Shown: piece after piece, positions 1 through 64,000 of the stretch
How positions within the stretch are numbered: position 1 is the first letter of the stretch
Layout of the letters: each line of letters starts with the position of its first letter
Source of the DNA: Candidatus Marinacidobacterales bacterium
GTDB taxonomy: Bacteria > Acidobacteriota > Vicinamibacteria > Marinacidobacterales > DATDRI01
DNA length: 64,000 nucleotides
Assembly: GCA_965226495.1 (NCBI GenBank)
Contig: OZ245365.1
Span: 4,864,001-4,928,000, forward strand
Reading direction: 5' to 3'
Made by a program: the position numbers and the translations under genes
The notes under the pieces: generated by a model
The model's database searches: none
What the model was told of the DNA's origin: nothing
The model's input: the letters and a program-made list of their open reading frames with translations, nothing else

Positions 1-7
1 TTATTTA

Positions 8-64
8 CCTCTCCCCCGACGACGGGGGAGAGGTCGTCCGCCGAAGGCGGGCGGGTGAGGGGGA
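8..64. repeat. REP-like palindromic element (CCTCTCCCCC...GGGGGAGAGG...GGGTGAGGGG family)
   Basis: Hairpin cctctcccccg-acga-cgggggagagg followed by gggtgagggg. Same family as the two copies at 52750-52848, in opposite orientation. Confidence 0.7.
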
Positions 65-111
65 GGTGGATAGTGTCGATACTCCAGTGTCGATTTCATT
101 GTTACAGCACG

Positions 112-630
112 TTAGCGCTTCCGTGTGAACTCGAAGGGTTCGTTGAAGGCAACCTCGTTTTCTTCCATGAAAGTCCATGAGGTCTTAAAACGATCTCGCC
201 CAATGAGCTCTAGCTCGGCTTGATGCATATGACCCTCGCTGGAGCTTTCGAGGTTGGTCGCATCTAGAAACGAAAAGGCGAAACGCGATGGCTCCGAGCT
301 GTTCCAGGTCGCCACCATTCGCGGCTGGTTCTTGGCAACACAGTAGTGCGTCAACACGAGACGGTCGCCGTCTACATGGTACATGGTAATCATTTCACTC
401 GCGTGGTCTCCGTCTTCACCAATGAAACGAAACTCCTCCATGAGAACGCTTCCGTTCGCTACCAAGCGGAATGTCGTCTCCGCCTTCCTGCCGTCGGCGC
501 TTGCACCCTCCCATTCACCGACCAACGTCTGTAGTTTCTGAAACGATCCTTGGACGTCATTGCCTTCGGCACGGTGAACCCACGCCACAACAAGAACCAA
601 CGCCATTCCAATCAAAGAGAGCCGTTTCAT
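112..630 (-). CDS. Secreted hypothetical protein (beta-barrel-like, MYH-DG-LTHYC-NQPRM motif)
   Basis: ORF 112-660. Likely start at 630 (MKRLSLIG) after GGAGG. N-terminal signal peptide. Confidence 0.75.
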   Translation of the reverse strand: MKRLSLIGMALVLVVAWVHRAEGNDVQGSFQKLQTLVGEWEGASADGRKAETTFRLVANGSVLMEEFRFIGEDGDHASEMITMYHVDGDRLVLTHYCVAKNQPRMVATWNSSEPSRFAFSFLDATNLESSSEGHMHQAELELIGRDRFKTSWTFMEENEVAFNEPFEFTRKR

Positions 631-732
631 GTCTGCCTCCCGATTCCTGCAGGCCCCCATTGGCCTACGTCTACCGGGTAGACGATCGGGGCGAGCCCCG
701 ATCGACGGGGCGGGAAGATTTATGAAATTCGG

Positions 733-1512
733 CTACGAGCCCTTGAGTGCTTCTAATTGCCTTTGGAGGAAGGGCTTTTGAGAATCGGGGGCGAAAGACA
801 ACGCCTTCTCTAAGGTCTCGATGGCGGCATCTTTGTTGCCGCTTTCCTTGTAGGCTCCTGCCAGAACGAAGTGGGCGTAGAGCGACTCGGGATAGTGCTC
901 GAGCTCCAAACCGAGAAGCTCGATGGCCTCGGCAAGTTTGCCTTGCTCGGCGAGGGTTTCGGCGACTCTGGTAAGGACGCCCTCGCTGAAGTCGTAGGAG
1001 AAACCTCCATAAAATTCTTCGCGCGCTCGTCGTACTTCTTCTCGGCCGCGTCCATGCCATCTTCGGCGATGACTTCGGCCAGTATGTCTCCCAACATCTG
1101 AGGCTTGGCCAAACCACGGTGGCAGGTGATGCAGCTAACCTGAAGGCGCTCGGACGAGTTCACCCCCAAGTCAGATAGGCCAGTCAGGTGCTTCTCGTTG
1201 ATGGACTTCACCATCGTGAGCATGAGGCGCGCCTTGTGCTTGGCCGGGTTTTCATGCGAAATCAAAGGACATCAGGTCTCCAGGGTTGAATTCCTGCCCC
1301 GCTTTGCCAGCATGGCAATGCTGACAGCGGACGCCGTGCCCCGTTGCGAAACTGCGCATGACCGCACCGAGCTCCCGGCCTTTGACCCCGTCCGGCAATA
1401 CCTTGAGATTCTCCGGCTCCTCCGGCCACTGGAATTTTTGGGACCAGGCTTCCGGGATCGAGAAAGACGATATCAATCCGACCAAGACCAAGATTCGAAT
1501 TGTGATTGGCAA
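733..1512 (-). pseudogene. c-type cytochrome (photosynthetic reaction-centre cytochrome c-like) with C-terminal TPR, split by two frameshifts
   Basis: ENLKVLP and CQHCH lie in 1252-1512. KARLMLTMV and CITCHRG lie in 810-1265. The TPR-like tail is in a third frame ending at TAG 733-735. Frameshifts may be sequencing errors. Confidence 0.7.
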
Positions 1513-1587
1513 GGCTTGTCTCCTGATCGCCCCTCCAAGGGGCGGGGCGCATGTTTACTAATTAGTGGCGCTGGGGCCCCAACGCCA

Positions 1588-3573
1588 CTAGATAAGCTCC
1601 GGGTCGGCCAGGATCTCGACCAACGAGGGGCCGTCGTGCTCGAGGGCCGCTTTCAAAGCGTCCTCTAGGTCAGCCTTTGCGGATACTCGGAATCCTTTTG
1701 CCCCACATAGGTTGGCATACTCCGAGAAGTCCGGATTGTGCAGCGAGGTCTGCCAGACCTTCCAATTGCCGGAGCGTTGTTCCTTGCTAATCTTTCCGAG
1801 CTGGTCATTCCGGAGGAGCACGTGCGTAATCTTCATTCCATACTTCACCGCAGTCGTGAGCTCTCCCATGTACTGGCCGAAACCACCGTCACCGGAAACG
1901 GAAACGACGGGGCGTCCCTTGAAGCGAGGGTCATCCTCCTGGGTGGCGGCCCATGCGCCCATCGCGGCGGGAAAAGCGAAGCCGATCGATCCCAAATACC
2001 CCGACATCAAGATCGACTGTCGCGCACATTCGAAATAACGCCCGAACGAATAGGTATTGTTCCCCACGTCGACCGCAATGATGGCGTCGTCGGGAACGAG
2101 GCGGTTCATCGCGGCGAAGATCGATGCCGAATCGAGCCCCTTCCCGCGACCTTCGGTCTCTCGACGGCCCTTCTCCGCTCTCCAGATCGCCCAGCGCTCG
2201 GCGACCTCGGAGCGTTGATCGGTCGCGTCGCAGCCACCGCTGAGTCCGTCCTTGAGCAACGCCGCCGTCACGCCAATTTCGCCCCACACCGGGACGTCGA
2301 CGGCATGGAACTTCCCCAGCATCATTGGATCGAAGTCCACTTGGACTGTCGGTTTCTTAGGCGTGATCCCGGTGTGATCGCTAAAGCTCGCACCCAAAAC
2401 CAGGAGACAGTCGGATTCGTTCATGAACCAACTCGCGATCGGCGTCCCACTACGGCCTAACACACCACACCCCAGCGGGTGCGTATCCGAAACAAGCCCC
2501 TTCCCTTTGAACGTCGTGATCACCGGACTGTGTAATTTCTCCGCAAGCTCCAGGACGCCAGGCATATGGAACCGAGCCCCGTGACCCACGATGATGACCG
2601 GACGCTTCGCCCGACGGAGCATCTCGAGGGCCGCCTCGAGGGAATCTTGGGGCGGCGCGATATCACGTGGTGTGACTCGCCCTTTGGGCCCGCCGGCCTC
2701 CGCACCGTCCGCGGCCGGAAGCACCTGGACCTCGTCCGGAAAGATGAGATGCGAGACGCCGCGGTTGAGGATGGCGCTCTTGCAGGCTAGGTTCACTAGC
2801 TCGACGTGCTTGCTTCCGCGGAGAACCGGCTGCGACCATTGAGCGACCTTACCGAAGGCGGCTTGGAGATCCACCTCTTGAAACGCACCCGGACCTAATA
2901 CCTGCGTATTCACTTGGCCGGTCAAAGCCAGGACCGGTGCCCGATCGACATGGGCGTCCCACAAACCCGTGAGCAAGTTCGTTGCACCGGGGCCAGCGAT
3001 CCCCAAGCAGGCGGCCGGACGTCCGGTGAGCTTTCCGTACGCGGACACCGCAAAGGCCGCCGCCCCTTCGTGCCGGATACCGAAATAGCGGAGCTTCCCG
3101 CGCTCTTCCTGAACACGAAGGGCATCCGCCAACCCCAGATTGGAATGACCTACCATGCCGAATACCTGACGGACTCCCCAAGCGACCATCGTCTCCGCCA
3201 TGACATCGGTGACCGTACGGACGTGAGGTTCTTCTTCGTGGAACGCAACATAGACGCCGTCGTCTCGCACCTCAACCGGATAGGTGGCAACCCCATCGTC
3301 GTAGCCACCGGGCGGCTTCCCGGTCAAGGGCTCGTAGTCCCAGCCGTGCCACGGGCACCGGAGGTAGCCTTTTTCGATGGAGCCTTCACCTAAAGGACCA
3401 CCTTGATGCGGGCACTTGTTGTCGAGCGCCCCGTACTTCCCCTGGTGGTGCGTCATGCACACTGTCTCGAGACCACAGGTCACCGCCTTGACGCGACCTT
3501 CCGGGAGCTCGTCGGGCTCCAAAGCCTTGTACCAAACCTCGCGCGTCGAGCTACTGTTGTCTGAGCTGGCCAT
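1588..3573 (-). CDS. Rieske [2Fe-2S] domain fused to thiamine pyrophosphate-dependent enzyme (pyruvate oxidase/acetolactate synthase family)
   Basis: Rieske ligands CPHQG...CPWHG. TPP-family motifs RHEGAAAFA, GPGATN and GDGG...N. Confidence 0.9.
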   Translation of the reverse strand: MASSDNSSSTREVWYKALEPDELPEGRVKAVTCGLETVCMTHHQGKYGALDNKCPHQGGPLGEGSIEKGYLRCPWHGWDYEPLTGKPPGGYDDGVATYPVEVRDDGVYVAFHEEEPHVRTVTDVMAETMVAWGVRQVFGMVGHSNLGLADALRVQEERGKLRYFGIRHEGAAAFAVSAYGKLTGRPAACLGIAGPGATNLLTGLWDAHVDRAPVLALTGQVNTQVLGPGAFQEVDLQAAFGKVAQWSQPVLRGSKHVELVNLACKSAILNRGVSHLIFPDEVQVLPAADGAEAGGPKGRVTPRDIAPPQDSLEAALEMLRRAKRPVIIVGHGARFHMPGVLELAEKLHSPVITTFKGKGLVSDTHPLGCGVLGRSGTPIASWFMNESDCLLVLGASFSDHTGITPKKPTVQVDFDPMMLGKFHAVDVPVWGEIGVTAALLKDGLSGGCDATDQRSEVAERWAIWRAEKGRRETEGRGKGLDSASIFAAMNRLVPDDAIIAVDVGNNTYSFGRYFECARQSILMSGYLGSIGFAFPAAMGAWAATQEDDPRFKGRPVVSVSGDGGFGQYMGELTTAVKYGMKITHVLLRNDQLGKISKEQRSGNWKVWQTSLHNPDFSEYANLCGAKGFRVSAKADLEDALKAALEHDGPSLVEILADPELI

Positions 3574-3603
3574 GGATTCGTCGCTCCTTCCGTCTCGCCC
3601 GAC

Positions 3604-4465
3604 TCACGGGATGAGCCCGCCGAGCGCGGAATCGATGAAGCTCCTAGCGCGATGCTTCTGGGCTTCCGCGGTACCGTCCGCCGTCATTTTTTCACCCAAC
3701 AAGATCGCACCGAAGAAGCCTTCGGTATGCCAATGTCCTCCACCGGCTAGTTCGAACTTGGGAGTATCGTCGGGGCGAGGATAAGGGTTTACGTAGAAAT
3801 AAGGCTGTGGGTAAGTGGCGTCTCCTGGCAACATGCCTACACCGATACTCTTCGCCGTTTCTGGATCCTTTTCCGGCTCGAGCAAAACGAGGAACCCGAT
3901 GTCGAAATGGTGCGGCCAACATCGAACCGCAGTGGTGAACGGTTGATTCGCCGCCACTTCCGTCAATACGAGCTCCGCATTCGCAAACCAGCGGCCCAGC
4001 TCTGCAAAGGCCGCGCGATCGTCACCGGAGAACGCACGTCCTTCTCCGACGGGGGTGACTCGGCATGTCATACTCCGTGGGCTTGTCGAGCGTGACGTGT
4101 TCTTCTTTCGTGACGGAACAGATAGCCGACCTCATCCACTCCAATCCTTCGTCGAGCGTCTTGCCGATCAAGCTTTGCCCGGGTACGGTCTCGGCAAGTC
4201 CCCCCTTCACACTGAGCTCCAAGTCCGTCACGTGAAGTGCCGCTCTCGGATGAGGTGAAGGCGAAATCGAATCGCCCGCCAGGAGCTTCGACGAAGCGAG
4301 GCATTCCATGCTGGCGTGGCTGTCATCTGCCTCGGGCTTGACCAAGGCCCGCCCCACCGCGGCCACGATTTGGGATGCCCAATGGAGTTGAAGTCTCCCC
4401 TCGGTAAGCTCGGTTGGGGGGACACCCCCTAGTCGTTCCCAACTGTGAGCAGAAGTGTCCGTCAC
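3604..4465 (-). pseudogene. DUF5996-like protein, frameshifted near 4050-4070
   Basis: N-half 4022-4465 (LQLHWASQI, DDSH) and C-half 3604-4071 (WPHHFD, PGD, PYFYV, WH) overlap across a G5 run. Confidence 0.65.
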
Positions 4466-4491
4466 GTCGCCCTCCCTCTCGTCTTCTATTA

Positions 4492-6135
4492 TCAGAGTCC
4501 AACGACGCCAGCGTATGAGACGCCGGTGAGATAGGCAATGTCTCGCTTCCAGGTCGTCAGATCATTCAAAGAGAAATCCTTTAACCGTTCATGTCCACAC
4601 GCGCGCGCCAAGATTTTCATGAGTTCGACGGTGGCTTCCAGATAGTTATTGAGTTGCTTTGCGGATTCGTCCACAACCAGTCGTCGTCGAAGGCTCTCTT
4701 TTTGGGTCGCGATACCCACCGGGCAATTGTTGGTATGACATGCGCGCATTCCGAGACATCCAATCGCCTGAAGGGCGGAGTTCGCAATCGCAACCCCATC
4801 GGCACCCAAGGCCATCGCCTTGACGAAGTCCGATTCGGTTCGCAACCCGCCGGTGGCGATGAGAGTCACGTCCTTCGCTTCGCGCTTGTCGAGATGGACT
4901 CGGGCTCGCGCCAACGCCGCCATCGAGGGCACGGAAATGTTGTTCTTGAAGATCTCCGGAGCGGCACCGGTCGCACCGCCGCGCCCGTCCATGATGATGT
5001 AATCCACTCCGATCTCAAGAGCGAAGTCGATATCCACTTCCACGTGTTGGGCGGAGAGCTTGAAGCCGATTGGTATCCCACCCGCGACCTCGCGCACCTC
5101 GTCGGCGATACCGCGGAAGTCCTGGGGCTTTTCGAGGTCGGGGAAACGCGAGGGACTGATCGCCGATTGACCGGGCTCGAGACCGCGAACCGCCGCGATT
5201 TTCTCCGAGACTTTCTTGCCCGGAAGATGTCCTCCCGTGCCGGTCTTCGCGCCTTGGCCGCCCTTGAAATGAAACGCCTGTACTTTGCGAACCTTGTCCA
5301 GACTCCAGCCGAACCGAGCCGAGGCCAATTCGTAAAAGTAACGACTGTTCGCAGCCTGCTCCTCGGGAAGCATGCCTCCCTCGCCCGAGCAGATGCCGGT
5401 GCCGGCCATCTCCGCACCCTTCGCGAGCGCAGTCTTCGCCTCTTCACTCAAGGCACCGTAGCTCATGTCGCTGACGAACAAAGGAATCTCGAGACGCAAA
5501 GGCTTCTTTGCGTTCGGGCCAATGATGAGCTCAGTGCTTACGGGAACCTCTTCGAGAAGCGGTGGCCGTGCCAGTTGGCCAGTTAGGATTTGAATGTCGG
5601 TCCATCGCGGGAGCTCGGTGAGCGGCACTCCCATTGCCGAAACCGTTCCGTGTTGACCGACGTTCTTGAGCCCGTTCTTCGCCAGCTCTTGAATGGTTCC
5701 GTTATATGGCTCCTCGGGCCCGCCATGGATATCGGCATAAAGACCCAGGTACTCGTCGCGTCGGTAGGGCTGAGGATTTCCATCCTGCCAGGCGGCAATC
5801 TCGTTTTCGTCCACGTTCACGGAGTCATCGTCACGATCTATCCAAGCCTGAAACTTGTGCAGGCTCTCAGCATTGTTGTAATCGCTGACCCCTGTGTCGT
5901 AGCGGTAGTCCCAACCGTGAACGCCGCAGATCAAGTTATCTCGATCTATCGACCCGTCGGCCATGAGGGCGCCGCGGTGTTGACAACGACCGTAGAGAGC
6001 CGAGACGTTGTCGTCGTAGCGAACGATGACCAGGTCGACGTCCAGAACGCGGGCGTAGGTCGGCGTTCGATCCTCGAGAACACTCCACGTGGCCACTTTC
6101 ACCTTCTTGGCCGCTGCGGCTTCTTCTACAGCCAT
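4492..6135 (-). CDS. Rieske domain fused to FMN-binding glutamate synthase-related protein
   Basis: Rieske ligands CQHRG...CGVHG. FMN domain motifs SDMSYGALS and GQGAK-G-GGHLP. [3Fe-4S] motif C-x4-CHTNNCP. Confidence 0.9.
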   Translation of the reverse strand: MAVEEAAAAKKVKVATWSVLEDRTPTYARVLDVDLVIVRYDDNVSALYGRCQHRGALMADGSIDRDNLICGVHGWDYRYDTGVSDYNNAESLHKFQAWIDRDDDSVNVDENEIAAWQDGNPQPYRRDEYLGLYADIHGGPEEPYNGTIQELAKNGLKNVGQHGTVSAMGVPLTELPRWTDIQILTGQLARPPLLEEVPVSTELIIGPNAKKPLRLEIPLFVSDMSYGALSEEAKTALAKGAEMAGTGICSGEGGMLPEEQAANSRYFYELASARFGWSLDKVRKVQAFHFKGGQGAKTGTGGHLPGKKVSEKIAAVRGLEPGQSAISPSRFPDLEKPQDFRGIADEVREVAGGIPIGFKLSAQHVEVDIDFALEIGVDYIIMDGRGGATGAAPEIFKNNISVPSMAALARARVHLDKREAKDVTLIATGGLRTESDFVKAMALGADGVAIANSALQAIGCLGMRACHTNNCPVGIATQKESLRRRLVVDESAKQLNNYLEATVELMKILARACGHERLKDFSLNDLTTWKRDIAYLTGVSYAGVVGL

Positions 6136-6274
6136 GCTGACCTCCTCGTCTTTAGATGCCTCGGACGTACCCGAGGTTACTGCCGCAGGATGGAAAGAGC
6201 AAGGATTCGAGATTAAGGACTTGACCTGGGACGAGACTTGGGTGAAAGTAAAAGTCTAAACTCCGCGCAATCTT

Positions 6275-6500
6275 AGGATGTGCGTGGCGGCTCGGCGCCG
6301 GGTTTGAGCGGCCCCAAGAGCTGGACGGGTTTGGGTCCGTCGTTATTGGTTACGCTCAGAAAGGAGGTGGTCCATTGATTAGTTCTTCAGTTTCCGCGGA
6401 GGTGGCGTCCCCGTAGGGGGTGCATAGAAGCCTTCTTTCTGTTCGCAAAGGCAACGGCGCTCCCTCGATAGAAGGGGGTCCCAGCGCCACCAACGCGAAG
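6275..6500 (+). other. Candidate structured small transcript carrying a 13-codon ORF (6375-6416, MISSSVSAEVASP)
   Basis: Extended Shine-Dalgarno AGAAAGGAGGTGGTCC (6358-6373) just before a TTG start. Several hairpins. Followed by a terminator. Confidence 0.4.
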
Positions 6501-6504
6501 CTAC

Positions 6505-6552
6505 AAAAAGCCCCGGTCTCGTCCATTGCGGCGGGCCGGGGCTTTCGCTTTT
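6505..6552. terminator. Probable bidirectional intrinsic terminator
   Basis: AAAAAGCCCCGGTCTCGTC-cattgc-GGCGGGCCGGGGCTTT hairpin (some G-T pairs) with A-tract and T-tract flanks, just past the mscS stop. Confidence 0.75.
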
Positions 6553-6561
6553 CGCGCTACC

Positions 6562-8283
6562 TCAGTCGCCGGTGGAGCCTGGGCTGGAAGCACTTTGCAA
6601 TCTTTCTTCCCCCCGCATTTCGATATCACGCCGAGGAACGGGGTGTCGGATTCCCTCCTGGTCGAAGCGATCCTTAACCGCACGGGTGAGATCCCAGTAG
6701 ACGGCGAAGTAGTCCTCGGTCCGGACCCAGGGCCGGACGATGAAATCTACCGACCACTCGCTGAGCTCGTGGACCTTGATCGCAGTCGCGGGTTCCTTCA
6801 GAACGCGCTCGTCGCTTTGGACAACCTCCCACAGAATGCGTTCGGCCCGGGCGATGTCTTCGGAATGACTAACGCGAAACACGAGATCCACCCGCCGGGT
6901 GGGCTCGGCCGACTTGTTCCGGATGACGCTGCCCCAAATCTTTCCGTTGGGAACGATGAGCACCTGATTGTCGAACGTGGTTATGGACGTCGTCACGAGG
7001 CTCATCTTGGCGACTTTGCCCGACACGCCCGCCGCCTCAATGACGTGTCCTACATCAAAGGGTTGGTACACGAGGATCATCACACCTGCAGCGAAATTGG
7101 AAAGTGTGTCCTGTAGCGCAAACCCGACGATGAACCCAGCGATACCGAGACCGGCAAGCAGAGGTCCGAGCTCGATGCCAATCTGGGCCAACGCGATGAG
7201 AAAGCCGACAAGGAGAACCGCCCTCGAGGACATCGACACCGCAATATCGCGGAGAAGCATCGGTACCTTCTGCGAGGGGCTGGCGACACTTCTGGCCACG
7301 ATGCGTTGGACGATGTTGGCGAGCACCTTGGCGATCCCGACGATGATCAGGAACAGGAACATTTTAAGGATGAGGGAGACCCCATTGGCCTGGAGCCAAT
7401 CCACGAAACGATTCCAGCCTTGGTCCAAGAGCCCGAAAGCCACTCGCGAGTCGAAGATGTCGGAGGTCACGTTCCCGGTGGTCCGAATTAGGAGCTGCCG
7501 GTACTCGGTGGTGTCGAGCCCCCGCGAGTCCATGAGATCCACAACGCTCGTAAGACTGTTGCTCGCCGTGTGAACTCGCTGCTCCAATGCCCGTTGCTCG
7601 GCTCGGAGCTGGACCGCCGCGCTGCCCTCCACACCTTTCACGCTTTCCCGGACCACCGCGAGGCGATCTTGTGCGACTCCAATATGGGCATCCAGAGATG
7701 CCGCGTGATCGAGGAGGAGCCGGTCCAGGAACACTAGTTGCTCGCTCGCATCGATGCCAAGGTTCAGCGCGAACGTGCAGTACTTCAGGTAGCCCGACAT
7801 GAGCATATCCAACGCGAGAACCTCTTGAGCGATCTCTTGCTCGATGGCCAAATGCTCCTCTGGAGAGAGCTCGCTCCGTCGGCGCAGAAACTCGCTGACC
7901 AGCTCTCCTCGCCTGTCGATATCTTCCCGCAGCAGCGGGAAAGCGATGTCGAGGATCTCTTCCGCAACAGCTAGCGGTCGGTCCACCGGTTGAGCAGTGG
8001 CACGAAGCTGGTCGATGTTCTCAATGAGTTTCTCGAGCTTGTCGCGGATCTCATCCCCGCGTCGGCCGAGGCGCGCCCACAGGGCCACTCGATCGTCTCC
8101 GGTGGTTTCGACATAGCGAGCGTAGAGCTCCACCGCGTCGTCCTTGAGAGCATCGAGCTCGTCGGCGAGCTGCCCGGTCTCCGCGAGGAGAGATGGCTCC
8201 TGCGCGCTTGCTCCGGCGGCAAAAAGCCACCCCGCCAGCAATGCCAGGGCGCAGCCGTTCCTGGTTCTCATGCCAATTCTCAT
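6562..8283 (-). CDS. Large MscS-family mechanosensitive channel with N-terminal periplasmic helical domain
   Basis: GFALQDTLSNFAAGVMIL, PFDVG, IVPNGKIW and RRVDL are MscS signatures. Confidence 0.9.
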   Translation of the reverse strand: MRIGMRTRNGCALALLAGWLFAAGASAQEPSLLAETGQLADELDALKDDAVELYARYVETTGDDRVALWARLGRRGDEIRDKLEKLIENIDQLRATAQPVDRPLAVAEEILDIAFPLLREDIDRRGELVSEFLRRRSELSPEEHLAIEQEIAQEVLALDMLMSGYLKYCTFALNLGIDASEQLVFLDRLLLDHAASLDAHIGVAQDRLAVVRESVKGVEGSAAVQLRAEQRALEQRVHTASNSLTSVVDLMDSRGLDTTEYRQLLIRTTGNVTSDIFDSRVAFGLLDQGWNRFVDWLQANGVSLILKMFLFLIIVGIAKVLANIVQRIVARSVASPSQKVPMLLRDIAVSMSSRAVLLVGFLIALAQIGIELGPLLAGLGIAGFIVGFALQDTLSNFAAGVMILVYQPFDVGHVIEAAGVSGKVAKMSLVTTSITTFDNQVLIVPNGKIWGSVIRNKSAEPTRRVDLVFRVSHSEDIARAERILWEVVQSDERVLKEPATAIKVHELSEWSVDFIVRPWVRTEDYFAVYWDLTRAVKDRFDQEGIRHPVPRRDIEMRGEERLQSASSPGSTGD

Positions 8284-8424
8284 AGCGGAGACCGAGTCTA
8301 CCGTCGCCCCTTGCGCTCGCGCAAGCGAAGTGGGCCGCCTTCTGACATGAGCGCTTGACTCGAGTCATTGCTAGCACTTAACCTTGCTGTGCTCGTCAAG
8401 CGGCCGGCCAGAAGTTGATCAGCG

Positions 8425-8552
8425 ATGGACGAAGAAGAGCTAAAGGACGTCGAGCATCCCAAGGGCACGCTCGCCATCGTACTGATCTACGCCACCTTGT
8501 TCATCCTGGGTTGTTAGTCTTGTACTACGGCGAGTTCCTACCCCGTGGCTAA
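8425..8552 (+). pseudogene. ba3-type cytochrome c oxidase small subunit (IIa-like), frameshifted
   Basis: MDEEELKDVEHPKGTLAIVLIYATLFILG, then a frameshift to LYYGEFLPRG*. Lies directly upstream of subunit II. Confidence 0.55.
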
Positions 8553-8585
8553 TCCGATGCATCCCCGACCATTCAGATCATAAAG

Positions 8586-9058
8586 ATGAAAGTTGATCTC
8601 TTTGAAAGGATTTGGATGGGGGCGGCGACCTTCATGCTGGTGGCTTTCGTCATTGCCATCATCGTTTCCGCCACCGTTTCCGCTGTTCACCCGCCTAGCC
8701 ACATCGAGACCATCGACCCTGCCCGGGTGCGCACGGAGGCCGAGTTCGCTAGCCCCGCGTCAATGAGGATGACAGTGGCATTACCGTCGTTGTATTGACC
8801 GAGCTCTACCGTTTCACTCCCTCGATCATTCGGGTCCCCGCCGGCAAACCCATCCGGTTTCGACTCACCAGCCCGTACGTACTCCACGGGTTCCAGATCG
8901 TCGGCACCAATGCCAACGTGGTCGTGGCTCCCGGCTACGTGAGTGAGCTGGTGACGTCGTTTCCGAAGGCAGGCAAGTATCTCATCGTGTGCAACGAGTA
9001 TTGCGGACTATCGCACCATTTGATGCAGGCAACACTCATCGTGGAGCAAACACCGTGA
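8586..9058 (+). pseudogene. ba3-type cytochrome c oxidase subunit II, frameshifted
   Basis: Single TM anchor with ETIDP in 8586-8798. CuA ligands HGF...CNEYCGLSHHLM in 8795-9058. Confidence 0.8.
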
Positions 9059-9160
9059 TTCCCGGACGGCGTCTGACGCTGGCGAATTTTTGGGTCGCGG
9101 TCGGTGCGTTTGGACTGGGTGCAGCGATGGCGGTCATGCAGGCGCTGGCACGCGCACCTC
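9055..9160 (+). pseudogene. N-terminal fragment of ba3-type oxidase subunit I
   Basis: GTG overlaps the subunit II stop. VIPGRRLTLANFWVAVGAFGLGAAMAVMQALARAP resembles the first TM helix, then the sequence ends abruptly. Confidence 0.55.
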
Positions 9161-9730
9161 TTTGCCTTGGCGACGCTCGGTTTCGTAGTAGTAGGTGCCC
9201 TTCTGCCCGTCGTATTCGGTGGTGGTTTCGGCATCGTACGTCCAGTACGGAAGGTAGACTCCATCCAAACCATCCTTGCGGGTTCGCCTCACCAAGTCGC
9301 CAGGGGCGAACCATCGACTCTTTACCCACTTCGTGAATACCTCCTGCGCCTGCCTTCGATTCAGTACAAAAGGCAGGACACTTTCCGGCACGATGACGTC
9401 TTCACTTGCCTCCTCCAAAACGACCGGCGAATCGCAGAACGGGCAACGTGTCGATTGCTCGGTGACGATCGTAACGGCGCCGCATCCGCTGCATCGAAGC
9501 TCCTTCGCGTTGTCTGCAAAAGCGCGCAACGGAACGGCATCCCGACCAGCAAGCGCTTCTTCGAGAAAATACTCTTCGATGGCGACGGGCTCGCCAACTT
9601 CGATCTTCTGCTTCCCCCCACAGTAAGGACAGACGAGACTCAGGGTTCCCGGTTTGAACTCGAGCGCAGCCCCACAGCCCCCGCAGGGAAACTCGTGCTT
9701 CGAGGCCGTGTCAGTTTGCTCGGACTTCAT
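9134..9730 (-). pseudogene. Zinc-ribbon protein (three CxxC-CxxC type pairs, VLPF...GVYLPYWTYD), C-terminally truncated
   Basis: Family members normally continue well past YWTYD. Here the frame ends at the junction with the oxidase subunit I fragment. Confidence 0.6.
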
Positions 9731-9882
9731 GAGCTCCGCATCGCATCTGTCAACACAAGGACCCGTCGCGTTCGGGTAAAACTTCACTACGATAGGGGAA
9801 GGGATTAACTATTTTATTTTACAACCGCTGCAGGCCACTCTGCCAATGGGGCGGCCCCCCGGCTGTCCAAACGAACCTACAA

Positions 9883-10908
9883 TCACTCTACCGGAACAGG
9901 TATCAGCGTCATAACCGAAAGGGCAATTACGAGACCGACGAACTCGACAAAGGCTATCCTGTCTCCCTCTTCATCCTTGCTTCCCGTCCAGGTGCGCCAG
10001 CCAGCAGCCACGAGAAGAAGAAGGAGCAGCCCTTCAGCCGTGAAAAACCAGGCGACTCCGATGACGATGGTCACCCAAAAGCGCTGGTGACGAGAAAGTG
10101 CTCGAAAGCCTCGACTCCCATCGAGCTGCCAAACGGGAAAGAGGTTGAACAAGTTGATCCACGCACCGATTCGGGCGACGGCGGCCCAGATGGGTCCGCC
10201 GCCGACCAGAAAAACGAGATAAGCCCCGACGGCAGCTCCTAAACCCCAGAGCGGTCCTGCCAGCCCCACGCGCGCGTCCTCACGTGCGTCAACGGGGTAT
10301 TGATTGAGCCGAACGAAGGCACCAAGACCGGGAATGAACATCGGAGCCGACGCCGCGATCCCGAATCGACGAAGGGCCGCTACATGTCCCATCTCGTGGA
10401 TATAGATAGAGACGACCAGACCCAAACCGAACTTCCAGCCAAAGGCAGCCCAATAGACGCCCAGGGATAGAAACATTGAGAAGAACGTTCCCGACTTGGT
10501 AAGACCCGCTAAAAGGAACTTGGCCTTCGTAGCCACGAAGGCGGCGACGGTCTTCAGCTTCCAAAGCAGTAGGAGAATTCCACCAAGACCCCACCAGCCC
10601 CGACTCTTCGGACGCGAACCGAGTTGTTCCTCCGAGGCGGCAGGCGTATCGGCGGCGGGCGCCTGGTCCAATAAACGACTGAGCGCACTGGCTTTTTTAG
10701 AGACGGATTGATGCTGACCCGAGCCGGGAGGCAGGAGATCGAGGACCTGGCGCCACGCCTCTAGCTCGCCCAATGTGTCCTGTTTTTTGGAGCGAGCCGC
10801 GGCCACTCCTGCGAGACGCTCCAGCTCCTCTTTGTGAACGAGTTGATGACAGACAGGACAGCTAAGGCGATTCTCGGACAGTTCGGTGCCGCAACCTTGA
10901 CACGCCAT
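9883..10908 (-). CDS. Site-2 protease (peptidase M50) family protein with N-terminal zinc ribbon
   Basis: HEMGH, AGP and NLFPVWQLDG motifs. Multiple TM segments. Confidence 0.9.
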   Translation of the reverse strand: MACQGCGTELSENRLSCPVCHQLVHKEELERLAGVAAARSKKQDTLGELEAWRQVLDLLPPGSGQHQSVSKKASALSRLLDQAPAADTPAASEEQLGSRPKSRGWWGLGGILLLLWKLKTVAAFVATKAKFLLAGLTKSGTFFSMFLSLGVYWAAFGWKFGLGLVVSIYIHEMGHVAALRRFGIAASAPMFIPGLGAFVRLNQYPVDAREDARVGLAGPLWGLGAAVGAYLVFLVGGGPIWAAVARIGAWINLFNLFPVWQLDGSRGFRALSRHQRFWVTIVIGVAWFFTAEGLLLLLLVAAGWRTWTGSKDEEGDRIAFVEFVGLVIALSVMTLIPVPVE

Positions 10909-11717
10909 CAGCCGAGACTTGAGACTTTGGGCGACGACCCGGCGGGCCCACTCTCACCAACCTTGAAAGGCCCGACCACTCCAAACGGCTGGTACTCATT
11001 CAACTTCCACGCCTGGTAAAGTGCGAACCCGATGATCAAGATTCCGATGACGTTCTCGAACCCAGCGAGAAACGGGCTTGCCAAAACGAACAAGGCGAAG
11101 AGCGCGAGTGCAAAGACCGCATCCGAAGTCGAGAGCTCCTCCGCGATCACGCCGTTCGATTTTTCCTGCCCAGCACCGTTTTCAGGCGAGGCCCCGGTTG
11201 ATAGTTCGTCATTCGCTTCGGGAACCACCTCGCTTTCCCCATCCGAAATCGGCGACTCCGCCTGCTCCATCTCACCCATTCCCTCGATGATAAACGGGAC
11301 ATAGGTACTGACGATGGCGATGTAAGTGATGGCTACCGCGAGCGCTTGATACGCCCTTCCTCCAGCGCCTCCGGAGCCCCATCGCACTGCGACGCCAACG
11401 ATATAGCCGACGACGATCGCAACCAGACCGATCTCGTATCCGGTCAGGGCGACAACGGCGTAGTAGATTCCGGCACCGATCGCGCCTGCAAAGCCGCCCG
11501 CCAAAACGGAGCGTAGCAGGCGACCGAACGAAGAACCCCTCGCCCGCTCATTCTCCACCTCGTAGCGACACGCCTCACAGGTGGTTTGGCCGTTGATATC
11601 GAAATACGCGTCGTAGATAGGCTGGTTGCAACGCGCGCAGCTCAGCGAGGGTTCGTCACTCCCGAAATCCGCCTTGTCGAAGTCCATCTTGCCTTCGCGT
11701 TCCGGGTTTTCATCCAC
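10908..11717 (-). CDS. Hypothetical membrane protein with N-terminal CxxC...CxxC
   Basis: 269-aa ORF with several hydrophobic helices. Its stop overlaps the M50 start. Confidence 0.75.
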   Translation of the reverse strand: MDENPEREGKMDFDKADFGSDEPSLSCARCNQPIYDAYFDINGQTTCEACRYEVENERARGSSFGRLLRSVLAGGFAGAIGAGIYYAVVALTGYEIGLVAIVVGYIVGVAVRWGSGGAGGRAYQALAVAITYIAIVSTYVPFIIEGMGEMEQAESPISDGESEVVPEANDELSTGASPENGAGQEKSNGVIAEELSTSDAVFALALFALFVLASPFLAGFENVIGILIIGFALYQAWKLNEYQPFGVVGPFKVGESGPAGSSPKVSSLG

Positions 11718-11751
11718 GGTTGCCCCCCTTACGGGAGATTTGTCAACGTCA

Positions 11752-13056
11752 CTACCACGCGTTCAACAGTTGCTCCCAACCGCTGCGCTCCAGAGCAGAA
11801 ACCTCGCGCCGGAGCTCTTCCAGAGAGCGGGACGCGACGGAAGCCCGTGGGCTGCAGGTTCCAGTCCGCAGGAAGTCGAGCGCCTCGGCCAGAGAAGCCT
11901 CTTCCGGGTCGCCCAAGGCGTTGTCGAGATCGTCGGCGGCGGCGCAGTCGGCCCGAAGCCCCGAGAAGAAGTCTCCCTCACCCGAGGCATTGCGTGTCTC
12001 GAAGGATACGGGGAACAAGACCTTGTCGCAGAAGTTGAACCCGTACTGGCCGACCGGTTTGCCGAACGTCCTGCCCCCCACGATCGTCACCGGCAGGAAC
12101 GGCCTCAGTCCATTTATCAGCGTCTCGCTTGCCGAAGCGGAGGCTCGAGTAGTGATCACGACGAGGCGAGGCACGTCGACCGCTCGCGCCGGATCTTCGA
12201 GGCGGAGCACCTGATTCCGGGATGTGTTCTTATCGTTGTGGAAGAATTCCACGAAAACCTGCGTATTGGTTCGCACGCCACCGACGAGCCCCGCCAAGTG
12301 TTGACTGACGCTCACCAGACCTCCCCCGTTGTAACGCAGATCGAGGATCACATCCGTCACGCCCGCGGCCTTGAATTTCCGGAAGGCGCGATTGAGAGCG
12401 TTGATAGAGGGCTCAACGAAGTTTCGGAAATGGAGGTAGCCCACCGGCAAACCGTCGACGTCGAATACCTTCGTGTCGGAAACAGTAGGGATGGTGACCG
12501 CGCGCTTGGTAACCACCTCGCTGCGCGTCTCTCCTCGGACGGTACGCCACGTGAGCTCTCTACTCACGCCGATCGTGCTCGGACCGAGTGCCGAGCCGAA
12601 CTCGCCCGCATCTAAGAGCTCCGACACTGACCGTCCATCGATCGCCAGAAGGAATGCGCCTCGATTCAAGCCCGCCTCCGAAGCCGGGCTTTTCCCGAAC
12701 ACCTGTGTCAACCGGATCTCTCGCCGAGCCGTCTGCTCGGTACTAAAACCAAATCCAACAAATTGGCTCTCTGAGAAGAAGGCGTCCGTCTCGGCGCGGG
12801 AGGAGATGCCGCTGAAGCTTCTGTCGAGCGGGCGGAAACGAACCGCCTCGAGGTAGGCCTCGGGCGAGTCGAAGAGCGCCGGGTTCGTGTCGGGTAGCTC
12901 CCGATACCAAAAATAGATGTCGAAGAGAATGTCGCGAACGAAGTTGTTCTGCCCGAGTACCGAGCAGTCTGTCTGCGCGAGCGTGGGCCCGCCGGCGCCC
13001 ACGAACAGAACCACTACAAAGAAAACCCGGAGGGTTCTTGTCAGGGGGTGTAGCAC
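11752..13056 (-). CDS. S41 family peptidase with PDZ domain
   Basis: YFWY, SPASEAGL (PDZ), LDLRYNGGG, SASASE and TFGKPVG motifs. Confidence 0.9.
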   Translation of the reverse strand: MLHPLTRTLRVFFVVVLFVGAGGPTLAQTDCSVLGQNNFVRDILFDIYFWYRELPDTNPALFDSPEAYLEAVRFRPLDRSFSGISSRAETDAFFSESQFVGFGFSTEQTARREIRLTQVFGKSPASEAGLNRGAFLLAIDGRSVSELLDAGEFGSALGPSTIGVSRELTWRTVRGETRSEVVTKRAVTIPTVSDTKVFDVDGLPVGYLHFRNFVEPSINALNRAFRKFKAAGVTDVILDLRYNGGGLVSVSQHLAGLVGGVRTNTQVFVEFFHNDKNTSRNQVLRLEDPARAVDVPRLVVITTRASASASETLINGLRPFLPVTIVGGRTFGKPVGQYGFNFCDKVLFPVSFETRNASGEGDFFSGLRADCAAADDLDNALGDPEEASLAEALDFLRTGTCSPRASVASRSLEELRREVSALERSGWEQLLNAW

Positions 13057-13158
13057 GTTGATGGTCCTCCTAGAAGATGTCGCCCCTTATTGTACCAACT
13101 CCAAGACCTTTTCTCAGATTCGCCTCGCGACGACGGCAAGCTAATCAAGCTAGTCAGG

Positions 13159-13542
13159 CTATTCAGGGATTTCCACTTTAATCCACTCAGCGCCGAGTTT
13201 CGGGTCGTTGTCCTTGAACTTTACCTCCACCATCCGACCCGCCGCGAGATCCGAGAAGCCGCCTACTTGGTTGGTCGATTTCATTTTGCTCTTGTCCAAC
13301 CAAATGCTGCAGCCCTCTGCCACTTGAATCGTGTAACTCCCCGCCGCGTCCGACATCGTGACTGTCTGATCCGTAGCGTTTAGTGCTTCGATCTTTCCCA
13401 TCTTCGTGTACTCACCCGACAAGCCCGGTGACTTCCCGATGGGAATAAATATTTCCGTCGTTTTCTGTACGCTCGCGTTGGGCAGGGCACCCATCGCTGC
13501 GAGAGCGATGCCAATGACTATCACGTATCTCAACATGTCCAT
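13159..13542 (-). CDS. Small secreted hypothetical protein (OB-fold-like)
   Basis: Signal peptide. GGAG RBS immediately after the upstream gene stop. Confidence 0.7.
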   Translation of the reverse strand: MDMLRYVIVIGIALAAMGALPNASVQKTTEIFIPIGKSPGLSGEYTKMGKIEALNATDQTVTMSDAAGSYTIQVAEGCSIWLDKSKMKSTNQVGGFSDLAAGRMVEVKFKDNDPKLGAEWIKVEIPE

Positions 13543-13548
13543 GTCTCC

Positions 13549-14946
13549 TTAGGATTCGACCAATTCGTCTCGCGCTTTAACCAACTCGGCAATGGCCTCT
13601 CGAGCCCGTGTTTCACTCGAGGACCCTCCTGCGTTCGCTTCCTCAGTAAGCCTGCGGGCCTCCCTCAGATGAGCCACCGCGGCTGCATGGAGACCACCGC
13701 TCGCCAGTACCTGGAGGCCATCATCGGTTTCCTGAATCGCCCGCGCGAGCAACCGTTCGAACTCCTCGTTTCCCAAGAACTTCCTATTGGCGAATGAATT
13801 CAAGAACTCGATGCTTTGCCTAATGTTCTCCAATGTATTGACGACCCTGAGAAACGCCGCCACTGCGACGACCTGAGTCGCATCGAGATTGATACCGCTT
13901 CCGGTGGCGCCCACAAGAAGTTGACCGGCCGGCGAGTTGTTGAAGGCGTCACCGTTGTAGAAGGCAACAGCTCCCTCGATCGTCTCCACCGAGTTGTTGT
14001 GAAAGAAAGGGCCGGTGTCCGCGGCCTCGACTAAGGATGGAGTATTGAACTCGCCGTTGCCCGGCGTCCCAAAACCATCGTCGGGTGGATTCAATTCATC
14101 GGTCAAGTCAGCCGGCTGATCCGGCAAATCCTCGACACCGGTATTGAAGTTGAGATTGCCCGCGCCTGCACCAAAGATATTCGGGTCCCCGTTGGCCCCC
14201 GCGTTCGAGTGGCACGCGAAACACTTGCCCAGGGTAGCGTCATTGAAGATCTCCTGACCTCGCGCCGCGACCAGCCCTTTGAGAGGAAGAGGCAGGGTCA
14301 GCTCTTGCTGGCGCCCGAGAGACAGTTGGAAGGCCGCCATAGCATTCAACTCCTCGTCGGTGGGCAGACGAAAATCGACGCCGGGTACACGGTCGACCGT
14401 CTTCGTGAAATGCTGAATCACCGCACCCGTGGCGAAGGAACGAAGCGACCCGTCACCCGGTGCTCCATCACCAGACCAACCGGTGCGAGGCCCGTCACGG
14501 CTGTCGATGGAGACTGGAAGTCCAAGCGTATGAGGAACGCCCCGCATGTTGAAGTTGCTCTCCAGATCGTCGAAACCGTCTTGATTCTCCAAGATCAATC
14601 CAAACTCCCGCATCAATGTTGGATTCTCGAAGTTTTCGGCGAGGTCGGGGTTGAATTCCGCAACGAAAAGCGGATCGTCGTCGGGAAGCGTCGCTATAAA
14701 CGCGGGGTCGATGGCGAAGTTGTTGGATGCCGGATGGCAGCTCCCACACGTTCTGCCGTTACCGCCGAATGTTTCGTCAAAGAAAAGAGCTCGACCTCGA
14801 GCAATCAGTGCATCGTCTGGATTCGGAATGGGCGGGGGCTTACAAGCCCCGAGACCGACAATAAGAACTGAAAGTAGTATGCGACTTCCAGAATTGGCAG
14901 GAATTGCAGGACAATTCATCTTCCTTACTCCTCCTTCCGCTTTCAC
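13549..14946 (-). CDS. Di-heme cytochrome c peroxidase/MauG-superfamily lipoprotein
   Basis: FGGNGRTCGSCH, CFACH and FNTPSL...DTGPFFHN motifs. Lipobox LGAC. True start may be 14919. Confidence 0.8.
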   Translation of the reverse strand: MKAEGGVRKMNCPAIPANSGSRILLSVLIVGLGACKPPPIPNPDDALIARGRALFFDETFGGNGRTCGSCHPASNNFAIDPAFIATLPDDDPLFVAEFNPDLAENFENPTLMREFGLILENQDGFDDLESNFNMRGVPHTLGLPVSIDSRDGPRTGWSGDGAPGDGSLRSFATGAVIQHFTKTVDRVPGVDFRLPTDEELNAMAAFQLSLGRQQELTLPLPLKGLVAARGQEIFNDATLGKCFACHSNAGANGDPNIFGAGAGNLNFNTGVEDLPDQPADLTDELNPPDDGFGTPGNGEFNTPSLVEAADTGPFFHNNSVETIEGAVAFYNGDAFNNSPAGQLLVGATGSGINLDATQVVAVAAFLRVVNTLENIRQSIEFLNSFANRKFLGNEEFERLLARAIQETDDGLQVLASGGLHAAAVAHLREARRLTEEANAGGSSSETRAREAIAELVKARDELVES

Positions 14947-15408
14947 GGGTCACAAGCAACCTCATCGGCGCGCACTGGAAATTGTTCGGAGGTGAAAAAA
15001 TCAACGTGAGCAATGTCACACTTTTTGTCCAACTTGCTGGAGATCTGTCCCCATCTTTCCAAGGCAAGCCATGCGTGTCAAATCAATCGACGCCGACCGT
15101 ACTGGAAACCACAGAGCGCAAGATATGCCGCGGCGCACGTACTCTATCTGGACCGTGTCACGGACCCAGACGCCATATTGGGTTATTGACAAAAACCATC
15201 GAAATAGTCAAGGTGCAGCCTAGGAGACATTAGTCTCCTCTGGCTTGATGTCAGCTGCGGGGGCCAGCAGACTTCCGCAAGTTTGCACTCTTCATTTTCA
15301 GAAGACCGGACACGTCATGTCGGCGGTCGCGAGCTACGTTTTCTCACGCCTTAGCGCCTTTTCTTCGTACGCGGTCAGAGCTCAACCTCGCCGAAAGGAG
15401 GATTACCC

Positions 15409-16173
15409 GGTGCAATCCATGTGGAACGTAAACATGACAGGTGCCGTCGCCGCGTTTCTTGTGTCGGTGGCTGTCGTCGCCACGGGCCAGTTGCCTGACC
15501 CTGGCATGACCATCGACCCTGAAAACACCGCACTCGTTGTCACAGATCCCCAGATTGACTTCTTGAGCCCCAAAGGGGTGACGTGGGCGATGGTCGGAAA
15601 GAACGTCACCGAAGTAAACACCGTCGAAAACCTCGAGACGCTATTCAAGTCGTCCAAGGCCAACGGTATCCAGGTGTTCATCTCGCCCCCCACTACTACT
15701 TCCCGACCGATCATGGTTGGAAGTTCGAGGGTGCGCTCGAAAAAGTCATGCACGACCTGGGCATGTTCGACCGGAGGGGTCCCTTGAGTGTGGAAGACTT
15801 CGAGGGCTCGGGTGCGGATTGGATGGAGATCTATAAGCCGTACATCAACGACGGCGAGACCGTTGTGGTGAGTCCCCACAAGATTTACGGCCCGGAACAG
15901 AACGATCTCGTACTTCAGTTGCGTAAGCGCGGCATGGATCGCATCATTCTCGCCAGCATGTCCGCCAACCTATGCGTCGAGAGCCACTTGAGAGAGCTTT
16001 TGGAACAAGGCTTCGAAGTTGCGGTGGTCAAGGACGCGACGGCGGCGGCTCAAATACCCGACGGCGACGGGTACGCAGCGGCGCTCGTGAATTTCCGTTT
16101 CATCGCCAACTCGGTCTGGACCACCGCGGAGACCAAGAAGATGATCGAGGGAGCTAAAAAAGCGAGTGAATAG
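15409..16173 (+). pseudogene. Secreted cysteine hydrolase (isochorismatase family), frameshifted at a C6 run near 15686-15691
   Basis: ALVVTDPQIDFLS in the first frame. SPHKIYGP and MSANLCVESH in the second frame. Confidence 0.8.
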
Positions 16174-16185
16174 GAGGACCCAAAA

Positions 16186-16670
16186 ATGATGCTCTCTCGT
16201 TCCCAGAAGAGTACTTCGACGCGTTGTTTTGTATGACCTCGATCCACTACTTCGGCCTCGAGCCCGAGTTCCTAAAGCACGTTCTGCGGTACTTGAAGAG
16301 AGGCGGGCGATTTTCAGTGGGCAACACCTGTTTCGATCGAGAGATCCCCCCCGAGCGCGTACCGGACATCTATCGGACCACCCCGCCGGGGGCAATAATG
16401 GACGGCTGGGAAAATGAATGCTCGAGGTATCACTCGCCGGAGTGGTGGCGGCGCCTCTTCGAACAATCTGCGCTCGTGGAAGTGATCGAATGCGTGGAGC
16501 TGGAGGATGACCCCGCCATGTGGGAGGACAAGTTGGCTTACGACTTGGAGAAGTCTGGCTGGAAGGAAGAGAAAGTCGAAGATCTAAGGTGGAAGATCGA
16601 TCAGATTCTTCACCGGGAGGACGATACACCGCACTTCACTTTTTTTGTCGCCGCGGTGGAGAAACGATGA
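16186..16670 (+). pseudogene. C-terminal half of a class I SAM-dependent methyltransferase
   Basis: FPEEYFDALFCMTSIHYFG...LKRGG present. The N-terminal GxGxG motif is absent. Confidence 0.65.
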
Positions 16671-16694
16671 TTTCACCGATAGGAGGGGGGCACG

Positions 16695-18353
16695 ATGAAC
16701 CATAGCAAGAGGCAGCAATTACTCAGCCAAAAGCAAGACCGAGACCCGTCCGGCGGATCGCTGCGTCGATTCGTTTTGACGTTGTCCGTTTGCTTGACGG
16801 CGACCGCGGGTTGTCAGCGGGAAGCGGATCCTCTCCAAAGCGCCTTCGACGCGATGGGTGGAAAGGATGCCCTTCTGGAGCTCAGAGGCTTCAGCTACGA
16901 GTCGTCCGGCGAGCGTTTCGAGCCCGCCCAGGTTCTGATCCCCGAGGGCGACCCCATCAACGCGAGCTCCTTTAGCCTGTCTCTTCTCTCCGACGTCGAG
17001 AAGGACCGGTTGAGCTTCGACTGGCAGCGGCAGATCCTTGATCCGCTCAGAGGAGAGCTCTCCTATAAGGACGTCCTCGACGGAGCGGTTGGGTACCAGA
17101 CCGGGAATGATTCCCTCTTCAACCCACCGGACACGGCGTCAGATCGTGCACTCACTTCCGAACGCATGGGCGCGCTCCGACGGGAATTCCGACTCCTCAA
17201 TCCGCAGCTCTATCTCCGCGCACTTGCCCGGGACGAGAGCGCGGGCACGATGAAGGCAGATGTCGAGCTCGACGGGCGCACTCATCACGTCATTGAGGTG
17301 TCCGATGACGTGCTGCCAGTAGAGCTTTTCGTCGACGCGGCAAGCGGCCGCCTGTCGAAGCTCCGGACTCCTCAGAATGATCATATCTGGGGGGACGTCT
17401 CAACCGAGGTCACCTATAGCGACTGGTCCGCGCCCGAAGGCAGCGGCTTGTTGTTTCCGCACCGAGTGGAGATGGCGATTGCCGGTAAGACGCTTCGCAC
17501 GGCCACGCGCACCGATGTGGTCATCAATCCCAATTTCCCCGCCGACGCCTTTGCTCTTCCCGATGAGCCAAAGACCGAGGTCGACGAAGCGGCTGCGAAA
17601 CGAGGTGGAGTGAGCTCACAGTATGTCACGCGGTGGAACGCCCTCGGCCTGCCTTTGGGTGACCAGGATCAAACCTCGGTTATCGCTACAGCGGTGGCTG
17701 ACGACAAGAACGTCCAGTATCTGACCGGAGGCACGCACCACTCGCTGGCGATAAGGCTCGGTGAGGGGATCGTCGTGGTGGAGCCTCCCCTCAACGAAGC
17801 CCGCTCGAGGGCCGTGCTGAAGGAGCTCGACGAGCTCTGGCCGGGGGTACCTGTCAGCCATCTGATTCTCACCCATCATCATTTTGATCACATGGGCGGA
17901 ATCCGGACCTACGCTGCAGCTGGCACCACCATTGTCACGAGTGAGCTCAACAGCTCCTACGTGGAGGAAGCGCTCCGTTCATCCCACACCTTGGTTCCCG
18001 ACGAACTTGCGGCGCTAACCAGCCCTGAATGGACGATCGAAGCCGTCCCGGCAGATGGCGAGTTCAGCCTGGAGAAGGACGGGCGAAGCGTGAAGGCGCG
18101 GCACATCCCGTCGGTTCACAACGAGGACATGCTGGTCGTCTACCTGCCAGAGAACCAACTCCTCTTCGAGAGTGACATCTACATCATGCCTGGCGTTTTT
18201 CCAGCGCACCAGCCACTGCCGGCGCCCTTCGCAGATTGGGCCCGGGGACTTCGGGATGGGCTCGCGGCGCTGGATTGGGAAATCGAGTGGATCGCCGGCG
18301 GCCACGGCGGCGTTGCCCCGTTCGCTGACCTGCTCTCCCACTTCGGGACCTGA
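16695..18353 (+). CDS. MBL-fold metallo-hydrolase, probable lipoprotein
   Basis: THHHFDHMGG, H-NEDML, ESD and GGHG motifs. TAGC lipobox. Confidence 0.88.
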   Translation: MNHSKRQQLLSQKQDRDPSGGSLRRFVLTLSVCLTATAGCQREADPLQSAFDAMGGKDALLELRGFSYESSGERFEPAQVLIPEGDPINASSFSLSLLSDVEKDRLSFDWQRQILDPLRGELSYKDVLDGAVGYQTGNDSLFNPPDTASDRALTSERMGALRREFRLLNPQLYLRALARDESAGTMKADVELDGRTHHVIEVSDDVLPVELFVDAASGRLSKLRTPQNDHIWGDVSTEVTYSDWSAPEGSGLLFPHRVEMAIAGKTLRTATRTDVVINPNFPADAFALPDEPKTEVDEAAAKRGGVSSQYVTRWNALGLPLGDQDQTSVIATAVADDKNVQYLTGGTHHSLAIRLGEGIVVVEPPLNEARSRAVLKELDELWPGVPVSHLILTHHHFDHMGGIRTYAAAGTTIVTSELNSSYVEEALRSSHTLVPDELAALTSPEWTIEAVPADGEFSLEKDGRSVKARHIPSVHNEDMLVVYLPENQLLFESDIYIMPGVFPAHQPLPAPFADWARGLRDGLAALDWEIEWIAGGHGGVAPFADLLSHFGT

Positions 18354-18359
18354 GGCTAA

Positions 18360-19343
18360 ATGGATCGACAAACGATGCGAGCGGTGGTGATCGAAGAAGC
18401 TGGTGGACCGGAGGCGCTCAAGCTCCAGGAGCGGCCGGTTCCGAAGCCCGAGCCCGGGTGGATTCTGATCCGGGTCAAGGCCTTCGGGATCAACCGCTCT
18501 GAGCTCTTCACGCGCCAGGGGCACTCGCCCTCGGTACGTTTTCCCCGGGTCTTGGGCATCGAAGCAGTCGGCCAGGTTGCCGAGGCGCCGGGTGGCGAAT
18601 TCCCCGAGGGCCAGACCGTGGCCACGGCGATGGGCGGAATGGGCCGTCAGTTTAACGGCTCTTATGCTGAGTACACCTGCGTGCCCGCCTCCCAGGTCCA
18701 AGCTCTCGAAACGAAGCTTGATTGGCGTACATTAGCCGCGCTCCCGGAGATGCTGCAGACCGCGTGGGGCTCGCTGCATACCGCTCTCGAGATCGAGAAG
18801 GGTCATGCGCTCCTGATTCGTGGCGGTACCACTTCCGTTGGGCTCGCCGCCGCAGTTCTGGCCAAAAAACATGGGGCGACGGTCGCGGCAACAACCCGTC
18901 GCCCAGAGCGCGAAGCGATGCTTCGCGAGAACGGAGCCGACCGAGTATTCGTCGATGACGGCAAACTGGCCGACGTGGTTCGTCAGGCGTGTGACGGCGG
19001 AGTCGATCGTGTGCTTGAACTGGTCGGAACGACGACTCTCCTCGATTCGCTGAAAGCGGCGGCCCGCCATGGGATCGTGTGTATGACCGGAATGGTCGGC
19101 AGCAAATGGGACTTCGAGAGGTTCGCCCCTATGGACGCGATTCCCACATCGGTCAAGCTCACGACCTATGCCGGAGAGGCGCACGATTTCATGAGAACAC
19201 CGCTCCAGGACTTCATTCGAGAAATCGAGGATGGACGCACCGCAGTTCGTATCGGGAAGGCGTTTCAGCTCGACGAGATTGTCGAAGCGCATCGTTGCAT
19301 GGAAGAGAACCAGGCGCAGGGCAAGATCGTCGTACTTACTTGA
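18360..19343 (+). CDS. NADPH:quinone oxidoreductase / MDR-superfamily protein
   Basis: [34 protein letters not shown] and GKIVV motifs. Confidence 0.9.
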
Positions 19344-19446
19344 AGCGGTGGCACTTTCGTTCTCTGGCGAGGGGCGTGAGCTTGGAGTTTAGATTTGCGC
19401 GCATCACGGGCGCCGTAGACCGCCGAGGGACAGGAGGTGGGTCGTC

Positions 19447-21450
19447 ATGAAAACGTTGGCCGGAGCTCTAGTTCTCTTTTGCACGCCCGGCTGTAGCGTC
19501 GCACCGCACGATATCGACATCGAACCACTGAAAGAAGAGGAACGCCCGGACGAGCGCAAGGTTGAGACCGGCCTGGTCGAGTCGCTAGGAATGGCGCCCG
19601 GATTCGAGGACTTCGACCTCGAAAAAAACCGGGATCGAAGCTACCACCCCAACCTGGAGCTTTTGAAAGTGCTGGTGTCTTATGGTCCGAGCGAAGATCC
19701 GCGCGTCGTATTCTTGCTCGTCTCGTTCTATTTGAGCGCGAATCAGCAGGAAGACGGTATCGCCTACTTCGAGACGTTTCTCGAGCGGTACGCGAACCAA
19801 CTTTCTGGCACTGTGAAGGCCCACCACCTCACGGCCTACGCCATCCTGCGGGCGACGTTCGCCGAACGGGTTCCACTGTGGAAGCGTATCGGCTGGGTCA
19901 ACGATACCAGTAGGATACTCGACGAGGCCGACCAGCTGACCGAAGGCCGCGACTTCCTCGTCCATTGGGCCACCGGGGTTATCTTTGCGGAGTACCCACG
20001 CTTTTTCGGCAAAACCGGCCAAGCGTTGGAGCACCTGAACTGGACGTTGGAGCATCCTGAGCTCGAGCCCGCCGTCGGGTTCTACCGAGAGGTCCACCGG
20101 CACCTGTCCGCGTTACAGGAACGGGCCGGCGACAAGGAGGCAGCTAGCAGGCACCTGGCGCTGAGCGGCTATACCGACTCGAGTAGCAAGTCGCTGATGA
20201 TGGGACCGTTCATGACCACCAGAGAAGACGGCACCATCATGCACGCAACCCGGAAGGTCGTGGAGATCGTTCCGGGCTCGGTCTACGTCGTTCGGGGCTT
20301 TGGTTTCTCGGACTTGAGCTTCGTGATCTCGCAGGACGGAAACGAGCTCATCGCGATCGACGCGGGCACGCAGCCTTTCAGCACCAAGGCGGCCTACGAG
20401 CTGTTCGAGCGGAAGTATCCCCAACATCCGCCACTCACGACGGTATTGGTGACTCATGCGCACTGGGACCACATCGGTGGGCACACGTTCTTCCGAGGGC
20501 TGAATCCTGACGTCCAGTTCTACGGGCGTGGGAATTACGGCAGAGTCCTCGAAGACGTCCAGCGACGCCACTCGTTCGTGCAGTTCCGGAGTGGGCGCTT
20601 CGAAAATGCGTGGGTCGAGGGCTACGCCCCGGACGTCATTATTAGTGGGGACGCCCCGAACCGAATGACCATCGACGGGAGCGGCGTCGAGCCAATTCCC
20701 ATCGGTGGAGGGGAGACCGAGGATGCCCTGGCGTTCTTCTTTCCGGAGCTCTCGGCGATCTTCGTGGGCGATTTCATGATGCCGTACTACGGCGAGCCGT
20801 GGGTCGAAGAAGGCTCGGTCGAGGAACTGCTAGACGCCATGACCGCGGTGGTCGAGCGGGATCCGAAGTTCGTGCTCCATGGGCACTTCCCTCTCACGTG
20901 GCTCTACCAGGCTCGGGAGATCGAACTTCTTCAACCCGACCTCCAGTGGCTCGCGAGCGCCGTGCTGGAGCACGTCCGCCGTGGTTATTCGAGAGTCGAC
21001 ATCGAGCGATTGAACCTGATCCCTCCGGGCATTCAGGATCGCCCCCAGACGTTCCTCGGCTATACGAACGCGCGGCAGCACCTCCCCGGACGCCTGCACG
21101 ATCAGGCGGTGGGAATTTGGGAAGAAGACATCACCGGCACGGACTTGAAGGGTTTGGACTCGCTGAGCCATGTCGAATACGGGAGGCTTCTCGGGCGCTA
21201 TCTGGAACTTTCCGTCGGTGACGTTGCGAAGGGGCTTCGTCGCATGATCGACCACGGTGACAACGAGCTTGCTTTGAAAATGGCCTTGGCCGCTGAACGC
21301 TACTACGGGGACAACGCCCGAATTCGAGAGCTCAAGATCGAGGCCGCCGACCAATTGCGGAGCGAGAACCAATTCATTAACCCATTCAAGTACACGGTCT
21401 ACTCGGAGATCATCGGCAAAGAGGAACGCCACGTGTCGGGCCCCAAGTGA
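19447..21450 (+). CDS. MBL-fold hydrolase (alkyl-sulfatase-like) with N-terminal TPR-like region
   Basis: IDAG, THAHWDHIGG, GGETED and HGH motifs. Confidence 0.82.
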   Translation: MKTLAGALVLFCTPGCSVAPHDIDIEPLKEEERPDERKVETGLVESLGMAPGFEDFDLEKNRDRSYHPNLELLKVLVSYGPSEDPRVVFLLVSFYLSANQQEDGIAYFETFLERYANQLSGTVKAHHLTAYAILRATFAERVPLWKRIGWVNDTSRILDEADQLTEGRDFLVHWATGVIFAEYPRFFGKTGQALEHLNWTLEHPELEPAVGFYREVHRHLSALQERAGDKEAASRHLALSGYTDSSSKSLMMGPFMTTREDGTIMHATRKVVEIVPGSVYVVRGFGFSDLSFVISQDGNELIAIDAGTQPFSTKAAYELFERKYPQHPPLTTVLVTHAHWDHIGGHTFFRGLNPDVQFYGRGNYGRVLEDVQRRHSFVQFRSGRFENAWVEGYAPDVIISGDAPNRMTIDGSGVEPIPIGGGETEDALAFFFPELSAIFVGDFMMPYYGEPWVEEGSVEELLDAMTAVVERDPKFVLHGHFPLTWLYQAREIELLQPDLQWLASAVLEHVRRGYSRVDIERLNLIPPGIQDRPQTFLGYTNARQHLPGRLHDQAVGIWEEDITGTDLKGLDSLSHVEYGRLLGRYLELSVGDVAKGLRRMIDHGDNELALKMALAAERYYGDNARIRELKIEAADQLRSENQFINPFKYTVYSEIIGKEERHVSGPK

Positions 21451-21524
21451 ACGGAGAGTCGAACTGAACATGGGCGACGCGCCTTGCCGTCAGAAAAGGC
21501 CGTGGACTAAATAGCGGAGGGGAC

Positions 21525-22489
21525 ATGACGGAAACGTGGGCAGTGATCCTAGCTGGCTTGATGCTGGCCCTCGTTGGGACTGTACTTCTCTCATATCTCA
21601 TTGAGGCCTTCCGTGCGGCGCCCGAGACACCGACGCAGCTCGAGTGGGATCCCCAGATCCCGATCCGATACGTGGAAGTCAATGGCATCAAGCTCCGCTA
21701 CATCACGGTCGGGAAAGGACCGCCGTTGCTGTTGGCACATACACTTCGGACGCAGCTGGATCTTTTTCAGAAGGTAATCCCACGACTATCCCAACACTTC
21801 ACGGTCTATGCCTTCGATTACCCAGGGCATGGATTCTCCGACATCCCTAAAGTCGAGTACACGCCGGTTTTTTTGCGGAGTCCCTGAGTAAGTTTCTGGA
21901 AGCGATGGATGTCAGGGATGCCATTGTGGTGGGAGAGTCCATCGGTGGCACACTCTCGCTGCTGCTCGCCGCGAAACAAAACCCGCGGGTCAAGAAGGCC
22001 ATCGCCATAAACCCCTACGACTACGACAAGGGTCGGGGAATCATGAGAGGCTCCTGGGTCTCGAAGTTACTCTTTTCGTTGAACAATGTTCCCGTCGTCG
22101 GGGCGACCAACTGGCGCCTTCGTTCGCTGATCGTGTTTCGGATGATCATGCAAAGTGGCGTGTACCACGATGACGCGCTGCCAACCGCACTGTTAAAGGA
22201 AATGAATGGCGTTGGCAACCGCCCGCATCACTATCAGGCCTTCATGTCGCTGGTGCGTCATTTTCCTGAGTGGGAAGAAGCCCGCGCAGATTACGGGAAC
22301 GTGAAGATCCCTGTGCTCTTGATCTATGGCGACCATGATTGGTCGCGGCCGGGAGAGCGCGAAGCCAATCACGAAGCGATCCGCGGGGCAAAAATGACGA
22401 TGATCAAAAATGCAGGTCACTTTCTATCCGTGGATGTCCCCGACGAGACGGTCCGGCGAATCCTAGATTTCGGTGAGGAAGACGCCTAA
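21525..22489 (+). pseudogene. Alpha/beta hydrolase, frameshifted at a T7 run near 21868-21874
   Basis: DYPGHGFS in 21525-21887. GESIGG, GDHD and AGHF in 21905-22489. Confidence 0.8.
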
Positions 22490-22547
22490 CGCGTAAAATT
22501 GGCGCCCACGAAGCGAAAATCGACCCGCAGGGAAATTGGAGGATTAA

Positions 22548-23000
22548 ATGGCAACGGTCACCGCTAGTCTTCGTTCTGGCACACGAGCAACCATCACCGC
22601 GCGGCAATTCGTCTGGGTGGGGGACGAACCCCCTGGCGCTGGCGGGACCGACAAGGGACCCAACCCCTACGAAATCCTGCTGGGAGCCCTGGCCGCCTGC
22701 ATCGCGATCACCCTACGGGTGTACGCAGACTACAAGGGGATCTCGCTCGAGGGCGTGGATGTGGCTCTGGAGTACGACCGCGTGCACGCGGACGATTGCG
22801 CTGAATGCATGGAACCAAAGAGCGGAATGCTCGAGGTCATCAGGTCTCAGGTAAAGATCCACGGTTCGTTCAACGACGCGCAGCGAAAGCGTCTCGCCCA
22901 GGTCGCCGAGAGATGCCCGGTACACAAGACGCTCACCAACGGAGTCCAGATTCTGGACACCGTGACCTTTGAAGACAATGGGGAAGAACCTACCCCATGA
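22548..23000 (+). CDS. OsmC/Ohr family protein (YhfA-like)
   Basis: DEP-GG-GPNPYE-LL-AL-AC and CPVHKTL motifs. Confidence 0.9.
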   Translation: MATVTASLRSGTRATITARQFVWVGDEPPGAGGTDKGPNPYEILLGALAACIAITLRVYADYKGISLEGVDVALEYDRVHADDCAECMEPKSGMLEVIRSQVKIHGSFNDAQRKRLAQVAERCPVHKTLTNGVQILDTVTFEDNGEEPTP

Positions 23001-23033
23001 ATGTTTAGGGCGGCGCCAAAAGGAGAATAACCC

Positions 23034-24164
23034 ATGTCCATCAAACCGAGAATCCTCGTCACATCCGCAGCCGGACACACTGGAGCGGCGGCAGTCACCG
23101 ATCTATTGAAGAAGGGCTTTCGCGTGCGTGCCTTCGTTCGTCGGGAAGACGCGCGCTCGGATCGGCTACGACAGGCCGGCGCCGAGATCTTTGTTGGCGA
23201 TCTGTACGATATGGGCGACATCCGTCGGTCGCTGGTCGACGTGCAGCGCGCCTATCACGTTCCGCCCTTCGCGCCCAATTTGCTGCATGGGACCATGTTG
23301 TTTGCGCTGGCGGCGGAAGAGGCCAGGCTCGAGACCCTGGCGTTGATGAGTGAATGGAACCCGCACCCGAGCCATCCAGCCCCGCTGACCCGCGAGCACT
23401 GGATCGCCAACAACATCGTCCGCTGGATGCCGACCGTCGACGTGACCTACGTCAACCCGGGAATCTTCGCCTTCTTGTACTTCCTCGGGCTGCCGGCAAT
23501 GAAGCACCTCGGGCTGCTCGCGCTGCCGTACGGCGACGGTCTGAACGCTCCGCCGTCCAACGAGGACATCGGGGCGGTTGCCGCGGGTGTGTTGGCCGAG
23601 CCCGCGAAACACATCGGCAAGACCTATCGCCCCACCGGGCCCCAGCTGATTTCCCCTGAGGACTGCGCAGAGATTTTCACGCGCGTGCTCGGTAGGAAGG
23701 TTCGCTACCGCGACATCTCGACGAACATGTTCGTGAAGGCCGCCATTGCTCAGGGAATCAGTCCCTTCGAGGTGTCGCAGATGCGCCAGTTCGTAGAAGA
23801 GTTTCGGCGCGGCGTGTTCGCGGTGGGCGCGCCCACGAACCATGTCGAGGAGGTCACCGGCCGTCCGGCGGAGGATTTCGAGTCGATCGCGCGCCGCTAC
23901 GTGAACAACCCCGGGTTGATCTTACACGGCTACTCCGCCGGGACAAAGCTGGGCGCCATCGTCGGCATGGTGAAGATGATGCTGACCCCTCTGCCCGACT
24001 TCGACCGCTGGGAATCTGAGCGTGGGCACCCGATGCTCGCCGAACCGAAGTTCGCGATCGACAACCCGGAATGGATGGTGTCCGCAGAGCAGCAGAAGCT
24101 GGCGCTGCTGAATCCGAGCACCAGCTCGGAGCAGACCGCACCGCGCCGAGTGAAATCCGTCTGA
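23034..24164 (+). CDS. NmrA-like NAD(P)-binding protein
   Basis: N-terminal ILVTSAAGHTG, VRAFVR and EDIGAVAA motifs. Confidence 0.85.
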   Translation: MSIKPRILVTSAAGHTGAAAVTDLLKKGFRVRAFVRREDARSDRLRQAGAEIFVGDLYDMGDIRRSLVDVQRAYHVPPFAPNLLHGTMLFALAAEEARLETLALMSEWNPHPSHPAPLTREHWIANNIVRWMPTVDVTYVNPGIFAFLYFLGLPAMKHLGLLALPYGDGLNAPPSNEDIGAVAAGVLAEPAKHIGKTYRPTGPQLISPEDCAEIFTRVLGRKVRYRDISTNMFVKAAIAQGISPFEVSQMRQFVEEFRRGVFAVGAPTNHVEEVTGRPAEDFESIARRYVNNPGLILHGYSAGTKLGAIVGMVKMMLTPLPDFDRWESERGHPMLAEPKFAIDNPEWMVSAEQQKLALLNPSTSSEQTAPRRVKSV

Positions 24165-24213
24165 GGACAGGAAGCGATAGAGCCGTAGCCTCCCCGAGCA
24201 CCAAACGGGACGC

Positions 24214-24528
24214 CTATTCTTCGGCGGTTTCTCGAGCAGCGAGGATGGCACGAACTAGATCTTCGGGGACTTCTTCAGGAACCTGCTCGTCCGAATGCCG
24301 AAAGACCGCCTTGCCGAGCGCGATCGCTTGGGTGTACGAGGCGAGATAGTCCCGACACTCCCGGCAAACGAGGAGATGCAGCTTGAACACGAATCGCTGC
24401 CGCGAAGGAAGCGTGCCGTCGAGGTAGCCGACGACGAACTCCTCGAGCGCCCGGCAGGTGATCATCAAAGGGACATTTTGTTGCAGGAACCCGCGGAGCT
24501 TGCGCGTCAATGTCAATGGCACACTCAT
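24214..24528 (-). CDS. Zinc-binding (zf-HC2) anti-sigma factor
   Basis: ITC...YLDG...HLLVCRECRDY (HxxxCxxC). Overlaps the sigma factor stop. Confidence 0.88.
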   Translation of the reverse strand: MSVPLTLTRKLRGFLQQNVPLMITCRALEEFVVGYLDGTLPSRQRFVFKLHLLVCRECRDYLASYTQAIALGKAVFRHSDEQVPEEVPEDLVRAILAARETAEE

Positions 24529-25289
24529 AACGATCCTCTAGGAATGACGGTTTCGAGCAGCTTCTTGAGGGCCGCCCGAGCTCGGTGCAGCCTGGTCTTT
24601 ACCGCGCCTGGATTGATTTGCAGAATCTCCGCGGTCTCTTGGGTGTCGAGCTCTTCGATATCTCGGAGCAGCAGTACGGCGCGGTAATCGTCCGGAAGCG
24701 TGTCGATCGCCTTCCTGACTGCATCTCGAGTCTCTTTATCGCTTACCAATGTCTCTACGGATTCTCGTGAGTGATGACCTCTTGTCTCGATACGGCATTG
24801 ATAGTCGTCGAACTCGGGCATGAACTCGTCCAGCGAGCCTTCGGGCCGATGGCGCCGCGACCGGAGCTTCAAAAAGGCACTGTTGACGACGATGCGGTGG
24901 AGCCACGTCCAGACTGTGGAGCGCCCCTCGAAGCGCTCGATGTTCCTGAAAGCCTGAAGAAAAGCCTCTTGCACGCAGTCGCGTGCGTCTTCGGGGTCGC
25001 CCATAATACGGGTCGCGACACTGAGCATCTTGCCGCCGTAGCGACGGACAAGCTCCTCGTAGCTTCTGTCGTCACCGGCCCGGAGTCCCTTTAGCAGCTC
25101 CGGCGGCTCTGTTCGCGGTTTATCGGCTATCGAACCCATCGTTTTGGACGCTGGCTGGTCGGTTATGGCAACCCGTTTCCGCCTTGCGGTATCAGAAGAG
25201 ATGGCGGCGGAAGGCCGGATGAAACTCCGAAGTCTGGCGGCAATTGTAGCTCGTCGGCGTCTTCCGCTGCCACCAACGAATTCCGCCAC
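24525..25289 (-). CDS. ECF sigma-70 factor
   Basis: Region 2 DCVQEAFL...TWLHRIVVN and region 4 VKTRLHRAR. True start is probably near 25139-25172. Confidence 0.9.
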   Translation of the reverse strand: MAEFVGGSGRRRRATIAARLRSFIRPSAAISSDTARRKRVAITDQPASKTMGSIADKPRTEPPELLKGLRAGDDRSYEELVRRYGGKMLSVATRIMGDPEDARDCVQEAFLQAFRNIERFEGRSTVWTWLHRIVVNSAFLKLRSRRHRPEGSLDEFMPEFDDYQCRIETRGHHSRESVETLVSDKETRDAVRKAIDTLPDDYRAVLLLRDIEELDTQETAEILQINPGAVKTRLHRARAALKKLLETVIPRGSL

Positions 25290-25301
25290 GAAGGAGGATC
25301 T

Positions 25302-27320
25302 TTGGCACGACGTGCGAAACCTCTAAGACAGGCCGCTCCGGCTACCGGCATGCCAATGCTGAGGTTGGGCCGTTCCGCGTGCGGGAACCTTGACGTCAGC
25401 CACCGCCGCGAATGGCTTGTCACGAACGGAATCGGTGGCTATGCCTCAGGTACGGTAGCAAGTCTCAACACGCGTCGCTATCACGGTGTCCTGGTGGCTG
25501 CGCTTCGCCCCCCGGTAGGCCGCACCGTCTTGGTTTCCAAGCTCGATGCCACCGTCTCATATCGCGGAGAGACCTACCCCCTCTTTGGCAACGAGTTCGC
25601 CGACGGCACCGTCGACCCTCACGGCTACAAGCACATCGAGACCTTCGAGCTCGAAGGCTTGATTCCTGTTTGGCGCTACGCATTTTCTGATGCGCTCCTC
25701 GAGCTTCGATTGTGGATGGCGTATGGTCGGAACACGACCTACGTCACCTACTCCCGCACGCGAGGTAGCGCCCCTATGGAGCTCTCCATTTCACCGCTGT
25801 GTACGTACCGGGACTTTCACGGCCACAGCCAGGGAGGTTGGGAGCCTGGGCTGCGCACCAGCGGTGGTGGGTTCGAGCTCACCGCGTTCGACGGTGCTCA
25901 GCCTTATCGGGTCGTTGCCCACCGCGCCGACTTCGAGGAACGTCGAGATTGGCACTGGCAGTTCAAACATCGTCTGGAGACCTATCGGGGCCTCGATGAC
26001 ACGGAAGACCTTTTTCGGCCGGGCGAGTTTCATACCCAGCTCGGCGAGGGGGATTCCGTCACCCTGGTTTGCTCCGCGGAGACGGCAAAGCCTGCAAGTG
26101 GAAAGGCTGCGCTCTCGGCCGAGCGAGCGCGGCAGCAAGCGCTTCTCCGAGGCTGTCCGACAGATGATCCCGTTCGAAGGCGCTTGACTCTTGCCGCAGA
26201 CCAGTTCGTGGTTCGTCGCTCTCGGGGCCAGGACGTAGGTGCGACCATCATCGCAGGATATCCCTGGTTTGGAGATTGGGGTCGGGACACGATGATCGCC
26301 TTACAGGGGCTGACGCTCTCGAGCGGTCGCGCGACGCTTGCCGCCGAGATCCTGAAGACCTTCGCCGCACACGTCAGCGAGGGCATGTTGCCCAACCGCT
26401 TTCCGGAAGTGGGAGAACAGCCCGAGTACAACACCGTCGATGCGACGCTTTGGTATTTCGTCGCCGTTTATGAGCATCTGCTCTCGACGGATGACCTCGG
26501 TCTTGCGAAAGAGCTATTCCCCGTCCTGGCCGAGATCGTCGAAGCGCATCGTCGCGGGACGCGCTACGAGATTCACGTCGATCCCGACGACGATCTTCTT
26601 TACGCGGGGGAGTCTGGAGTTCAGCTCACATGGATGGACGCCAAGGTAGGTGATTGGGTGGTCACCCCTCGAATTGGCAAGCCGGTCGAAATCAACGCTC
26701 TCTGGTACAACGCTCTACGCATCGTGGCCGAGCTCGCGCGCCGCCTGCGGAAGCACAAAGTCGCTCGAGAGTATGGGGCAGCAGCAGAACGCGTGCGAGG
26801 CTCCTTCGAGAAGCGTTTCTGGTACCAAGAGAAAGGATACTTGTACGATGTCGTGGATGGACCCGATGGCGACGATGCATCGCTTAGGCCTAACCAGATT
26901 TTCGCGCTCTCGCTTCCTTTCCCGCTCGTCAGTCCCAATGGCGAGAAAGCGCGGTCGGTGGTGGATGCCTGTGGTCGGGAGCTCTATACGCCCCACGGCC
27001 TAAGGACCCTCGCCCCGAGCGATTCGAGCTACGTCGGCGTTTACAGAGGGGGTCCGCGGGAACGTGACGGAGCCTATCATCAAGGAACGGCGTGGCCGTG
27101 GCTTCTCGGCCCTTTCGCGACCGCCCACCACAGAGCCTATGGCGATGCCGAGCTCGCGCGCTCTTTCCTCGCATCCATGGAGACGCATCTACTCGAGGCC
27201 GGGATTGGTTCGATCAGCGAAATCTTTGACGGTGATCCCCCGCAGGATGCGCGGGGGTGTTACGCCCAAGCCTGGAGTATTGCCGAAGTACTCCGCGCCT
27301 GGATCGATCTAGACCAGTGA
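25302..27320 (+). CDS. Glycogen debranching enzyme (amylo-alpha-1,6-glucosidase family)
   Basis: EWLVTNGIGGYA, IAGYPWFGDWGRD, TWMDAK, YHQG and QAWS motifs. Confidence 0.92.
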   Translation: MARRAKPLRQAAPATGMPMLRLGRSACGNLDVSHRREWLVTNGIGGYASGTVASLNTRRYHGVLVAALRPPVGRTVLVSKLDATVSYRGETYPLFGNEFADGTVDPHGYKHIETFELEGLIPVWRYAFSDALLELRLWMAYGRNTTYVTYSRTRGSAPMELSISPLCTYRDFHGHSQGGWEPGLRTSGGGFELTAFDGAQPYRVVAHRADFEERRDWHWQFKHRLETYRGLDDTEDLFRPGEFHTQLGEGDSVTLVCSAETAKPASGKAALSAERARQQALLRGCPTDDPVRRRLTLAADQFVVRRSRGQDVGATIIAGYPWFGDWGRDTMIALQGLTLSSGRATLAAEILKTFAAHVSEGMLPNRFPEVGEQPEYNTVDATLWYFVAVYEHLLSTDDLGLAKELFPVLAEIVEAHRRGTRYEIHVDPDDDLLYAGESGVQLTWMDAKVGDWVVTPRIGKPVEINALWYNALRIVAELARRLRKHKVAREYGAAAERVRGSFEKRFWYQEKGYLYDVVDGPDGDDASLRPNQIFALSLPFPLVSPNGEKARSVVDACGRELYTPHGLRTLAPSDSSYVGVYRGGPRERDGAYHQGTAWPWLLGPFATAHHRAYGDAELARSFLASMETHLLEAGIGSISEIFDGDPPQDARGCYAQAWSIAEVLRAWIDLDQ

Positions 27321-27328
27321 GGATCTGA

Positions 27329-30019
<2,691 letters not shown>

Positions 30020-30031
30020 ATGGCACGTTCT

Positions 30032-30100
30032 ATATTCGACCGCAGCTCGTACAACCGCGCAGGCGTCGAGAGGGTGATGGGATTTGCCACCAAAAAGGAG
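30032..30100 (+). pseudogene. Tiny relic of a polyphosphate kinase 2 gene
   Basis: Translates to IFDRSSYNRAGVERVMGFATKKE, matching the PPK2 motif FDRSWYNRAGVERVMGF. Confidence 0.65.
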
Positions 30101-30149
30101 ACCCACGTGCGATCTCTCAAGACTGATCAGACCATGGTCAAGGATTAGT

Positions 30150-31001
30150 ATGCCTGACGCGAGCCTTCTCCAATTCTGGTGGGTTTTTCCGGCCGCCGTC
30201 GTGTTCTCGACCATCGCCATCGGTTCTGGTGTCTCCGGTGCTTTGTTCTTCAGCCCCTTCTTTATGCTGGCCGTAGGATTGAACCCGGCGCAGGCCGTAG
30301 GAGCAGGTCTTCTCACCGAGGTCTTTGGCATGGGAAACGGGCTTCGGGCCTACGTCAGCGCCAAGCTCGTCGACTACGCGACAGCCAAGTGGCTCTTGTT
30401 TGGTGCCATACCCGGCGTCATTGCGGGCTCGATCGCCGCGGATGCGGTCCCGAGCAACGTTCTCAAATTGATCTTCGGTACAGGCTTGCTCGTTCTAGCG
30501 GGCTTTCTCATCTTGGTACGGACACCGGAGGAGTGTGAGCCCGGTGATCGGCGGTCGGAGTTGATCGAACAGAAATCCAAGGGGAAAGGAACCACCATCA
30601 TCCGCGCCACGGACGGATCCGTTTATGAATACCCGACCTGCTGGAGGCCGCCAGGCGTCACGCTGGCCGCCCTCGGCGGGGTTCTTACCGGAATGATCAG
30701 CGCCGGTCTTCCCGAAATCTCGACCACCCAGCTCGTTGCCCGCTGCGGAGTGCCTCCCCGCGTTGCCATCGCGACGAGCGTCTTCACCCTCGCGATCGTT
30801 GCGGCCTTGGGCGCGGCAGTCCACGCGCTTCACGCTCAGCCCGTCTGGCACGTGGTCGCCTGGAGCATACCGGGGGTTCTTCTAGGAAGCACGATCGGCA
30901 GTCGTGTTGGCAAGCACCTTCCCGCCAAGGCGATGGAGAAGGCTCTCGGCGCCGTATTCGCCTTCGTCGGGCTCTTGGTGCTCGTTCTAGCGTTTTACTA
31001 G
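30150..31001 (+). CDS. TauE/SafE (TSUP) family membrane transporter
   Basis: GSGVSGALFFSP, VAIATS and multiple TM helices. Start at MPDASLL. Confidence 0.85.
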   Translation: MPDASLLQFWWVFPAAVVFSTIAIGSGVSGALFFSPFFMLAVGLNPAQAVGAGLLTEVFGMGNGLRAYVSAKLVDYATAKWLLFGAIPGVIAGSIAADAVPSNVLKLIFGTGLLVLAGFLILVRTPEECEPGDRRSELIEQKSKGKGTTIIRATDGSVYEYPTCWRPPGVTLAALGGVLTGMISAGLPEISTTQLVARCGVPPRVAIATSVFTLAIVAALGAAVHALHAQPVWHVVAWSIPGVLLGSTIGSRVGKHLPAKAMEKALGAVFAFVGLLVLVLAFY

Positions 31002-31109
31002 TCCATCAGTGGGCAAGGGACTTGCCCCTGTAACCTTTCTTGCCATTACGGCATACACTACTCGCGCAGCGCGGGCGTCCCTTTCCCGGCAAGTCGGAGG
31101 AAATACCCA

Positions 31110-32660
31110 ATGACGGAGAGCCTTCTAGAAAAACCCCAACCCTCGTTCACTATCGAGCCCTGGGACGAGCACAACCGGGTCACCGCCGAGAACGTCCATC
31201 CTAGCGATTGGGTAAATCCCAAACCCGAGGGACGCTACAACCTCGTCGTTGTCGGTGCCGGCACAGCGGGTCTGGTCTCCGCAATCGGGGCCGCCGGTCT
31301 CGGCGCGAAGGTGGCTCTCGTCGAGAAACACCTTATGGGGGGCGACTGTCTGAACGTGGGTTGTGTTCCGTCCAAGGCACTCATCCGCGCGGCCCGGGTG
31401 GCCGCCGACTCGCGTCGCGGAGCGGAGTTCGGGGTTCGAATCGGTGGGGTCGAGGTCGATTTCCCGCTCGTCATGGAGAGAATGAGAAAGCTGAGGGCGC
31501 GCATCAGCGCCAACGACTCGGTTCGGCGGTACACAAAGGCGGGAGTCGATGTTTTCATCGGCGCCGGAAAGTTCACGGGACGTGACAGCATACAGGTCGG
31601 TAGCGACACGCTACGTTTCTCACGAGCCGTCATCGCGACGGGTGCACGTGCGGTAGCCCCTCCTATCGAAGGGCTCGAGGAGGCCGGGTACCTTACGAAC
31701 GAGACCGTATTCTCTCTTACCGAGCTGCCGCGGCGGCTCATCGTCATCGGCGCGGGTCCCATCGGCGTGGAGCTCTCCCAGGCTTTTGCGCGATTCGGAT
31801 CGGAGGTGCATCTTCTGGAGGCGGCCGGCCAGATACTCACTCGGGAAGATCGCGACGCCGCCGAGCGCGTCGAGGCCGCCCTAAAGGCCGATGGCGTTCG
31901 GATCGTTTCCGGCTGCGGCATCAAGAGAGTAACCACGACGGAGGCCGGTAAGGTGGTGGAGCTCGATGGCAAGGGCGAATGCCAAAGCATTCTTGCCGAC
32001 GAGATCTTGGTTGGTGTCGGTCGCGCACCGAATGTGGAGGGTATCGGGCTCGAATCGGCTGGGGTCGACTACCATCCCCGCAGCGGTATCGTCGTCGACG
32101 ACCATCTTCAAACCACCAATCCTAAGATTTTCGCCGCCGGCGATTGTTGCTTTCGGTACAAGTTCACGCACACGGCTGACGCGGTCGCTCGTATCGTCAT
32201 CCAGAACGCGCTATTTGGCTTCCCTTTCATGAAAAAGAAAGCGAGCGCTCTGACGATTCCCTGGTGCACTTTCACTGACCCAGAAATCGCGCATGTCGGG
32301 ATGTACGAGCAAGAAGCCCGGGATAAAGGGATCCCGGTCCAGACGTTCATCTACGAGCTCAACGAAGTCGATCGCGCCATTCTGGACGGCGCCGACAAGG
32401 GCTTCGTCAAGGTGCACGTCAAAGAGGGAACGGATCAAATCCTGGGAGCCACAATCGTCGCAGAGCACGCCGGCGAAATGTTGAATGAGCTGACGTTGGC
32501 CATCAACGCCGGACTCGGCCTCGGAAGCATTGCCAATACCATCCACCCTTACCCGACCCAGGCGGAGTGCATCAAGCGGGTTGCAGATGCCTTCAACCGT
32601 ACGCGCTTGACGCCCACAGTGAAGGGCCTATTTGCCAAGTGGTTGTCGTGGAGTCGATGA
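31110..32660 (+). CDS. Flavoprotein disulfide reductase (mercuric reductase/dihydrolipoamide dehydrogenase-like)
   Basis: GAGTAG, GGDCLNVGCVPSK, GAGPIG and HPYPT motifs. Confidence 0.9.
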   Translation: MTESLLEKPQPSFTIEPWDEHNRVTAENVHPSDWVNPKPEGRYNLVVVGAGTAGLVSAIGAAGLGAKVALVEKHLMGGDCLNVGCVPSKALIRAARVAADSRRGAEFGVRIGGVEVDFPLVMERMRKLRARISANDSVRRYTKAGVDVFIGAGKFTGRDSIQVGSDTLRFSRAVIATGARAVAPPIEGLEEAGYLTNETVFSLTELPRRLIVIGAGPIGVELSQAFARFGSEVHLLEAAGQILTREDRDAAERVEAALKADGVRIVSGCGIKRVTTTEAGKVVELDGKGECQSILADEILVGVGRAPNVEGIGLESAGVDYHPRSGIVVDDHLQTTNPKIFAAGDCCFRYKFTHTADAVARIVIQNALFGFPFMKKKASALTIPWCTFTDPEIAHVGMYEQEARDKGIPVQTFIYELNEVDRAILDGADKGFVKVHVKEGTDQILGATIVAEHAGEMLNELTLAINAGLGLGSIANTIHPYPTQAECIKRVADAFNRTRLTPTVKGLFAKWLSWSR

Positions 32661-32739
32661 ACCGGACTCCGCACTCCATTGGTTTTTTTACTGCCGGACG
32701 GACGGCGGCTATCCAATCCCTATGAGCAACTGATTCTTC

Positions 32740-32843
32740 TGGTACCGGGGGCGGGGATCGCCTGCCAAGCCGTAGCTCGCCAGTCAAGCCGCCGAGCGAA
32801 GGCTGGAACCCGCACGAGGTTTCCCTCAGGGGATTTTAAGTCC
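32740..32843 (-). pseudogene. Displaced 3' part of tRNA-Leu(TAA) (att copy) with a 46-bp insertion in the T-loop
   Basis: Matches 50801-50858 apart from one mismatch and the insert at 32760-32805. Confidence 0.88.
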
Positions 32844-32926
32844 TCTGACGGACCACTCTCGTCCACGCGGAGAGGCAACATGGCTTCAAGACGTGCATCA
32901 ATGAGTCACCGCGCTTCGCAACACCG

Positions 32927-33226
32927 TCATAGGAGATGTCGATATTTTCGTCGGCCGTGGAGGACTCGATAGATCCGAATCTGGCGTCGCAACACTTTGT
33001 AAAAGATCAGATACTCGTTCACTATGAGAACGCGGTAACCGCGAGCCCGAAGGACCTCGTCCTTTGACAGGACGCCACGCTCGGGCAACTTCGCCAAGGT
33101 CTCGATCCTGTCCAGGAGCGCGTTGACCAGCCGCTCCGCGGCCTTTGGGCGATCCCGCCGGACGTAGTCGCGAATCTCGTTGAGGTCCGCTTGGGCCCGG
33201 CGAAGAATCCGGACCGAGCGCGTCAT
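32927..33226 (-). CDS. RelE/ParE family type II toxin
   Basis: A-ADL-EI-DY...P-RG...YR...YLIFY...RVLHG. Overlaps the antitoxin. Confidence 0.9.
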   Translation of the reverse strand: MTRSVRILRRAQADLNEIRDYVRRDRPKAAERLVNALLDRIETLAKLPERGVLSKDEVLRARGYRVLIVNEYLIFYKVLRRQIRIYRVLHGRRKYRHLL

Positions 33227-33477
33227 CGCCTCAACAGTTTCCTCATCTTTGCCGGGCTCACACCCCTATCGCCGGCTCGGACGTCCTCTTCTGCTTCCCC
33301 CAGGAGGCGGTATAGTTCAAGACGAGCCTGATCGCGCTCGTACGTGGCGAGGCTCATGACAACCAAATCACCCTCCCCGTTTTTTGTGATAAAGACTGGC
33401 TCGCCTGTATCGTGGCAGACCTTCGAGATCTCGAGGCTTTTGTTTCGTAGGTCCGAGATGGGTCGTATTCGTGCCAT
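33223..33477 (-). CDS. Phd/YefM family antitoxin
   Basis: IRPISDLRN...EPVFITKNGEGDLVVMS motif. Confidence 0.92.
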   Translation of the reverse strand: MARIRPISDLRNKSLEISKVCHDTGEPVFITKNGEGDLVVMSLATYERDQARLELYRLLGEAEEDVRAGDRGVSPAKMRKLLRR

Positions 33478-33496
33478 GCGCGTCTCCTTTTTTAGG

Positions 33497-33530
33497 TTTC
33501 AGCATATCATAATTATGATAGGCCAACAAG
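33497..33530 (-). promoter_or_regulatory. TA operon promoter with palindromic operator
   Basis: Perfect 16-bp palindrome TATCATAATTATGATA (33505-33520) within a TTGTTG-17-TATGCT promoter-like arrangement on the minus strand. Confidence 0.65.
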
Positions 33531-33543
33531 AAGACTGTCTCGG

Positions 33544-34545
33544 CTACGGTTCGTGGGCGAGCGTGTTCGAGGGAAGCTCTCCGAAGCACTCCCTATAGGC
33601 TTTCGAAAAATCACCGACGTGCCAGAAGCCCCAGCGAAGTGCTTCCGTAGTTACCGTGGTCGAGTGGCGTGTCGCCTCTTTGAGAGATTTGTGAACGCGG
33701 TGAAGCCGCAGTCGCGTCAAGTAGGCCACCGGTGACATCCCGAGGACGTTTTGAAAAGCATAGCGAAGCGTGCGTTCACTGACGCTGAGGGCCTGACAAA
33801 GGTCCGTCAAGTGAATGCGTTCGTCGATATGTTCGAGGGAGTAGTCCTGTGCCCTCTTGACGAGTCGGCTGTGGTTGACTCGGGTGAGCTCGGCGTCGCG
33901 CGGAGGCACATCGCGAGTCGAGGCCAACACTTCGCCGAGCCTTTCGACGAGCTCCCGACGAACGCCATCGCGGACATGCAGGTTCTCTTCGAAGAGAATC
34001 GGGTTCTGCTCCGCGGAGCGCACCACGCTTCGTCCCCAGCGGTAGAGACTCCGCACGAGCCCGACGTCTCCGTCGAGGAAATGCGGGCCCACGTCTCGAG
34101 TCTGGATATGGCTTTCGACCTCGACGGGAGGAACGAGAAACATCATGGAGCGATAGTTGCTTCCTGCGACCACTTCAGTGCGTGCTCCCTCCTTGGCCGT
34201 TGCCAACAAGTCGGGTCGGATCTCTCGGCCGTCCAGCGTCCCTGTAGCGGAGGGAGAAAAAACCACAATGACCCGATAGGGGCCTGCGATTTGGCTCCGC
34301 GAGCGGCCAGGGTGCAATGCGAAGTGATAGGCCAACAAGCTCCCATCGAGGTCGACGACGACTCGTTTCACGAAAAGGCGCTCGGGGCCGAGCTGAACCC
34401 AGTCGAATCCCAGCTCCCGCAGAGCCTTCTCGGCATCCGCCGGGTCGGTCAGTTGGTGCACGCTGACCCGTCTCCTTGCCGGTTCTCCCCCCGCTTCGGA
34501 GGGCAGATCTCGCTTTGCCGAATTTCGATAGGCGGGGTCCGACAT
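33544..34545 (-). CDS. AraC family transcriptional regulator (EutR-like)
   Basis: C-terminal VSERTLRYAF...GMSP...WGFWH-G-FS--YR--FGELPS motif. Confidence 0.9.
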   Translation of the reverse strand: MSDPAYRNSAKRDLPSEAGGEPARRRVSVHQLTDPADAEKALRELGFDWVQLGPERLFVKRVVVDLDGSLLAYHFALHPGRSRSQIAGPYRVIVVFSPSATGTLDGREIRPDLLATAKEGARTEVVAGSNYRSMMFLVPPVEVESHIQTRDVGPHFLDGDVGLVRSLYRWGRSVVRSAEQNPILFEENLHVRDGVRRELVERLGEVLASTRDVPPRDAELTRVNHSRLVKRAQDYSLEHIDERIHLTDLCQALSVSERTLRYAFQNVLGMSPVAYLTRLRLHRVHKSLKEATRHSTTVTTEALRWGFWHVGDFSKAYRECFGELPSNTLAHEP

Positions 34546-34595
34546 GGTAGCTAGGCTAGGTGGGAGGTCTGGAGTTTGTCAAAGAGGTCCTGGCC

Positions 34596-35522
34596 ATGAA
34601 ACTTGAAGAAGTGGGCGACGACATCTACGCATGCGTTTCCGAGCGGACTGCTTCCGGGCATTCGAGCTCGGGGCTAATCGACACCGGCGGAGGCCTCGTG
34701 GTCGACACCCAATTCGACCTCGCGCACGCGCAGAGGATGCTTCAACTCTTCGGGCAGGTGTGGCGAACGCCACCTCGCCGCATCGTAAACACTCACCAAC
34801 ACCCCGCACATACGTGGGGAAACCAACTCTTTCCGAACGCCGAGATACTCGCGCATCGCCTTGCGCCAGGCCTTCGCGGGGAGCGCCCCGAAGAGATGCA
34901 GCGCCTCCGGGATGCCATCGACTCGCCTCACCCCGGCATCGCAGCCCGCGCGAGAGCGCTCGAAGAATTCGACTTTCACGGGATCGCGCCGAAGTCGGCC
35001 TCGATATTTTTCGACCAGCGACTCGTGCTGCGGCTCGACGGGACCGAGGTCCATTTCATTCACGCCGGGCCTTGCCATAGCCAGGGGGACACCCTCGTGC
35101 ATCTACCGGCCGAGAGCGTGCTGTTCACTGGAGATGTCGTGTGCAGAGACCTAACACCTCTCGTAACCGGAAGTTTCGAGAACTGGATTTCTTGGCTCGA
35201 TCGGATTGTCGAGCTCGGTCCGGAAGTGGTCGTTCCCGGACACGGTCCCGTCTGTGGCATCGAAGGGGTGATGGATGCCAAGGCCTATCTCAGCTACGTG
35301 TGGCTCGAGTCGAAGCGGCACTTTGAGGCGGGGCGTACCGCGATGGAAGCGGCGAGGCGATTCGAGCTCGGGGCTTTCGCAGCTTGGGCCGAGCCTGAAC
35401 GGCTTTTTTTCAACGTGGAGCACGCATTTCGAGAGTTGGGGGGAGGCAAGGCGACAACCGATGCTTCGGCCTCGCTCCAAGAGCCGTGGGAACTCGCGCA
35501 ATTTTGGCAGTCACTTCGATGA
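34596..35522 (+). CDS. MBL-fold hydrolase (cyclase-like), divergent from AraC
   Basis: VDTQ, NTHQHPAHTWGN (canonical Asp replaced), HSQGD, TGD and VPGHG motifs. Confidence 0.82.
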   Translation: MKLEEVGDDIYACVSERTASGHSSSGLIDTGGGLVVDTQFDLAHAQRMLQLFGQVWRTPPRRIVNTHQHPAHTWGNQLFPNAEILAHRLAPGLRGERPEEMQRLRDAIDSPHPGIAARARALEEFDFHGIAPKSASIFFDQRLVLRLDGTEVHFIHAGPCHSQGDTLVHLPAESVLFTGDVVCRDLTPLVTGSFENWISWLDRIVELGPEVVVPGHGPVCGIEGVMDAKAYLSYVWLESKRHFEAGRTAMEAARRFELGAFAAWAEPERLFFNVEHAFRELGGGKATTDASASLQEPWELAQFWQSLR

Positions 35523-35574
35523 ACCCGGTAAAATTCTAGGGGAAGTTGACGGAGACGGAATCAAAGGAGTGAAC

Positions 35575-37356
35575 ATGGAACACAATGCACGATCCTTCTG
35601 GGGCGTCGTAGTACTCGCGTTAGCGATGTCGACCGCGGCCTTGTCCGCCGACGAGCGACCCAACATCGTGATCATTCTGGCGGATGACATGGGCTACTCG
35701 GACATGGGCTCGTTCGGTAGTGAGATCCAAACACCGAACCTCGACGCCCTGGCACAAGAAGGCGTGCGCTTTACTCAGTTCTACACGCACGCGAGCTGTT
35801 CTCCGACACGCTCGATGCTGCTCTCTGGGACGGATACACATGTCAATGGACTCGGCAACATGGACGAGTGGACCGCGCCCAACCAAGTAGGGGTGGCGGG
35901 CTACGAAGGCTACCTTAACGACGCCGTCGTGACGCTGCCACAGCTTCTTAAAGATTCGGGATACCACACCTACATGACGGGTAAGTGGCACATGGGTAAA
36001 GCGCCCGACAAGATTCCCCGCGCCCGCGGCTTCGAGCGCGATTTCAGTCTTCTCGACGGCGGCGGCAACTACTGGGACATGAAGAACGTGACCGCCCTCT
36101 CGCCTCGATTGGTGTTTACCGAAGACGGATTCTACCTGAGCAAGCTTCCCGAGGACTACTACGCCACCAAGACCTACACCGACAAGATGATTGGGTTCAT
36201 CGAGGCGAACCGCGGCGACGACCAACCGTTCTTCGCCTACGTGGCGCATCAGGCACCCCACGACCCCTACCATTTGCCGCGGGAGTGGCGTCGCCGGCAC
36301 GTCGGGGAGTACGACAAGGGGTGGGACGCGGTGCGACGCGAGCGTCTTCAACGACAGATCGAGCTCGGCATCGTGGCCAAGGACACCGAGCTTGCCGAGC
36401 GCATGTGGTTCGTTCCCGACCCCACCGTCCTCGCGCCGGCACCTCGTGCATTACTCGGCATGAAAATGGAGCTTTATGCGGGGATGATGGAGAACCTCGA
36501 CCATCACGTCGGGCGGCTCATCGACTACCTGAAGTCGATCGACGAGTACGAGAACACGATCTTCATCGTTTTCGGTGACAACGGCGCCGAGGGGGCAGAT
36601 CTCTTCGAGATGATCGCGGGCACACCGGGCACTTTGAACTCTCTCTCCGCCGCGATCAACTGGTCCCAAACGCACCCCAAGGCCTGGGGCGACCCGGGCT
36701 CGTTCGTCGGCTACGGGCCCATGTGGGCTCAGGTATCGATGACGCCTTTCAGCCAGTACAAGGGTTGGCTCGCCGAAGGAGGGATTCGTAACGCCCTTAT
36801 CGTGAGCGGGCCGGTGACAAAACGCCCCGCGGGGAGTATTCACCAAGCCGTCATGCACGTCGGCGACATCATGCCCACGCTGCTCGAGATCGCGGGTGCC
36901 GAGTATCCCGAGACGCACAATGGACGCCGGACGCCGCCCCTAATCGGCACGTCATGGAATCGGCTGCTCGCCGGAGATGTCGATTCGGTTCGGAACGACG
37001 AGGACTATCTGGCCTGGGAGCTCTTCGGAAACCGTGCCGTGCGTCAGGGAAATTGGAAGCTGCGGTGGCAGTGGAAGCCGTACGGAAAGGGCGATTGGGA
37101 GCTTTTTGACTTGGCTTCCGACCCCGGCGAGCGCAAGGACCTGGCCTCGGAGCGGCCGGAGCAAGCGGCCGCCTTGCTCGAGAGCTGGGACGACTACGTC
37201 CGCGCGAACAACGTGATCCTTCCGAGCCGCTCCGTCTATGAGGGCTTGGAAGACCAGATGTCGCAGCGCTTCCCGAATGATCCAGGATATCCGCCGCTCA
37301 TCTACAAGCGGCAGTTCGTGCCGCCCTCCGACATGGTGAAGGAGCCGAAGAAATGA
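35575..37356 (+). CDS. Arylsulfatase (AtsA-like, Cys-type)
   Basis: ADDMGYSD, CSPTRSMLLSG (CxPxR), GKWHMG and APHDP motifs. Signal peptide. AGGAG RBS before 35575. Confidence 0.93.
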   Translation: MEHNARSFWGVVVLALAMSTAALSADERPNIVIILADDMGYSDMGSFGSEIQTPNLDALAQEGVRFTQFYTHASCSPTRSMLLSGTDTHVNGLGNMDEWTAPNQVGVAGYEGYLNDAVVTLPQLLKDSGYHTYMTGKWHMGKAPDKIPRARGFERDFSLLDGGGNYWDMKNVTALSPRLVFTEDGFYLSKLPEDYYATKTYTDKMIGFIEANRGDDQPFFAYVAHQAPHDPYHLPREWRRRHVGEYDKGWDAVRRERLQRQIELGIVAKDTELAERMWFVPDPTVLAPAPRALLGMKMELYAGMMENLDHHVGRLIDYLKSIDEYENTIFIVFGDNGAEGADLFEMIAGTPGTLNSLSAAINWSQTHPKAWGDPGSFVGYGPMWAQVSMTPFSQYKGWLAEGGIRNALIVSGPVTKRPAGSIHQAVMHVGDIMPTLLEIAGAEYPETHNGRRTPPLIGTSWNRLLAGDVDSVRNDEDYLAWELFGNRAVRQGNWKLRWQWKPYGKGDWELFDLASDPGERKDLASERPEQAAALLESWDDYVRANNVILPSRSVYEGLEDQMSQRFPNDPGYPPLIYKRQFVPPSDMVKEPKK

Positions 37357-38324
37357 ACCCAGTCCGAAGCATGCGATTAATTTTGGCGGTGGCGATCGCG
37401 TTCGTGGCGGTCGGGGCGACGCCTTCCTCCGCCCAAGTGCCGCCGCGCTTTTATTGGAAGAGCCTCATCGGCGGGCACGCGGTGCCGGTCATCGGCATGT
37501 CGATGGGCGGCAACGCAAACCCCATCGACCCAGCGCATACCGTGGTCCCGGAAGCGAGCTTCGAGGCCACCGTGGCCCTCGCCGGCTACGCCCATATCTT
37601 TACCCTTTTTGATCGGTCCGCCATGGCGGCGGTGCTCGTTCCCATGGGGCGACTCTCGGGTGACGGGTCGATCTTCGGCCGCACGTTCGGCGAAGACGCC
37701 AGCGGCTTCGGCGATCCGCTGTTCGAGATCGACCTCAACCTCATCGGCCCCGAGCCCATCCGGAACATCCCCGATCTCATCCGCTACGAACCTGGCTTCT
37801 CCCTCGATGTTCTCGCCGACCTGGCTTTTCCTATCGGCGAGTACGACAGCGAAGAACCGCTGAACCTCGGCCAGAACCGTTGGTATGGCCGCGTCGGCGC
37901 CCCCATCGTATGGCAGCTCGGACCGTGGATCCCCGGCCGCCGGACCACCGTAGAGTTGCTACCCTCGGTGTGGCTTTTCGGCGACAACGATGACTTCGTG
38001 GGTCGCAACCTCTCCACCGATCCTATGTTTCAGCTCGACGCTCACTTGACGCGTGATTTGGTCGAGCAGTTCTGGGCTTCGTTCGATGTGACCTGGGTGA
38101 CCGGCGGCCAAGCCAGCCTCGATGGCGTCACGGGTGAGAAGATCGACAACCTCGGGGTCGGTCTCACGCTCGGTTACCAGCTCAATGACAACCTGCAGGT
38201 CACTGCAGGCTACATGGCCACGGTGAACGACGGTGAGCCCACTGACTTGCGCATGGACCGGTTCCGAGTCTCGCTGGTCTTCGGCTGGCACCCGCTCGTC
38301 GAAGGCATGAAGCGGCTCGAGTGA
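37353..38324 (+). CDS. Outer-membrane beta-barrel of the SphA/Phenol_MetA-like transporter family
   Basis: SGFGDP and P-GEYD...LNLGQNRW motifs. Signal peptide. Confidence 0.8.
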   Translation: MNPVRSMRLILAVAIAFVAVGATPSSAQVPPRFYWKSLIGGHAVPVIGMSMGGNANPIDPAHTVVPEASFEATVALAGYAHIFTLFDRSAMAAVLVPMGRLSGDGSIFGRTFGEDASGFGDPLFEIDLNLIGPEPIRNIPDLIRYEPGFSLDVLADLAFPIGEYDSEEPLNLGQNRWYGRVGAPIVWQLGPWIPGRRTTVELLPSVWLFGDNDDFVGRNLSTDPMFQLDAHLTRDLVEQFWASFDVTWVTGGQASLDGVTGEKIDNLGVGLTLGYQLNDNLQVTAGYMATVNDGEPTDLRMDRFRVSLVFGWHPLVEGMKRLE

Positions 38325-39067
38325 GCCGTGACGGCATGAGGCGCACACTCGTGCTGGTCCCGCTGCTCATTGGAAGTATCGCGCAGGCCCAAGATCAGGA
38401 GGACTCGGCACAGTTCTGGGGAACCGCGGTTTTTGGCTTCCCCAAGGGTGACCGCCTCCTTGCCGAGATCCGCACCCAGGCGAAGACACAATACTCGGGG
38501 GCTGAGACGTGGCGAGACCTTGAGGTAACTCCGGTCGTCGAGTACTACCCGAATCGATGGCTAGATGTCGTCGGCGAAGCGACCTTCGGCTGGACCCGAC
38601 AGACGAGCGACGTGAGCACGGTCGAGCTCACGCCGAGACTCGGTGCGCGGTTTCATTTCCTGAGCAACGTCAGGACGATGCTCGATCGGAATCCTCTTGG
38701 CCGGGTCGCTGTCTCCGACCTCGTCCGCTTCGAGCAACGGAATTTCTGGTACTCCGACGGAAGCGCGAGCCACGAGACGCGGCTTCGCAATCGGGTCGGG
38801 CTCAAGGTCGCGCTCAACCACGCCGAGCTAAGCCGCGATGGCACGCTCTACTGGATCGCCGATTTCGAGTTCTTTGTGCCGCTGTCGGGTGACGTGCCGG
38901 AACGCTTCGCGAGTAAGCGGCGCACGCGGGCGGGCCTCGGCTATCGCCGGAATAATCGCTGGCGGTTCGAGGCTCTCTATATTCGTGACACGGCGCGGGA
39001 CACGACCGACGAGGAGTTCGACACCGCCGCCAACATTGTAAACGCGAGGATCAAGATTCTCTTTTAG
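38321..39067 (+). CDS. DUF2490-like outer-membrane beta-barrel protein
   Basis: RFEQR, RLRNR and R-RAGLGYR motifs. C-terminal Phe. Confidence 0.75.
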   Translation: MSRDGMRRTLVLVPLLIGSIAQAQDQEDSAQFWGTAVFGFPKGDRLLAEIRTQAKTQYSGAETWRDLEVTPVVEYYPNRWLDVVGEATFGWTRQTSDVSTVELTPRLGARFHFLSNVRTMLDRNPLGRVAVSDLVRFEQRNFWYSDGSASHETRLRNRVGLKVALNHAELSRDGTLYWIADFEFFVPLSGDVPERFASKRRTRAGLGYRRNNRWRFEALYIRDTARDTTDEEFDTAANIVNARIKILF

Positions 39068-39076
39068 GAGGCTCAG

Positions 39077-39832
39077 ATGTATCGAAAACTGTCTAAGAAT
39101 CGCCAGAAAAGAAGAGAGCAGGCCCCGAAGCTCACGACACACCAGCTTCGAGGATACCAAGTTCCAGTACTGGTCGCGTCGCTGGCACTCTCCTCCCTCG
39201 CCTTCGGCCAGCAAAAAGAAGAATTCGCTCAGGCCCAGAAAGAAAACGGCGCCGCTCTCAAGCAGTACACGTGGAAATCACGCACCGAGATGAAAATGAA
39301 GGGTGAATCGAAAAGCGTGAAGCTCGAGCAGGTACGCTACGACCTAGACGGCAAGCAACAGAAAACGGCTATCGGCGAGCCGCAGAAGCAACAGGCACAA
39401 CAGGGGGGCGGTGGTCGGCGTGGAGGAAGAATGAAAGCGAAGATGATCGAGAAGAAAAAAAAGGAGTTCGCCGAGCTCATGAAGACTCTTGGCCAGCTCG
39501 TTGCCTCCTACGCGCACCTGCCTCCAGACAAAATGCAAGCCTTCGCCCAAAACGCAACGATGGGACCCACTGAAGACGGTGGCGTAATGATCCAGGGCCT
39601 AAACGTCTTGCATCCAGGGGACACGATGAGGGTATGGATCGATCCCGCGAGCTACATGATGCGGCGCGTCGAGATCAACACGGCCTACGATAAGAACCCG
39701 GTGCACTTCGCAGGGGAGTTTCGCCCCGTCTCGGACGGACCGACCTATCCGGCACGGCTTGTGCTCGAGTATCCGGATGAGGAGGTCGAGCTCGTGATCG
39801 AGAACTACGATTACCAGAAAGTCGGGATGTAG
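39077..39832 (+). CDS. Hypothetical secreted protein
   Basis: 251-aa ORF with AGGAGG RBS, in the same run as the sulfatase cluster. Confidence 0.7.
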   Translation: MYRKLSKNRQKRREQAPKLTTHQLRGYQVPVLVASLALSSLAFGQQKEEFAQAQKENGAALKQYTWKSRTEMKMKGESKSVKLEQVRYDLDGKQQKTAIGEPQKQQAQQGGGGRRGGRMKAKMIEKKKKEFAELMKTLGQLVASYAHLPPDKMQAFAQNATMGPTEDGGVMIQGLNVLHPGDTMRVWIDPASYMMRRVEINTAYDKNPVHFAGEFRPVSDGPTYPARLVLEYPDEEVELVIENYDYQKVGM

Positions 39833-39933
39833 TCATGAAGACATATCGCTTCTCACCGATCCTCGCTTCGCTTCTTTTCGCCAGCGGCGCCCTCGCGCAG
39901 GAATCTCCACCGATCCATCCGAAAGTCGGAGGA

Positions 39934-40170
39934 CTATTGAAGGCGGCAGATGTGTGGATGATTCAGACTGGAGACGGCGCGGGCTTCTCGCTCGAATCGC
40001 TCTTTGAGTTGCGGGTTATCGGAAAGATGAGAGGGAAGGACTTTAATGGCGACCGTACGATCGAGTCGAGTGTCCTTGGCTTTGTAGACCTCACCCATGC
40101 CACCCGCACCGAGAGGTGCGAGGATTTCATAGGGACCCAGCTTAGTGCCGGGAGTTAATGACATGGCCAA
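39934..40170 (-). pseudogene. N-terminal fragment of a Hanks-type Ser/Thr protein kinase
   Basis: LGPYEILAPLGAGGMGEVYKAKDTRLDRTVAIKVLP...LNHPHIC, then truncation. Abuts a truncated + strand ORF start at 39835. Confidence 0.85.
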
Positions 40171-40519
40171 CCCTTTGAGCGTGAAAATAGCGCTCTACAG
40201 GCAAAAAATTCAACGGGGGCCGTCGGTCGCTCCCGGGAAGCCGTCAGCTCCTTACTTATGATCCCGGGCCAATGCCTTCCCCCGCTGGCTCGAGGATGCT
40301 ATTCTTCAGCTTCTTGAGCAGGGGAGAACGCAGCCACGGAGCGAAAATCCACCGGCATCGGAGGGCCACCCGCGATCAAAATCCCATCCCCTACTACGGC
40401 AAGCGTCGCTCGTCCGAGCTCTGGGACATGATAGTTCAGGGACGCACGGAAGAATTCCTCCGGGCAGGTCGTTCTAGCGGAGGACGCAATGGTGATCGAC
40501 ATCGCGTAAGGAGTGGATC

Positions 40520-41440
40520 ATGAGGAAAGAAAGACTATTGCCGATAGTGGTAGGTCTCTTACTCGCAGCCGCTTCGACGGCGCAGGACAGGTCGAAATAC
40601 TACACGAACCAGCATCCGGAGGAGTTCCTGCCGCTGGACTGGATTGCATTCTACGACGAGATCGATGCGAGCACGGCGGCGACCCGCAAGGAGTTTCCAC
40701 ATCACCTGGACTTGGCCTTCGGCAACGATCCCAAGCAGAAGCTGGATCTTTATCTTCCCAAGGAAAAGGCGGAGGGCGCTCCCACGTTCTTGTTCCTGCA
40801 CGGGGGCGGTATGCGCGAAGGGGACCGCGCCCATTACGGATACATCGCACGGCCATTTGCCGCCAACGGCATCATCACGGCCGTAGCTAGCTACCGGCTC
40901 GCCAGCAACGGATTCCAATATCCAGCGCAACCCGAAGATGCCGCCGCCGCGGTAGCCTGGATTCATAAGCATGTCGAGGAGTACGGAGGCGATCCGCAGC
41001 GCATCTACGTGGGGGGCCATTCGGCGGGCGCGCTTCTCGCCGCCTACCTTGGCGTGCAAGGCGCCTGGCGACAGAAAAAGGGAATACCAGACGGAGTGCT
41101 CAAGGGCATCGCACCGGTCAGCGCTCCCTACGACGGCGAAGATGCAGAGACGGAAGCGGAGATAGCGACGGCGCGTGTCGTTCGCCGGGCGGGGGAGGTC
41201 GATGCGTCCGTCCCAGATCCCGACAAACCCCCGCCCCGCGCGGTAGTGGCCGTCGGTTCCGTGGAAGCGTACGTAGACTCATCTCGGGAATTCGCCGACA
41301 AGTTGAGGGCCAAGGGCGTGGAGGCGGAGTTCCTCGTTTTAGAGGGCGAGGATCACGCCCAGACAGCACTATCCCTAGGCGATGAAGACAGCGAGCTCTT
41401 TCGCGCCGTGCTGAAGATGATTCAGATTCAGACTCCATGA
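40520..41440 (+). CDS. Secreted alpha/beta hydrolase (HSL-like esterase / kynurenine formamidase-like)
   Basis: LDLYLP, HGGG, YRL and GHSAG motifs. Confidence 0.88.
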   Translation: MRKERLLPIVVGLLLAAASTAQDRSKYYTNQHPEEFLPLDWIAFYDEIDASTAATRKEFPHHLDLAFGNDPKQKLDLYLPKEKAEGAPTFLFLHGGGMREGDRAHYGYIARPFAANGIITAVASYRLASNGFQYPAQPEDAAAAVAWIHKHVEEYGGDPQRIYVGGHSAGALLAAYLGVQGAWRQKKGIPDGVLKGIAPVSAPYDGEDAETEAEIATARVVRRAGEVDASVPDPDKPPPRAVVAVGSVEAYVDSSREFADKLRAKGVEAEFLVLEGEDHAQTALSLGDEDSELFRAVLKMIQIQTP

Positions 41441-41642
41441 CCGACTCGCGGCCGTGGTGCGAAGAATCCCCAACCTGCGCTGGTGGATCGTAGCCCTTCT
41501 TTTCCTGGCCACGGCCATCAGCTACATCGAATCGCTAGACCCTTGCGTCGTCGCGCCGACGTTGCGGGACGAGCTAATAGGGATCTCCAACTGCGGCTAA
41601 GCCCGCATCCTCTCCAGCTTTCTCCTGGCCTACGCGGTCATG
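41437..41642 (+). pseudogene. N-terminal fragment of an MFS (ExuT-like) transporter, garbled
   Basis: IPNLRWWIVALLFLATAISYI...VVAPTLRDEL...ILSSFLLAYAVM across shifted frames. Confidence 0.65.
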
Positions 41643-41940
41643 AAGGGGTAGTCTCTGTAACTTGGTACCGGGGGGGCGGCATTTCTAGAAGTACCTAAGC
41701 GGCGGTACCGGATTGGCGGGCGGCTGGCGGATGACGCTCGGTTACTCTACTGAATCCCCAACCTGCGCTGGTGGATCGTAGCCCTTCTTTTCCTGGCCAC
41801 GGCCATCAGCTACATCGAATCGTACCCTTGCGTCGTCCCGTCGAGCGGATCTCCAACGGCGATTTGAGCCATTTATCGTAAGGCCCAGCGGGGTAATGTT
41901 ACTCTACTTCGTATCCCGTCCGGACGGCGATTTGAGCCAT

Positions 41941-42711
41941 TTATCGCCCAGCGGGGTAATGCAACTTGAACGAGATCCAGAAAAACCCTAGAACAAAGGA
42001 AAGTGCCCAACCAACCGCCCATCCTCCGAATATCACGGTCGACGACATGCCAATCGCTACCACAACACCCACCAATCCAAGGAGAACCAAATATATGACC
42101 GGCTCACCATAACGGTAGTGAAAGGGCCTCCTACGCAACCAACGATTGTTGATGCCTTCCCCTTTGGTCAAGCCGCCTAGCTGCCCGGCCGTTGTCCACC
42201 GGAAATCGATTTCTGAGATGTCCACAATCTCAGCCCGAACCTTCTCCTCATCTCCAGTCGAATACGGAGCCGCTACCAACGTCTCCAGCAACACCTTCGT
42301 ACCAGGGTTGAACAGATCCCACCGAATTTCGACTCTGTGGGGGCTCTCCACGTTCTTGCTGTCGAAGATGCTCTTGTAGTGAAGAGTCACTGTAGAATCG
42401 CTCTTCGTGATCTTGGCTCCGAGAACACGCCCCGGGGCATCCCAGGTCAGTGGGGTAACGATCTCATCCCCCTTCAAAGGTTTTTGCCCCGCGTTCTCGA
42501 TTACGAACGCAAACTTCGTGAGATCCTGGATCGTCGCCTGTTTGAACTGGATCGAGACCTCGTCAGTTAAATCCTCAGCCACCGCCATCATGGAGGTTGG
42601 GCGGAGTGCGCACCAAACAAGGCGGCGCTCCTTCCTGAAGAAGGTTAGGTAGATGGTAGCAAGAGCAGCAAGAGCAAGAACGCCAGTGCCAAAACCTACA
42701 AGAAATTGCAT
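41941..42711 (-). CDS. Hypothetical membrane protein (N-terminal anchor, beta-rich middle, two C-terminal TM helices), element cargo
   Basis: 256-aa ORF containing IENAG-KP...P and FNPG. Confidence 0.7.
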   Translation of the reverse strand: MQFLVGFGTGVLALAALATIYLTFFRKERRLVWCALRPTSMMAVAEDLTDEVSIQFKQATIQDLTKFAFVIENAGQKPLKGDEIVTPLTWDAPGRVLGAKITKSDSTVTLHYKSIFDSKNVESPHRVEIRWDLFNPGTKVLLETLVAAPYSTGDEEKVRAEIVDISEIDFRWTTAGQLGGLTKGEGINNRWLRRRPFHYRYGEPVIYLVLLGLVGVVVAIGMSSTVIFGGWAVGWALSFVLGFFWISFKLHYPAGR

Positions 42712-42746
42712 CCAAACCCCTACTCAGTCAATTGCACCTAATGCTA

Positions 42747-42959
42747 CTACCTTTTCTTCTTCTGGGCACGGGCCTTTGCTTCGCGGGCGGTCTTGGCGGC
42801 GTGTTGCTTTTCTGTAAGAAGTTGTAGGTTGGGAACCCTATCTGATCCACCGTCTTCAAGCGGGACTTTGTGGTCTACTTCCTTTCCTTTCGGAATCTTC
42901 GTCAAACCCTTCTTCTCCAGAAATCGCTCTACAACCTTTGGATCACGCTTGTTCGGCAT
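42747..42959 (-). CDS. Small HNH endonuclease-domain protein (70 aa)
   Basis: EVDHKVPLEDGGSD-VPNLQLL---QHAAKT motif. GGGAG RBS before 42959. Confidence 0.85.
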   Translation of the reverse strand: MPNKRDPKVVERFLEKKGLTKIPKGKEVDHKVPLEDGGSDRVPNLQLLTEKQHAAKTAREAKARAQKKKR

Positions 42960-43692
42960 GATGACTCCCTTCGTTTCTAAGGCTACCCCCCTGCCGGGCT
43001 TCGCGCAAGAAGACCCGGTACCTGAGAATCGCCGGAACCTCCCGCGTAGCATGGCGCGAGTCCAAGATCGGGAACGCCCGGTAACGTACCAGATCGCCGG
43101 GGCGCTGCCGGCGGGTGCTCCCTGACCTAAGGTCAGGGTCAGGCTGTGTTACAGGGGTTTCGATTTCGTGAAAAAAGGACCCAGCCGCCCCGGGGCGGAC
43201 ACACCATGTGAACCGGGAACCCCCTGGGCAAAGCTAGGCCGCTGAAACGGACCCGAGCGTCGAGAACTGGCGGTCCCTGCCGCCGCCTCTAGCTCGGAAA
43301 TGATTCCGTGTCGGCATTCCAACTATTAGACCCTAGTCGGCCGAAAAAAACGGTGATTTCTACGTTGGGGTTTACCTCACATTCTGTTAGGGGGAATTCC
43401 CTACGATCACTCCTCGCGTGGGTCGACGCGCAGTCGTCGGAGGCAGCGTGACGATCCCCAAGGTTCCTAAATCCAGGAACCCCTGCACCGCCGCACCCGC
43501 CCATCGAGGCGGAATTACATGATTACATCCTCGCCCGCGCCGCCCGGCGCAAGTGGCGGAGGTTCGGGTAGGGGGTCCCCGGGCCGCGGCGTCGTCAATG
43601 CTAACCTCTGGTAAAGTATCGGACCAATTGGTCCTATTCTTTTCGGGCTGTCCTACCGTCGTAGGGGCGCCCCTCGCTGCGAGCAAACCCCC

Positions 43693-43724
43693 ATTTCGAT
43701 CGCGCAAATTTGCGCGATCGAAAT
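43693..43724. repeat. Perfect 32-bp palindrome
   Basis: ATTTCGATCGCGCAAA|TTTGCGCGATCGAAAT. The core GCAAATTTGC recurs at 43731-43740. Confidence 0.95.
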
Positions 43725-43863
43725 CATTCGGCAAATTTGCCTCTTGATTTTCGGTTGTTCCGATCGCGGGTAGGGGTTCGCGTCCCGCGCTGCGAGCTTC
43801 AAAACCCCCCCGCTTAGCACATTCGAAGCATAACATCAAGCAAAAGTAGCCTCTGTAACTCGC

Positions 43864-43936
43864 TGTGTTATAATAGGTTACTAAGTTTCTTCAAAAGTCA
43901 AGAACACTTGACTTTTTAGTGTTTTTGTAGTATAAT
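43864..43936 (+). promoter_or_regulatory. Strong sigma-70 promoter(s) with operator-like inverted repeat
   Basis: TTGACT(43908)-17 bp-TATAAT(43931). Second extended -10, TGTGtTATAAT, at 43864-43874. Inverted repeat AAAAGTCAAG-aaca-CTTGACTTTT (43893-43916) covers the -35. Confidence 0.8.
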
Positions 43937-44095
43937 GCCTGCGAACAAAAAATCAATCCTTAGTTTCCTTTCTTGGTGATACTGCCGGCGGGGCTACGTA
44001 GCCCCGCCGCGCGTCATTGTTTCACCTCGAAAGTCGAAGCGTTATCAAGAAAGGTCCCAGAATATGAGAACCACCAAAAAACCGGAGATCCTCCG

Positions 44096-44689
44096 ATGTT
44101 ACAGGTAGTGATCCCGAGCCCTAACCTCCCTATCCCTCACTTCCCGCCGATGCCGATGCCGTTCCGCCGGCCGCCCCGCAAGGATCCGCGTCCGTATATA
44201 CCCCCGCTGCCCGATGGGGGGCGGGGTGATTTCGTCCCCGTCCCGCAGGTTGAGCCGCGGAATTCGGAGGCGGAACCCCAAGCGGCTGCGGAGCTACTCG
44301 ATCTCGAAGTCAGGCGCACATCCGAGCGCGATAGAAAGCGGCGCTATCGCATGCAGCGCCGCCTCGCTACGGGCACCGACCGCCCTCCCCTGACGCCCAT
44401 ACAGGCCCAGCGGGCTCGGATGTCCACGTTCGAGTGGACCCGGAAGAACCCCGAAAAAAAAGCGGCTCAGAACAGGCTAGCGGCTCGCCGACTGGCGGAG
44501 ACGTACGAGGGGCATCCTATCCGGCTAATTGAAGGCTTCCCCACATCGAGGGAAGTTGAAGGGCCTCCAGTTGAGCCTTTAACCAGATTCGAGCGGGATA
44601 ATTTGATGGCTAAATTTTTCCCATCTTGTAATCCGCAAACTGGCCGGATTACAAACCATTTACAAGAATCATTCACTCTTAAACACTGA
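44096..44689 (+). CDS. Hypothetical protein, proline-rich N-terminus and basic helical region
   Basis: Part of ORF 43973-44689. ATG at 44096 follows GGAG. First ORF after the strong promoter. Confidence 0.55.
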   Translation: MLQVVIPSPNLPIPHFPPMPMPFRRPPRKDPRPYIPPLPDGGRGDFVPVPQVEPRNSEAEPQAAAELLDLEVRRTSERDRKRRYRMQRRLATGTDRPPLTPIQAQRARMSTFEWTRKNPEKKAAQNRLAARRLAETYEGHPIRLIEGFPTSREVEGPPVEPLTRFERDNLMAKFFPSCNPQTGRITNHLQESFTLKH

Positions 44690-44940
44690 CACGAGGGGGT
44701 TTACTGTACTATGAAGGCATCTTGTAATCTTGTAACCTGTAATGTGGCTTCCTATAGGGTAAGGGCAAGATACGGTCCCATCCCGTCCCACCACCCCCAA
44801 ACGGGACCGTATCTGGGATTAGTAGTCTATATAGTTATTACAAGATTACAAAATTACAAGATACTATAACTAACAGATAACAACGGATTTACCTCGTAAA
44901 CATCTTGTAAATGAGGATATTACATGAATACAAGATCAAC
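44620..44940. repeat. Origin-like iteron cluster (consensus ATTACAAGAT) in inverted arrangement around a 12-bp inverted repeat
   Basis: About 13 copies. ATCTTGTAATCTTGTAACCTGTAAT (44719) faces ATTACAAGATTACAAAATTACAAGAT (44837). Central AGATACGGTCCC...GGGACCGTATCT. Confidence 0.75.
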
Positions 44941-44980
44941 CCCCTCGCTAGCGCGGAGGACACAAACGAAAGGAAAAAAA

Positions 44981-45499
44981 ATGAGAAAAACCGAACGACA
45001 GGCCCGGAGGTCAGACATGGCTCGCCGGCGGCCCGATGTTGAAACTGAATCCCGCATCACAACACCAGACGACGACGCCCCGGCCCCCTCGTGGGTCAGG
45101 TCAGCTCCCGGCGGCACAGCCGGATGGGCTAGCGCGGCCGGCCTCGTGGGCAAGGTCGCTATTACGATGCCCGAGGGGGCCGGATATTTTTTGCCATTTT
45201 ACTCGAAAGTTTTGATCGTCAATATGCAGCAAGCAAAAATTTCGTATTTGGTCGACAGCGTTTCGTGCTATCACGCGATGAATGGATTTTTCTTCGAGCC
45301 CGACGTCGAAAGCCTCGTGGAAGTTTTGGATGTTGCACAAGAAAACTTTAGAAAGAAAATTGCCCATCTAAATCTTATTGAAGATCAGCCGATAGAAACC
45401 GCGCTCGGCAAGCTGGCGAAATTTCCAATTTTAAAACTTGCTTATGATCGCATCTCGGCCGTCGTTGAATTCCAACATATTGAGAAAGGATCACACTAA
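44981..45499 (+). CDS. Hypothetical protein
   Basis: AACGAAAGGAAA RBS before ATG 44981. Stop overlaps the next start. Confidence 0.65.
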   Translation: MRKTERQARRSDMARRRPDVETESRITTPDDDAPAPSWVRSAPGGTAGWASAAGLVGKVAITMPEGAGYFLPFYSKVLIVNMQQAKISYLVDSVSCYHAMNGFFFEPDVESLVEVLDVAQENFRKKIAHLNLIEDQPIETALGKLAKFPILKLAYDRISAVVEFQHIEKGSH

Positions 45500-46371
45500 T
45501 GCTCGACTTGTTTCGAAGTAATGCACCCCGAAGTTTGTTAACGGCACTCCGGCCGGAAGAAAGTTTTCGCGCCGCGGCAACCGCTGATCTAATCCCAGTT
45601 AATGAGGATCTTTTGGAACTCCTCGAACTCGATGCTACAGACAATTCCGCCTTCCAAATTATTGCACGGGAAGAACGCGATACATTTTTCGCAAACAGCG
45701 GCGAGTGGCTCGAAATTCACGACGTCGAGCCCGGCCTCGAAGGGCGCCCCCGACTCGCAGCAACCCGGGAGCGCATGCGATCGTTGGGCGAGAAATCCAA
45801 AACGATCTTAAATTGTGACGCCGATTTGAACGGGCGTTTCCCTAATTATTTAATCGAAATTAAAAACCGCCGCGCAATGATTTCTGACGAACTCAAACGG
45901 CGCTATGATCTCGACAATTATCCCCAGCAACTTGTGGATGCTTTTGATGCTCGCGACAAGCTCACCGAAGCTCTCGAACAATTGAGACACGAGCAGGTCG
46001 TTCTATACAAAAATAATCGGTTTGATAACGATTTCAAAGATCGCCTGCTAAAATTACAAAACCAACAACTAGATGCTCAAAACGCCCAGCGTAAACTTGC
46101 GAGGACTTTCGATGTCTACGGCAACCCCCAACGGCGGTGGACAACCCCCGAGGAATGGGCGCCGTTCCGCGAGCGGCGGCTACTGCGCGACGAAACTTTG
46201 CGCATAGAAAAACAGCGGGTAGAACTCTCGCCGAATTTGGAGGCGCAAGCTGTTTTATTGGGAACAAACAAAATCGAAAAACCGCCGAGGCCGTACCCGA
46301 AAGCGGAAACGAAACCCCCCGAGCCCTCGGCACCGCCGACTACTTTAGACGGAGGCTTGCTGAGAAAATAA
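45499..46371 (+). CDS. Hypothetical alpha-helical/coiled-coil protein (290 aa)
   Basis: Long ORF, GAAAGGA RBS, TAATG coupling with the upstream gene. Confidence 0.75.
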   Translation: MLDLFRSNAPRSLLTALRPEESFRAAATADLIPVNEDLLELLELDATDNSAFQIIAREERDTFFANSGEWLEIHDVEPGLEGRPRLAATRERMRSLGEKSKTILNCDADLNGRFPNYLIEIKNRRAMISDELKRRYDLDNYPQQLVDAFDARDKLTEALEQLRHEQVVLYKNNRFDNDFKDRLLKLQNQQLDAQNAQRKLARTFDVYGNPQRRWTTPEEWAPFRERRLLRDETLRIEKQRVELSPNLEAQAVLLGTNKIEKPPRPYPKAETKPPEPSAPPTTLDGGLLRK

Positions 46372-46373
46372 TA

Positions 46374-46835
46374 ATGGATAACGTTAGAATAGAATACCCC
46401 CCGGAAACGGCGGAAACGGCGCCCCTAGTTTGCACGAGAATTGCGGACGCGGTTAAACTAAAAGTTGAGCATGCGCAACTGGCGAAGTGGCTCACGGATC
46501 TTGCAGAGCCCCACGTGAAAAAGCATCTCCCCGCGTGGAGGGTCGAAGTTGCAGAGTCGATCACGTCTAAGCAACTCAAAAGAGAATGCCGCGCGTTGAC
46601 TCTCGGTGGCCCGAAAATCATTAAGTTATCGATGTCGGCCCTCGGCAAGTTAACCCGCGAGCAAGTCGAAAACATAATCATGCACGAGATCGCGCACGGG
46701 CTCACACATGACGCGGGACGAGCTACTCGCTTCCATCACGGCCCTGCGTGGCAAGATGCCGCGAAGAATCTGGGGGTGAAGTTTGATACCCGCGATCTTG
46801 TTTTTTCGGATTCTCTTAATATGGGGTTGAAGTAG
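46374..46835 (+). CDS. SprT-like zinc metalloprotease domain protein
   Basis: IIMHEIAH...HHGPAWQDAAKNLG matches the SprT HExxH...HG-W signature. Start at 46374 after the preceding stop. Confidence 0.8.
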   Translation: MDNVRIEYPPETAETAPLVCTRIADAVKLKVEHAQLAKWLTDLAEPHVKKHLPAWRVEVAESITSKQLKRECRALTLGGPKIIKLSMSALGKLTREQVENIIMHEIAHGLTHDAGRATRFHHGPAWQDAAKNLGVKFDTRDLVFSDSLNMGLK

Positions 46836-46839
46836 AATT

Positions 46840-47560
46840 TCAAAGAGACTCACCGCTGCGAGCACTTTGTGATCCAGAAGGATTACAAGACTGAAGCCCA
46901 GGTTTAGGCACCGTGTGGTGCTAGCGTCACCGCCCATCCCAAGTTGGCGGAAATAAAAGTCGCGCCCGATAAAGTTAATGTGCTTAAGGTGTTGTTCACT
47001 TCATTCGCCTATCAATGGTCGGGTCGAACCGCCCGATAGGAAAGAGGTGATCAACTGGTCCGAGGTCCGAGGTGAGAACCCTTGGTTAGGTAAACTTGGT
47101 GATAGGGCGCACCGCTTGCCCAAGAGCTGCCAGCGGTGCATAACCCGTGATTTCGAGGGGGCGTAAACCCCCTCGAAACATTTTAACAAAACATTCTCCC
47201 CCCCTCCCCAAGGGATAAGGCTCACCCGCGACGGGTGAGCCTTAACTTTGGGGCGCGGCGCTCGGCTTGAGCCACGCCCTCGATCAACTGTATTTAGCCA
47301 CAGCGAGGGCGTGTGCCCGCCAGCGTTTGCAGCGTCGAGCCTGCGGGTGTCTGTGCGCTTGAAAGGGATAGGCACGCCAAGAATTTAAGAACGATTTTAG
47401 AAACGCCGGGGGCTCTCTTCCACCCCGGCTAGGGCACACTCCGATTGCCTCGGAGTTGTGCCCGAGGGGATTGGGTGGGTTGGGAACGGGATCACCGTCG
47501 GCCCTCTCCGCGGGGACGCGCTCCCTCCCCCCCGGCCCCTCATCGGACTGCGAGAACGGC
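46840..47560. ncRNA. Candidate large structured non-coding RNA or ssDNA structure
   Basis: No credible ORF. Strong stems at 47109-47139, 47151-47178, 47216-47244, 47273-47313, 47405-47429 and 47432-47463. Confidence 0.45.
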
Positions 47561-47803
47561 GACACTTGACGTTAGTGTTAGCTCGAAGCGAAAAAGAAAA
47601 AAAGATATTTAGTAATACGGTTGCCCTCAACTCGAAGCGGTAGGGACTCGAAAACCACGGAGGGGGGTGGGTGTCTACGCGAGCCCGGCCAGTTTTACAC
47701 TTTGCCGCCACTTTTTTCGAGATATATCAGTAAAAATAATGGTGTCGCGATTTTTCAATCGCGCAAAACCCCCGAAAATCAGGGGAGATAGGAGCGAAAA
47801 CGA

Positions 47804-48055
47804 ATGATTTCCAAGGAAAAGGCATTAGAAAGCGCCCTCTGTCATCACGACAGTCCCGAGCACCGGCTGATGGCCTGCTGGCAGTGTAAAACCGGATACG
47901 GAAATCGAAAACCGGAAGCCAAGTGCCGATCCGCGTTGGTTTTCGGGGGGACCTTCATAACGCCCGAAGGCGAGATGCCGATCTGCTTCGAGTGTAACAA
48001 AGTCGAAGAAAAACGGCGAGAGATGGCAGAGCAAGAGCGATATGGCAAAAAATAA
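47804..48055 (+). CDS. Small Cys-rich (zinc-finger-like) hypothetical protein
   Basis: CHH...H...CWQC...C...CFEC. AGGAG RBS. Confidence 0.65.
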   Translation: MISKEKALESALCHHDSPEHRLMACWQCKTGYGNRKPEAKCRSALVFGGTFITPEGEMPICFECNKVEEKRREMAEQERYGKK

Positions 48056-48479
48056 AGTCGGACGCCCTCGCAAGGGCAGCAAGGTCGATTTCGAGGCGGT
48101 GAGGGATCTCGCGATCCGCGGCGTCGAGCACGCCGATATCGTCGAGCACCTCGGGATCCATGAGCTTGTGCAAGTACAAGAGGCTAGCGTCAAGGTTCGA
48201 GAGACTGTGCGAGCCGGCCACGCGCAATTCCGGATCGCTATACAAAAGAAGCTCTATTCGGAGGGGGTTCTCGAAGGCAAAATTTCCAGCCTAAGAACGC
48301 TTGCGGAGAATTGGCTCGACAGATATGGGGACGCCGCCCCGAAAATTGACGAGGCAGGGATCGTCGAGGAGATCGCCTCCATCATGCAGGCCAACGCCGC
48401 GCTTCACAAAAAACACCACGCCGAAGAACCTTGCCACCTTGCCGGCTGCGGGACTTGCCGAGAACTACATGGGAACTAG
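48042..48479 (+). CDS. HTH protein resembling a phage small terminase subunit
   Basis: N-terminal VGRPRK followed by HTH-like VRDLAIRGVEHADIVEHLGI and helical IQKKLY...G...W. Pattern resembles TerS families; resemblance judged by eye. Confidence 0.5.
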   Translation: MAKNKVGRPRKGSKVDFEAVRDLAIRGVEHADIVEHLGIHELVQVQEASVKVRETVRAGHAQFRIAIQKKLYSEGVLEGKISSLRTLAENWLDRYGDAAPKIDEAGIVEEIASIMQANAALHKKHHAEEPCHLAGCGTCRELHGN

Positions 48480-48831
48480 AAAAAACAAACCAAGCAAAAC
48501 CTCGCAGCCTCGTCCGCGAGGAACTGTGGTCAGCCGAGTATCCGAAGCCCTCGGCGCTTTTTTCGGCGGCGATCTCGCGGATATAACGATCACCCTCGCG
48601 GACGGCTCGCAGATCAAAGTTACGGCGGCGGAGGTAATCCAGCGCGATCAACGTCGAGAACAATTCGAGATCGAGATCGACGAGCCCTTGCGGCTGCGGC
48701 TACTCGAAGCCCGCCGTCAGCACTTCCGAAAACACCACCCCGAAGTTTTAGGATTATCTCGCGGCGAGCCGGTTGACTCTGTGTTCGTCGGCACCTTGCA
48801 AGAATTTTTCCAGCGGCGACGCCGCCGCTAA
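48469..48831 (+). CDS. Hypothetical protein
   Basis: ATG 48469 overlaps the end of the preceding gene. Part of ORF 48301-48831. Confidence 0.6.
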   Translation: MGTRKNKPSKTSQPRPRGTVVSRVSEALGAFFGGDLADITITLADGSQIKVTAAEVIQRDQRREQFEIEIDEPLRLRLLEARRQHFRKHHPEVLGLSRGEPVDSVFVGTLQEFFQRRRRR

Positions 48832-48854
48832 TAACGAAAGGAAACAAAAAAACA

Positions 48855-49067
48855 ATGGCAGATTATGACGGCACAGAATTAGAAAAGCTAGCAGAGAAGA
48901 CGTCGCCCGACGAACTCGGCGACTTGATACTACGCCTCGAAGCGCGGGTCAGCTTAATTCAATTTCGGGTTAACGATCTGGAGCAAAGCGCTTACAAATC
49001 ACAAGAACAGATTCGAGCACTCGAAACGCGCAACGCGGAACTCGAAGCCCGTGCGGAGGTTCTATGA
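48855..49067 (+). CDS. Small coiled-coil protein
   Basis: Leucine heptads. AACGAAAGGAAA RBS identical to the one before 44981. Confidence 0.7.
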   Translation: MADYDGTELEKLAEKTSPDELGDLILRLEARVSLIQFRVNDLEQSAYKSQEQIRALETRNAELEARAEVL

Positions 49068-49216
49068 AGCTCAAGAAAAAACCTCGCCAGCTAGGTCGGT
49101 ATGGGCGCGGCTGGGCTTGGGTTACGAAGAAGAAAAGGAAAAATGGAAGGCACCGGATCCGTGACATACGGCGGGCTCCCGGCGGGCTGGATCTCGATTC
49201 TATGGGGTTGATCTGA
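49064..49216 (+). CDS. Very basic 50-aa protein (below the ORF-track length cutoff)
   Basis: MKLKKKPRQLGRYGRGWAWVTKKKRKNGRHRIRDIRRAPGGLDLDSMGLI. GGAGG RBS, ATGA overlap with the upstream stop. Confidence 0.45.
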   Translation: MKLKKKPRQLGRYGRGWAWVTKKKRKNGRHRIRDIRRAPGGLDLDSMGLI

Positions 49217-49247
49217 AACAATCACGACGTTAAAAGGAGGTGATCTT

Positions 49248-50903
49248 ATGAAAGCCGCAATTTATGCACGAAAATCCACAGCTCAGAACGTATCTGAAGA
49301 TGCCAAGTCCGTCACGCGGCAGATCTCAAGGGGCAAGAAATTCATCGAATCAAAGGGCTGGAACCATGCCGGTGACTACGTTGATGATGCCACGAGCGGC
49401 GGATCGTTGGATCGTGAGGGTCTAAACAACCTATTTCGGGATGCAACAGCGGGCAGGTTTGATGCGGTCGTGTTCTATGACCTAGACCGCTTCTCCCGTG
49501 CCGATGCTATCGACACCCTAGTTAAGCTTCGGGATTTAACAAAACTTGTAGATGTTTGGGAGTATGGGAACGGCCAACAACTGACGGTTGGTGATCTCCA
49601 GAGCATTATGATTCACTTCGTGGCATTCAGCAATCAACAACAGCGAAAATCCGCTAGCAAAGACACCCGGGAGAAGATGCAGACAGCAGCCAGCGAGGGT
49701 CTTGTTACTGGTAACAAGATCTACGGTTTTGACAATATTGGGCCAAGGGGAAAACGGCAGCGGGTGCCGAATGAGAAACAAGCCGTTATCGTCCGGGAGA
49801 TCTTTGACCGCTACTCGCAACGCGAAGGACTAAAGGCAATCGCACATATTTTGAATGATCGGGGTATCCCCTCCCCTAATCAGAGACAGAGCGGTTGGTC
49901 TCCCAGCACTGTCCGCTGCATTCTCAAAAACAGGATCTACCGGGGTGAAGTTATCTATGGACGTTCCCGCCGATGTGACGAGCAGGATTTACCAGAGCAT
50001 CTTCAGGGACTCCGAAAAGAACCGCGTGTCTGTGTTGATGAATCAAATTGGATCATTACGAACATGGATCCGCTGGTTGATCCCAAGACATTCGATCTTT
50101 GTGCCGCACGTTTTGAATCTCGTAAGCAGAAAAGCGGCCAGCGGAGAGCAGCCCGAAACGTGAGACACCTACTGAGCGGGTTACTAACTTGCCCCTGTGG
50201 CGCTTCATTGGAAGCCGTCAAGAGTGGGCAGCGGAAGCAATCGTATTACGTTTGTAGTCGGAGACGCCGAAAGGGCGCTGCGATGTGCTCGAACACGATC
50301 CGGCTGGAAGTAGAGAAGACAGACGCGATCATTCTCGATGAACTAGAAAACAGTGTGCTTAGTCCTAAGTTTGTATCACGGATCTTGAATGAAGCCCTCT
50401 CAGACGGGGAACCCGCTACCCAGCTGGAGGTGGAGCGGGAGCGGCTCGTTTCGGAAATCGGGAATCTGACGAAGGCTGTTGCCATCGGAGGCGGCGATAT
50501 CCCGGAGCTAGTAGCAGCCCTTCGGGAGAGAACGAAGGCACTAACCGCCGTTGAGGCGAAACTAGCAGCCCGGACAGAGAGACCGGATCGGAAGCAACTC
50601 CGGGAAGCCGTCGAGCAGAGGTGTTCGGAGTGGCGGGAGGTTCTCCGCTCGAACGTAGAAGCGGGAAGGGCGCTCCTAAAGTCCCTTGTGGGGCCGCTGG
50701 AGGTTCATACACCGCCACCGAAGGAGCTAGCCGACAAATATGCTTCCTGGTCGGCTGATGTGAAGCCGGAAGGGGTAGCCCTCGAAGTGAGTACTTCAGT
50801 TGGTACCGGGGGCGGGGATCGAACCCGCACGAGGTTTCCCCCAGGGGATTTTAAGTCCCCCGCGTCTGCCATTCCGCCACCCCGGCAAGAATGTAGTCAA
50901 TAA
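49248..50903 (+). CDS. Large serine recombinase (resolvase + recombinase + zinc ribbon + coiled coil)
   Basis: YARKST catalytic Ser, DRFSR, YGF, W-PS-VR-IL-N-IY-G, LLSGLLTCPCG...YYVC...C. RBS AAAGGAGGTGATC. Frame runs through att into the antisense strand of tRNA-Leu. Confidence 0.95.
   Translation: MKAAIYARKSTAQNVSEDAKSVTRQISRGKKFIESKGWNHAGDYVDDATSGGSLDREGLNNLFRDATAGRFDAVVFYDLDRFSRADAIDTLVKLRDLTKLVDVWEYGNGQQLTVGDLQSIMIHFVAFSNQQQRKSASKDTREKMQTAASEGLVTGNKIYGFDNIGPRGKRQRVPNEKQAVIVREIFDRYSQREGLKAIAHILNDRGIPSPNQRQSGWSPSTVRCILKNRIYRGEVIYGRSRRCDEQDLPEHLQGLRKEPRVCVDESNWIITNMDPLVDPKTFDLCAARFESRKQKSGQRRAARNVRHLLSGLLTCPCGASLEAVKSGQRKQSYYVCSRRRRKGAAMCSNTIRLEVEKTDAIILDELENSVLSPKFVSRILNEALSDGEPATQLEVERERLVSEIGNLTKAVAIGGGDIPELVAALRERTKALTAVEAKLAARTERPDRKQLREAVEQRCSEWREVLRSNVEAGRALLKSLVGPLEVHTPPPKELADKYASWSADVKPEGVALEVSTSVGTGGGDRTRTRFPPGDFKSPASAIPPPRQECSQ
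50801..50886 (-). tRNA. tRNA-Leu (anticodon TAA)
   Basis: GCCGGGGTGGCGGAATGGCAGACGC...CTTAAAA...GGTTCGATCC...CCGGTACCA with long variable arm and encoded CCA. Confidence 0.97.
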
Positions 50904-50957
50904 TGGAAGGCATTGTGCCACAGGCCAGGCCGGCAGCACATCGAGACGAGCCCGTTA

Positions 50958-52172
50958 TCAACGACTATCGACGATGTGAGCTCGGGAGATGTTCGCTATC
51001 GAGGTGGTTCCCGCCTGGCGCATGATGCTCTCGAGCTCGCGGCGCAAGATTTCCAGAACCGCTTCCACCCCCTCCTGACCGAAGGCGCTGAGGCCCCAGA
51101 GATAGGGCCTTCCGATGGCAACGGCGTTCGCTCCGAGCGCCAAGGCCTTGAAGATGTCCGTACCTCGGCGGAAGCCGCCATCGACAATAACCGGAATCCG
51201 TCCGGACACCGCCTCGACAACCTCGGGTAGACACTCGATGGTCGACCGGTCGCTGGGTTCTTTGCGACCGCCGTGGTTCGACACGATGATGCCATCCACG
51301 CCGTGCTCGACCGATAGCTCGGCGTCCTCACGAGTCACGATCCCCTTGAGGAAGAGCTTCATCGTCGTCGTGTCTTTGAGCCGCTTGATGTAGTCCCAGT
51401 CCATGTCTGACGGGATCTCGTCTATTACCCCAGAGACGTCGATACCGTCGAACATAGGCCTCCTCTTCACGATGCCAACCCACGAGCTCCAGTCGTGACA
51501 CGTTTCGCAATTGCGGTCGTCTCGCTTGGCGAACCGCTGAGCGGTTTCACGGTTTTCGGCCCCTTGGCCATCGATGGTCAGGGCGACGGCCGGACAACCT
51601 GCCGCCTCTGCCCTTTTTACGAGCCGTCGGGCGATGCTCCACTCGTCGGTCGGATAGAGCTGAAACCAAACGGGGGCGCCGGTCGCTTCCGTGACGTCTT
51701 CGACCGAGGATGTGGCGACCGTCGAGAAAACCTGAAGATGTTTCTTCACGCGGGCGGCTCGGGCCACGGCTAGCTCTCCCTCAGGATGAAACGCTTTTTG
51801 GCTGGACGTGGGTGCCAAGATGATCGGCGTCTCCCACCGGACTCCCAGGAGCTCGACCGACATGTCGATCCGGCTCACGTCGATGAGGCGTCGCACTCTG
51901 AGCTGAAACTTCTGGAAGCCTTCGCGGTTTGCGCGAAGCGTCCCATCGTCGTCTACACCAGTCGCGAGGTAACCGTAGTGGGCGGGGGGTAGGACTTTCT
52001 GGGCGACCTCGCGAAAGTCGAAGACGTTCAGGGCGTCTTTGGGTTGGGTAATTGCCCCACCGTCAGCGCCTAACTGAAGCCAGCCGGGAGCGCCATGGAC
52101 GAGGAGAGGGCTCGCTGCCATGAAGCGCAAGAATTGGCGACGGTTCTCGAGTTGGTCGAAACGCTGCGACAT
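50958..52172 (-). CDS. FMN-dependent alpha-hydroxy acid oxidase (lactate oxidase/LldD family)
   Basis: WFQLY, LKGI, VSNHGGR, DGGFRRGTD-KALALGA and GRPYLWGL motifs. NRRQFL is a Tat-like leader. Confidence 0.92.
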   Translation of the reverse strand: MSQRFDQLENRRQFLRFMAASPLLVHGAPGWLQLGADGGAITQPKDALNVFDFREVAQKVLPPAHYGYLATGVDDDGTLRANREGFQKFQLRVRRLIDVSRIDMSVELLGVRWETPIILAPTSSQKAFHPEGELAVARAARVKKHLQVFSTVATSSVEDVTEATGAPVWFQLYPTDEWSIARRLVKRAEAAGCPAVALTIDGQGAENRETAQRFAKRDDRNCETCHDWSSWVGIVKRRPMFDGIDVSGVIDEIPSDMDWDYIKRLKDTTTMKLFLKGIVTREDAELSVEHGVDGIIVSNHGGRKEPSDRSTIECLPEVVEAVSGRIPVIVDGGFRRGTDIFKALALGANAVAIGRPYLWGLSAFGQEGVEAVLEILRRELESIMRQAGTTSIANISRAHIVDSR

Positions 52173-52203
52173 CACACCCCTCGACAAAACTTTGGAAGAC
52201 GAT

Positions 52204-52407
52204 CTAGGCCGAGTCGACCGCCTTGGCGTCGGGGTCGCTGATGCGTATGGATACGTCGATATTGAAATTCTTTTCGCAGGAGCGACAGTAGTAGATCGAG
52301 CTCGATCGACCAACCGTATGCAGCTGTTCCCAATGGCAATTGGGGCAGATGAACACAAAATTCGCGCTGTAAAGCACAGTGCTCTTTGGCTTGCTCTTTT
52401 CCGACAA
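52204..52407 (-). CDS. Small zinc-ribbon protein
   Basis: FICPNC...YYCRSC, 67 aa, between tRNA-Cys and the oxidase. Confidence 0.5.
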   Translation of the reverse strand: MSEKSKPKSTVLYSANFVFICPNCHWEQLHTVGRSSSIYYCRSCEKNFNIDVSIRISDPDAKAVDSA

Positions 52408-52455
52408 TCGGTTGCCCCATTGGAACCGACGCTCAGAGGGGAAGGTTATGAGGGC

Positions 52456-52531
52456 TGGAGGCGGCGAGCGGATTCGAACCGCTGAATAAAGGTTTTGCAG
52501 ACCTCTGCCTTAGCCACTTGGCTACGCCGCC
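52456..52531 (-). tRNA. tRNA-Cys (anticodon GCA)
   Basis: GGCGGCGTAGCCAAGTGG...CTGCAAA...GGTTCGAATCC...GCCGCCTCCA. Confidence 0.97.
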
Positions 52532-52611
52532 TCAATTACAAATAAATAAGGCTGCCTGCCTTCCCGCTCGGCTCTTTTCAGCGCCATCCGAGCGGCACTT
52601 CTCAAGATTCA

Positions 52612-52686
<75 letters not shown>

Positions 52687-52697
52687 CTGCCCTGACG

Positions 52698-52726
52698 ATA
52701 ATAGGAAACGGCAGGGGGGCTGTCAA
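52698..52726 (-). promoter_or_regulatory. Sigma-70 promoter of the tRNA-Gly/Cys unit
   Basis: TTGACA-17 bp-TATTAT, 11 bp upstream of tRNA-Gly. Confidence 0.8.
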
Positions 52727-52749
52727 ACTGAGGGGTCGGGGGTTCAGGC

Positions 52750-52848
52750 CCCCCTCACCCTACCCTCTCCCCCAAGGGGGAGAGGGAATAACGGAGGGAA
52801 GCCAGCATTCATGGCCCTCACCCTACCCTCTCCCCAGAGGGGAGAGGG
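52750..52848. repeat. Two tandem REP-like elements CCCTCACCCTACCCTCTCCCC...GGGGAGAGGG
   Basis: Copies at about 52750-52788 and 52815-52848, each ending in a GC hairpin. Confidence 0.8.
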
Positions 52849-53834
52849 AAATGGAGCTACGTAGGGTTTGGGCAGCCTCCTCTGGGGGGGTGGGGTTGAT
52901 ATAGATGCCGGTCCCCCACTCGAACCCGGCTACTCTAGTGAGGATAGGCATGACCTCGATGTGCCAGTGATAGGACTGGTCCGATGCCTCGCGGAAAGGC
53001 GCGCTGTGGAGGATGAAGGTGTAGGGCGGATGGTCCAGCGCCTCATCGAGAGCTCCCAGAGTCGACTTGAGGGCTCCGGCTAGGCCGCCGAAATCGGTCA
53101 TCCGCTGCGTCCTCGAAGCGGGCGGTGTGTCGCCGCGGTAGCAACCAGAATTCGAAAGAAAACCTAGAAGCGTATGGAGCCACGGCTACGAAGTGCTCAT
53201 TCTTCAGAATGAGGCGCTCTCCATCGCGTTCTTCCTGCTGAGCGATGTCGCAATAAATGCAGCGTGACTGGCTGGAGAAATGCGCTAGAGCCCCCTCGAC
53301 CTCTTCTCGAACCCGCGCCGGGACGATTGGCAGCGCGAGGAGCTGGGAGTGTCCGTGCGCGAGCGTCGCACCCGCCTCGGGACCGTGGTTCTTGAAGATC
53401 ACGACGTGCCGAATCTGTGGATCCTTTGCGAGCGCACGGATTCGCGATTGATACACCCGCAAGACGTCTTCTATGGAATCTAGGGCGAGCGTTGCTAACG
53501 TCGCGCCGTGGTCTGGAGTCTCGACGATGACTTCGTGTACACCTACGCCGTGGAGCGCTTCGAGGTTCGCGACATCGCCCTCGCCGACGCTGCCAGTGGC
53601 TTCAAGCGCAGGAAACTTGTTCGGAAAGACACGGATCTTCCACGGGTCGCGGCTCTCGGGTGCAGTCAGCACCGCGGGAGGCGTCATCGCCTCGTTTCCC
53701 GGACAAAAGGGGCACGAATCAGAACGGCCGACGACCTTGGTGGTCCCTTTGGCGAAATCAGTAGGGCGGCCCGCTCGCTCTGGCGCGATGAGGACCCAGT
53801 TGCCGGCAATCGGATCTTTTCGAAACTCGGACAA
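52823..53834 (-). CDS. galT: Galactose-1-phosphate uridylyltransferase, frameshifted near 53100 (possible sequencing error)
   Basis: CPFCPGNE, NKFPAL, GATLAHGHSQ and YHWHIE...AGFEWGTG motifs in two frames. TTG start at 53834. Confidence 0.85.
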
Positions 53835-53848
53835 GAATAACTCCTCGA

Positions 53849-54274
53849 TTAGCTCTGTCCGTCGAAAGCGTCTTGGTAGATGCTGACTTCGGGCGCTCGA
53901 TCGGCCGGGAACTCGATGCCCACCACGTCGAATCGAATGGGCGACTCGCTCCATCCCCGCCGGGCGGCGTAGGCCAGCGCTAGTCGAGTGAGCTTCTTTT
54001 GCTTTCGATAGTCGACCGCTTCTATCGGCGTGCCGAAGCGGTGTCCGCTGCGAGTCTTGACCTCGACGAAGACGAGTACCTTGCCGTCACGAGCAACGAT
54101 GTCGATCTCACCCAACCGGCTACGCTCTCGTCTCGCCAGGATTCGGTAGTCCTTTTTTTTCAACGCCCGGACGGCGAGGTCTTCGCCCCGGCGACCGAGC
54201 GATAGGGAATCAGCCGGTCGACCGACCAGAAATGGCCGGAATTTATCCCACCACCCACGAAACCACTCGTTCAC
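53849..54274 (-). CDS. yraN: YraN family (UPF0102) endonuclease-like protein
   Basis: G--GE, GEIDIVA, VFVEVKTR and RFDVV motifs. Confidence 0.92.
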   Translation of the reverse strand: MNEWFRGWWDKFRPFLVGRPADSLSLGRRGEDLAVRALKKKDYRILARRERSRLGEIDIVARDGKVLVFVEVKTRSGHRFGTPIEAVDYRKQKKLTRLALAYAARRGWSESPIRFDVVGIEFPADRAPEVSIYQDAFDGQS

Positions 54275-55674
54275 TTCCTGCGCCAGCGAGTACCGGCGGG
54301 TGTATCCTCGAGCACGATTCCCTGCGTGTCGAGCTCGTCACGGATCGCGTCCGATCGAGCAAAGTCACGCCGGGCCCTGGCCTCACGCCTCTCTGTGATC
54401 AGCTTCTCGACGTCGGCATCCAACATCACCGCCTCGGTCTGTCCGAAGACACCGAAGACGGTGTTCAGCCGCTCGACCGTCCCCGCAATCTCGCCGGCAT
54501 CCTCCTTTGTAAGAGAAGACGAAGAAAGAGCCCGATTCGCCTCCCTCACTAGGTCGAAAAGTGCTCCGAGCGCCGCGGGCGTATTGAGATCATCATCCAT
54601 GGCCTGCTCGAAAGCCTCGCGGCCGCGGCGGGTCATATCCTGGACGCTTTCTGAAAGAGAACCGTCCCCTTGAACCTCCCCGAGTCTCTCCAACAGATCG
54701 TCGACTCGGCGAATCGCCTGTTCCGCCTGTCGGATCCCCTCGCGGCTGAAGTTCAGCTGCTTTCGGTAATGGGCGGAGAGTAGAAGGTAGCGGATGGCGG
54801 CGGGCGAGAATCCTTCTTCCACTAGGTCCCTGACGGTGAACTGATTCCCCTTGGATTTGGCCATCTTCTCACCCTCGACGAGCAAGAACTCGGCGTGGAT
54901 CCAAAAACGGACGAAGGGCTTCCCGGTCGCGCCTTCACTCTGGGCGATCTCGTTCTCGTGGTGAGGAAAAATGAGATCGACGCCCCCGCCGTGAATATCG
55001 AAACTCTCGCCGAGCAGCTTCATGCTCATCGCGGAGCATTCGAGGTGCCAGCCGGGACGACCGGGGCCGATGTCGGTATCCCAGGACGGCTCGTTCTCCT
55101 TGGGGCTCTTCCACAAAACAAAATCGCGGGCATTCTCTTTACCATAGTCGTCACCGTCCCCGGCCCCCGACTGCATACCCTCGACATCGATCCGCGAGAG
55201 CTTTCCGTACTCGGGAAGTGTCGAGATACGGTAATAGATCGAGCCGTCCCTCTCGTACGTATGGCCTCGCTCCTTGAGTTTTTTGACCAGGTCGACCATC
55301 GCGTCGAGGTATTCCGGATCGGTGGCGCGAGGATAATGCTCGGCCCTTTCGATGTTCAAAGAATCGGCGTCGTCGTAGAAATACTCGATGTACTTGTCGG
55401 TGTATTCTCTCAGCGGTAGCCCTTCCTCGAGCGCGCCGGCGATCGTTTTGTCGTCAACGTCGGTAAAGTTCACTGCCTGTGTCACGCGGAATCCCTTGTA
55501 CTTCAGGTAGCGCCGCAGGATGTCTTGCGCGACGAAAGTCTTGAAGTTGCCGATGTGTCCTCGGTTGTAGACCGTCAAACCGCAGGTGTACATGCGGACA
55601 TGACCAGGCTCGATAGGTTTGAACGCCTCTTTCGCCCCACCGAGAGTATTCGTGAGCTTGAGCGGGTTTCCCAT
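54271..55674 (-). CDS. cysS: Cysteine--tRNA ligase
   Basis: YTCGLTVY, HIGN, GRPGWHLECSAM, FPHHENEIAQ and KMAKS motifs. Confidence 0.97.
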   Translation of the reverse strand: MGNPLKLTNTLGGAKEAFKPIEPGHVRMYTCGLTVYNRGHIGNFKTFVAQDILRRYLKYKGFRVTQAVNFTDVDDKTIAGALEEGLPLREYTDKYIEYFYDDADSLNIERAEHYPRATDPEYLDAMVDLVKKLKERGHTYERDGSIYYRISTLPEYGKLSRIDVEGMQSGAGDGDDYGKENARDFVLWKSPKENEPSWDTDIGPGRPGWHLECSAMSMKLLGESFDIHGGGVDLIFPHHENEIAQSEGATGKPFVRFWIHAEFLLVEGEKMAKSKGNQFTVRDLVEEGFSPAAIRYLLLSAHYRKQLNFSREGIRQAEQAIRRVDDLLERLGEVQGDGSLSESVQDMTRRGREAFEQAMDDDLNTPAALGALFDLVREANRALSSSSLTKEDAGEIAGTVERLNTVFGVFGQTEAVMLDADVEKLITERREARARRDFARSDAIRDELDTQGIVLEDTPAGTRWRRK

Positions 55675-55676
55675 AT

Positions 55677-57461
55677 CTAAAGCCTCTTGACGACTACCAA
55701 TGTCAGATCGTCGCTGAGCCCTGCTCCCGCGGCAAAAGCGCGGGCGGCGCCGACCAACCGCCCGACGATTTCTCGAGCCGGAAGATTCGCCACCGCTTGC
55801 GCCGATTCCACGATCCGTCCCCCCTCCTCGAACTCCTCGCCATCCGGATTGCGGGTCTCGGACAATCCATCAGTATAGAGAACAAGCAGATCACCGGGGT
55901 CGAGTTGGGTGCAGCCGACTTCCACTTGGACCTCGGGAAGTAGCCCGATGACCTGGCTGCCCTGGCTCAACGACTCCACGTCTCCGCCCCCCCTCAACAA
56001 CAAGGGATAGACGTGACCGGCGTTCACGTAAGTGAGCTCTCCATTTGCCGGATCCAGCTGGGCGTAAAAGACCGTCACGTATTTGTTGGGCTCGGTTGTC
56101 CGGAAGACGATCTCATTCAATCGCGAGAAGAGTACGTCGAGGCGAAGGTCGCCTAAACCCGAGAGCGTTCTCAGCGAGGCCTGCACCGAAGCCATCAGGA
56201 GCGCGGGCCCGGTACCTTTTCCGGAGACGTCGGCGATCGCCACCCCGAGCTTTCCACCCGAGCTCTCCACGTAGTCGTAATAGTCGCCGCCCACTGTCAG
56301 ACAGGGGATGTTCACGCCGGTGATATCCCAACCCTCGAGTGCCGGATCGCTCTTGGGCAAAAGGTCCCTTTGCATTTGGCGTGCAACCGCCATCTCTTTT
56401 TCCAACTTCTGTTTCTCGACCCATTCGCGGGTAAGCCTCTGACGATCGAGAGCCGCCGCGCCCTGCGCAGCGAGCGAGCGAAGAAAATCCACATCGTCCT
56501 CGTCGATTGGTTGGCCGTTGGCCTTACGCCCCACCAGCAACACTCCATGAGCATCGCCTCCATAACGAAGCGGTAGGATGACTTCGAAACCATGGGTCTC
56601 CAACAAGACGCGAAGCGGTCCCGGCTCGAGCCCATCGACTCCCACCACTCCCTCTTCCTTCGCATCCAGCTTCGGCGTCTCCGCTCGAAGAAGCTCGAGT
56701 TGCGCGGGATCGAGCCGGACACCTCTCACGTCCACTCGCTTCGACCCTACCAAGGCACAGCGCGTGGCAAGTGCCTGGCCCATGGCACTGGCCATCAGCA
56801 CTTCCCGAACGCGTGTCGCGTCCGCCGCCACGAGGAGCTCTCGCGTGATGTCGAACAAGGAGTCGAGCTGATAGACCTTGAGCGTGAGCTTTTGGTTGAC
56901 GTGCTGCAGCTCTTCGTAAACGCGGCCGTTATCGATGCTCGCCGCGGCCGAGATCGAAAGCGCTTCCAAGAAAGACCGCTCGCCCGGTCCGTAGCCTCCC
57001 GGTCGTTTCCCCAGCACGAGAAGGCCGGTGAGCCGTGAACCTTTTCTGAAAGGCGTGACGAGATCTGCTTTTAATAAATTGATTAGCGCGACGCAACCCT
57101 TTTCGAGCTTGGGATCATCCGGTCCTATCGCACGCTCGAGTCCTTCCACTCCTTCGGCCGCCAACCCGGGGTCGTCTTTTTGGGGCGCGGACGCTCCTCG
57201 CCTTGCCATGAAACGGAAGAGCCCATCGTCTCCCTTTAGTGCAATGCAAGCCCAGGACGCCTGCGTCTCACCAATCGCGACGAGAAGAACAAGGTCCAAA
57301 ATCTCCGAAAGCTCGATAGAACGATTCAACGTCGTGCTGAAGTCGAGTAGAGTAAGGAGCTCGGACAGTCTCTTCCCAACGCTCGCATCGTCGGAAAGTC
57401 CGGCAAGGGGAGCTAGTGCCTTTTGGTAACGGAAGGATAAGGGGTCGAGCTCGTCCGACAT
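55677..57461 (-). CDS. GAF-GAF PP2C/SpoIIE phosphatase (RsbU-like)
   Basis: VGGDYYD, ADVSGKG, NAGH, YTDG and DDLT motifs. Confidence 0.92.
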   Translation of the reverse strand: MSDELDPLSFRYQKALAPLAGLSDDASVGKRLSELLTLLDFSTTLNRSIELSEILDLVLLVAIGETQASWACIALKGDDGLFRFMARRGASAPQKDDPGLAAEGVEGLERAIGPDDPKLEKGCVALINLLKADLVTPFRKGSRLTGLLVLGKRPGGYGPGERSFLEALSISAAASIDNGRVYEELQHVNQKLTLKVYQLDSLFDITRELLVAADATRVREVLMASAMGQALATRCALVGSKRVDVRGVRLDPAQLELLRAETPKLDAKEEGVVGVDGLEPGPLRVLLETHGFEVILPLRYGGDAHGVLLVGRKANGQPIDEDDVDFLRSLAAQGAAALDRQRLTREWVEKQKLEKEMAVARQMQRDLLPKSDPALEGWDITGVNIPCLTVGGDYYDYVESSGGKLGVAIADVSGKGTGPALLMASVQASLRTLSGLGDLRLDVLFSRLNEIVFRTTEPNKYVTVFYAQLDPANGELTYVNAGHVYPLLLRGGGDVESLSQGSQVIGLLPEVQVEVGCTQLDPGDLLVLYTDGLSETRNPDGEEFEEGGRIVESAQAVANLPAREIVGRLVGAARAFAAGAGLSDDLTLVVVKRL

Positions 57462-57503
57462 TGCGAGTTGGCAGGAAGCGATCGGACCGGCGACGGCCCC
57501 CTG

Positions 57504-57995
57504 CTATTCACCTTTGGTCTTGCGTTGTTTGTACCGGACCATGACACACATGTTTTTGCCGGAGCCCGCCTTGCCGAAGCGCAAGTCATCCATCATTTCC
57601 CTCATGATGTAGAGACCCAGGCCGCCGGTTCGATGCTCGGCAACCAATTTGTCGAGATCGAACTCGGGCATCGGGACCTCCGCAAGCGGCTCGCCGTCAT
57701 GAAGGATCTGGATGTCCAAGCTCTCGCCCTCGGGGTCGAAATGCATCTCGATCTCATGTCCTTCCTCGCCGCGATACGCGTGCTCCAAGACGTTGGTGGT
57801 AGCCTCCTCCACCGCCATGGCGATCTTCTCGGCTTCGGCCTCATCGAAGCCCGTAGACTCGGCGAGTCGCCGGGCGAGCTCTCGCACCATGTGCAGGTAG
57901 CGGGTATCACTGGGAAACCGCAGCTCGAGCATCGAACGGCTGTCAGGCGACGGCGTTCCGTGGTCGTTCTCGGCCGGTTTGGGCGCGTTGGACAT
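57504..57995 (-). CDS. Anti-sigma kinase / ATP-binding protein (RsbW-like)
   Basis: AVEEATTNVLEHAY, D-G and GGLGLYIM--MMD motifs. Confidence 0.9.
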   Translation of the reverse strand: MSNAPKPAENDHGTPSPDSRSMLELRFPSDTRYLHMVRELARRLAESTGFDEAEAEKIAMAVEEATTNVLEHAYRGEEGHEIEMHFDPEGESLDIQILHDGEPLAEVPMPEFDLDKLVAEHRTGGLGLYIMREMMDDLRFGKAGSGKNMCVMVRYKQRKTKGE

Positions 57996-58010
57996 AGGTA
58001 TTTGCAGGGT

Positions 58011-58403
58011 CTAACTATTCTTACTGTCCATATTGTCTTTTCTGTCGGGGGTGCTCGAACCAGTATAGCTCGCGACGGCATCCGCTTCGGAATCGAAGAC
58101 CCTACAGAGGTGATTGAACCCCAAGACTTCGAAGATGTTCAGGACCGTCTCGTTGAGATCCGTCAGTCGGATATCCCCCCCCTGGGACCGCACCTCCTCG
58201 ATATGCCCCATGATCACGCCCAAACCGGCGCTGGCGATGTAGGAGAGACCCGAGCCGTTGATGACGATTTGCGTGCGACCGGACTCCACGGACCGCTCGA
58301 GCTCCCGCTCGAATTCGCGCACCGTGTGTGCGTTGATGAAACCCCGAGGGTAGATCACCATCACGTCCCCTCGCTCTTGGCTCTCCATCATCAAATCAGG
58401 CAC
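58011..58403 (-). CDS. STAS-domain anti-anti-sigma factor (RsbV-like)
   Basis: LSYIASAGLGV phosphoacceptor motif, GGDIRL and VFEVLG-like segment. Confidence 0.9.
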   Translation of the reverse strand: MPDLMMESQERGDVMVIYPRGFINAHTVREFERELERSVESGRTQIVINGSGLSYIASAGLGVIMGHIEEVRSQGGDIRLTDLNETVLNIFEVLGFNHLCRVFDSEADAVASYTGSSTPDRKDNMDSKNS

Positions 58404-58457
58404 CAGCTCGCTCCTCCACCCGGGAATTCTGTTTCATCCGAAGGGTAGACTTCCGTT

Positions 58458-59402
58458 TTATAACACAAGGTTACGACCGGGGCCACGGAAGAAGGCCCAG
58501 GCATCTTCTTGATCCCGGGCAAGTTGCTGCTTAAGAGCCTCGGGCCCTTCGAAGGCGATCGTCTCCCGAAGTCGCTCGTGGAAAAAGAGCCGGATCGGCG
58601 CATCGTAGACTTCCTCCGAGAAGTCGAAGAGATGCGTCTCGACCGATCGCCTCTCGATACCGAACGTGGGTCGCCGGCCCACGTGAGACATGCCCTGGTG
58701 AACGCTTCCCCCGAGCCGCGCGCTGGTCGCGTACACGCCGTCCGCGACCAGCGGATCACCCGCGAGCGCCAGGTTCGCGGTGGGGAACCCAAGACCTTTG
58801 CCTCGTCCGTCCCCTTTCACCACGTTGCCATCCACGAAATAGGGTCGCCCCAGCATGGCGGCGGCGACGGTCACTGCCCCGCCCGCCAACGCGCGTCGGA
58901 TGCGCGAGCTGCTGATAATCTCGTCGTCGTCTAGCGCCGGCTCAACCCGCCGCACCTCGAAATCGAACCTGCTACCGAAGGAACGAAGAGTATCGAGATC
59001 GCCGGCTCGACTTCGGCCGAAACGGAAGTTCACCCCCAAAACCAGCTCGGAGGCGTGAAGCTTCTCATAGAGAACTTCTCTGACGAAGGCCTCTGGCTCC
59101 TGGTGCGAGAACTCTAGCGTGAACTCGATGATCAAGAGCAGATCGATGCCCGTCTCTCCCAGCAGCTCGCGTTTTTGTTCGGGGGTGAGAATATGCTTGG
59201 GCGCCATATCCGGTCGCAACACGTTGATCGGATGAGGTTCGAACGTTACCGCCACGGTTGGAGCCGACAGCTTCTCGCCTCGCTCGACGAGGAGTTTCAT
59301 GATGCGCTGATGTCCGAGGTGGACTCCATCGAAGTTACCCAGCGTGACCGCGGGTCGCTGATTGGAGGCGAGGTCCACCTCTGGATAGAAGCTGACGTTC
59401 AT
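58458..59402 (-). CDS. ribF: Bifunctional riboflavin kinase/FAD synthetase
   Basis: GNFDGVHLGH, SSSRIR, G-GRG--LGFPTAN and ETHLFDF motifs. Confidence 0.96.
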   Translation of the reverse strand: MNVSFYPEVDLASNQRPAVTLGNFDGVHLGHQRIMKLLVERGEKLSAPTVAVTFEPHPINVLRPDMAPKHILTPEQKRELLGETGIDLLLIIEFTLEFSHQEPEAFVREVLYEKLHASELVLGVNFRFGRSRAGDLDTLRSFGSRFDFEVRRVEPALDDDEIISSSRIRRALAGGAVTVAAAMLGRPYFVDGNVVKGDGRGKGLGFPTANLALAGDPLVADGVYATSARLGGSVHQGMSHVGRRPTFGIERRSVETHLFDFSEEVYDAPIRLFFHERLRETIAFEGPEALKQQLARDQEDAWAFFRGPGRNLVL

Positions 59403-59421
59403 TGAGTCGCCGAAAGACTCA

Positions 59422-60696
59422 CTAGGGGAGGGGATCGACGCTAAGAGGTTGGAGCTCTTGGATGTACGTCAGGTAGGGGTCGCCAGTTTCACTAACCGCA
59501 AAGAGTGTCACGCTGTCCGCCCGTCGGTCGTAAACGAACGGCACACCGTAGGCATCGCGCAAGTCTTCGGCCTCTACCAATCTCTCCCTGACGAGCACTC
59601 CGAGCGAATCCGGGCGCGCTGCGAAGGTGAGGAAAAACGCGCGCAGCGCGAAGTCCAACTTCTGCAGACGGGCGAGGCTGACTCCCCGTTCCAACTCCTG
59701 CCCGCCCATACTGAAGACGGCCGCCCTACCCGGAACCCGAAAAGGGGCCAAACCTGACAGGATCAAACCGGCCAAAGTCATCAGCACGACCACAGCGAGA
59801 AGAAGCGTCCCTTTTCCGGCTGTAACGGGCGCTTCGGCCTCGATCGTCCCCTCTAGGGGAACCCCCCGTTCCATGGGAGCGCGCTGCTCCGCGGGAGCAA
59901 TGAGGTTTCGATCGAGGAAGTCGAACATGATCCGACACACGTCGAAATCACTCATCCCCGTCATGTCGACGATGGCGTCGATGGAGTTTTTCGGATCCAC
60001 GAGAAGGTAGATCTTGGCTTCGATCTCGTTGAGAATGAGATTATCCTTTTGGCTAGCCGGTCCGCCGGACGACGTGTCTCCCCCAAGCGCACCCAAAGTG
60101 GATTCCAGTCCCGGCCTGTCTTCGCCACCCCCTTGACGCACCTTAATCTTGTCCTTCGGTACCAACTGCCGAAACGACATCTCCAAAGATGGAATGCGTT
60201 TCTCGATGATCGGCCATTCGTCGACGCGACGAATACCTTCCATTAAGATGTGATCGGCGGTAACCGGGATCACGTTCTCCCGGTCATAGTCGACCTCCGC
60301 GGATGGATCGAAGTTGTAGGTCCCATCGCGCCAACGGAAAATGCGAAAGACTATCTGTTGCACCTGTTCGGAAAGGGCTTCCTTCAGGTCTTTCGACTCG
60401 ATGAACCCTTGATTGGTCAGGACATAGCCCAGTCGCTGCATGGACACTTTTTGCCTCGCGAGGGCCTGTTCCAGATCTTCTTTCCGGAGCTTGTTTTGGC
60501 GTACCAGGACAGTGCCCAGCAAATCGTCGAGCCTGCGAACGGTGGAGTCGGCGTGCACGACTCTGCCTTCTTCGAACACGACGATGACGGTCTCTCGCTC
60601 GCTCTCCAGCGTGAGCATGCCCGTCTTGCGCTGCATGCCGATGAGCTGGAAAATGTCCGGCAGCGCGAAATCCTTTAGCGTTCCCCTTAGAGCCAC
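59422..60696 (-). CDS. DUF4388 domain protein
   Basis: LRGTLKDFALPDIFQLI---RKTG, W-DG-YNF and LMEG-RRVDEW motifs. Confidence 0.85.
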   Translation of the reverse strand: MALRGTLKDFALPDIFQLIGMQRKTGMLTLESERETVIVVFEEGRVVHADSTVRRLDDLLGTVLVRQNKLRKEDLEQALARQKVSMQRLGYVLTNQGFIESKDLKEALSEQVQQIVFRIFRWRDGTYNFDPSAEVDYDRENVIPVTADHILMEGIRRVDEWPIIEKRIPSLEMSFRQLVPKDKIKVRQGGGEDRPGLESTLGALGGDTSSGGPASQKDNLILNEIEAKIYLLVDPKNSIDAIVDMTGMSDFDVCRIMFDFLDRNLIAPAEQRAPMERGVPLEGTIEAEAPVTAGKGTLLLAVVVLMTLAGLILSGLAPFRVPGRAAVFSMGGQELERGVSLARLQKLDFALRAFFLTFAARPDSLGVLVRERLVEAEDLRDAYGVPFVYDRRADSVTLFAVSETGDPYLTYIQELQPLSVDPLP

Positions 60697-60703
60697 TTGT
60701 CCC

Positions 60704-62698
60704 TCACGCTCCGATCCGGGGTTGAGCCACGGTGTTTGCCACAATGACCAATAGGAGCATCACCGTGCCCACCAAATAAGTAATAAGCGAGCTGCCCAGT
60801 CCTAGTGCCAGGTCCACGTTCGGGTAGAGACCGCCTCCTCGGAGCGGCAAGACCAGCAATGCCACCCCAAAGGTCCAGAACAAAAGAAGCGGAAAGCCGA
60901 GCAACGGCGTGTCTTCGGCGACGTGGCCGGCACCCGGCGCCACCACCGAAAGGATGCGGAAAACGAGTCGGCGGTTCTCGGCGTAACCATTCACTTGACC
61001 CAGCTTTCGGTTACGGGCATCGGTGGATACACCTTCTTTGACGATGAACAGGTGATAGCACTGTGTGCAGAGACCCTGGCGACCGGTGCCTATCTGACAG
61101 CGCGCACAAAAGGGTCCGCCACATTTTCCACACCGTTGCGTGTTCCGGCGATCGCTAAGTGTTAGCTCGAGAAAAAGGGTGAGCACCGCGAACAAAGCTA
61201 TTCCTACCGCGAAAGCGGTCACGCCGGCACTCGAGAGAACCGCACTCTGTACCGACCGCGGAGGACTAGGATGAACACCCTCTTCCAAACCGAAGAACTT
61301 GGCGAGAATATAGTCGGGTGCCAACCGAAAGTCGGCCACCGCCCGAAGTCCTCCCGTCCGTTGCTCAAAGGCGGCCATCGCCGGAGCATCAAGGTTCTCC
61401 GCTTGCGTACGGGCCGCCTCCCGCTCGCTGAACCGGAAGCTCTCGCCGTGAGCGAGGCTCTTGTTGTAGTAGGTTAGTGCAGAGTCGGGGTGGTCGGAGA
61501 GGGCATTGGTGTACTGAAATATCGCCCCCTCCCAATCGCGTTGCGCAAAATAGATATTGCCCAGATTGGTTTGTGCCGCGAGGTCGGTCACATCGTCATT
61601 CAACATTTCTCGATATAACGACGCGGAAAGCTCGTATTCTCCAAGGTCCTTGTACAGGATGGCCATGAGGAGCTTGAGGTCGCGGTCATCGGGAGAACGA
61701 TCGAGCGCAGACTGCAGTTCGAACACGTCGGTCGCCTCGAACGTGCCGGCCTCCGAGGACAAGGCGGCCCGAAACGCCGGGTTGATGAGGGTCCGAGACC
61801 ACTGGCTGTGAAACTCGATCAGCGGGCCCAACAAAAGGAAACAAAGCAGGGATGCCACGCTCAGTGCCTTCTCTCGCCGCGTCTGATGGATGAAGGTCAG
61901 TGCCAACCAGTAGAGAATGAGCCACACGAAACCAAACGTGAAGATGAGCGGCAGAACCAAGACCAGAAGTGTCAAGGCCCGCACCCCGCGCCGTCCCAGT
62001 TTCTTCGTGAATCGCTCCGCGAAGTCATGATCGAGCAAGGCCGCGTAACGGTAGAGCATCATTGACGCGAACAAAAATAGACCCAACAACACCGACACCG
62101 TCGAGACGATCAGAAGATCGGCGCGCGCATAGTAACCGCTCCACAAGGAGCGAAACGAAGCCAGATAACCATTCACCACGTACCCAATGTAGGTCGGGGG
62201 CCAAAAGCCTCCGGACTGTCGTGCAACTTGTGCGAGTCCAAACAGGGGCGTGGACAAGGAGGGGTCTAGATCGTTGGCGGTGTCGAAGTTCGCCTTGGCT
62301 GTGGCGAGATTTCCTTGCTCCAAATAAGTAGCGCCTTGGAGCGCGAGGGCCATGGCGATGTCGTGCAGATGAAAAGCGTTTCGCTCTACGCGGAGGCGTC
62401 GGATTTCCGCCAAGATCCTGAGCCGCAGCTCGTTTTGTCCTGTCTCTTCGGCTTCCTGATACCGCCTCCAAAGTTGATCGAAGCTGCCGCTAAGATCGCC
62501 AAAAAACACTCCTTCATCGGTAACTGCCTCACCGTCCTGAGGGGTTGCGGCGTAGAGCGACGCCGCCGACCCGCCGAGAGTCACCGCTAGCAGCAGGATG
62601 ACAGCGGACACAAGAAGGTGGGTCGACGCGCCTGACAATCTAGCCAACCTGCCCAACCTTGACCTTGACACTTTAATGGGTTTTCGAGAGGGGGGCAC
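60704..62698 (-). CDS. Membrane TPR protein with C-terminal Cys cluster
   Basis: TPR repeats (NLGNIYF, YYNKS), TM helices and CxxC...CxxC...CxxC. Confidence 0.82.
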   Translation of the reverse strand: MPPSRKPIKVSRSRLGRLARLSGASTHLLVSAVILLLAVTLGGSAASLYAATPQDGEAVTDEGVFFGDLSGSFDQLWRRYQEAEETGQNELRLRILAEIRRLRVERNAFHLHDIAMALALQGATYLEQGNLATAKANFDTANDLDPSLSTPLFGLAQVARQSGGFWPPTYIGYVVNGYLASFRSLWSGYYARADLLIVSTVSVLLGLFLFASMMLYRYAALLDHDFAERFTKKLGRRGVRALTLLVLVLPLIFTFGFVWLILYWLALTFIHQTRREKALSVASLLCFLLLGPLIEFHSQWSRTLINPAFRAALSSEAGTFEATDVFELQSALDRSPDDRDLKLLMAILYKDLGEYELSASLYREMLNDDVTDLAAQTNLGNIYFAQRDWEGAIFQYTNALSDHPDSALTYYNKSLAHGESFRFSEREAARTQAENLDAPAMAAFEQRTGGLRAVADFRLAPDYILAKFFGLEEGVHPSPPRSVQSAVLSSAGVTAFAVGIALFAVLTLFLELTLSDRRNTQRCGKCGGPFCARCQIGTGRQGLCTQCYHLFIVKEGVSTDARNRKLGQVNGYAENRRLVFRILSVVAPGAGHVAEDTPLLGFPLLLFWTFGVALLVLPLRGGGLYPNVDLALGLGSSLITYLVGTVMLLLVIVANTVAQPRIGA

Positions 62699-62711
62699 GG
62701 GGCCTAGTGCC

Positions 62712-63278
62712 CTAGACCTTCAGGATATTGGCCTTCGCCATAAATCGCATCCGCAGATCGTACACAATCTGTTCGAGCGCTTCCTCCTCGTTCTCGTCGA
62801 GATTACCTTGTGTCTTTTTCTCCAACATCTCGAGGAAAGAGATCATGTCCTGAGCTGCGCGCAAGTTCTCAATTTTTTCTCCCGAACCGGGATCCGGCAC
62901 TTCACCGAGTTGCACCAAAGCATTCGTGGCCAGCATGCTGACGAGATCCAAGAAACTGAGCTCAGAAGGAACTTCTGCCGTCGCGGTCTGGGCATCTCGG
63001 GCGGGTGGCGCCGGCTGTGCTTCTTGATTAGCTTGAACTAGCGGAGAGGGGGGAGCGGCCGGAGCCTCTTCAAGGGTGGCGCGAGGTGATACCGCCTCGG
63101 GTGTCTGTTGGATTCGAGGACTTTCTTGAGTGGCTTGAGTGGCTTGAGTGGCTTCAGTGGCTTCAGTGGCTTCAGTGGCCTTAGCGGCTTCCTCTTCGTT
63201 CCGCAGCTCGCCCTCGGAGGTAAACTTCCTGCGGTCGGTTACCTTGAAGCCTTTAGTCTCGTCTTCTGATTGACTCAT
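62712..63278 (-). CDS. DUF1844 domain protein
   Basis: FKVTDRRKF, LG-VPDP and L-EKKT-GNL--E motifs. Confidence 0.88.
   Translation of the reverse strand: MSQSEDETKGFKVTDRRKFTSEGELRNEEEAAKATEATEATEATQATQATQESPRIQQTPEAVSPRATLEEAPAAPPSPLVQANQEAQPAPPARDAQTATAEVPSELSFLDLVSMLATNALVQLGEVPDPGSGEKIENLRAAQDMISFLEMLEKKTQGNLDENEEEALEQIVYDLRMRFMAKANILKV
63127..63182. repeat. In-frame 9-bp tandem repeat x6 (ATE/ATQ)
   Basis: Unit tt(g/c)agtggc repeated six times in the linker of the DUF1844 gene. Confidence 0.9.
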
Positions 63279-63396
63279 GATGCGGTCCCGTTTCGTCCGA
63301 CCGCTTGGTTCGCTAGGGCTGCAGATTCAGCGGAGGCCCTGGGCTGGTACTTCGGCGGAGTCAGACACCCCGGTTGAGAGCGGTCAAGTAGCGGCC

Positions 63397-63425
63397 ATGC
63401 TAACACAAAGAAACACCGGGATCAA
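63397..63425 (-). promoter_or_regulatory. Possible sigma-70 promoter for the DUF1844-ribF-cysS gene run
   Basis: TTGATC-17 bp-TAGCAT on the minus strand. Confidence 0.5.
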
Positions 63426-63513
63426 CCAAGCTATGCCTGTATCTTGCGGCGAGATAATGCTTTATAATTGCGCCGCCATAACGGGCGCCAAGGACCGAAT
63501 ATGAGGAGGACTG

Positions 63514-64000
63514 ATGGAGCCTGGTGAACGCTGGGAAAGAATGGTTGCATTGATGGCTCGTTTGCGCGGTCCGCAAGGATGCCCTTGGGACCGGAAGCAA
63601 ACGCTCCATTCGCTCCGTCCGTTCATCCTGGAAGAAGCCTACGAGCTCGTCGATGCCATCGAGCAGGACGAGGGCGCCGAGTCGATTCGGGAAGAGGCGG
63701 GGGACCTGCTCCTCGAGGTTCTTTTCGTATCGCAAATTTGCGCCGAGAAAGACCTCTTCACTTCGAATGACGTGCTCGAGGGGCTGGAAGCCAAGATGGT
63801 GCGCCGACATCCGCACGTATTCGGCGACCAGACCGCCGGGAGCGCGGCCGAGGCGCTCGCAATGTGGGAGGAGACCAAGGACGCCGAGAAGGAGTCGGAT
63901 GCTGCTGGCCCGGGCTCTTTGTTAGGGAAAGTCCCTCGGGCGCTTCCCGCGCTGGTACGGGCAGCGAAGCTCTCGGCCCAAGCCGCTCGCGTCGGCTTCG
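63514..64000 (+). CDS. mazG: Nucleoside triphosphate pyrophosphohydrolase MazG (partial, runs off the window)
   Basis: LRGPQGCPWDRKQT, EEAYEL, EE-GDLL and RRHPHVFG motifs. GAGGAGG RBS. Confidence 0.93.
   Translation, partial: MEPGERWERMVALMARLRGPQGCPWDRKQTLHSLRPFILEEAYELVDAIEQDEGAESIREEAGDLLLEVLFVSQICAEKDLFTSNDVLEGLEAKMVRRHPHVFGDQTAGSAAEALAMWEETKDAEKESDAAGPGSLLGKVPRALPALVRAAKLSAQAARVGF

Follow-up and report, generated by a model that had tools for sequence, protein, structure and literature searches.

The window analysed here is a stretch of 64,000 nucleotides. Within it lies a low-GC island of about 9.15 kb that carries a large serine recombinase (LSR) and abuts a tRNA-Leu gene. Its features, numbered from the first letter of the window, are as follows.

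41662-50815, the element: low-GC island with an integrase, about 9.15 kb
41662-41674, attL core: 13-bp copy of the tRNA-Leu 3' end
41741-41897, assembly-specific 157-bp stretch: includes an MFS fragment copy; flanked by 11-nt repeats
41941-42711, minus strand, ORF1: 256-aa membrane protein with N-terminal and C-terminal hydrophobic segments (by inspection)
42747-43052, minus strand, ORF2: small HNH endonuclease (Pfam HNH; phrog_333)
43053-43972, non-coding block 1: hairpin-dense zone from near 43600; perfect 32-bp palindrome at 43693-43724
43908-43936, plus strand, sigma-70-like promoter TTGACT-17-TATAAT: predicted from an 11/12 consensus match only; faces ORF4-ORF7
44096-44689, plus strand, ORF4: Pro/Arg-rich orphan, 197 aa from ATG (238 aa from TTG at 43973)
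44620-44935, AT-rich iteron region: 8-bp ATTACAAR units in both orientations around a hairpin with a 12-bp stem
44924-45499, plus strand, ORF5: 191-aa orphan, translationally coupled to ORF6
45499-46371, plus strand, ORF6: 290-aa orphan
46374-46835, plus strand, ORF7: SprT-like zinc metallopeptidase (HExxH motif; Pfam SprT-like)
46836-47803, non-coding block 2: hairpin-dense zone 47000-47600
47804-48055, plus strand, ORF8: 83 aa, CxxC...CxxC, zinc-ribbon-like (by inspection)
48042-48479, plus strand, ORF9: 145-aa helical orphan
48301-48831, plus strand, ORF10: start uncertain; overlaps ORF9; sub-threshold ROF match only
48855-49067, plus strand, ORF11: 70 aa, coiled-coil-like; preceded by the motif AACGAAAGGAAA
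49248-50903, plus strand, LSR: 551 aa; Resolvase, Recombinase and Zn_ribbon_recom domains
50800-50812, attR core: right copy of the 13-bp repeat
50801-50886, minus strand, tRNA-Leu(taa), the integration target (ARAGORN; Rfam tRNA, 55.4 bits)

A preliminary description of this DNA had proposed that att repeats bracket about 9.15 kb, and they do. The 13-bp direct repeat TTGGTACCGGGGG occurs at both ends of the element (41662-41674 and 50800-50812). Its right copy is the extreme 3' end of tRNA-Leu(UAA), and the repeat is therefore anchored rather than a chance match; the 13-bp repeats restore the tRNA. GC content, about 0.60 in the surroundings, is 0.50-0.55 within the element, which puts it 5-8 points under the host, and it drops to 0.43 in the iteron region. 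An older island nearby, which has no integrase, ends in a displaced tRNA-Leu fragment (32740-32845). The element lies outside that island and adjoins the tRNA itself; this position and the low GC count in favour of a recent arrival. With its LSR and att sites intact, this is a discrete integrated mobile element.

The LSR is complete, as had been claimed. The resolvase catalytic, Recombinase and zinc-ribbon domains follow one another in the order typical of large serine recombinases (PF00239, 72.7 bits; PF07508, 73.9 bits; PF13408, 46.6 bits), the match to the phrog_95 integrase family reaches 3.5e-90, and the catalytic residues Arg8 and Ser10 fall in invariant columns of a 20-sequence alignment. 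Identity to any protein found is at most 40%. The best NCBIfam matches are CcrB, XisF and CcrC, at 110 bits against equivalog cut-offs of 900.

The LSR reading frame runs through attR and stops inside the antisense tRNA-Leu, so that its last 30 codons lie past the att core, antisense to the tRNA. This overlap of integrase 3' end, att site and antisense tRNA is a new observation of this analysis. In the rebuilt attP, 28 bp separate two inverted arms of 7 bp, with the centre at the core's inner end; its dyad score is 12 of 26 positions, and since 27% of shuffles do as well, this symmetry taken by itself lacks significance. Among nine relatives, dyad symmetry at att is clear in three, with the centre at the same relative place.

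The comparison set comprised 80 related LSR loci and 77 viral-contig loci. The LSR stop falls within an antisense tRNA in 39 of the 80 (33 Glu, 3 Arg, 2 Ala and 1 Lys), and the same layout recurs in 4 of the 77. A GFEP motif encoded by the T-arm forms the C-terminal end in 11 of 19 aligned homologues. Nine of the 39 loci have a repeat of 11-20 nt, anchored on the tRNA end and found again 3.9-11.0 kb upstream, and these nine elements can be delimited; by chance we estimate that fewer than one such match would be expected. We define here a clade of tRNA-targeting LSRs by an LSR that ends in an antisense tRNA and an anchored repeat at the CCA/acceptor end. The element belongs to it.

What do the relatives carry? 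A replication gene is present in five of the nine delimitable elements and a head or packaging gene in four. Five small relatives on Acidobacteriota MAG contigs, inserted at tRNA-Glu, resemble our element in LSR clade (30-37% identity), in the overlap of integrase 3' end, att and antisense tRNA, in the short repeat at the CCA/acceptor end and in size class (9-11 kb). They encode a helicase and a major head protein (L051), a DnaB-like and a TerL-like protein (L060), a DnaD-like loader with a prohead protease and a small HNH protein, the last as in the element (L068), and a primase or helicase (L033 and L036). Thus, unlike the element, they have recognisable helicases or primases, and all but L036 have a head, tail or packaging gene; none of their non-LSR proteins resembles any element protein. 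TA and SIR2 cargo also occurs in small relatives, and further ones sit in elements with TerL, portal, TerS, capsid and tape-measure genes. The preliminary description had named descent from full prophages by deletion as an outcome that would tell against its proposal. Part of this holds: elements with related LSRs carry primases or helicases, TerS, TerL, portal and capsid genes, so ordinary phage-type elements are the source of the integration module.

Two of the named cargo proteins were recovered by profile searches. ORF2 scores 22 bits against the Pfam HNH model (cut-off 21.4) and 8.6e-10 against phrog_333; its start is likely at an internal Met, leaving about 70 aa. ORF7 reaches 36.4 bits for SprT-like (cut-off 25.6) and 1e-8 for phrog_6445, and has one weak phage tblastn match. 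For the LSR, the HNH protein and the SprT-like protein alike, the best-scoring families are phage ones. The orphans are as solitary as had been suggested: in searches of billions of proteins ORF4, ORF6 and ORF9 match themselves alone. ORF4 has no family and finds only itself among 5.8 billion clustered proteins; ORF6, with a coding GC pattern of 0.62/0.40/0.53, finds only itself among 1.84 billion representatives (phmmer) and has no usable Atlas match. ORF5 gave noise matches only in 400 genomes of the phylum and belongs to no family; its AF2 model is unusable (pLDDT 43). ORF1 and ORF8 match no family in Pfam, PHROGs, NCBIfam or PADLOC. ORF1 has one distant relative of equal length and layout (E 4.2e-6), which lies in an unrelated chromosomal setting in a single genome out of 400 others of the class.

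ORF9 had been described as a TerS-like helix-turn-helix protein. An Atlas feature lead does point to the viral HTH_23, GP3_package and Sf6_terminase clusters (0.91-0.94). Searches gave no HMM match, no PDB sequence match and no similarity to the TerS proteins of the related loci, the AF2 pLDDT is 53, and we treat the TerS-like label as no more than a lead.

The reading frames themselves look sound. GC2 lies well under GC1 and GC3 in ORFs 1, 2 and 5-12, the pattern of ORF4 being weaker, and ORF5, ORF6 and ORF7 are start-stop coupled, in keeping with the claim of intact, coupled genes; both reported copies of AACGAAAGGAAA are present. Conservation is another matter. None of the 11 non-LSR ORFs matches any of the 80 related or 77 viral loci. 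A search of 400 genomes of the class found none of the element's DNA, and none of 50,697 phage records matched it. Relatives of the cargo were not found, so there is no evidence that the element ever spread. Because the gene set is a singleton, an outcome that the preliminary description had itself listed as refuting, the proposal of a new class of satellite is not supported.

Several modules could not be recognised, as first reported: Pfam, PHROGs, NCBIfam and PADLOC show no capsid, portal, TerL, primase/helicase, relaxase or repressor family. Pfam, PHROGs and NCBIfam give no Rep or HUH signal, nor a family of AlpA-type regulators or excisionases or of master repressors for any ORF. No HMM of Pfam or PHROGs matches packaging piracy genes (TerS, capsid-size/capsid, Psu/Sid/Delta) or head, tail, terminase or lysis families, no ORF has a Pfam family of relaxases, coupling proteins or other transfer genes, and no PADLOC defence model rises above noise. 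TerL was not found anywhere in the 6.3-Mb single-contig genome with four models (PF03354, PF03237, phrog_9 and phrog_2); any helper would thus have to arrive from elsewhere. The genome has no second copy of any part of the element, and no cos, pac or operator sequence common to the element and a resident phage is visible.

About 25% of the element had been called structured non-coding DNA. A quarter is indeed non-coding, but it is hairpin-dense in parts and not throughout. The two blocks of about 1 kb lack a coding signature (flat GC1/2/3) and together make up 1.9 kb, some 20% of the 9.15 kb. Structure z-scores are -7.4 for block 1 as a whole and -6.0 for block 2; in 200-nt windows both strands reach minima near -7 at 43600-44100 and 47000-47600, whereas coding parts mostly range from -3 to +2. 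An operator-like half-site at 47753-47767 matches the palindrome of block 1. The iteron cluster is real: ATTACAAR occurs nine times in the window (0.96 expected; none of 100 shuffles reaches nine), six of them within 44625-44860. We regard the iteron region as a candidate origin or operator.

Contigs of four other runs, which come from four studies, have the element at this site too; each contig shows 0-3 differences, and the flanks are no different in this respect. One stretch differs: positions 41741-41897 are missing from the contigs of all four runs that cover the region (X1-X4), giving a length of about 9.0 kb there and about 9.15 kb here. Within it, 41752-41861 is a second copy of the 5' fragment of the flanking host MFS gene, including an exact 71-nt duplication (41464-41534 equals 41752-41822). 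Contig depth, a weak measure, is not higher in the element than in its flanks. Near-identical contigs at one site fit a fixed passenger as well as a mobile element. No sign of an excised form, a helper or encapsidation was seen.

What kind of element is this? Judged by its sequence, these 9 kb are phage-like foreign DNA, a one-off mobile island whose genes other than the LSR are nearly without relatives. Satellite-like behaviour is plausible, at slightly less than even odds. The reading we favour, with a probability of roughly 0.42, is a phage-derived integrative element that is intact yet not autonomous and most likely behaves as a helper-dependent one of satellite type. Its LSR would carry out recombination between the acceptor-stem/CCA end of the tRNA and an attP of about 50 bp, the left arm of which would lie within the 3' coding end of the LSR gene itself. 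For excision a directionality factor would be needed, and one of the small ORFs 8-11 probably supplies it. The palindrome at 43693-43724 and the half-site at 47753-47767 that resembles it may control two transcription units: a leftward one with the HNH and membrane protein genes and a rightward one with ORF4-7 and ORF8-LSR, served by the strong predicted promoter at 43908. The iteron/hairpin region at 44620-44935 could be the site, as origin or operator, at which an orphan initiator encoded by one of ORF4-6 acts. To pass from cell to cell the element would use the particles of an outside phage, and the only candidate packaging helpers would be the HNH protein and the small helical ORF9.

The element might instead be a cryptic remnant, an LSR prophage or satellite stripped of its replication and packaging genes and now an immobile, fixed passenger, perhaps kept for its cargo. 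The gene-free fifth of its length, the absent autonomy module, LSR relatives in elements with TerL, portal, TerS and tape-measure genes, the same site and sequence in contigs of four studies and the genome-wide lack of a TerL match with four models all suit such a history. Decay, however, should leave frameshifted genes, and here neither the LSR nor any of the eleven other ORFs is broken; all of them look coding, with coupled starts, and both att cores are intact. The gene-free blocks are hairpin-dense and hold matched palindromic sites and a near-consensus promoter, and GC is still distant from the host's. We consider a remnant unlikely, if a serious contender.

It is improbable, in our view, that the island is unrelated to phage particles and carries cargo or defence genes, the LSR serving insertion only and the operons accessory functions such as abortive infection, with transfer by transformation, vesicles or an unrecognised conjugative helper. 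Two compact operons (HNH and membrane protein; ORF5-6-SprT) do combine a nuclease, a membrane protein and a metallopeptidase, and both the TA and SIR2 cargo of small LSR relatives and the chromosomal setting of ORF1's lone relative are consistent with this; yet the PADLOC search stayed within noise, Pfam gave no relaxase or other conjugation family, and the three proteins with families point to phages. Harder still to credit is an autonomous minimal integrative replicon, a helper-free circle with one of the orphans ORF4-6 as a new initiator on the iteron/hairpin region. The iterons in both orientations around the 12-bp-stem hairpin, in the AT-rich gap between ORF4 and ORF5, would suit it. Against it stand the lack of a Rep, HUH, primase or helicase signal in Pfam, PHROGs and NCBIfam, a contig depth (weak as that measure is) no higher than in the flanks, and the lack of homologues that would make the putative initiator a family.

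The satellite-type reading invites comparison with known systems. Phage satellites (PICI, cf-PICI, P4-like, PICMI and PLE) measure about 5-18 kb, integrate site-specifically and have a phage-like repertoire of small genes without a full virion gene set; in all of these respects the element resembles them. The HNH protein and a small DNA-binding protein recall cos-packaging accessories. The element differs in having no AlpA, primase/replicase, HMM-supported TerS, capsid or redirecting genes and no known helper. PICI, cf-PICI and P4-like satellites have their own primase/replicase with an origin, whereas the element has an iteron region and no known initiator. Its integrase type had been set apart from the tyrosine integrases typical of satellites; that contrast is not universal, since the PLE of Vibrio cholerae integrates with an LSR.

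Other likenesses concern layout. In Thermotogota 'group 1' proviruses, serine recombinases adjoin tRNA-Glu, -Phe and -Pro (bioRxiv 10.1101/2020.11.07.368316). These proviruses share with the element an LSR-type integrase at one end and a tRNA gene as neighbour. Their commonest neighbour is tRNA-Glu, which is also the target of 33 of the 39 LSR relatives found here; in both groups the cargo varies and the recombinase alone is conserved. Those proviruses are complete and encode terminase, capsid and tail proteins, of which the element has none, and its target is tRNA-Leu(UAA). In the ssrA islands of Dehalococcoides, with the CcrB-like integrase DsiB (PMC3146451), and in SCCmec, with CcrAB, an LSR likewise inserts a small cargo island at the 3' end of a gene for a small stable RNA, and a short direct repeat is present. 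Unlike them, the element lacks a second small recombinase (DsiA or CcrA) and a ParB, RecF or Mom module, its target is a tRNA rather than tmRNA or rlmH, and its LSR falls far under the CcrB, XisF and CcrC cut-offs. Islander-type islands have an intact tRNA gene on one side and, on the other, a displaced copy of that gene's 3' end (PMC4383910); according to that article, tyrosine integrases alone were then known to target tRNA genes. The element is bracketed in the same way, with an LSR as its integrase and a repeat of just 13 bp.

The low-GC island in the window is a real, intact and non-autonomous element. It lies between two copies of a 13-base repeat, TTGGTACCGGGGG, one of them at the end of a tRNA-Leu gene; because the repeat is anchored there, it is not a chance match. 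GC content is 0.50-0.55 between the repeats versus about 0.60 on either side. The preliminary description was right to see a real, intact island here, and its coordinates and list of contents are correct except for the label 'TerS-like'. The host genome (G000) is one contig of 6.3 Mb, and the window corresponds to G000:C1:4864001-4928000. The boundaries and the integrase gene are as follows:

41662-41674: attL core, second copy of TTGGTACCGGGGG
49248-50903, plus strand: large serine recombinase (LSR)
50800-50812: attR core, spanning the CCA, discriminator and acceptor 3' strand of tRNA-Leu
50801-50886, minus strand: tRNA-Leu(taa), called by ARAGORN and by Rfam at 55.4 bits

The LSR has Resolvase, Recombinase and Zn_ribbon_recom domains, matches phrog_95 at 3.5e-90 and, when aligned with its relatives, has both conserved residues R8 and S10. 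Its frame crosses the attR core into the antisense strand of the tRNA, with the final 30 of its 551 residues encoded past the core. The predicted tail after excision is 26 residues, or 53 in the variant found in contigs from four sequencing runs, which lack 41741-41897. Among 5.8 billion clustered proteins the closest relatives are just 38-40% identical. Eleven of 19 aligned relatives end in the motif ..SPxGFEP.., the antisense translation of a tRNA T-arm. The attP rebuilt from the element has 7-bp inverted arms (GTACTTC and GAAGTAC) 28 bp apart, centered on the inner end of the core. By itself this symmetry is not significant (12 of 26 positions, matched by 27% of shuffles). It is clear in three related loci, L033, L051 and L060 (17-18 of 26 positions, at most 0.3% of shuffles), and its center in the element falls in the same relative place.

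How widespread is this arrangement? As a single-protein query the LSR found nothing in genome contigs or viral contigs, but alignment-based scans did yield loci. A profile from the 19-relative alignment, scanned over one genome per species, left 80 loci from Acidobacteriota/Vicinamibacterales, Nitrospira, Rokubacteria, Gemmatimonadaceae and others, with near-full-length LSR matches in 59. At 39 of the 80 the stop of the LSR frame falls within a tRNA gene on the opposite strand (33 Glu, 3 Arg, 2 Ala, 1 Lys); the same layout occurs in 4 of 77 IMG/VR loci, one of them on a 50-kb contig. Nine of the 39 have a repeat of 11-20 nt that starts no more than 3 nt from the tRNA CCA end and recurs 3.9-11.0 kb upstream, where we estimate that fewer than one such anchored repeat would arise by chance. 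Given the layout and the anchored repeats in its relatives, the element therefore belongs to a clade of LSRs that insert at the extreme 3' ends of tRNA genes. In this clade attP overlaps the end of the integrase gene.

Nine small elements of the clade could be delimited. Pfam was applied to 91 of their ORFs and PHROGs to 65 of these, the shortest and some already named by Pfam being dropped.

Genes named in the nine delimitable small elements
L033, 891-11632: primase-polymerase-like protein; tail-fibre-like domain
L036, 163-10855: DnaB-like helicase; besides this, only a weak tape-measure-like match
L051, 2730-11686: AAA_25 helicase and major head protein
L060, 545-10788: DnaB-like helicase, TerL-like protein and MqsRA
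L068, 867-11653: DnaD-like loader, HNH, prohead protease, M78 peptidase and SIR2
L042: tyrosine-type integrase (Pfam)
L093: RRM protein
L079 and L084: no match in Pfam or PHROGs

The first five measure 9-11 kb and are delimited by a short repeated piece of the tRNA-Glu 3' end, with the LSR running over the antisense tRNA. A replication gene is present in all five, joined in all but L036 by a single gene for head, tail or packaging. We regard them as candidate phage satellites, driven by an LSR, in Acidobacteriota metagenome-assembled genomes. Eleven further loci were picked for a full 10-kb upstream flank, and their 100 ORFs of at least 100 amino acids were examined.

Phage-type genes in the eleven further loci
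TerL: L058 and L082; weak in L030
Portal: L082
TerS (phrog_57): L081 and L105
Tape-measure protein: L075 and L081
Primase, helicase or initiator: L030, L031, L045, L075, L081 and L105
Nothing phage-like, only Ser/Thr kinases, a transposase and families of unknown function: L037, L039 and L089

In two Nitrospira loci, L081 (3189-11707) and L105 (3940-11707), a Rep-O-like initiator or primase and a phrog_57 TerS lie directly upstream of the LSR, accompanied by a DnaB-like helicase in L105 and a tape-measure-like protein in L081. Both LSRs end inside antisense tRNA-Glu; the boundaries of these elements were not found within the 10-kb flank.

Phage-type genes thus stand beside related LSRs, and the clade rides on ordinary phage-type elements. 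Some of these are probably prophages. Several are too small for phages yet encode a replicase together with one gene for head or packaging, a satellite-like content. We know of no phage satellites described in these phyla; if our reading holds, the 9-11 kb relatives with a replicase and a single head or packaging gene are candidates.

The element's own cargo is almost without relatives. Its 11 other reading frames match nothing in the 80 LSR loci (tblastn, E<=1e-3) or the 77 viral loci, and phmmer against 14,487 six-frame ORFs returned a single match at E = 0.06. ORF4 and ORF9 match only themselves in a collection of 5.8 billion protein clusters; so does ORF6 in the whole of 1.84 billion representatives (phmmer), with no usable Atlas match. 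ORF5 gave low-complexity noise alone in 400 genomes of the phylum, and ORF1 has one distant relative, of equal length and membrane layout, in one of 400 other genomes of the class. As DNA, the element gave only the tRNA, a fragment of an MFS gene and short marginal matches in two same-genus genomes and 400 genomes of the class; it has no other copy in its own genome, and a megablast search with its full length found nothing among 50,697 phage records. Pfam, PHROGs, NCBIfam and PADLOC name just the LSR, the HNH protein (ORF2) and the SprT-like protein. The ORFs nevertheless look real: in ORFs 1, 2 and 5-12 GC2 is about 0.35-0.52 with GC1 and GC3 higher, a pattern weaker in ORF4, and ORFs 5, 6 and 7 are start-stop coupled. 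Candidate frames in two gene-free blocks have flat GC1, GC2 and GC3.

ORF9 is the frame (48042-48479) that had been called a 'TerS-like HTH'. The one lead toward that label is feature-based: its Atlas neighbors are viral clusters, some of whose members carry HTH_23, GP3_package or Sf6_terminase, at 0.91-0.94. Comparison with the TerS of L105 (BLASTP) and with PDB sequences found nothing. Because no homologues exist, AlphaFold2 was run without an alignment, and the models (pLDDT 53 for ORF9, 43 for ORF5) are too poor for a fold search. The idea that ORF2 is an IscB remnant with a guide RNA upstream was rejected: it scores 22 bits against a cut-off of 175, and tRNA is the only Rfam family to reach threshold in the region. 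Over both strands at E<=1, Rfam gave the tRNA alone, besides three sub-threshold miRNA-type chance matches.

The two gene-free blocks are GC-richer than the element's genes, both within 0.59-0.61. Their features are:

43053-43972: non-coding block 1
43693-43724: perfect 32-bp palindrome in block 1
43908-43936: sigma-70-type promoter, 11/12 of consensus, facing ORF4
46836-47803: non-coding block 2
47753-47767: half-site of the 43693-43724 palindrome, just before ORF8

Folding in 200-nt windows gave z-scores between -3 and -7 for either strand of 43600-44100 and 47000-47600, and mostly -3 to +2 elsewhere; since the two strands give like scores, structure in RNA is indistinguishable from DNA palindromes in the blocks. 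An AT-rich gap (GC 0.43) between ORF4 and ORF5 holds six copies of ATTACAAR, in both orientations, around a hairpin with a 12-bp stem; the whole window has nine copies versus 0.96 expected. The palindromes, promoter region and iterons are putative operators and an origin-like or regulator-binding region. The blocks have no further copy in the genome, and we rejected MITEs or other repeats as their explanation.

Thirteen listed runs from four studies, none of them an RNA data set, contain half or more of the words sampled from the stretch. Contigs of one run per study (n=4) were compared with 32500-52400, disregarding short-sided joints (21-30 letters). The site of the element is identical in all four runs, each contig differing at 0-3 positions, and in every run five additional bases follow 41945 and another four follow 43902. 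They also lack 41741-41897, a stretch of 157 bp that is flanked by an 11-nt repeat and includes the 5' fragment of the neighboring MFS gene in a second copy. In our assembly attL has an exact 71-nt duplication (41464-41534 = 41752-41822) to its left and right, taken from the 5' part of the truncated MFS gene. Because it is absent from the other four runs' contigs, this duplication is a rearrangement private to the assembly or an assembly error, and the inner copy was rejected as part of the element. Element depth is about that of the flanks, as a single figure per contig. Neither a 41662-50800 joint (empty site) nor a back-joint (circle) was seen, which says nothing on excision because contigs drop rare forms. 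Nor can an empty site be defined by comparison: in each of the two same-genus genomes the hydrolase and MFS fragment of the left flank lie far from the tRNA-Leu and FMN dehydrogenase of the right flank, or on a different contig.

To the left of the element lie the traces of another insertion:

32740-32845: displaced tRNA-Leu 3' fragment, with 21 nt identical to the gene end, a 46-nt insertion and the T-arm/anticodon part
32927-33477: ParE toxin and Phd antitoxin pair, after the fragment

About 9 kb of accessory genes follow, with no integrase among them; from 33.5 to 41.6 kb they encode AraC, a metallo-beta-lactamase fold, a sulfatase, outer-membrane proteins, a kinase fragment, a hydrolase and the truncated MFS gene. 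We read the region from 32740 to 41.6 kb as a probable older island that lacks an integrase and is arrayed in tandem with the LSR element, the newer, tRNA-proximal member. The tRNA-Leu gene is an integration hot spot for different elements.

Two features of the same-genus genomes touch this region. The kinase fragment (39934-40170, minus strand; 78 amino acids from the N-terminus of a Ser/Thr protein kinase) comes from DNA that recurs many times there, a multi-copy 5' module that also produces a depth spike in the compared contigs. One of these genomes, G002, has a 59-nt partial copy of tRNA-Leu 1.9 kb from the gene, with unrelated genes between (L019:1-1500; G002:C3:2037072-2037130).

Across the host genome, four models found no TerL. 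There is one HK97-type capsid gene, about 0.9 Mb from the element, in a separate small low-GC island (G000:C1 ~3,992,000-4,004,000; L112:11900-20000 and L113:1-3300). Besides this major head protein gene, the second island carries a tyrosine integrase, a D5-like primase/helicase and an IS transposase, which makes its gene set the more classical satellite-like one.

What, then, is the element? We tentatively favor a helper-dependent, satellite-type LSR island, at a probability of about 0.4. It may instead be a remnant that has become fixed, a possibility we rate somewhat lower. The single site in all four runs fits this reading; frames that look real, three of them coupled, speak against it. 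An island of non-phage cargo is unlikely. Least probable is an autonomous mini-replicon, for which the iteron gap would serve as origin; the databases name no replication protein in the element.

The preliminary description went further, proposing a new class of satellite. The evidence does not reach that far: this set of genes is a singleton, the integrase module is common to ordinary phage-type elements, and no helper, excision or packaging was seen. None of our conclusions depends on the unpublished genome G007. A fuller version of the satellite reading, which we consider improbable, would make the element a working minimal Acidobacteriota phage satellite without recognizable replication or packaging proteins, relying on a few orphan proteins and on some 1-2 kb of DNA or RNA that is dense in hairpins and acts in cis. 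The element would then be one of a wider, so far undescribed guild of LSR satellites at tRNA CCA ends whose integrase gene overlaps attP; in such a guild, integration and excision would swap the C-terminal tail of the integrase. As a single instance on present evidence, the element is valuable for its leads and not as a demonstrated new class. If the satellite reading holds, it is a compact test case for islands that consist almost entirely of orphan genes and structured non-coding DNA. The layout, which recurs in Acidobacteriota, Nitrospira and further lineages from soil and water, would then matter too, and its ready-made short att sites in conserved tRNA genes could help to engineer phyla that are hard to handle.

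Targeting of tRNA genes by serine integrases is sparsely documented. In the literature searched we found no LSR gene described as overlapping attP and ending in an antisense tRNA. The portions of PMC12884075 and PMC10484663 consulted hold nothing specific on LSRs at tRNA genes, and their supplements may list cases. According to the Islander paper (2014 database), tyrosine integrases alone were then known to target tRNA genes (PMC4383910). The nearest parallels are the Dehalococcoides islands with a CcrB-like LSR at the tmRNA gene, reported by McMurdie et al. (PMC3146451), and the serine recombinases of Thermotogota proviruses, for which a preprint proposes tRNA-Glu, -Phe and -Pro as targets (10.1101/2020.11.07.368316).

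Follow-up and report, generated by a model that had tools for sequence, protein, structure and literature searches.

The window analyzed here, a stretch of 64,000 nucleotides from the genome of Candidatus Marinacidobacterales bacterium, contains a 9.1-kb island that is integrated at a tRNA-Leu gene and encodes a large serine recombinase. The integration target, tRNA-Leu(taa), forms the right end of the island on the minus strand (50801-50886; ARAGORN and the Rfam tRNA model), and the left end is marked by an 18-nt remnant resembling the 3′ end of tRNA-Leu (41662-41679), which forms a direct repeat with 50800-50817 (89% identity). The recombinase gene is located on the plus strand at 49248-50903 (Pfam Resolvase, Recombinase, and Zn_ribbon_recom; PHROG 95 integrase, E 3.5e-90), and its 3′ end (the last ~30 codons) overlaps tRNA-Leu in antisense orientation. 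Over the island, the G+C content falls from ~0.60 to 0.51-0.57, and ~20% of the sequence is non-coding. Besides the recombinase, credible family matches in Pfam, PHROGs, NCBIfam, and PADLOC are restricted to an HNH endonuclease (42747-43052) and a SprT-like protein; eight of the 11 cargo ORFs have no credible match in these collections, and no paralogue of any island protein was found elsewhere in the genome.

The subject of this analysis is the intergenic gap of 968 nt at 46836-47803, which separates two operons of the island. The upstream operon has a near-consensus promoter at 43908 and ends with the gene for the SprT-like zinc protease (46374-46835, plus strand; Pfam PF10263, E 9e-09), the start of which comes after the stop of a 290-aa ORF. 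The downstream operon is comprised of a Cys-rich ORF of 83 aa with two CxxC pairs (Cys83; 47804-48055, plus strand, from ORF reading), a 145-aa helix-turn-helix protein (48042-48479, plus strand), and the recombinase. As the initial annotation had stated, there is no credible ORF in the gap. In a codon-usage log-likelihood test for which 2,114 long ORFs of the same genome served as the training set, five of the six gap ORFs tested scored negatively (-0.03 to -0.12 per codon), and the sole positive one, a 61-aa ORF with a GTG start, scored +0.076 per codon (the genes of the island range from +0.01 to +0.17); furthermore, the longest gap ORFs (three or four scanned) match nothing in Pfam or PHROGs. 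Credible coding potential is therefore absent from the gap.

A second long non-coding stretch (43053-43972), recognized by its window z-scores and by ORFs of non-coding appearance, contains its own hairpin cluster and promoters. It includes a perfect 32-bp palindrome (43693-43724), the consensus promoter P_R (43908-43936, plus strand; TTGACT-17-TATAAT, 11/12 matches in the promoter scan), whose -35 box sits in a 24-bp palindrome (43893-43916), and a weaker leftward promoter site. Windows of 150 nt at 43601-44125 gave folding z-scores of -6.4, -4.3, -6.9, and -3.5, and the minus strand of 43600-43850 gave -4.7, with none of 200 shuffles as good. At 44625-44934, 12 ATTACAAG-like boxes in both orientations surround a hairpin at 44770-44812 (box search; tandem and inverted repeats). 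The window contains 31 matches to this box against 18.5 expected, and 12 of the 31 fall within this segment, which, judged from its sequence, is the best candidate in the island for an iteron origin or an operator array. The gap itself was considered as an iteron-type origin and rejected: its repeat families have at most three loose copies, and its one tandem repeat is a 7-nt unit in 2.4 copies. Long-range complementarities of 13 nt within the island occur at approximately the level of chance (0.65 expected per 9.35 kb, an estimate).

Hairpins of the gap

The gap was cut into four segments, each of which was compared with 200 dinucleotide-preserving shuffles. The 5′ part (46836-47099, plus strand) is weakly structured (z -2.0 as plus-strand RNA; 9/200 shuffles as good); its first hairpin, at ~46866-46890, contains one ATTACAAG box (46882-46889). 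Core A (47100-47330) contains four strong hairpins, at 47109-47139, 47151-47178 (11 bp), 47206-47253 (within which a 13-bp stem, 47216-47244, is nested), and 47273-47313 (10 bp with an inner stem), and none of 200 shuffles folded as well (z -7.2 as plus-strand RNA, -7.1 as minus-strand RNA, and -7.1 as plus-strand DNA). Core B (47331-47560), identified by its z-score and its inverted repeats, contains hairpins at 47405-47429 and 47432-47463 and a G-run (47464-47478) pairing with a C-run (47527-47541); its z-score is -3.3 as plus-strand RNA (1/200 shuffles as good). The last segment (47561-47803, plus strand) is the A/T-rich, unstructured leader of the downstream operon (z -0.1 as plus-strand RNA; 86/200 shuffles as good), with a small hairpin at 47746-47763 and an AGGAG ribosome-binding site 9 nt ahead of the ATG; it has motifs of 9-15 nt in common with the left non-coding stretch. 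Thus, the middle 460 nt of the gap carry seven stable hairpins of unrelated sequence. The stems are G+C-rich and 7-13 bp long, and the loops are 3-6 nt in four of six hairpins and 9-21 nt in the rest.

All six stems that had been named in the initial annotation are present at or near the places assigned to them. The run of hairpins had been described there as extending over 700 nt (46840-47560); this description stands for 47100-47560, but the segment 46836-47099 is only weakly structured, and the strong part is therefore reduced to ~460 nt. The comparison with dinucleotide shuffles, which had been proposed as a check, came out strongly in favor of structure on both strands, in core A as in the gap as a whole (z -5.98 on the plus strand and -7.44 on the minus strand; 20 dinucleotide shuffles each). 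When 71 windows of 150 nt were scanned across 43001-48400, z-scores below -3 were found only at 47126-47350 and 43601-44125, and every coding window fell in the range from -2.9 to +2.4.

A census of the 6.34-Mb genome identified 389 perfect hairpins (stem of at least 10 bp, loop of 3-25 nt). Three of these lie in the gap, inside a stretch of 163 nt, where ~0.06 per 968 nt would be expected at the genome rate. Hairpin triplets within 300 nt occur at only four places in the genome, two of them belonging to this island; of the other pair, at least one is built from copies of a REP-like repeat. The density of perfect hairpins in the island is the highest in the genome (nine in 9.2 kb against ~0.56 expected), and a count of nine per 9.2 kb is reached only by windows that overlap the island. 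REP- or MITE-type repeated palindromes were rejected as a description of the gap, which is single-copy and differs from the REP-like family of this genome (CCCTCTCCCC-N-GGGGAGAGGG). The hairpin cluster is real and far beyond chance, and it covers less of the gap than had been thought.

The structured core folds equally well on both strands, and as RNA or as DNA. With pair spans limited to 120 nt, the fold energies of the two strands are -184.1 and -183.8 kcal/mol, with 11 G-U pairs among 127 pairs and six among 115, respectively, and most of the stems are perfect Watson-Crick pairs. Consequently, the sequence gives neither the functional strand nor the molecule in which the hairpins form, and the symmetry of the strands, together with the near absence of wobble pairs, fits DNA palindromes as well as RNA.

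Structure of this kind could belong to a free-standing RNA, or to a sense/antisense pair, produced from the ~450-nt core and controlling the island along the lines of P4 CI RNA or ColE1 RNA I/II; activation of the downstream operon would be one such role. The z-score of -7.2 over 231 nt, the nested stems, bulges, and multi-branch layout of the predicted fold, and the lack of coding potential argue for such an RNA, and equal folding of the strands would suit a sense/antisense pair. On the other hand, G-U pairs are few, the promoter scan was negative for both strands of the gap, searches for homologues of the gap gave none, no RNA run is among the listed holders of the gap, and the covariance models of Rfam offer nothing near their gathering scores. 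At those scores, the whole window yields three matches, all to tRNA; at E-values up to 10, the region 46500-48100 yields six chance-level matches to miRNA and frameshift models, the best being mir-185 (E 0.093), whose 24.4 bits fall below the gathering score of 60. Membership in any Rfam 15 family (including group I/II introns, GOLLD, ROOL, HEARO/omega RNA, C4/CI RNA, RNAI, Acido-1, and Acido-Lenti-1) was therefore rejected, in agreement with the initial annotation, which could not match the gap to a group I/II intron, ribozyme, GOLLD, ROOL, or omegaRNA. Taken together, these points make a free-standing RNA or RNA pair unlikely. The earlier proposal of an unclassified structural or regulatory RNA is supported insofar as the folding surpasses that of shuffled sequences and no Rfam family matches; however, the structure is strand-symmetric, no promoter-like site was detected in the gap, and the gap is composite, with an unstructured 3′ quarter that contains the second copy of an operator/-35 motif (see below), and for these three reasons the gap is probably not one RNA gene. 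More doubtful still is a more specific version, in which the 460-nt core produces a new large structured RNA, or a sense/antisense pair, that is restricted to the lineage and switches an undescribed family of tRNA-gene satellite-like islands between maintenance and packaging or excision, the 145-aa helix-turn-helix protein and a small zinc-ribbon protein being its partners. If the core were an RNA gene, it would represent a previously undescribed large structured RNA encoded by a mobile element.

The hairpins could also form only when the island is single-stranded, as in a single-strand DNA origin or an array of single-strand promoters. Filamentous phages carry such elements in their intergenic region, and plasmids in their leading regions. 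In keeping with this idea, the non-coding core of the gap consists of successive stable hairpins that are unrelated to one another, folds equally strongly with DNA parameters, and lies in the island with the densest perfect hairpins of the genome; the SprT-like protease gene that adjoins the gap would fit as well, since ArdC-type leading-region proteins carry a SprT-like domain. However, among the 11-17 ORFs scanned, eight of the 11 cargo ORFs being without a credible family match and thus potentially including a novel Rep, no rolling-circle Rep, relaxase, SSB, or Zot-like ATPase was recognized, and the iteron-like boxes elsewhere in the island point to double-strand, theta-type replication. 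The suggestion of a single-strand origin in the initial annotation thus lacks a supporting gene (HUH Rep, relaxase, or filamentous-phage assembly ATPase) in Pfam, PHROGs, NCBIfam, and PADLOC, and we regard an element of this type as very improbable.

Relatives of the gap and of the island proteins

As DNA, the gap is present in a single copy in the 6.34-Mb genome, is absent from all of the 40 relatives searched, and has no homologue in phage or plasmid records. Viral contigs searched with two hairpin patterns of the gap gave nothing. One hairpin pattern led to 40 metagenome loci, all of them unrelated: BLAST detected the 27-nt hairpin alone in two of the 40, and tblastn of the 11 island proteins against these loci found nothing. 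The proteins of the island are similarly isolated. Cys83 has no homologue other than itself in a word-based search of 5.8 billion clusters; the SprT-like protein has no relatives in viral contigs and only three weak partial matches in 400 genomes of the phylum (query residues ~81-136). Relatives of the recombinase are at most 40% identical, the nearest being found in assemblies of Acidobacteriota, Gemmatimonadaceae, and Nitrospira, and none of the 11 cargo proteins has a homologue in the 80 genome loci around these relatives. Where such loci extend at least 4 kb upstream, 0-3 perfect hairpins are present there in 58 of 60 cases, the outliers being L047 and L075.

The gap was found in six public DNA runs from three studies. 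Contigs from four runs (three studies) cover the island with few differences; among the differences from the window that were listed (40 of 86), nine fall within the island, and 46836-47803 has none, which carries little weight given that ~1 would be expected there. One of the differences, a G to C change at 43698 in three of the four runs, breaks the perfect 32-bp palindrome of the second non-coding stretch, and no change of its pairing partner is among the differences listed. In one contig of run X6, 46847-48778 is unchanged, but its flanks (29 letters before this segment and 326 after it) do not match the window. From this contig, there is a hint that the gap moves as a unit with the three genes downstream of it, which also counts in favor of the free-standing RNA considered above.

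These observations bear on the view that the gap has no function of its own, and that its palindromes are by-products, such as recombination scars or decayed sites, in fast-evolving junk between mosaic modules. The gap and its neighbors are orphans, about one-fifth of the island is non-coding, the variant at 43698 disrupts a palindrome with no listed compensation, and the operator/-35 motif at 47562 described below may be a dead copy of a promoter, all of which are consistent with this view. However, three perfect stems of 10-13 bp within 163 nt are not the product of chance or decay, and perfect stems would erode under neutral decay. The lack of any gap difference among the rows listed (40 of 86) for four runs from three studies also speaks against it, though weakly, only nine being listed in the rest of the island. 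On balance, a gap with no function of its own seems rather unlikely.

The 145-aa protein of the downstream operon, for which the evidence comes from remote homologues, an AlphaFold2 model, and BFVD, belongs to a rare family with a weak likeness to phage small terminase subunits. An exhaustive search of 1.84 billion representatives found 18 remote homologues (30-44% identical), the word-based search of 5.8 billion clusters returned only the protein itself, and one weak locus was found in viral contigs. In 400 other genomes of the class, there are two solid matches (G034 and G480) and nine weak ones, one of which, by its sequence, reads like a LuxR-type response regulator. The AlphaFold2 model, built from 20 sequences, has a mean pLDDT of 81.8 and comprises a helix-turn-helix followed by long helices; its first matches in BFVD are to the phBC6A51-type homeodomain and to small terminase subunits (E 0.008-0.04, probability 0.98-1.00). 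The protein has no match in Pfam, PHROGs, or PDB sequences (none below E 0.1), and its model has no significant match among PDB folds by Foldseek or VIA-align, the best Z of the latter being 5.3, with the Sf6 small terminase at rank 33 (Z 4.0). A small-terminase-like role of the protein is to be taken as a lead rather than as an established finding. The homologue in G034 lies in a small island beside tRNA-Thr, together with an AlpA-like gene and a small CxxC protein, and that in G480 lies in a 9.3-kb island between two copies of tRNA-Arg, with a tyrosine integrase, an AAA_25 ATPase, and an S49 peptidase. No structured spacer comparable to the gap is present upstream of either: the spacer of G034 is unstructured (z -0.16), and that of G480 is ~165 nt with one hairpin.

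It is tempting to speculate from this neighborhood that the gap acts as a cis site at the level of DNA, most plausibly a pac or cos site for the 145-aa protein in a phage-satellite-like life cycle, with the palindromes serving as protein-binding or cruciform DNA. Pairing in the stems is for the most part perfectly Watson-Crick, both strands fold equally as RNA or DNA, the gap lies directly upstream of the operon that encodes the 145-aa protein, an HNH endonuclease is encoded in the island, and the remote homologue in the tRNA-Arg-flanked island has an integrase, an AAA_25 ATPase, and an S49 peptidase for company. At least two other palindromes of the island, the one around the P_R -35 box (43893-43916) and the inverted ATTACAAG boxes at 44626-44654, are plausible protein sites, and there is a precedent in the Vibrio cholerae satellite PLE, whose large non-coding region contains its origin and a putative pac site (PMC11417361). 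By contrast, the terminase likeness is weak, with no Pfam, PHROGs, PDB-sequence, or significant PDB fold match; Pfam and PHROGs recognize no large terminase, capsid, or portal gene in the island; the gap matches no phage record, no viral contig (by its two hairpin patterns), and no other part of the genome; and the spacers at the two solid homologues are not comparable. In addition, the hairpin sequences are all different, so that one protein cannot bind all of them. A DNA-level site of this kind is therefore possible, and on balance doubtful.

Putative regulatory signals around the hairpin array

A genome-wide search for the motif ACACTTGAC-N-TTAGTGTT (18-20 nt) found exactly two copies in the 6.34-Mb genome, both on the plus strand of this island. 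One (43904-43923) overlaps the -35 box of P_R, and the other (47562-47579) lies at the 5′ edge of the unstructured leader of the downstream operon. The inner spacer of the latter is 2 nt shorter than that of the former, and no good -10 box follows it on reading the sequence; this copy could serve as an operator or as an activator-dependent promoter, or it could be a relic.

The scan detected no terminator-like site on the plus strand of the gap, including the interval from the SprT-like stop to the hairpins, and the only such sites in the gap are on the minus strand (47215-47197). Canonical intrinsic terminators were considered and rejected: G+C-rich stem-loops are present, but the U-tract directly after the stem is absent, the numbers of T in the 10 nt that follow the three perfect hairpins of the gap being 4, 3, and 1. 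Across the genome, 12% of the perfect hairpins have at least five T or A in the flanking 10 nt, compared with 9% of random places; because perfect hairpins so rarely precede T-runs in this genome, the missing U-tract is the local norm. Mycobacterial RNA polymerase is reported to require a U-tract (PMC3993855), and by that standard the hairpins of the gap alone may not terminate transcription.

From these signals and from the arrangement of the structure, our tentative preference, held with limited confidence, is that the gap is a composite intergenic control region of an orphan integrative island, in which the hairpin array acts in cis between the two operons. With no U-tract terminator behind the SprT-like gene, transcription of the upstream operon would continue into the gap. 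On this read-through transcript, the array would act in cis as a barrier to further read-through and as a set of stem-loops protecting the 3′ end, and the downstream operon, with its candidate packaging functions and recombination, would be kept under separate control from the motif at 47562. Transcription of the gap, its direction, and any effect on termination, stability, or packaging are what we infer here.

Several features favor a composite control region. The structure is limited to 47100-47560 and leaves the promoter-proximal 240 nt unstructured, and directly at this boundary lies one of only two genomic copies of a motif whose other copy is at the -35 box of a promoter with 11/12 matches. 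Neither a promoter-like site inside the gap nor a plus-strand terminator-like site between the SprT-like stop and the hairpins was found, the stems and the majority of the loops have the shape of terminators or protective stem-loops, and the missing U-tract matches the genome norm. The second hairpin cluster occupies a similar place, downstream of promoters and upstream of the HNH operon, and the iteron-like boxes mark a likely origin elsewhere (44625-44934), the gap having no iterons. However, no homologue was found for the gap and none of its listed runs is RNA; the strand symmetry and the near absence of wobble pairs suit DNA palindromes equally. Moreover, none of the gap hairpins has the U-tract that mycobacterial polymerase is reported to need (PMC3993855); the 47562 motif has no usable -10 box, has the shorter spacer, and may be a relic; and an insulator would need fewer than seven hairpins.

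Comparison with known systems

Should the gap serve as a barrier to read-through or as a site for packaging, it would be a cis element of ordinary type within an unusual, orphan island. In that case, the island, with about one-fifth of its length non-coding, the highest palindrome density of the genome, and no close relatives of its cargo, would deserve more interest than the gap, and it would offer a lead to the mobile elements of a poorly studied phylum.

In phages and mobile elements, clusters of terminators or protective stem-loops are found between operons, and some of their hairpins have no U-tract. The stems of the gap resemble these in being stable, G+C-rich, in several cases short-looped, arranged in tandem between two transcription units, and devoid of U-tracts (as are most hairpins of this genome), and differ in that there are seven in a row over 460 nt; termination and 3′-end protection are putative roles here. 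The intergenic region of the filamentous phages f1 and M13 is ~500 nt of non-coding sequence with consecutive hairpins of different sequence, and the gap likewise contains ~500 nt of consecutive, sequence-distinct, non-coding hairpins; by contrast, no filamentous-phage genes are recognized in the island. RNA-based control of mobile elements is exemplified by the CI RNA of P4 (Rfam C4) and by RNA I and RNA II of ColE1. The gap shares with these the character of a structured non-coding leader of a mobile element, in which both strands or internal complementarity could matter, whereas it has no Rfam match beyond chance level and no promoters were found in it.

A parallel on the scale of the whole element is PLE, whose helper phage has its pac site in a long (489-bp) intergenic sequence (PMC11417361). 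PLE and the present element are alike in being small integrative islands with a large intergenic stretch, which in PLE harbors cis-acting sites; the word hairpin does not occur in the main text of the PLE paper (PMC11417361). The two differ in that there is no sequence likeness between them and that, here, the iteron-like boxes are 2 kb from the gap, packaging is putative, and there is no known helper phage. The gap belongs to no described family, but structured control regions between the operons of mobile islands, the kind of element that it most likely represents, are already known.

The recombinase gene and the borders of the island

The open reading frame of the large serine recombinase (49248-50903) runs antisense through the whole of the tRNA-Leu gene (50801-50886) at which the 9.1-kb integrative island ends, and because the frame spans this entire gene, the last approximately 30 residues of the recombinase are encoded by host DNA. 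A tail that resembles tRNA antisense sequence (...GFEP...) is also found at the end of the recombinase consensus derived from 28 homologues, which suggests that the whole recombinase clade integrates into tRNA genes, with the recombinase open reading frame extending across the junction.

The left border of the island carries an exact 71-nt duplication (41464-41534 and 41752-41822), and a 157-nt piece of the window (41741-41897) is skipped by the contigs of all four metagenome runs that contain the island. The repeat and the extra piece may represent a tandem duplication that is specific to this assembly or strain.

The non-coding gap and the genes downstream

In the non-coding gap between the SprT-like gene and the open reading frame of the Cys-rich 83-aa protein Cys83, G-runs and C-runs alternate (47196-47210, 47464-47490, 47521-47541, and 47659-47673). 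The segment at 47464-47490 fits the G-quadruplex pattern (at least four GGG runs with short spacers), a pattern match that composition alone could produce. The block 46847-48778 is unchanged in one contig of the public DNA run X6, in which it is flanked by 29 letters before and 326 letters after that are incompatible with the window. This contig may derive from a mosaic relative of the island that shares the gap, Cys83 and the 145-aa helix-turn-helix (HTH) protein as a module, or it may be an assembly artefact.

The family of the 145-aa HTH protein (48042-48479) is very rare, with 19 proteins at an E-value of 0.001 or better among 1.84 billion representatives. The family also includes the entries at L090 (9863-10333) and L103 (9464-10048, minus strand); in two whole genomes, its members reside in small islands adjoining tRNA genes. 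In genome G034, where the homologue lies beside a tRNA-Thr gene, the family member again adjoins a small CxxC...CxxC protein.

Other structured DNA inside and outside the island

A second non-coding stretch of the island (43053-43972, approximately 920 nt) carries a separate hairpin cluster, with z-scores as low as -6.9, together with a perfect 32-bp palindrome (43693-43724). Position 43698 is C instead of G in three of the four metagenome runs, a change that would break this palindrome. Upstream of the 191-aa open reading frame, the segment 44625-44934 contains 12 boxes similar to ATTACAAG, of which three are direct, three are inverted, and the remainder are scattered; they flank a hairpin (44770-44812) and A/T-rich DNA. 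This cluster may serve the island as an iteron origin or as an operator array.

Perfect hairpins were counted in 9 kb at 60 recombinase-related loci; L047 contains 42 and L075 contains 155, an excess that is probably attributable to repeat arrays or low-complexity DNA. Outside the island, a REP-like palindrome family, CCCTCTCCCC-N3-5-GGGGAGAGGG, is found repeatedly across the genome, with copies in the window (52763-52786 and 52826-52848) and at genome positions 327088, 4542121, 4550732, and others. The hairpins of the island are unrelated to this REP-like family.
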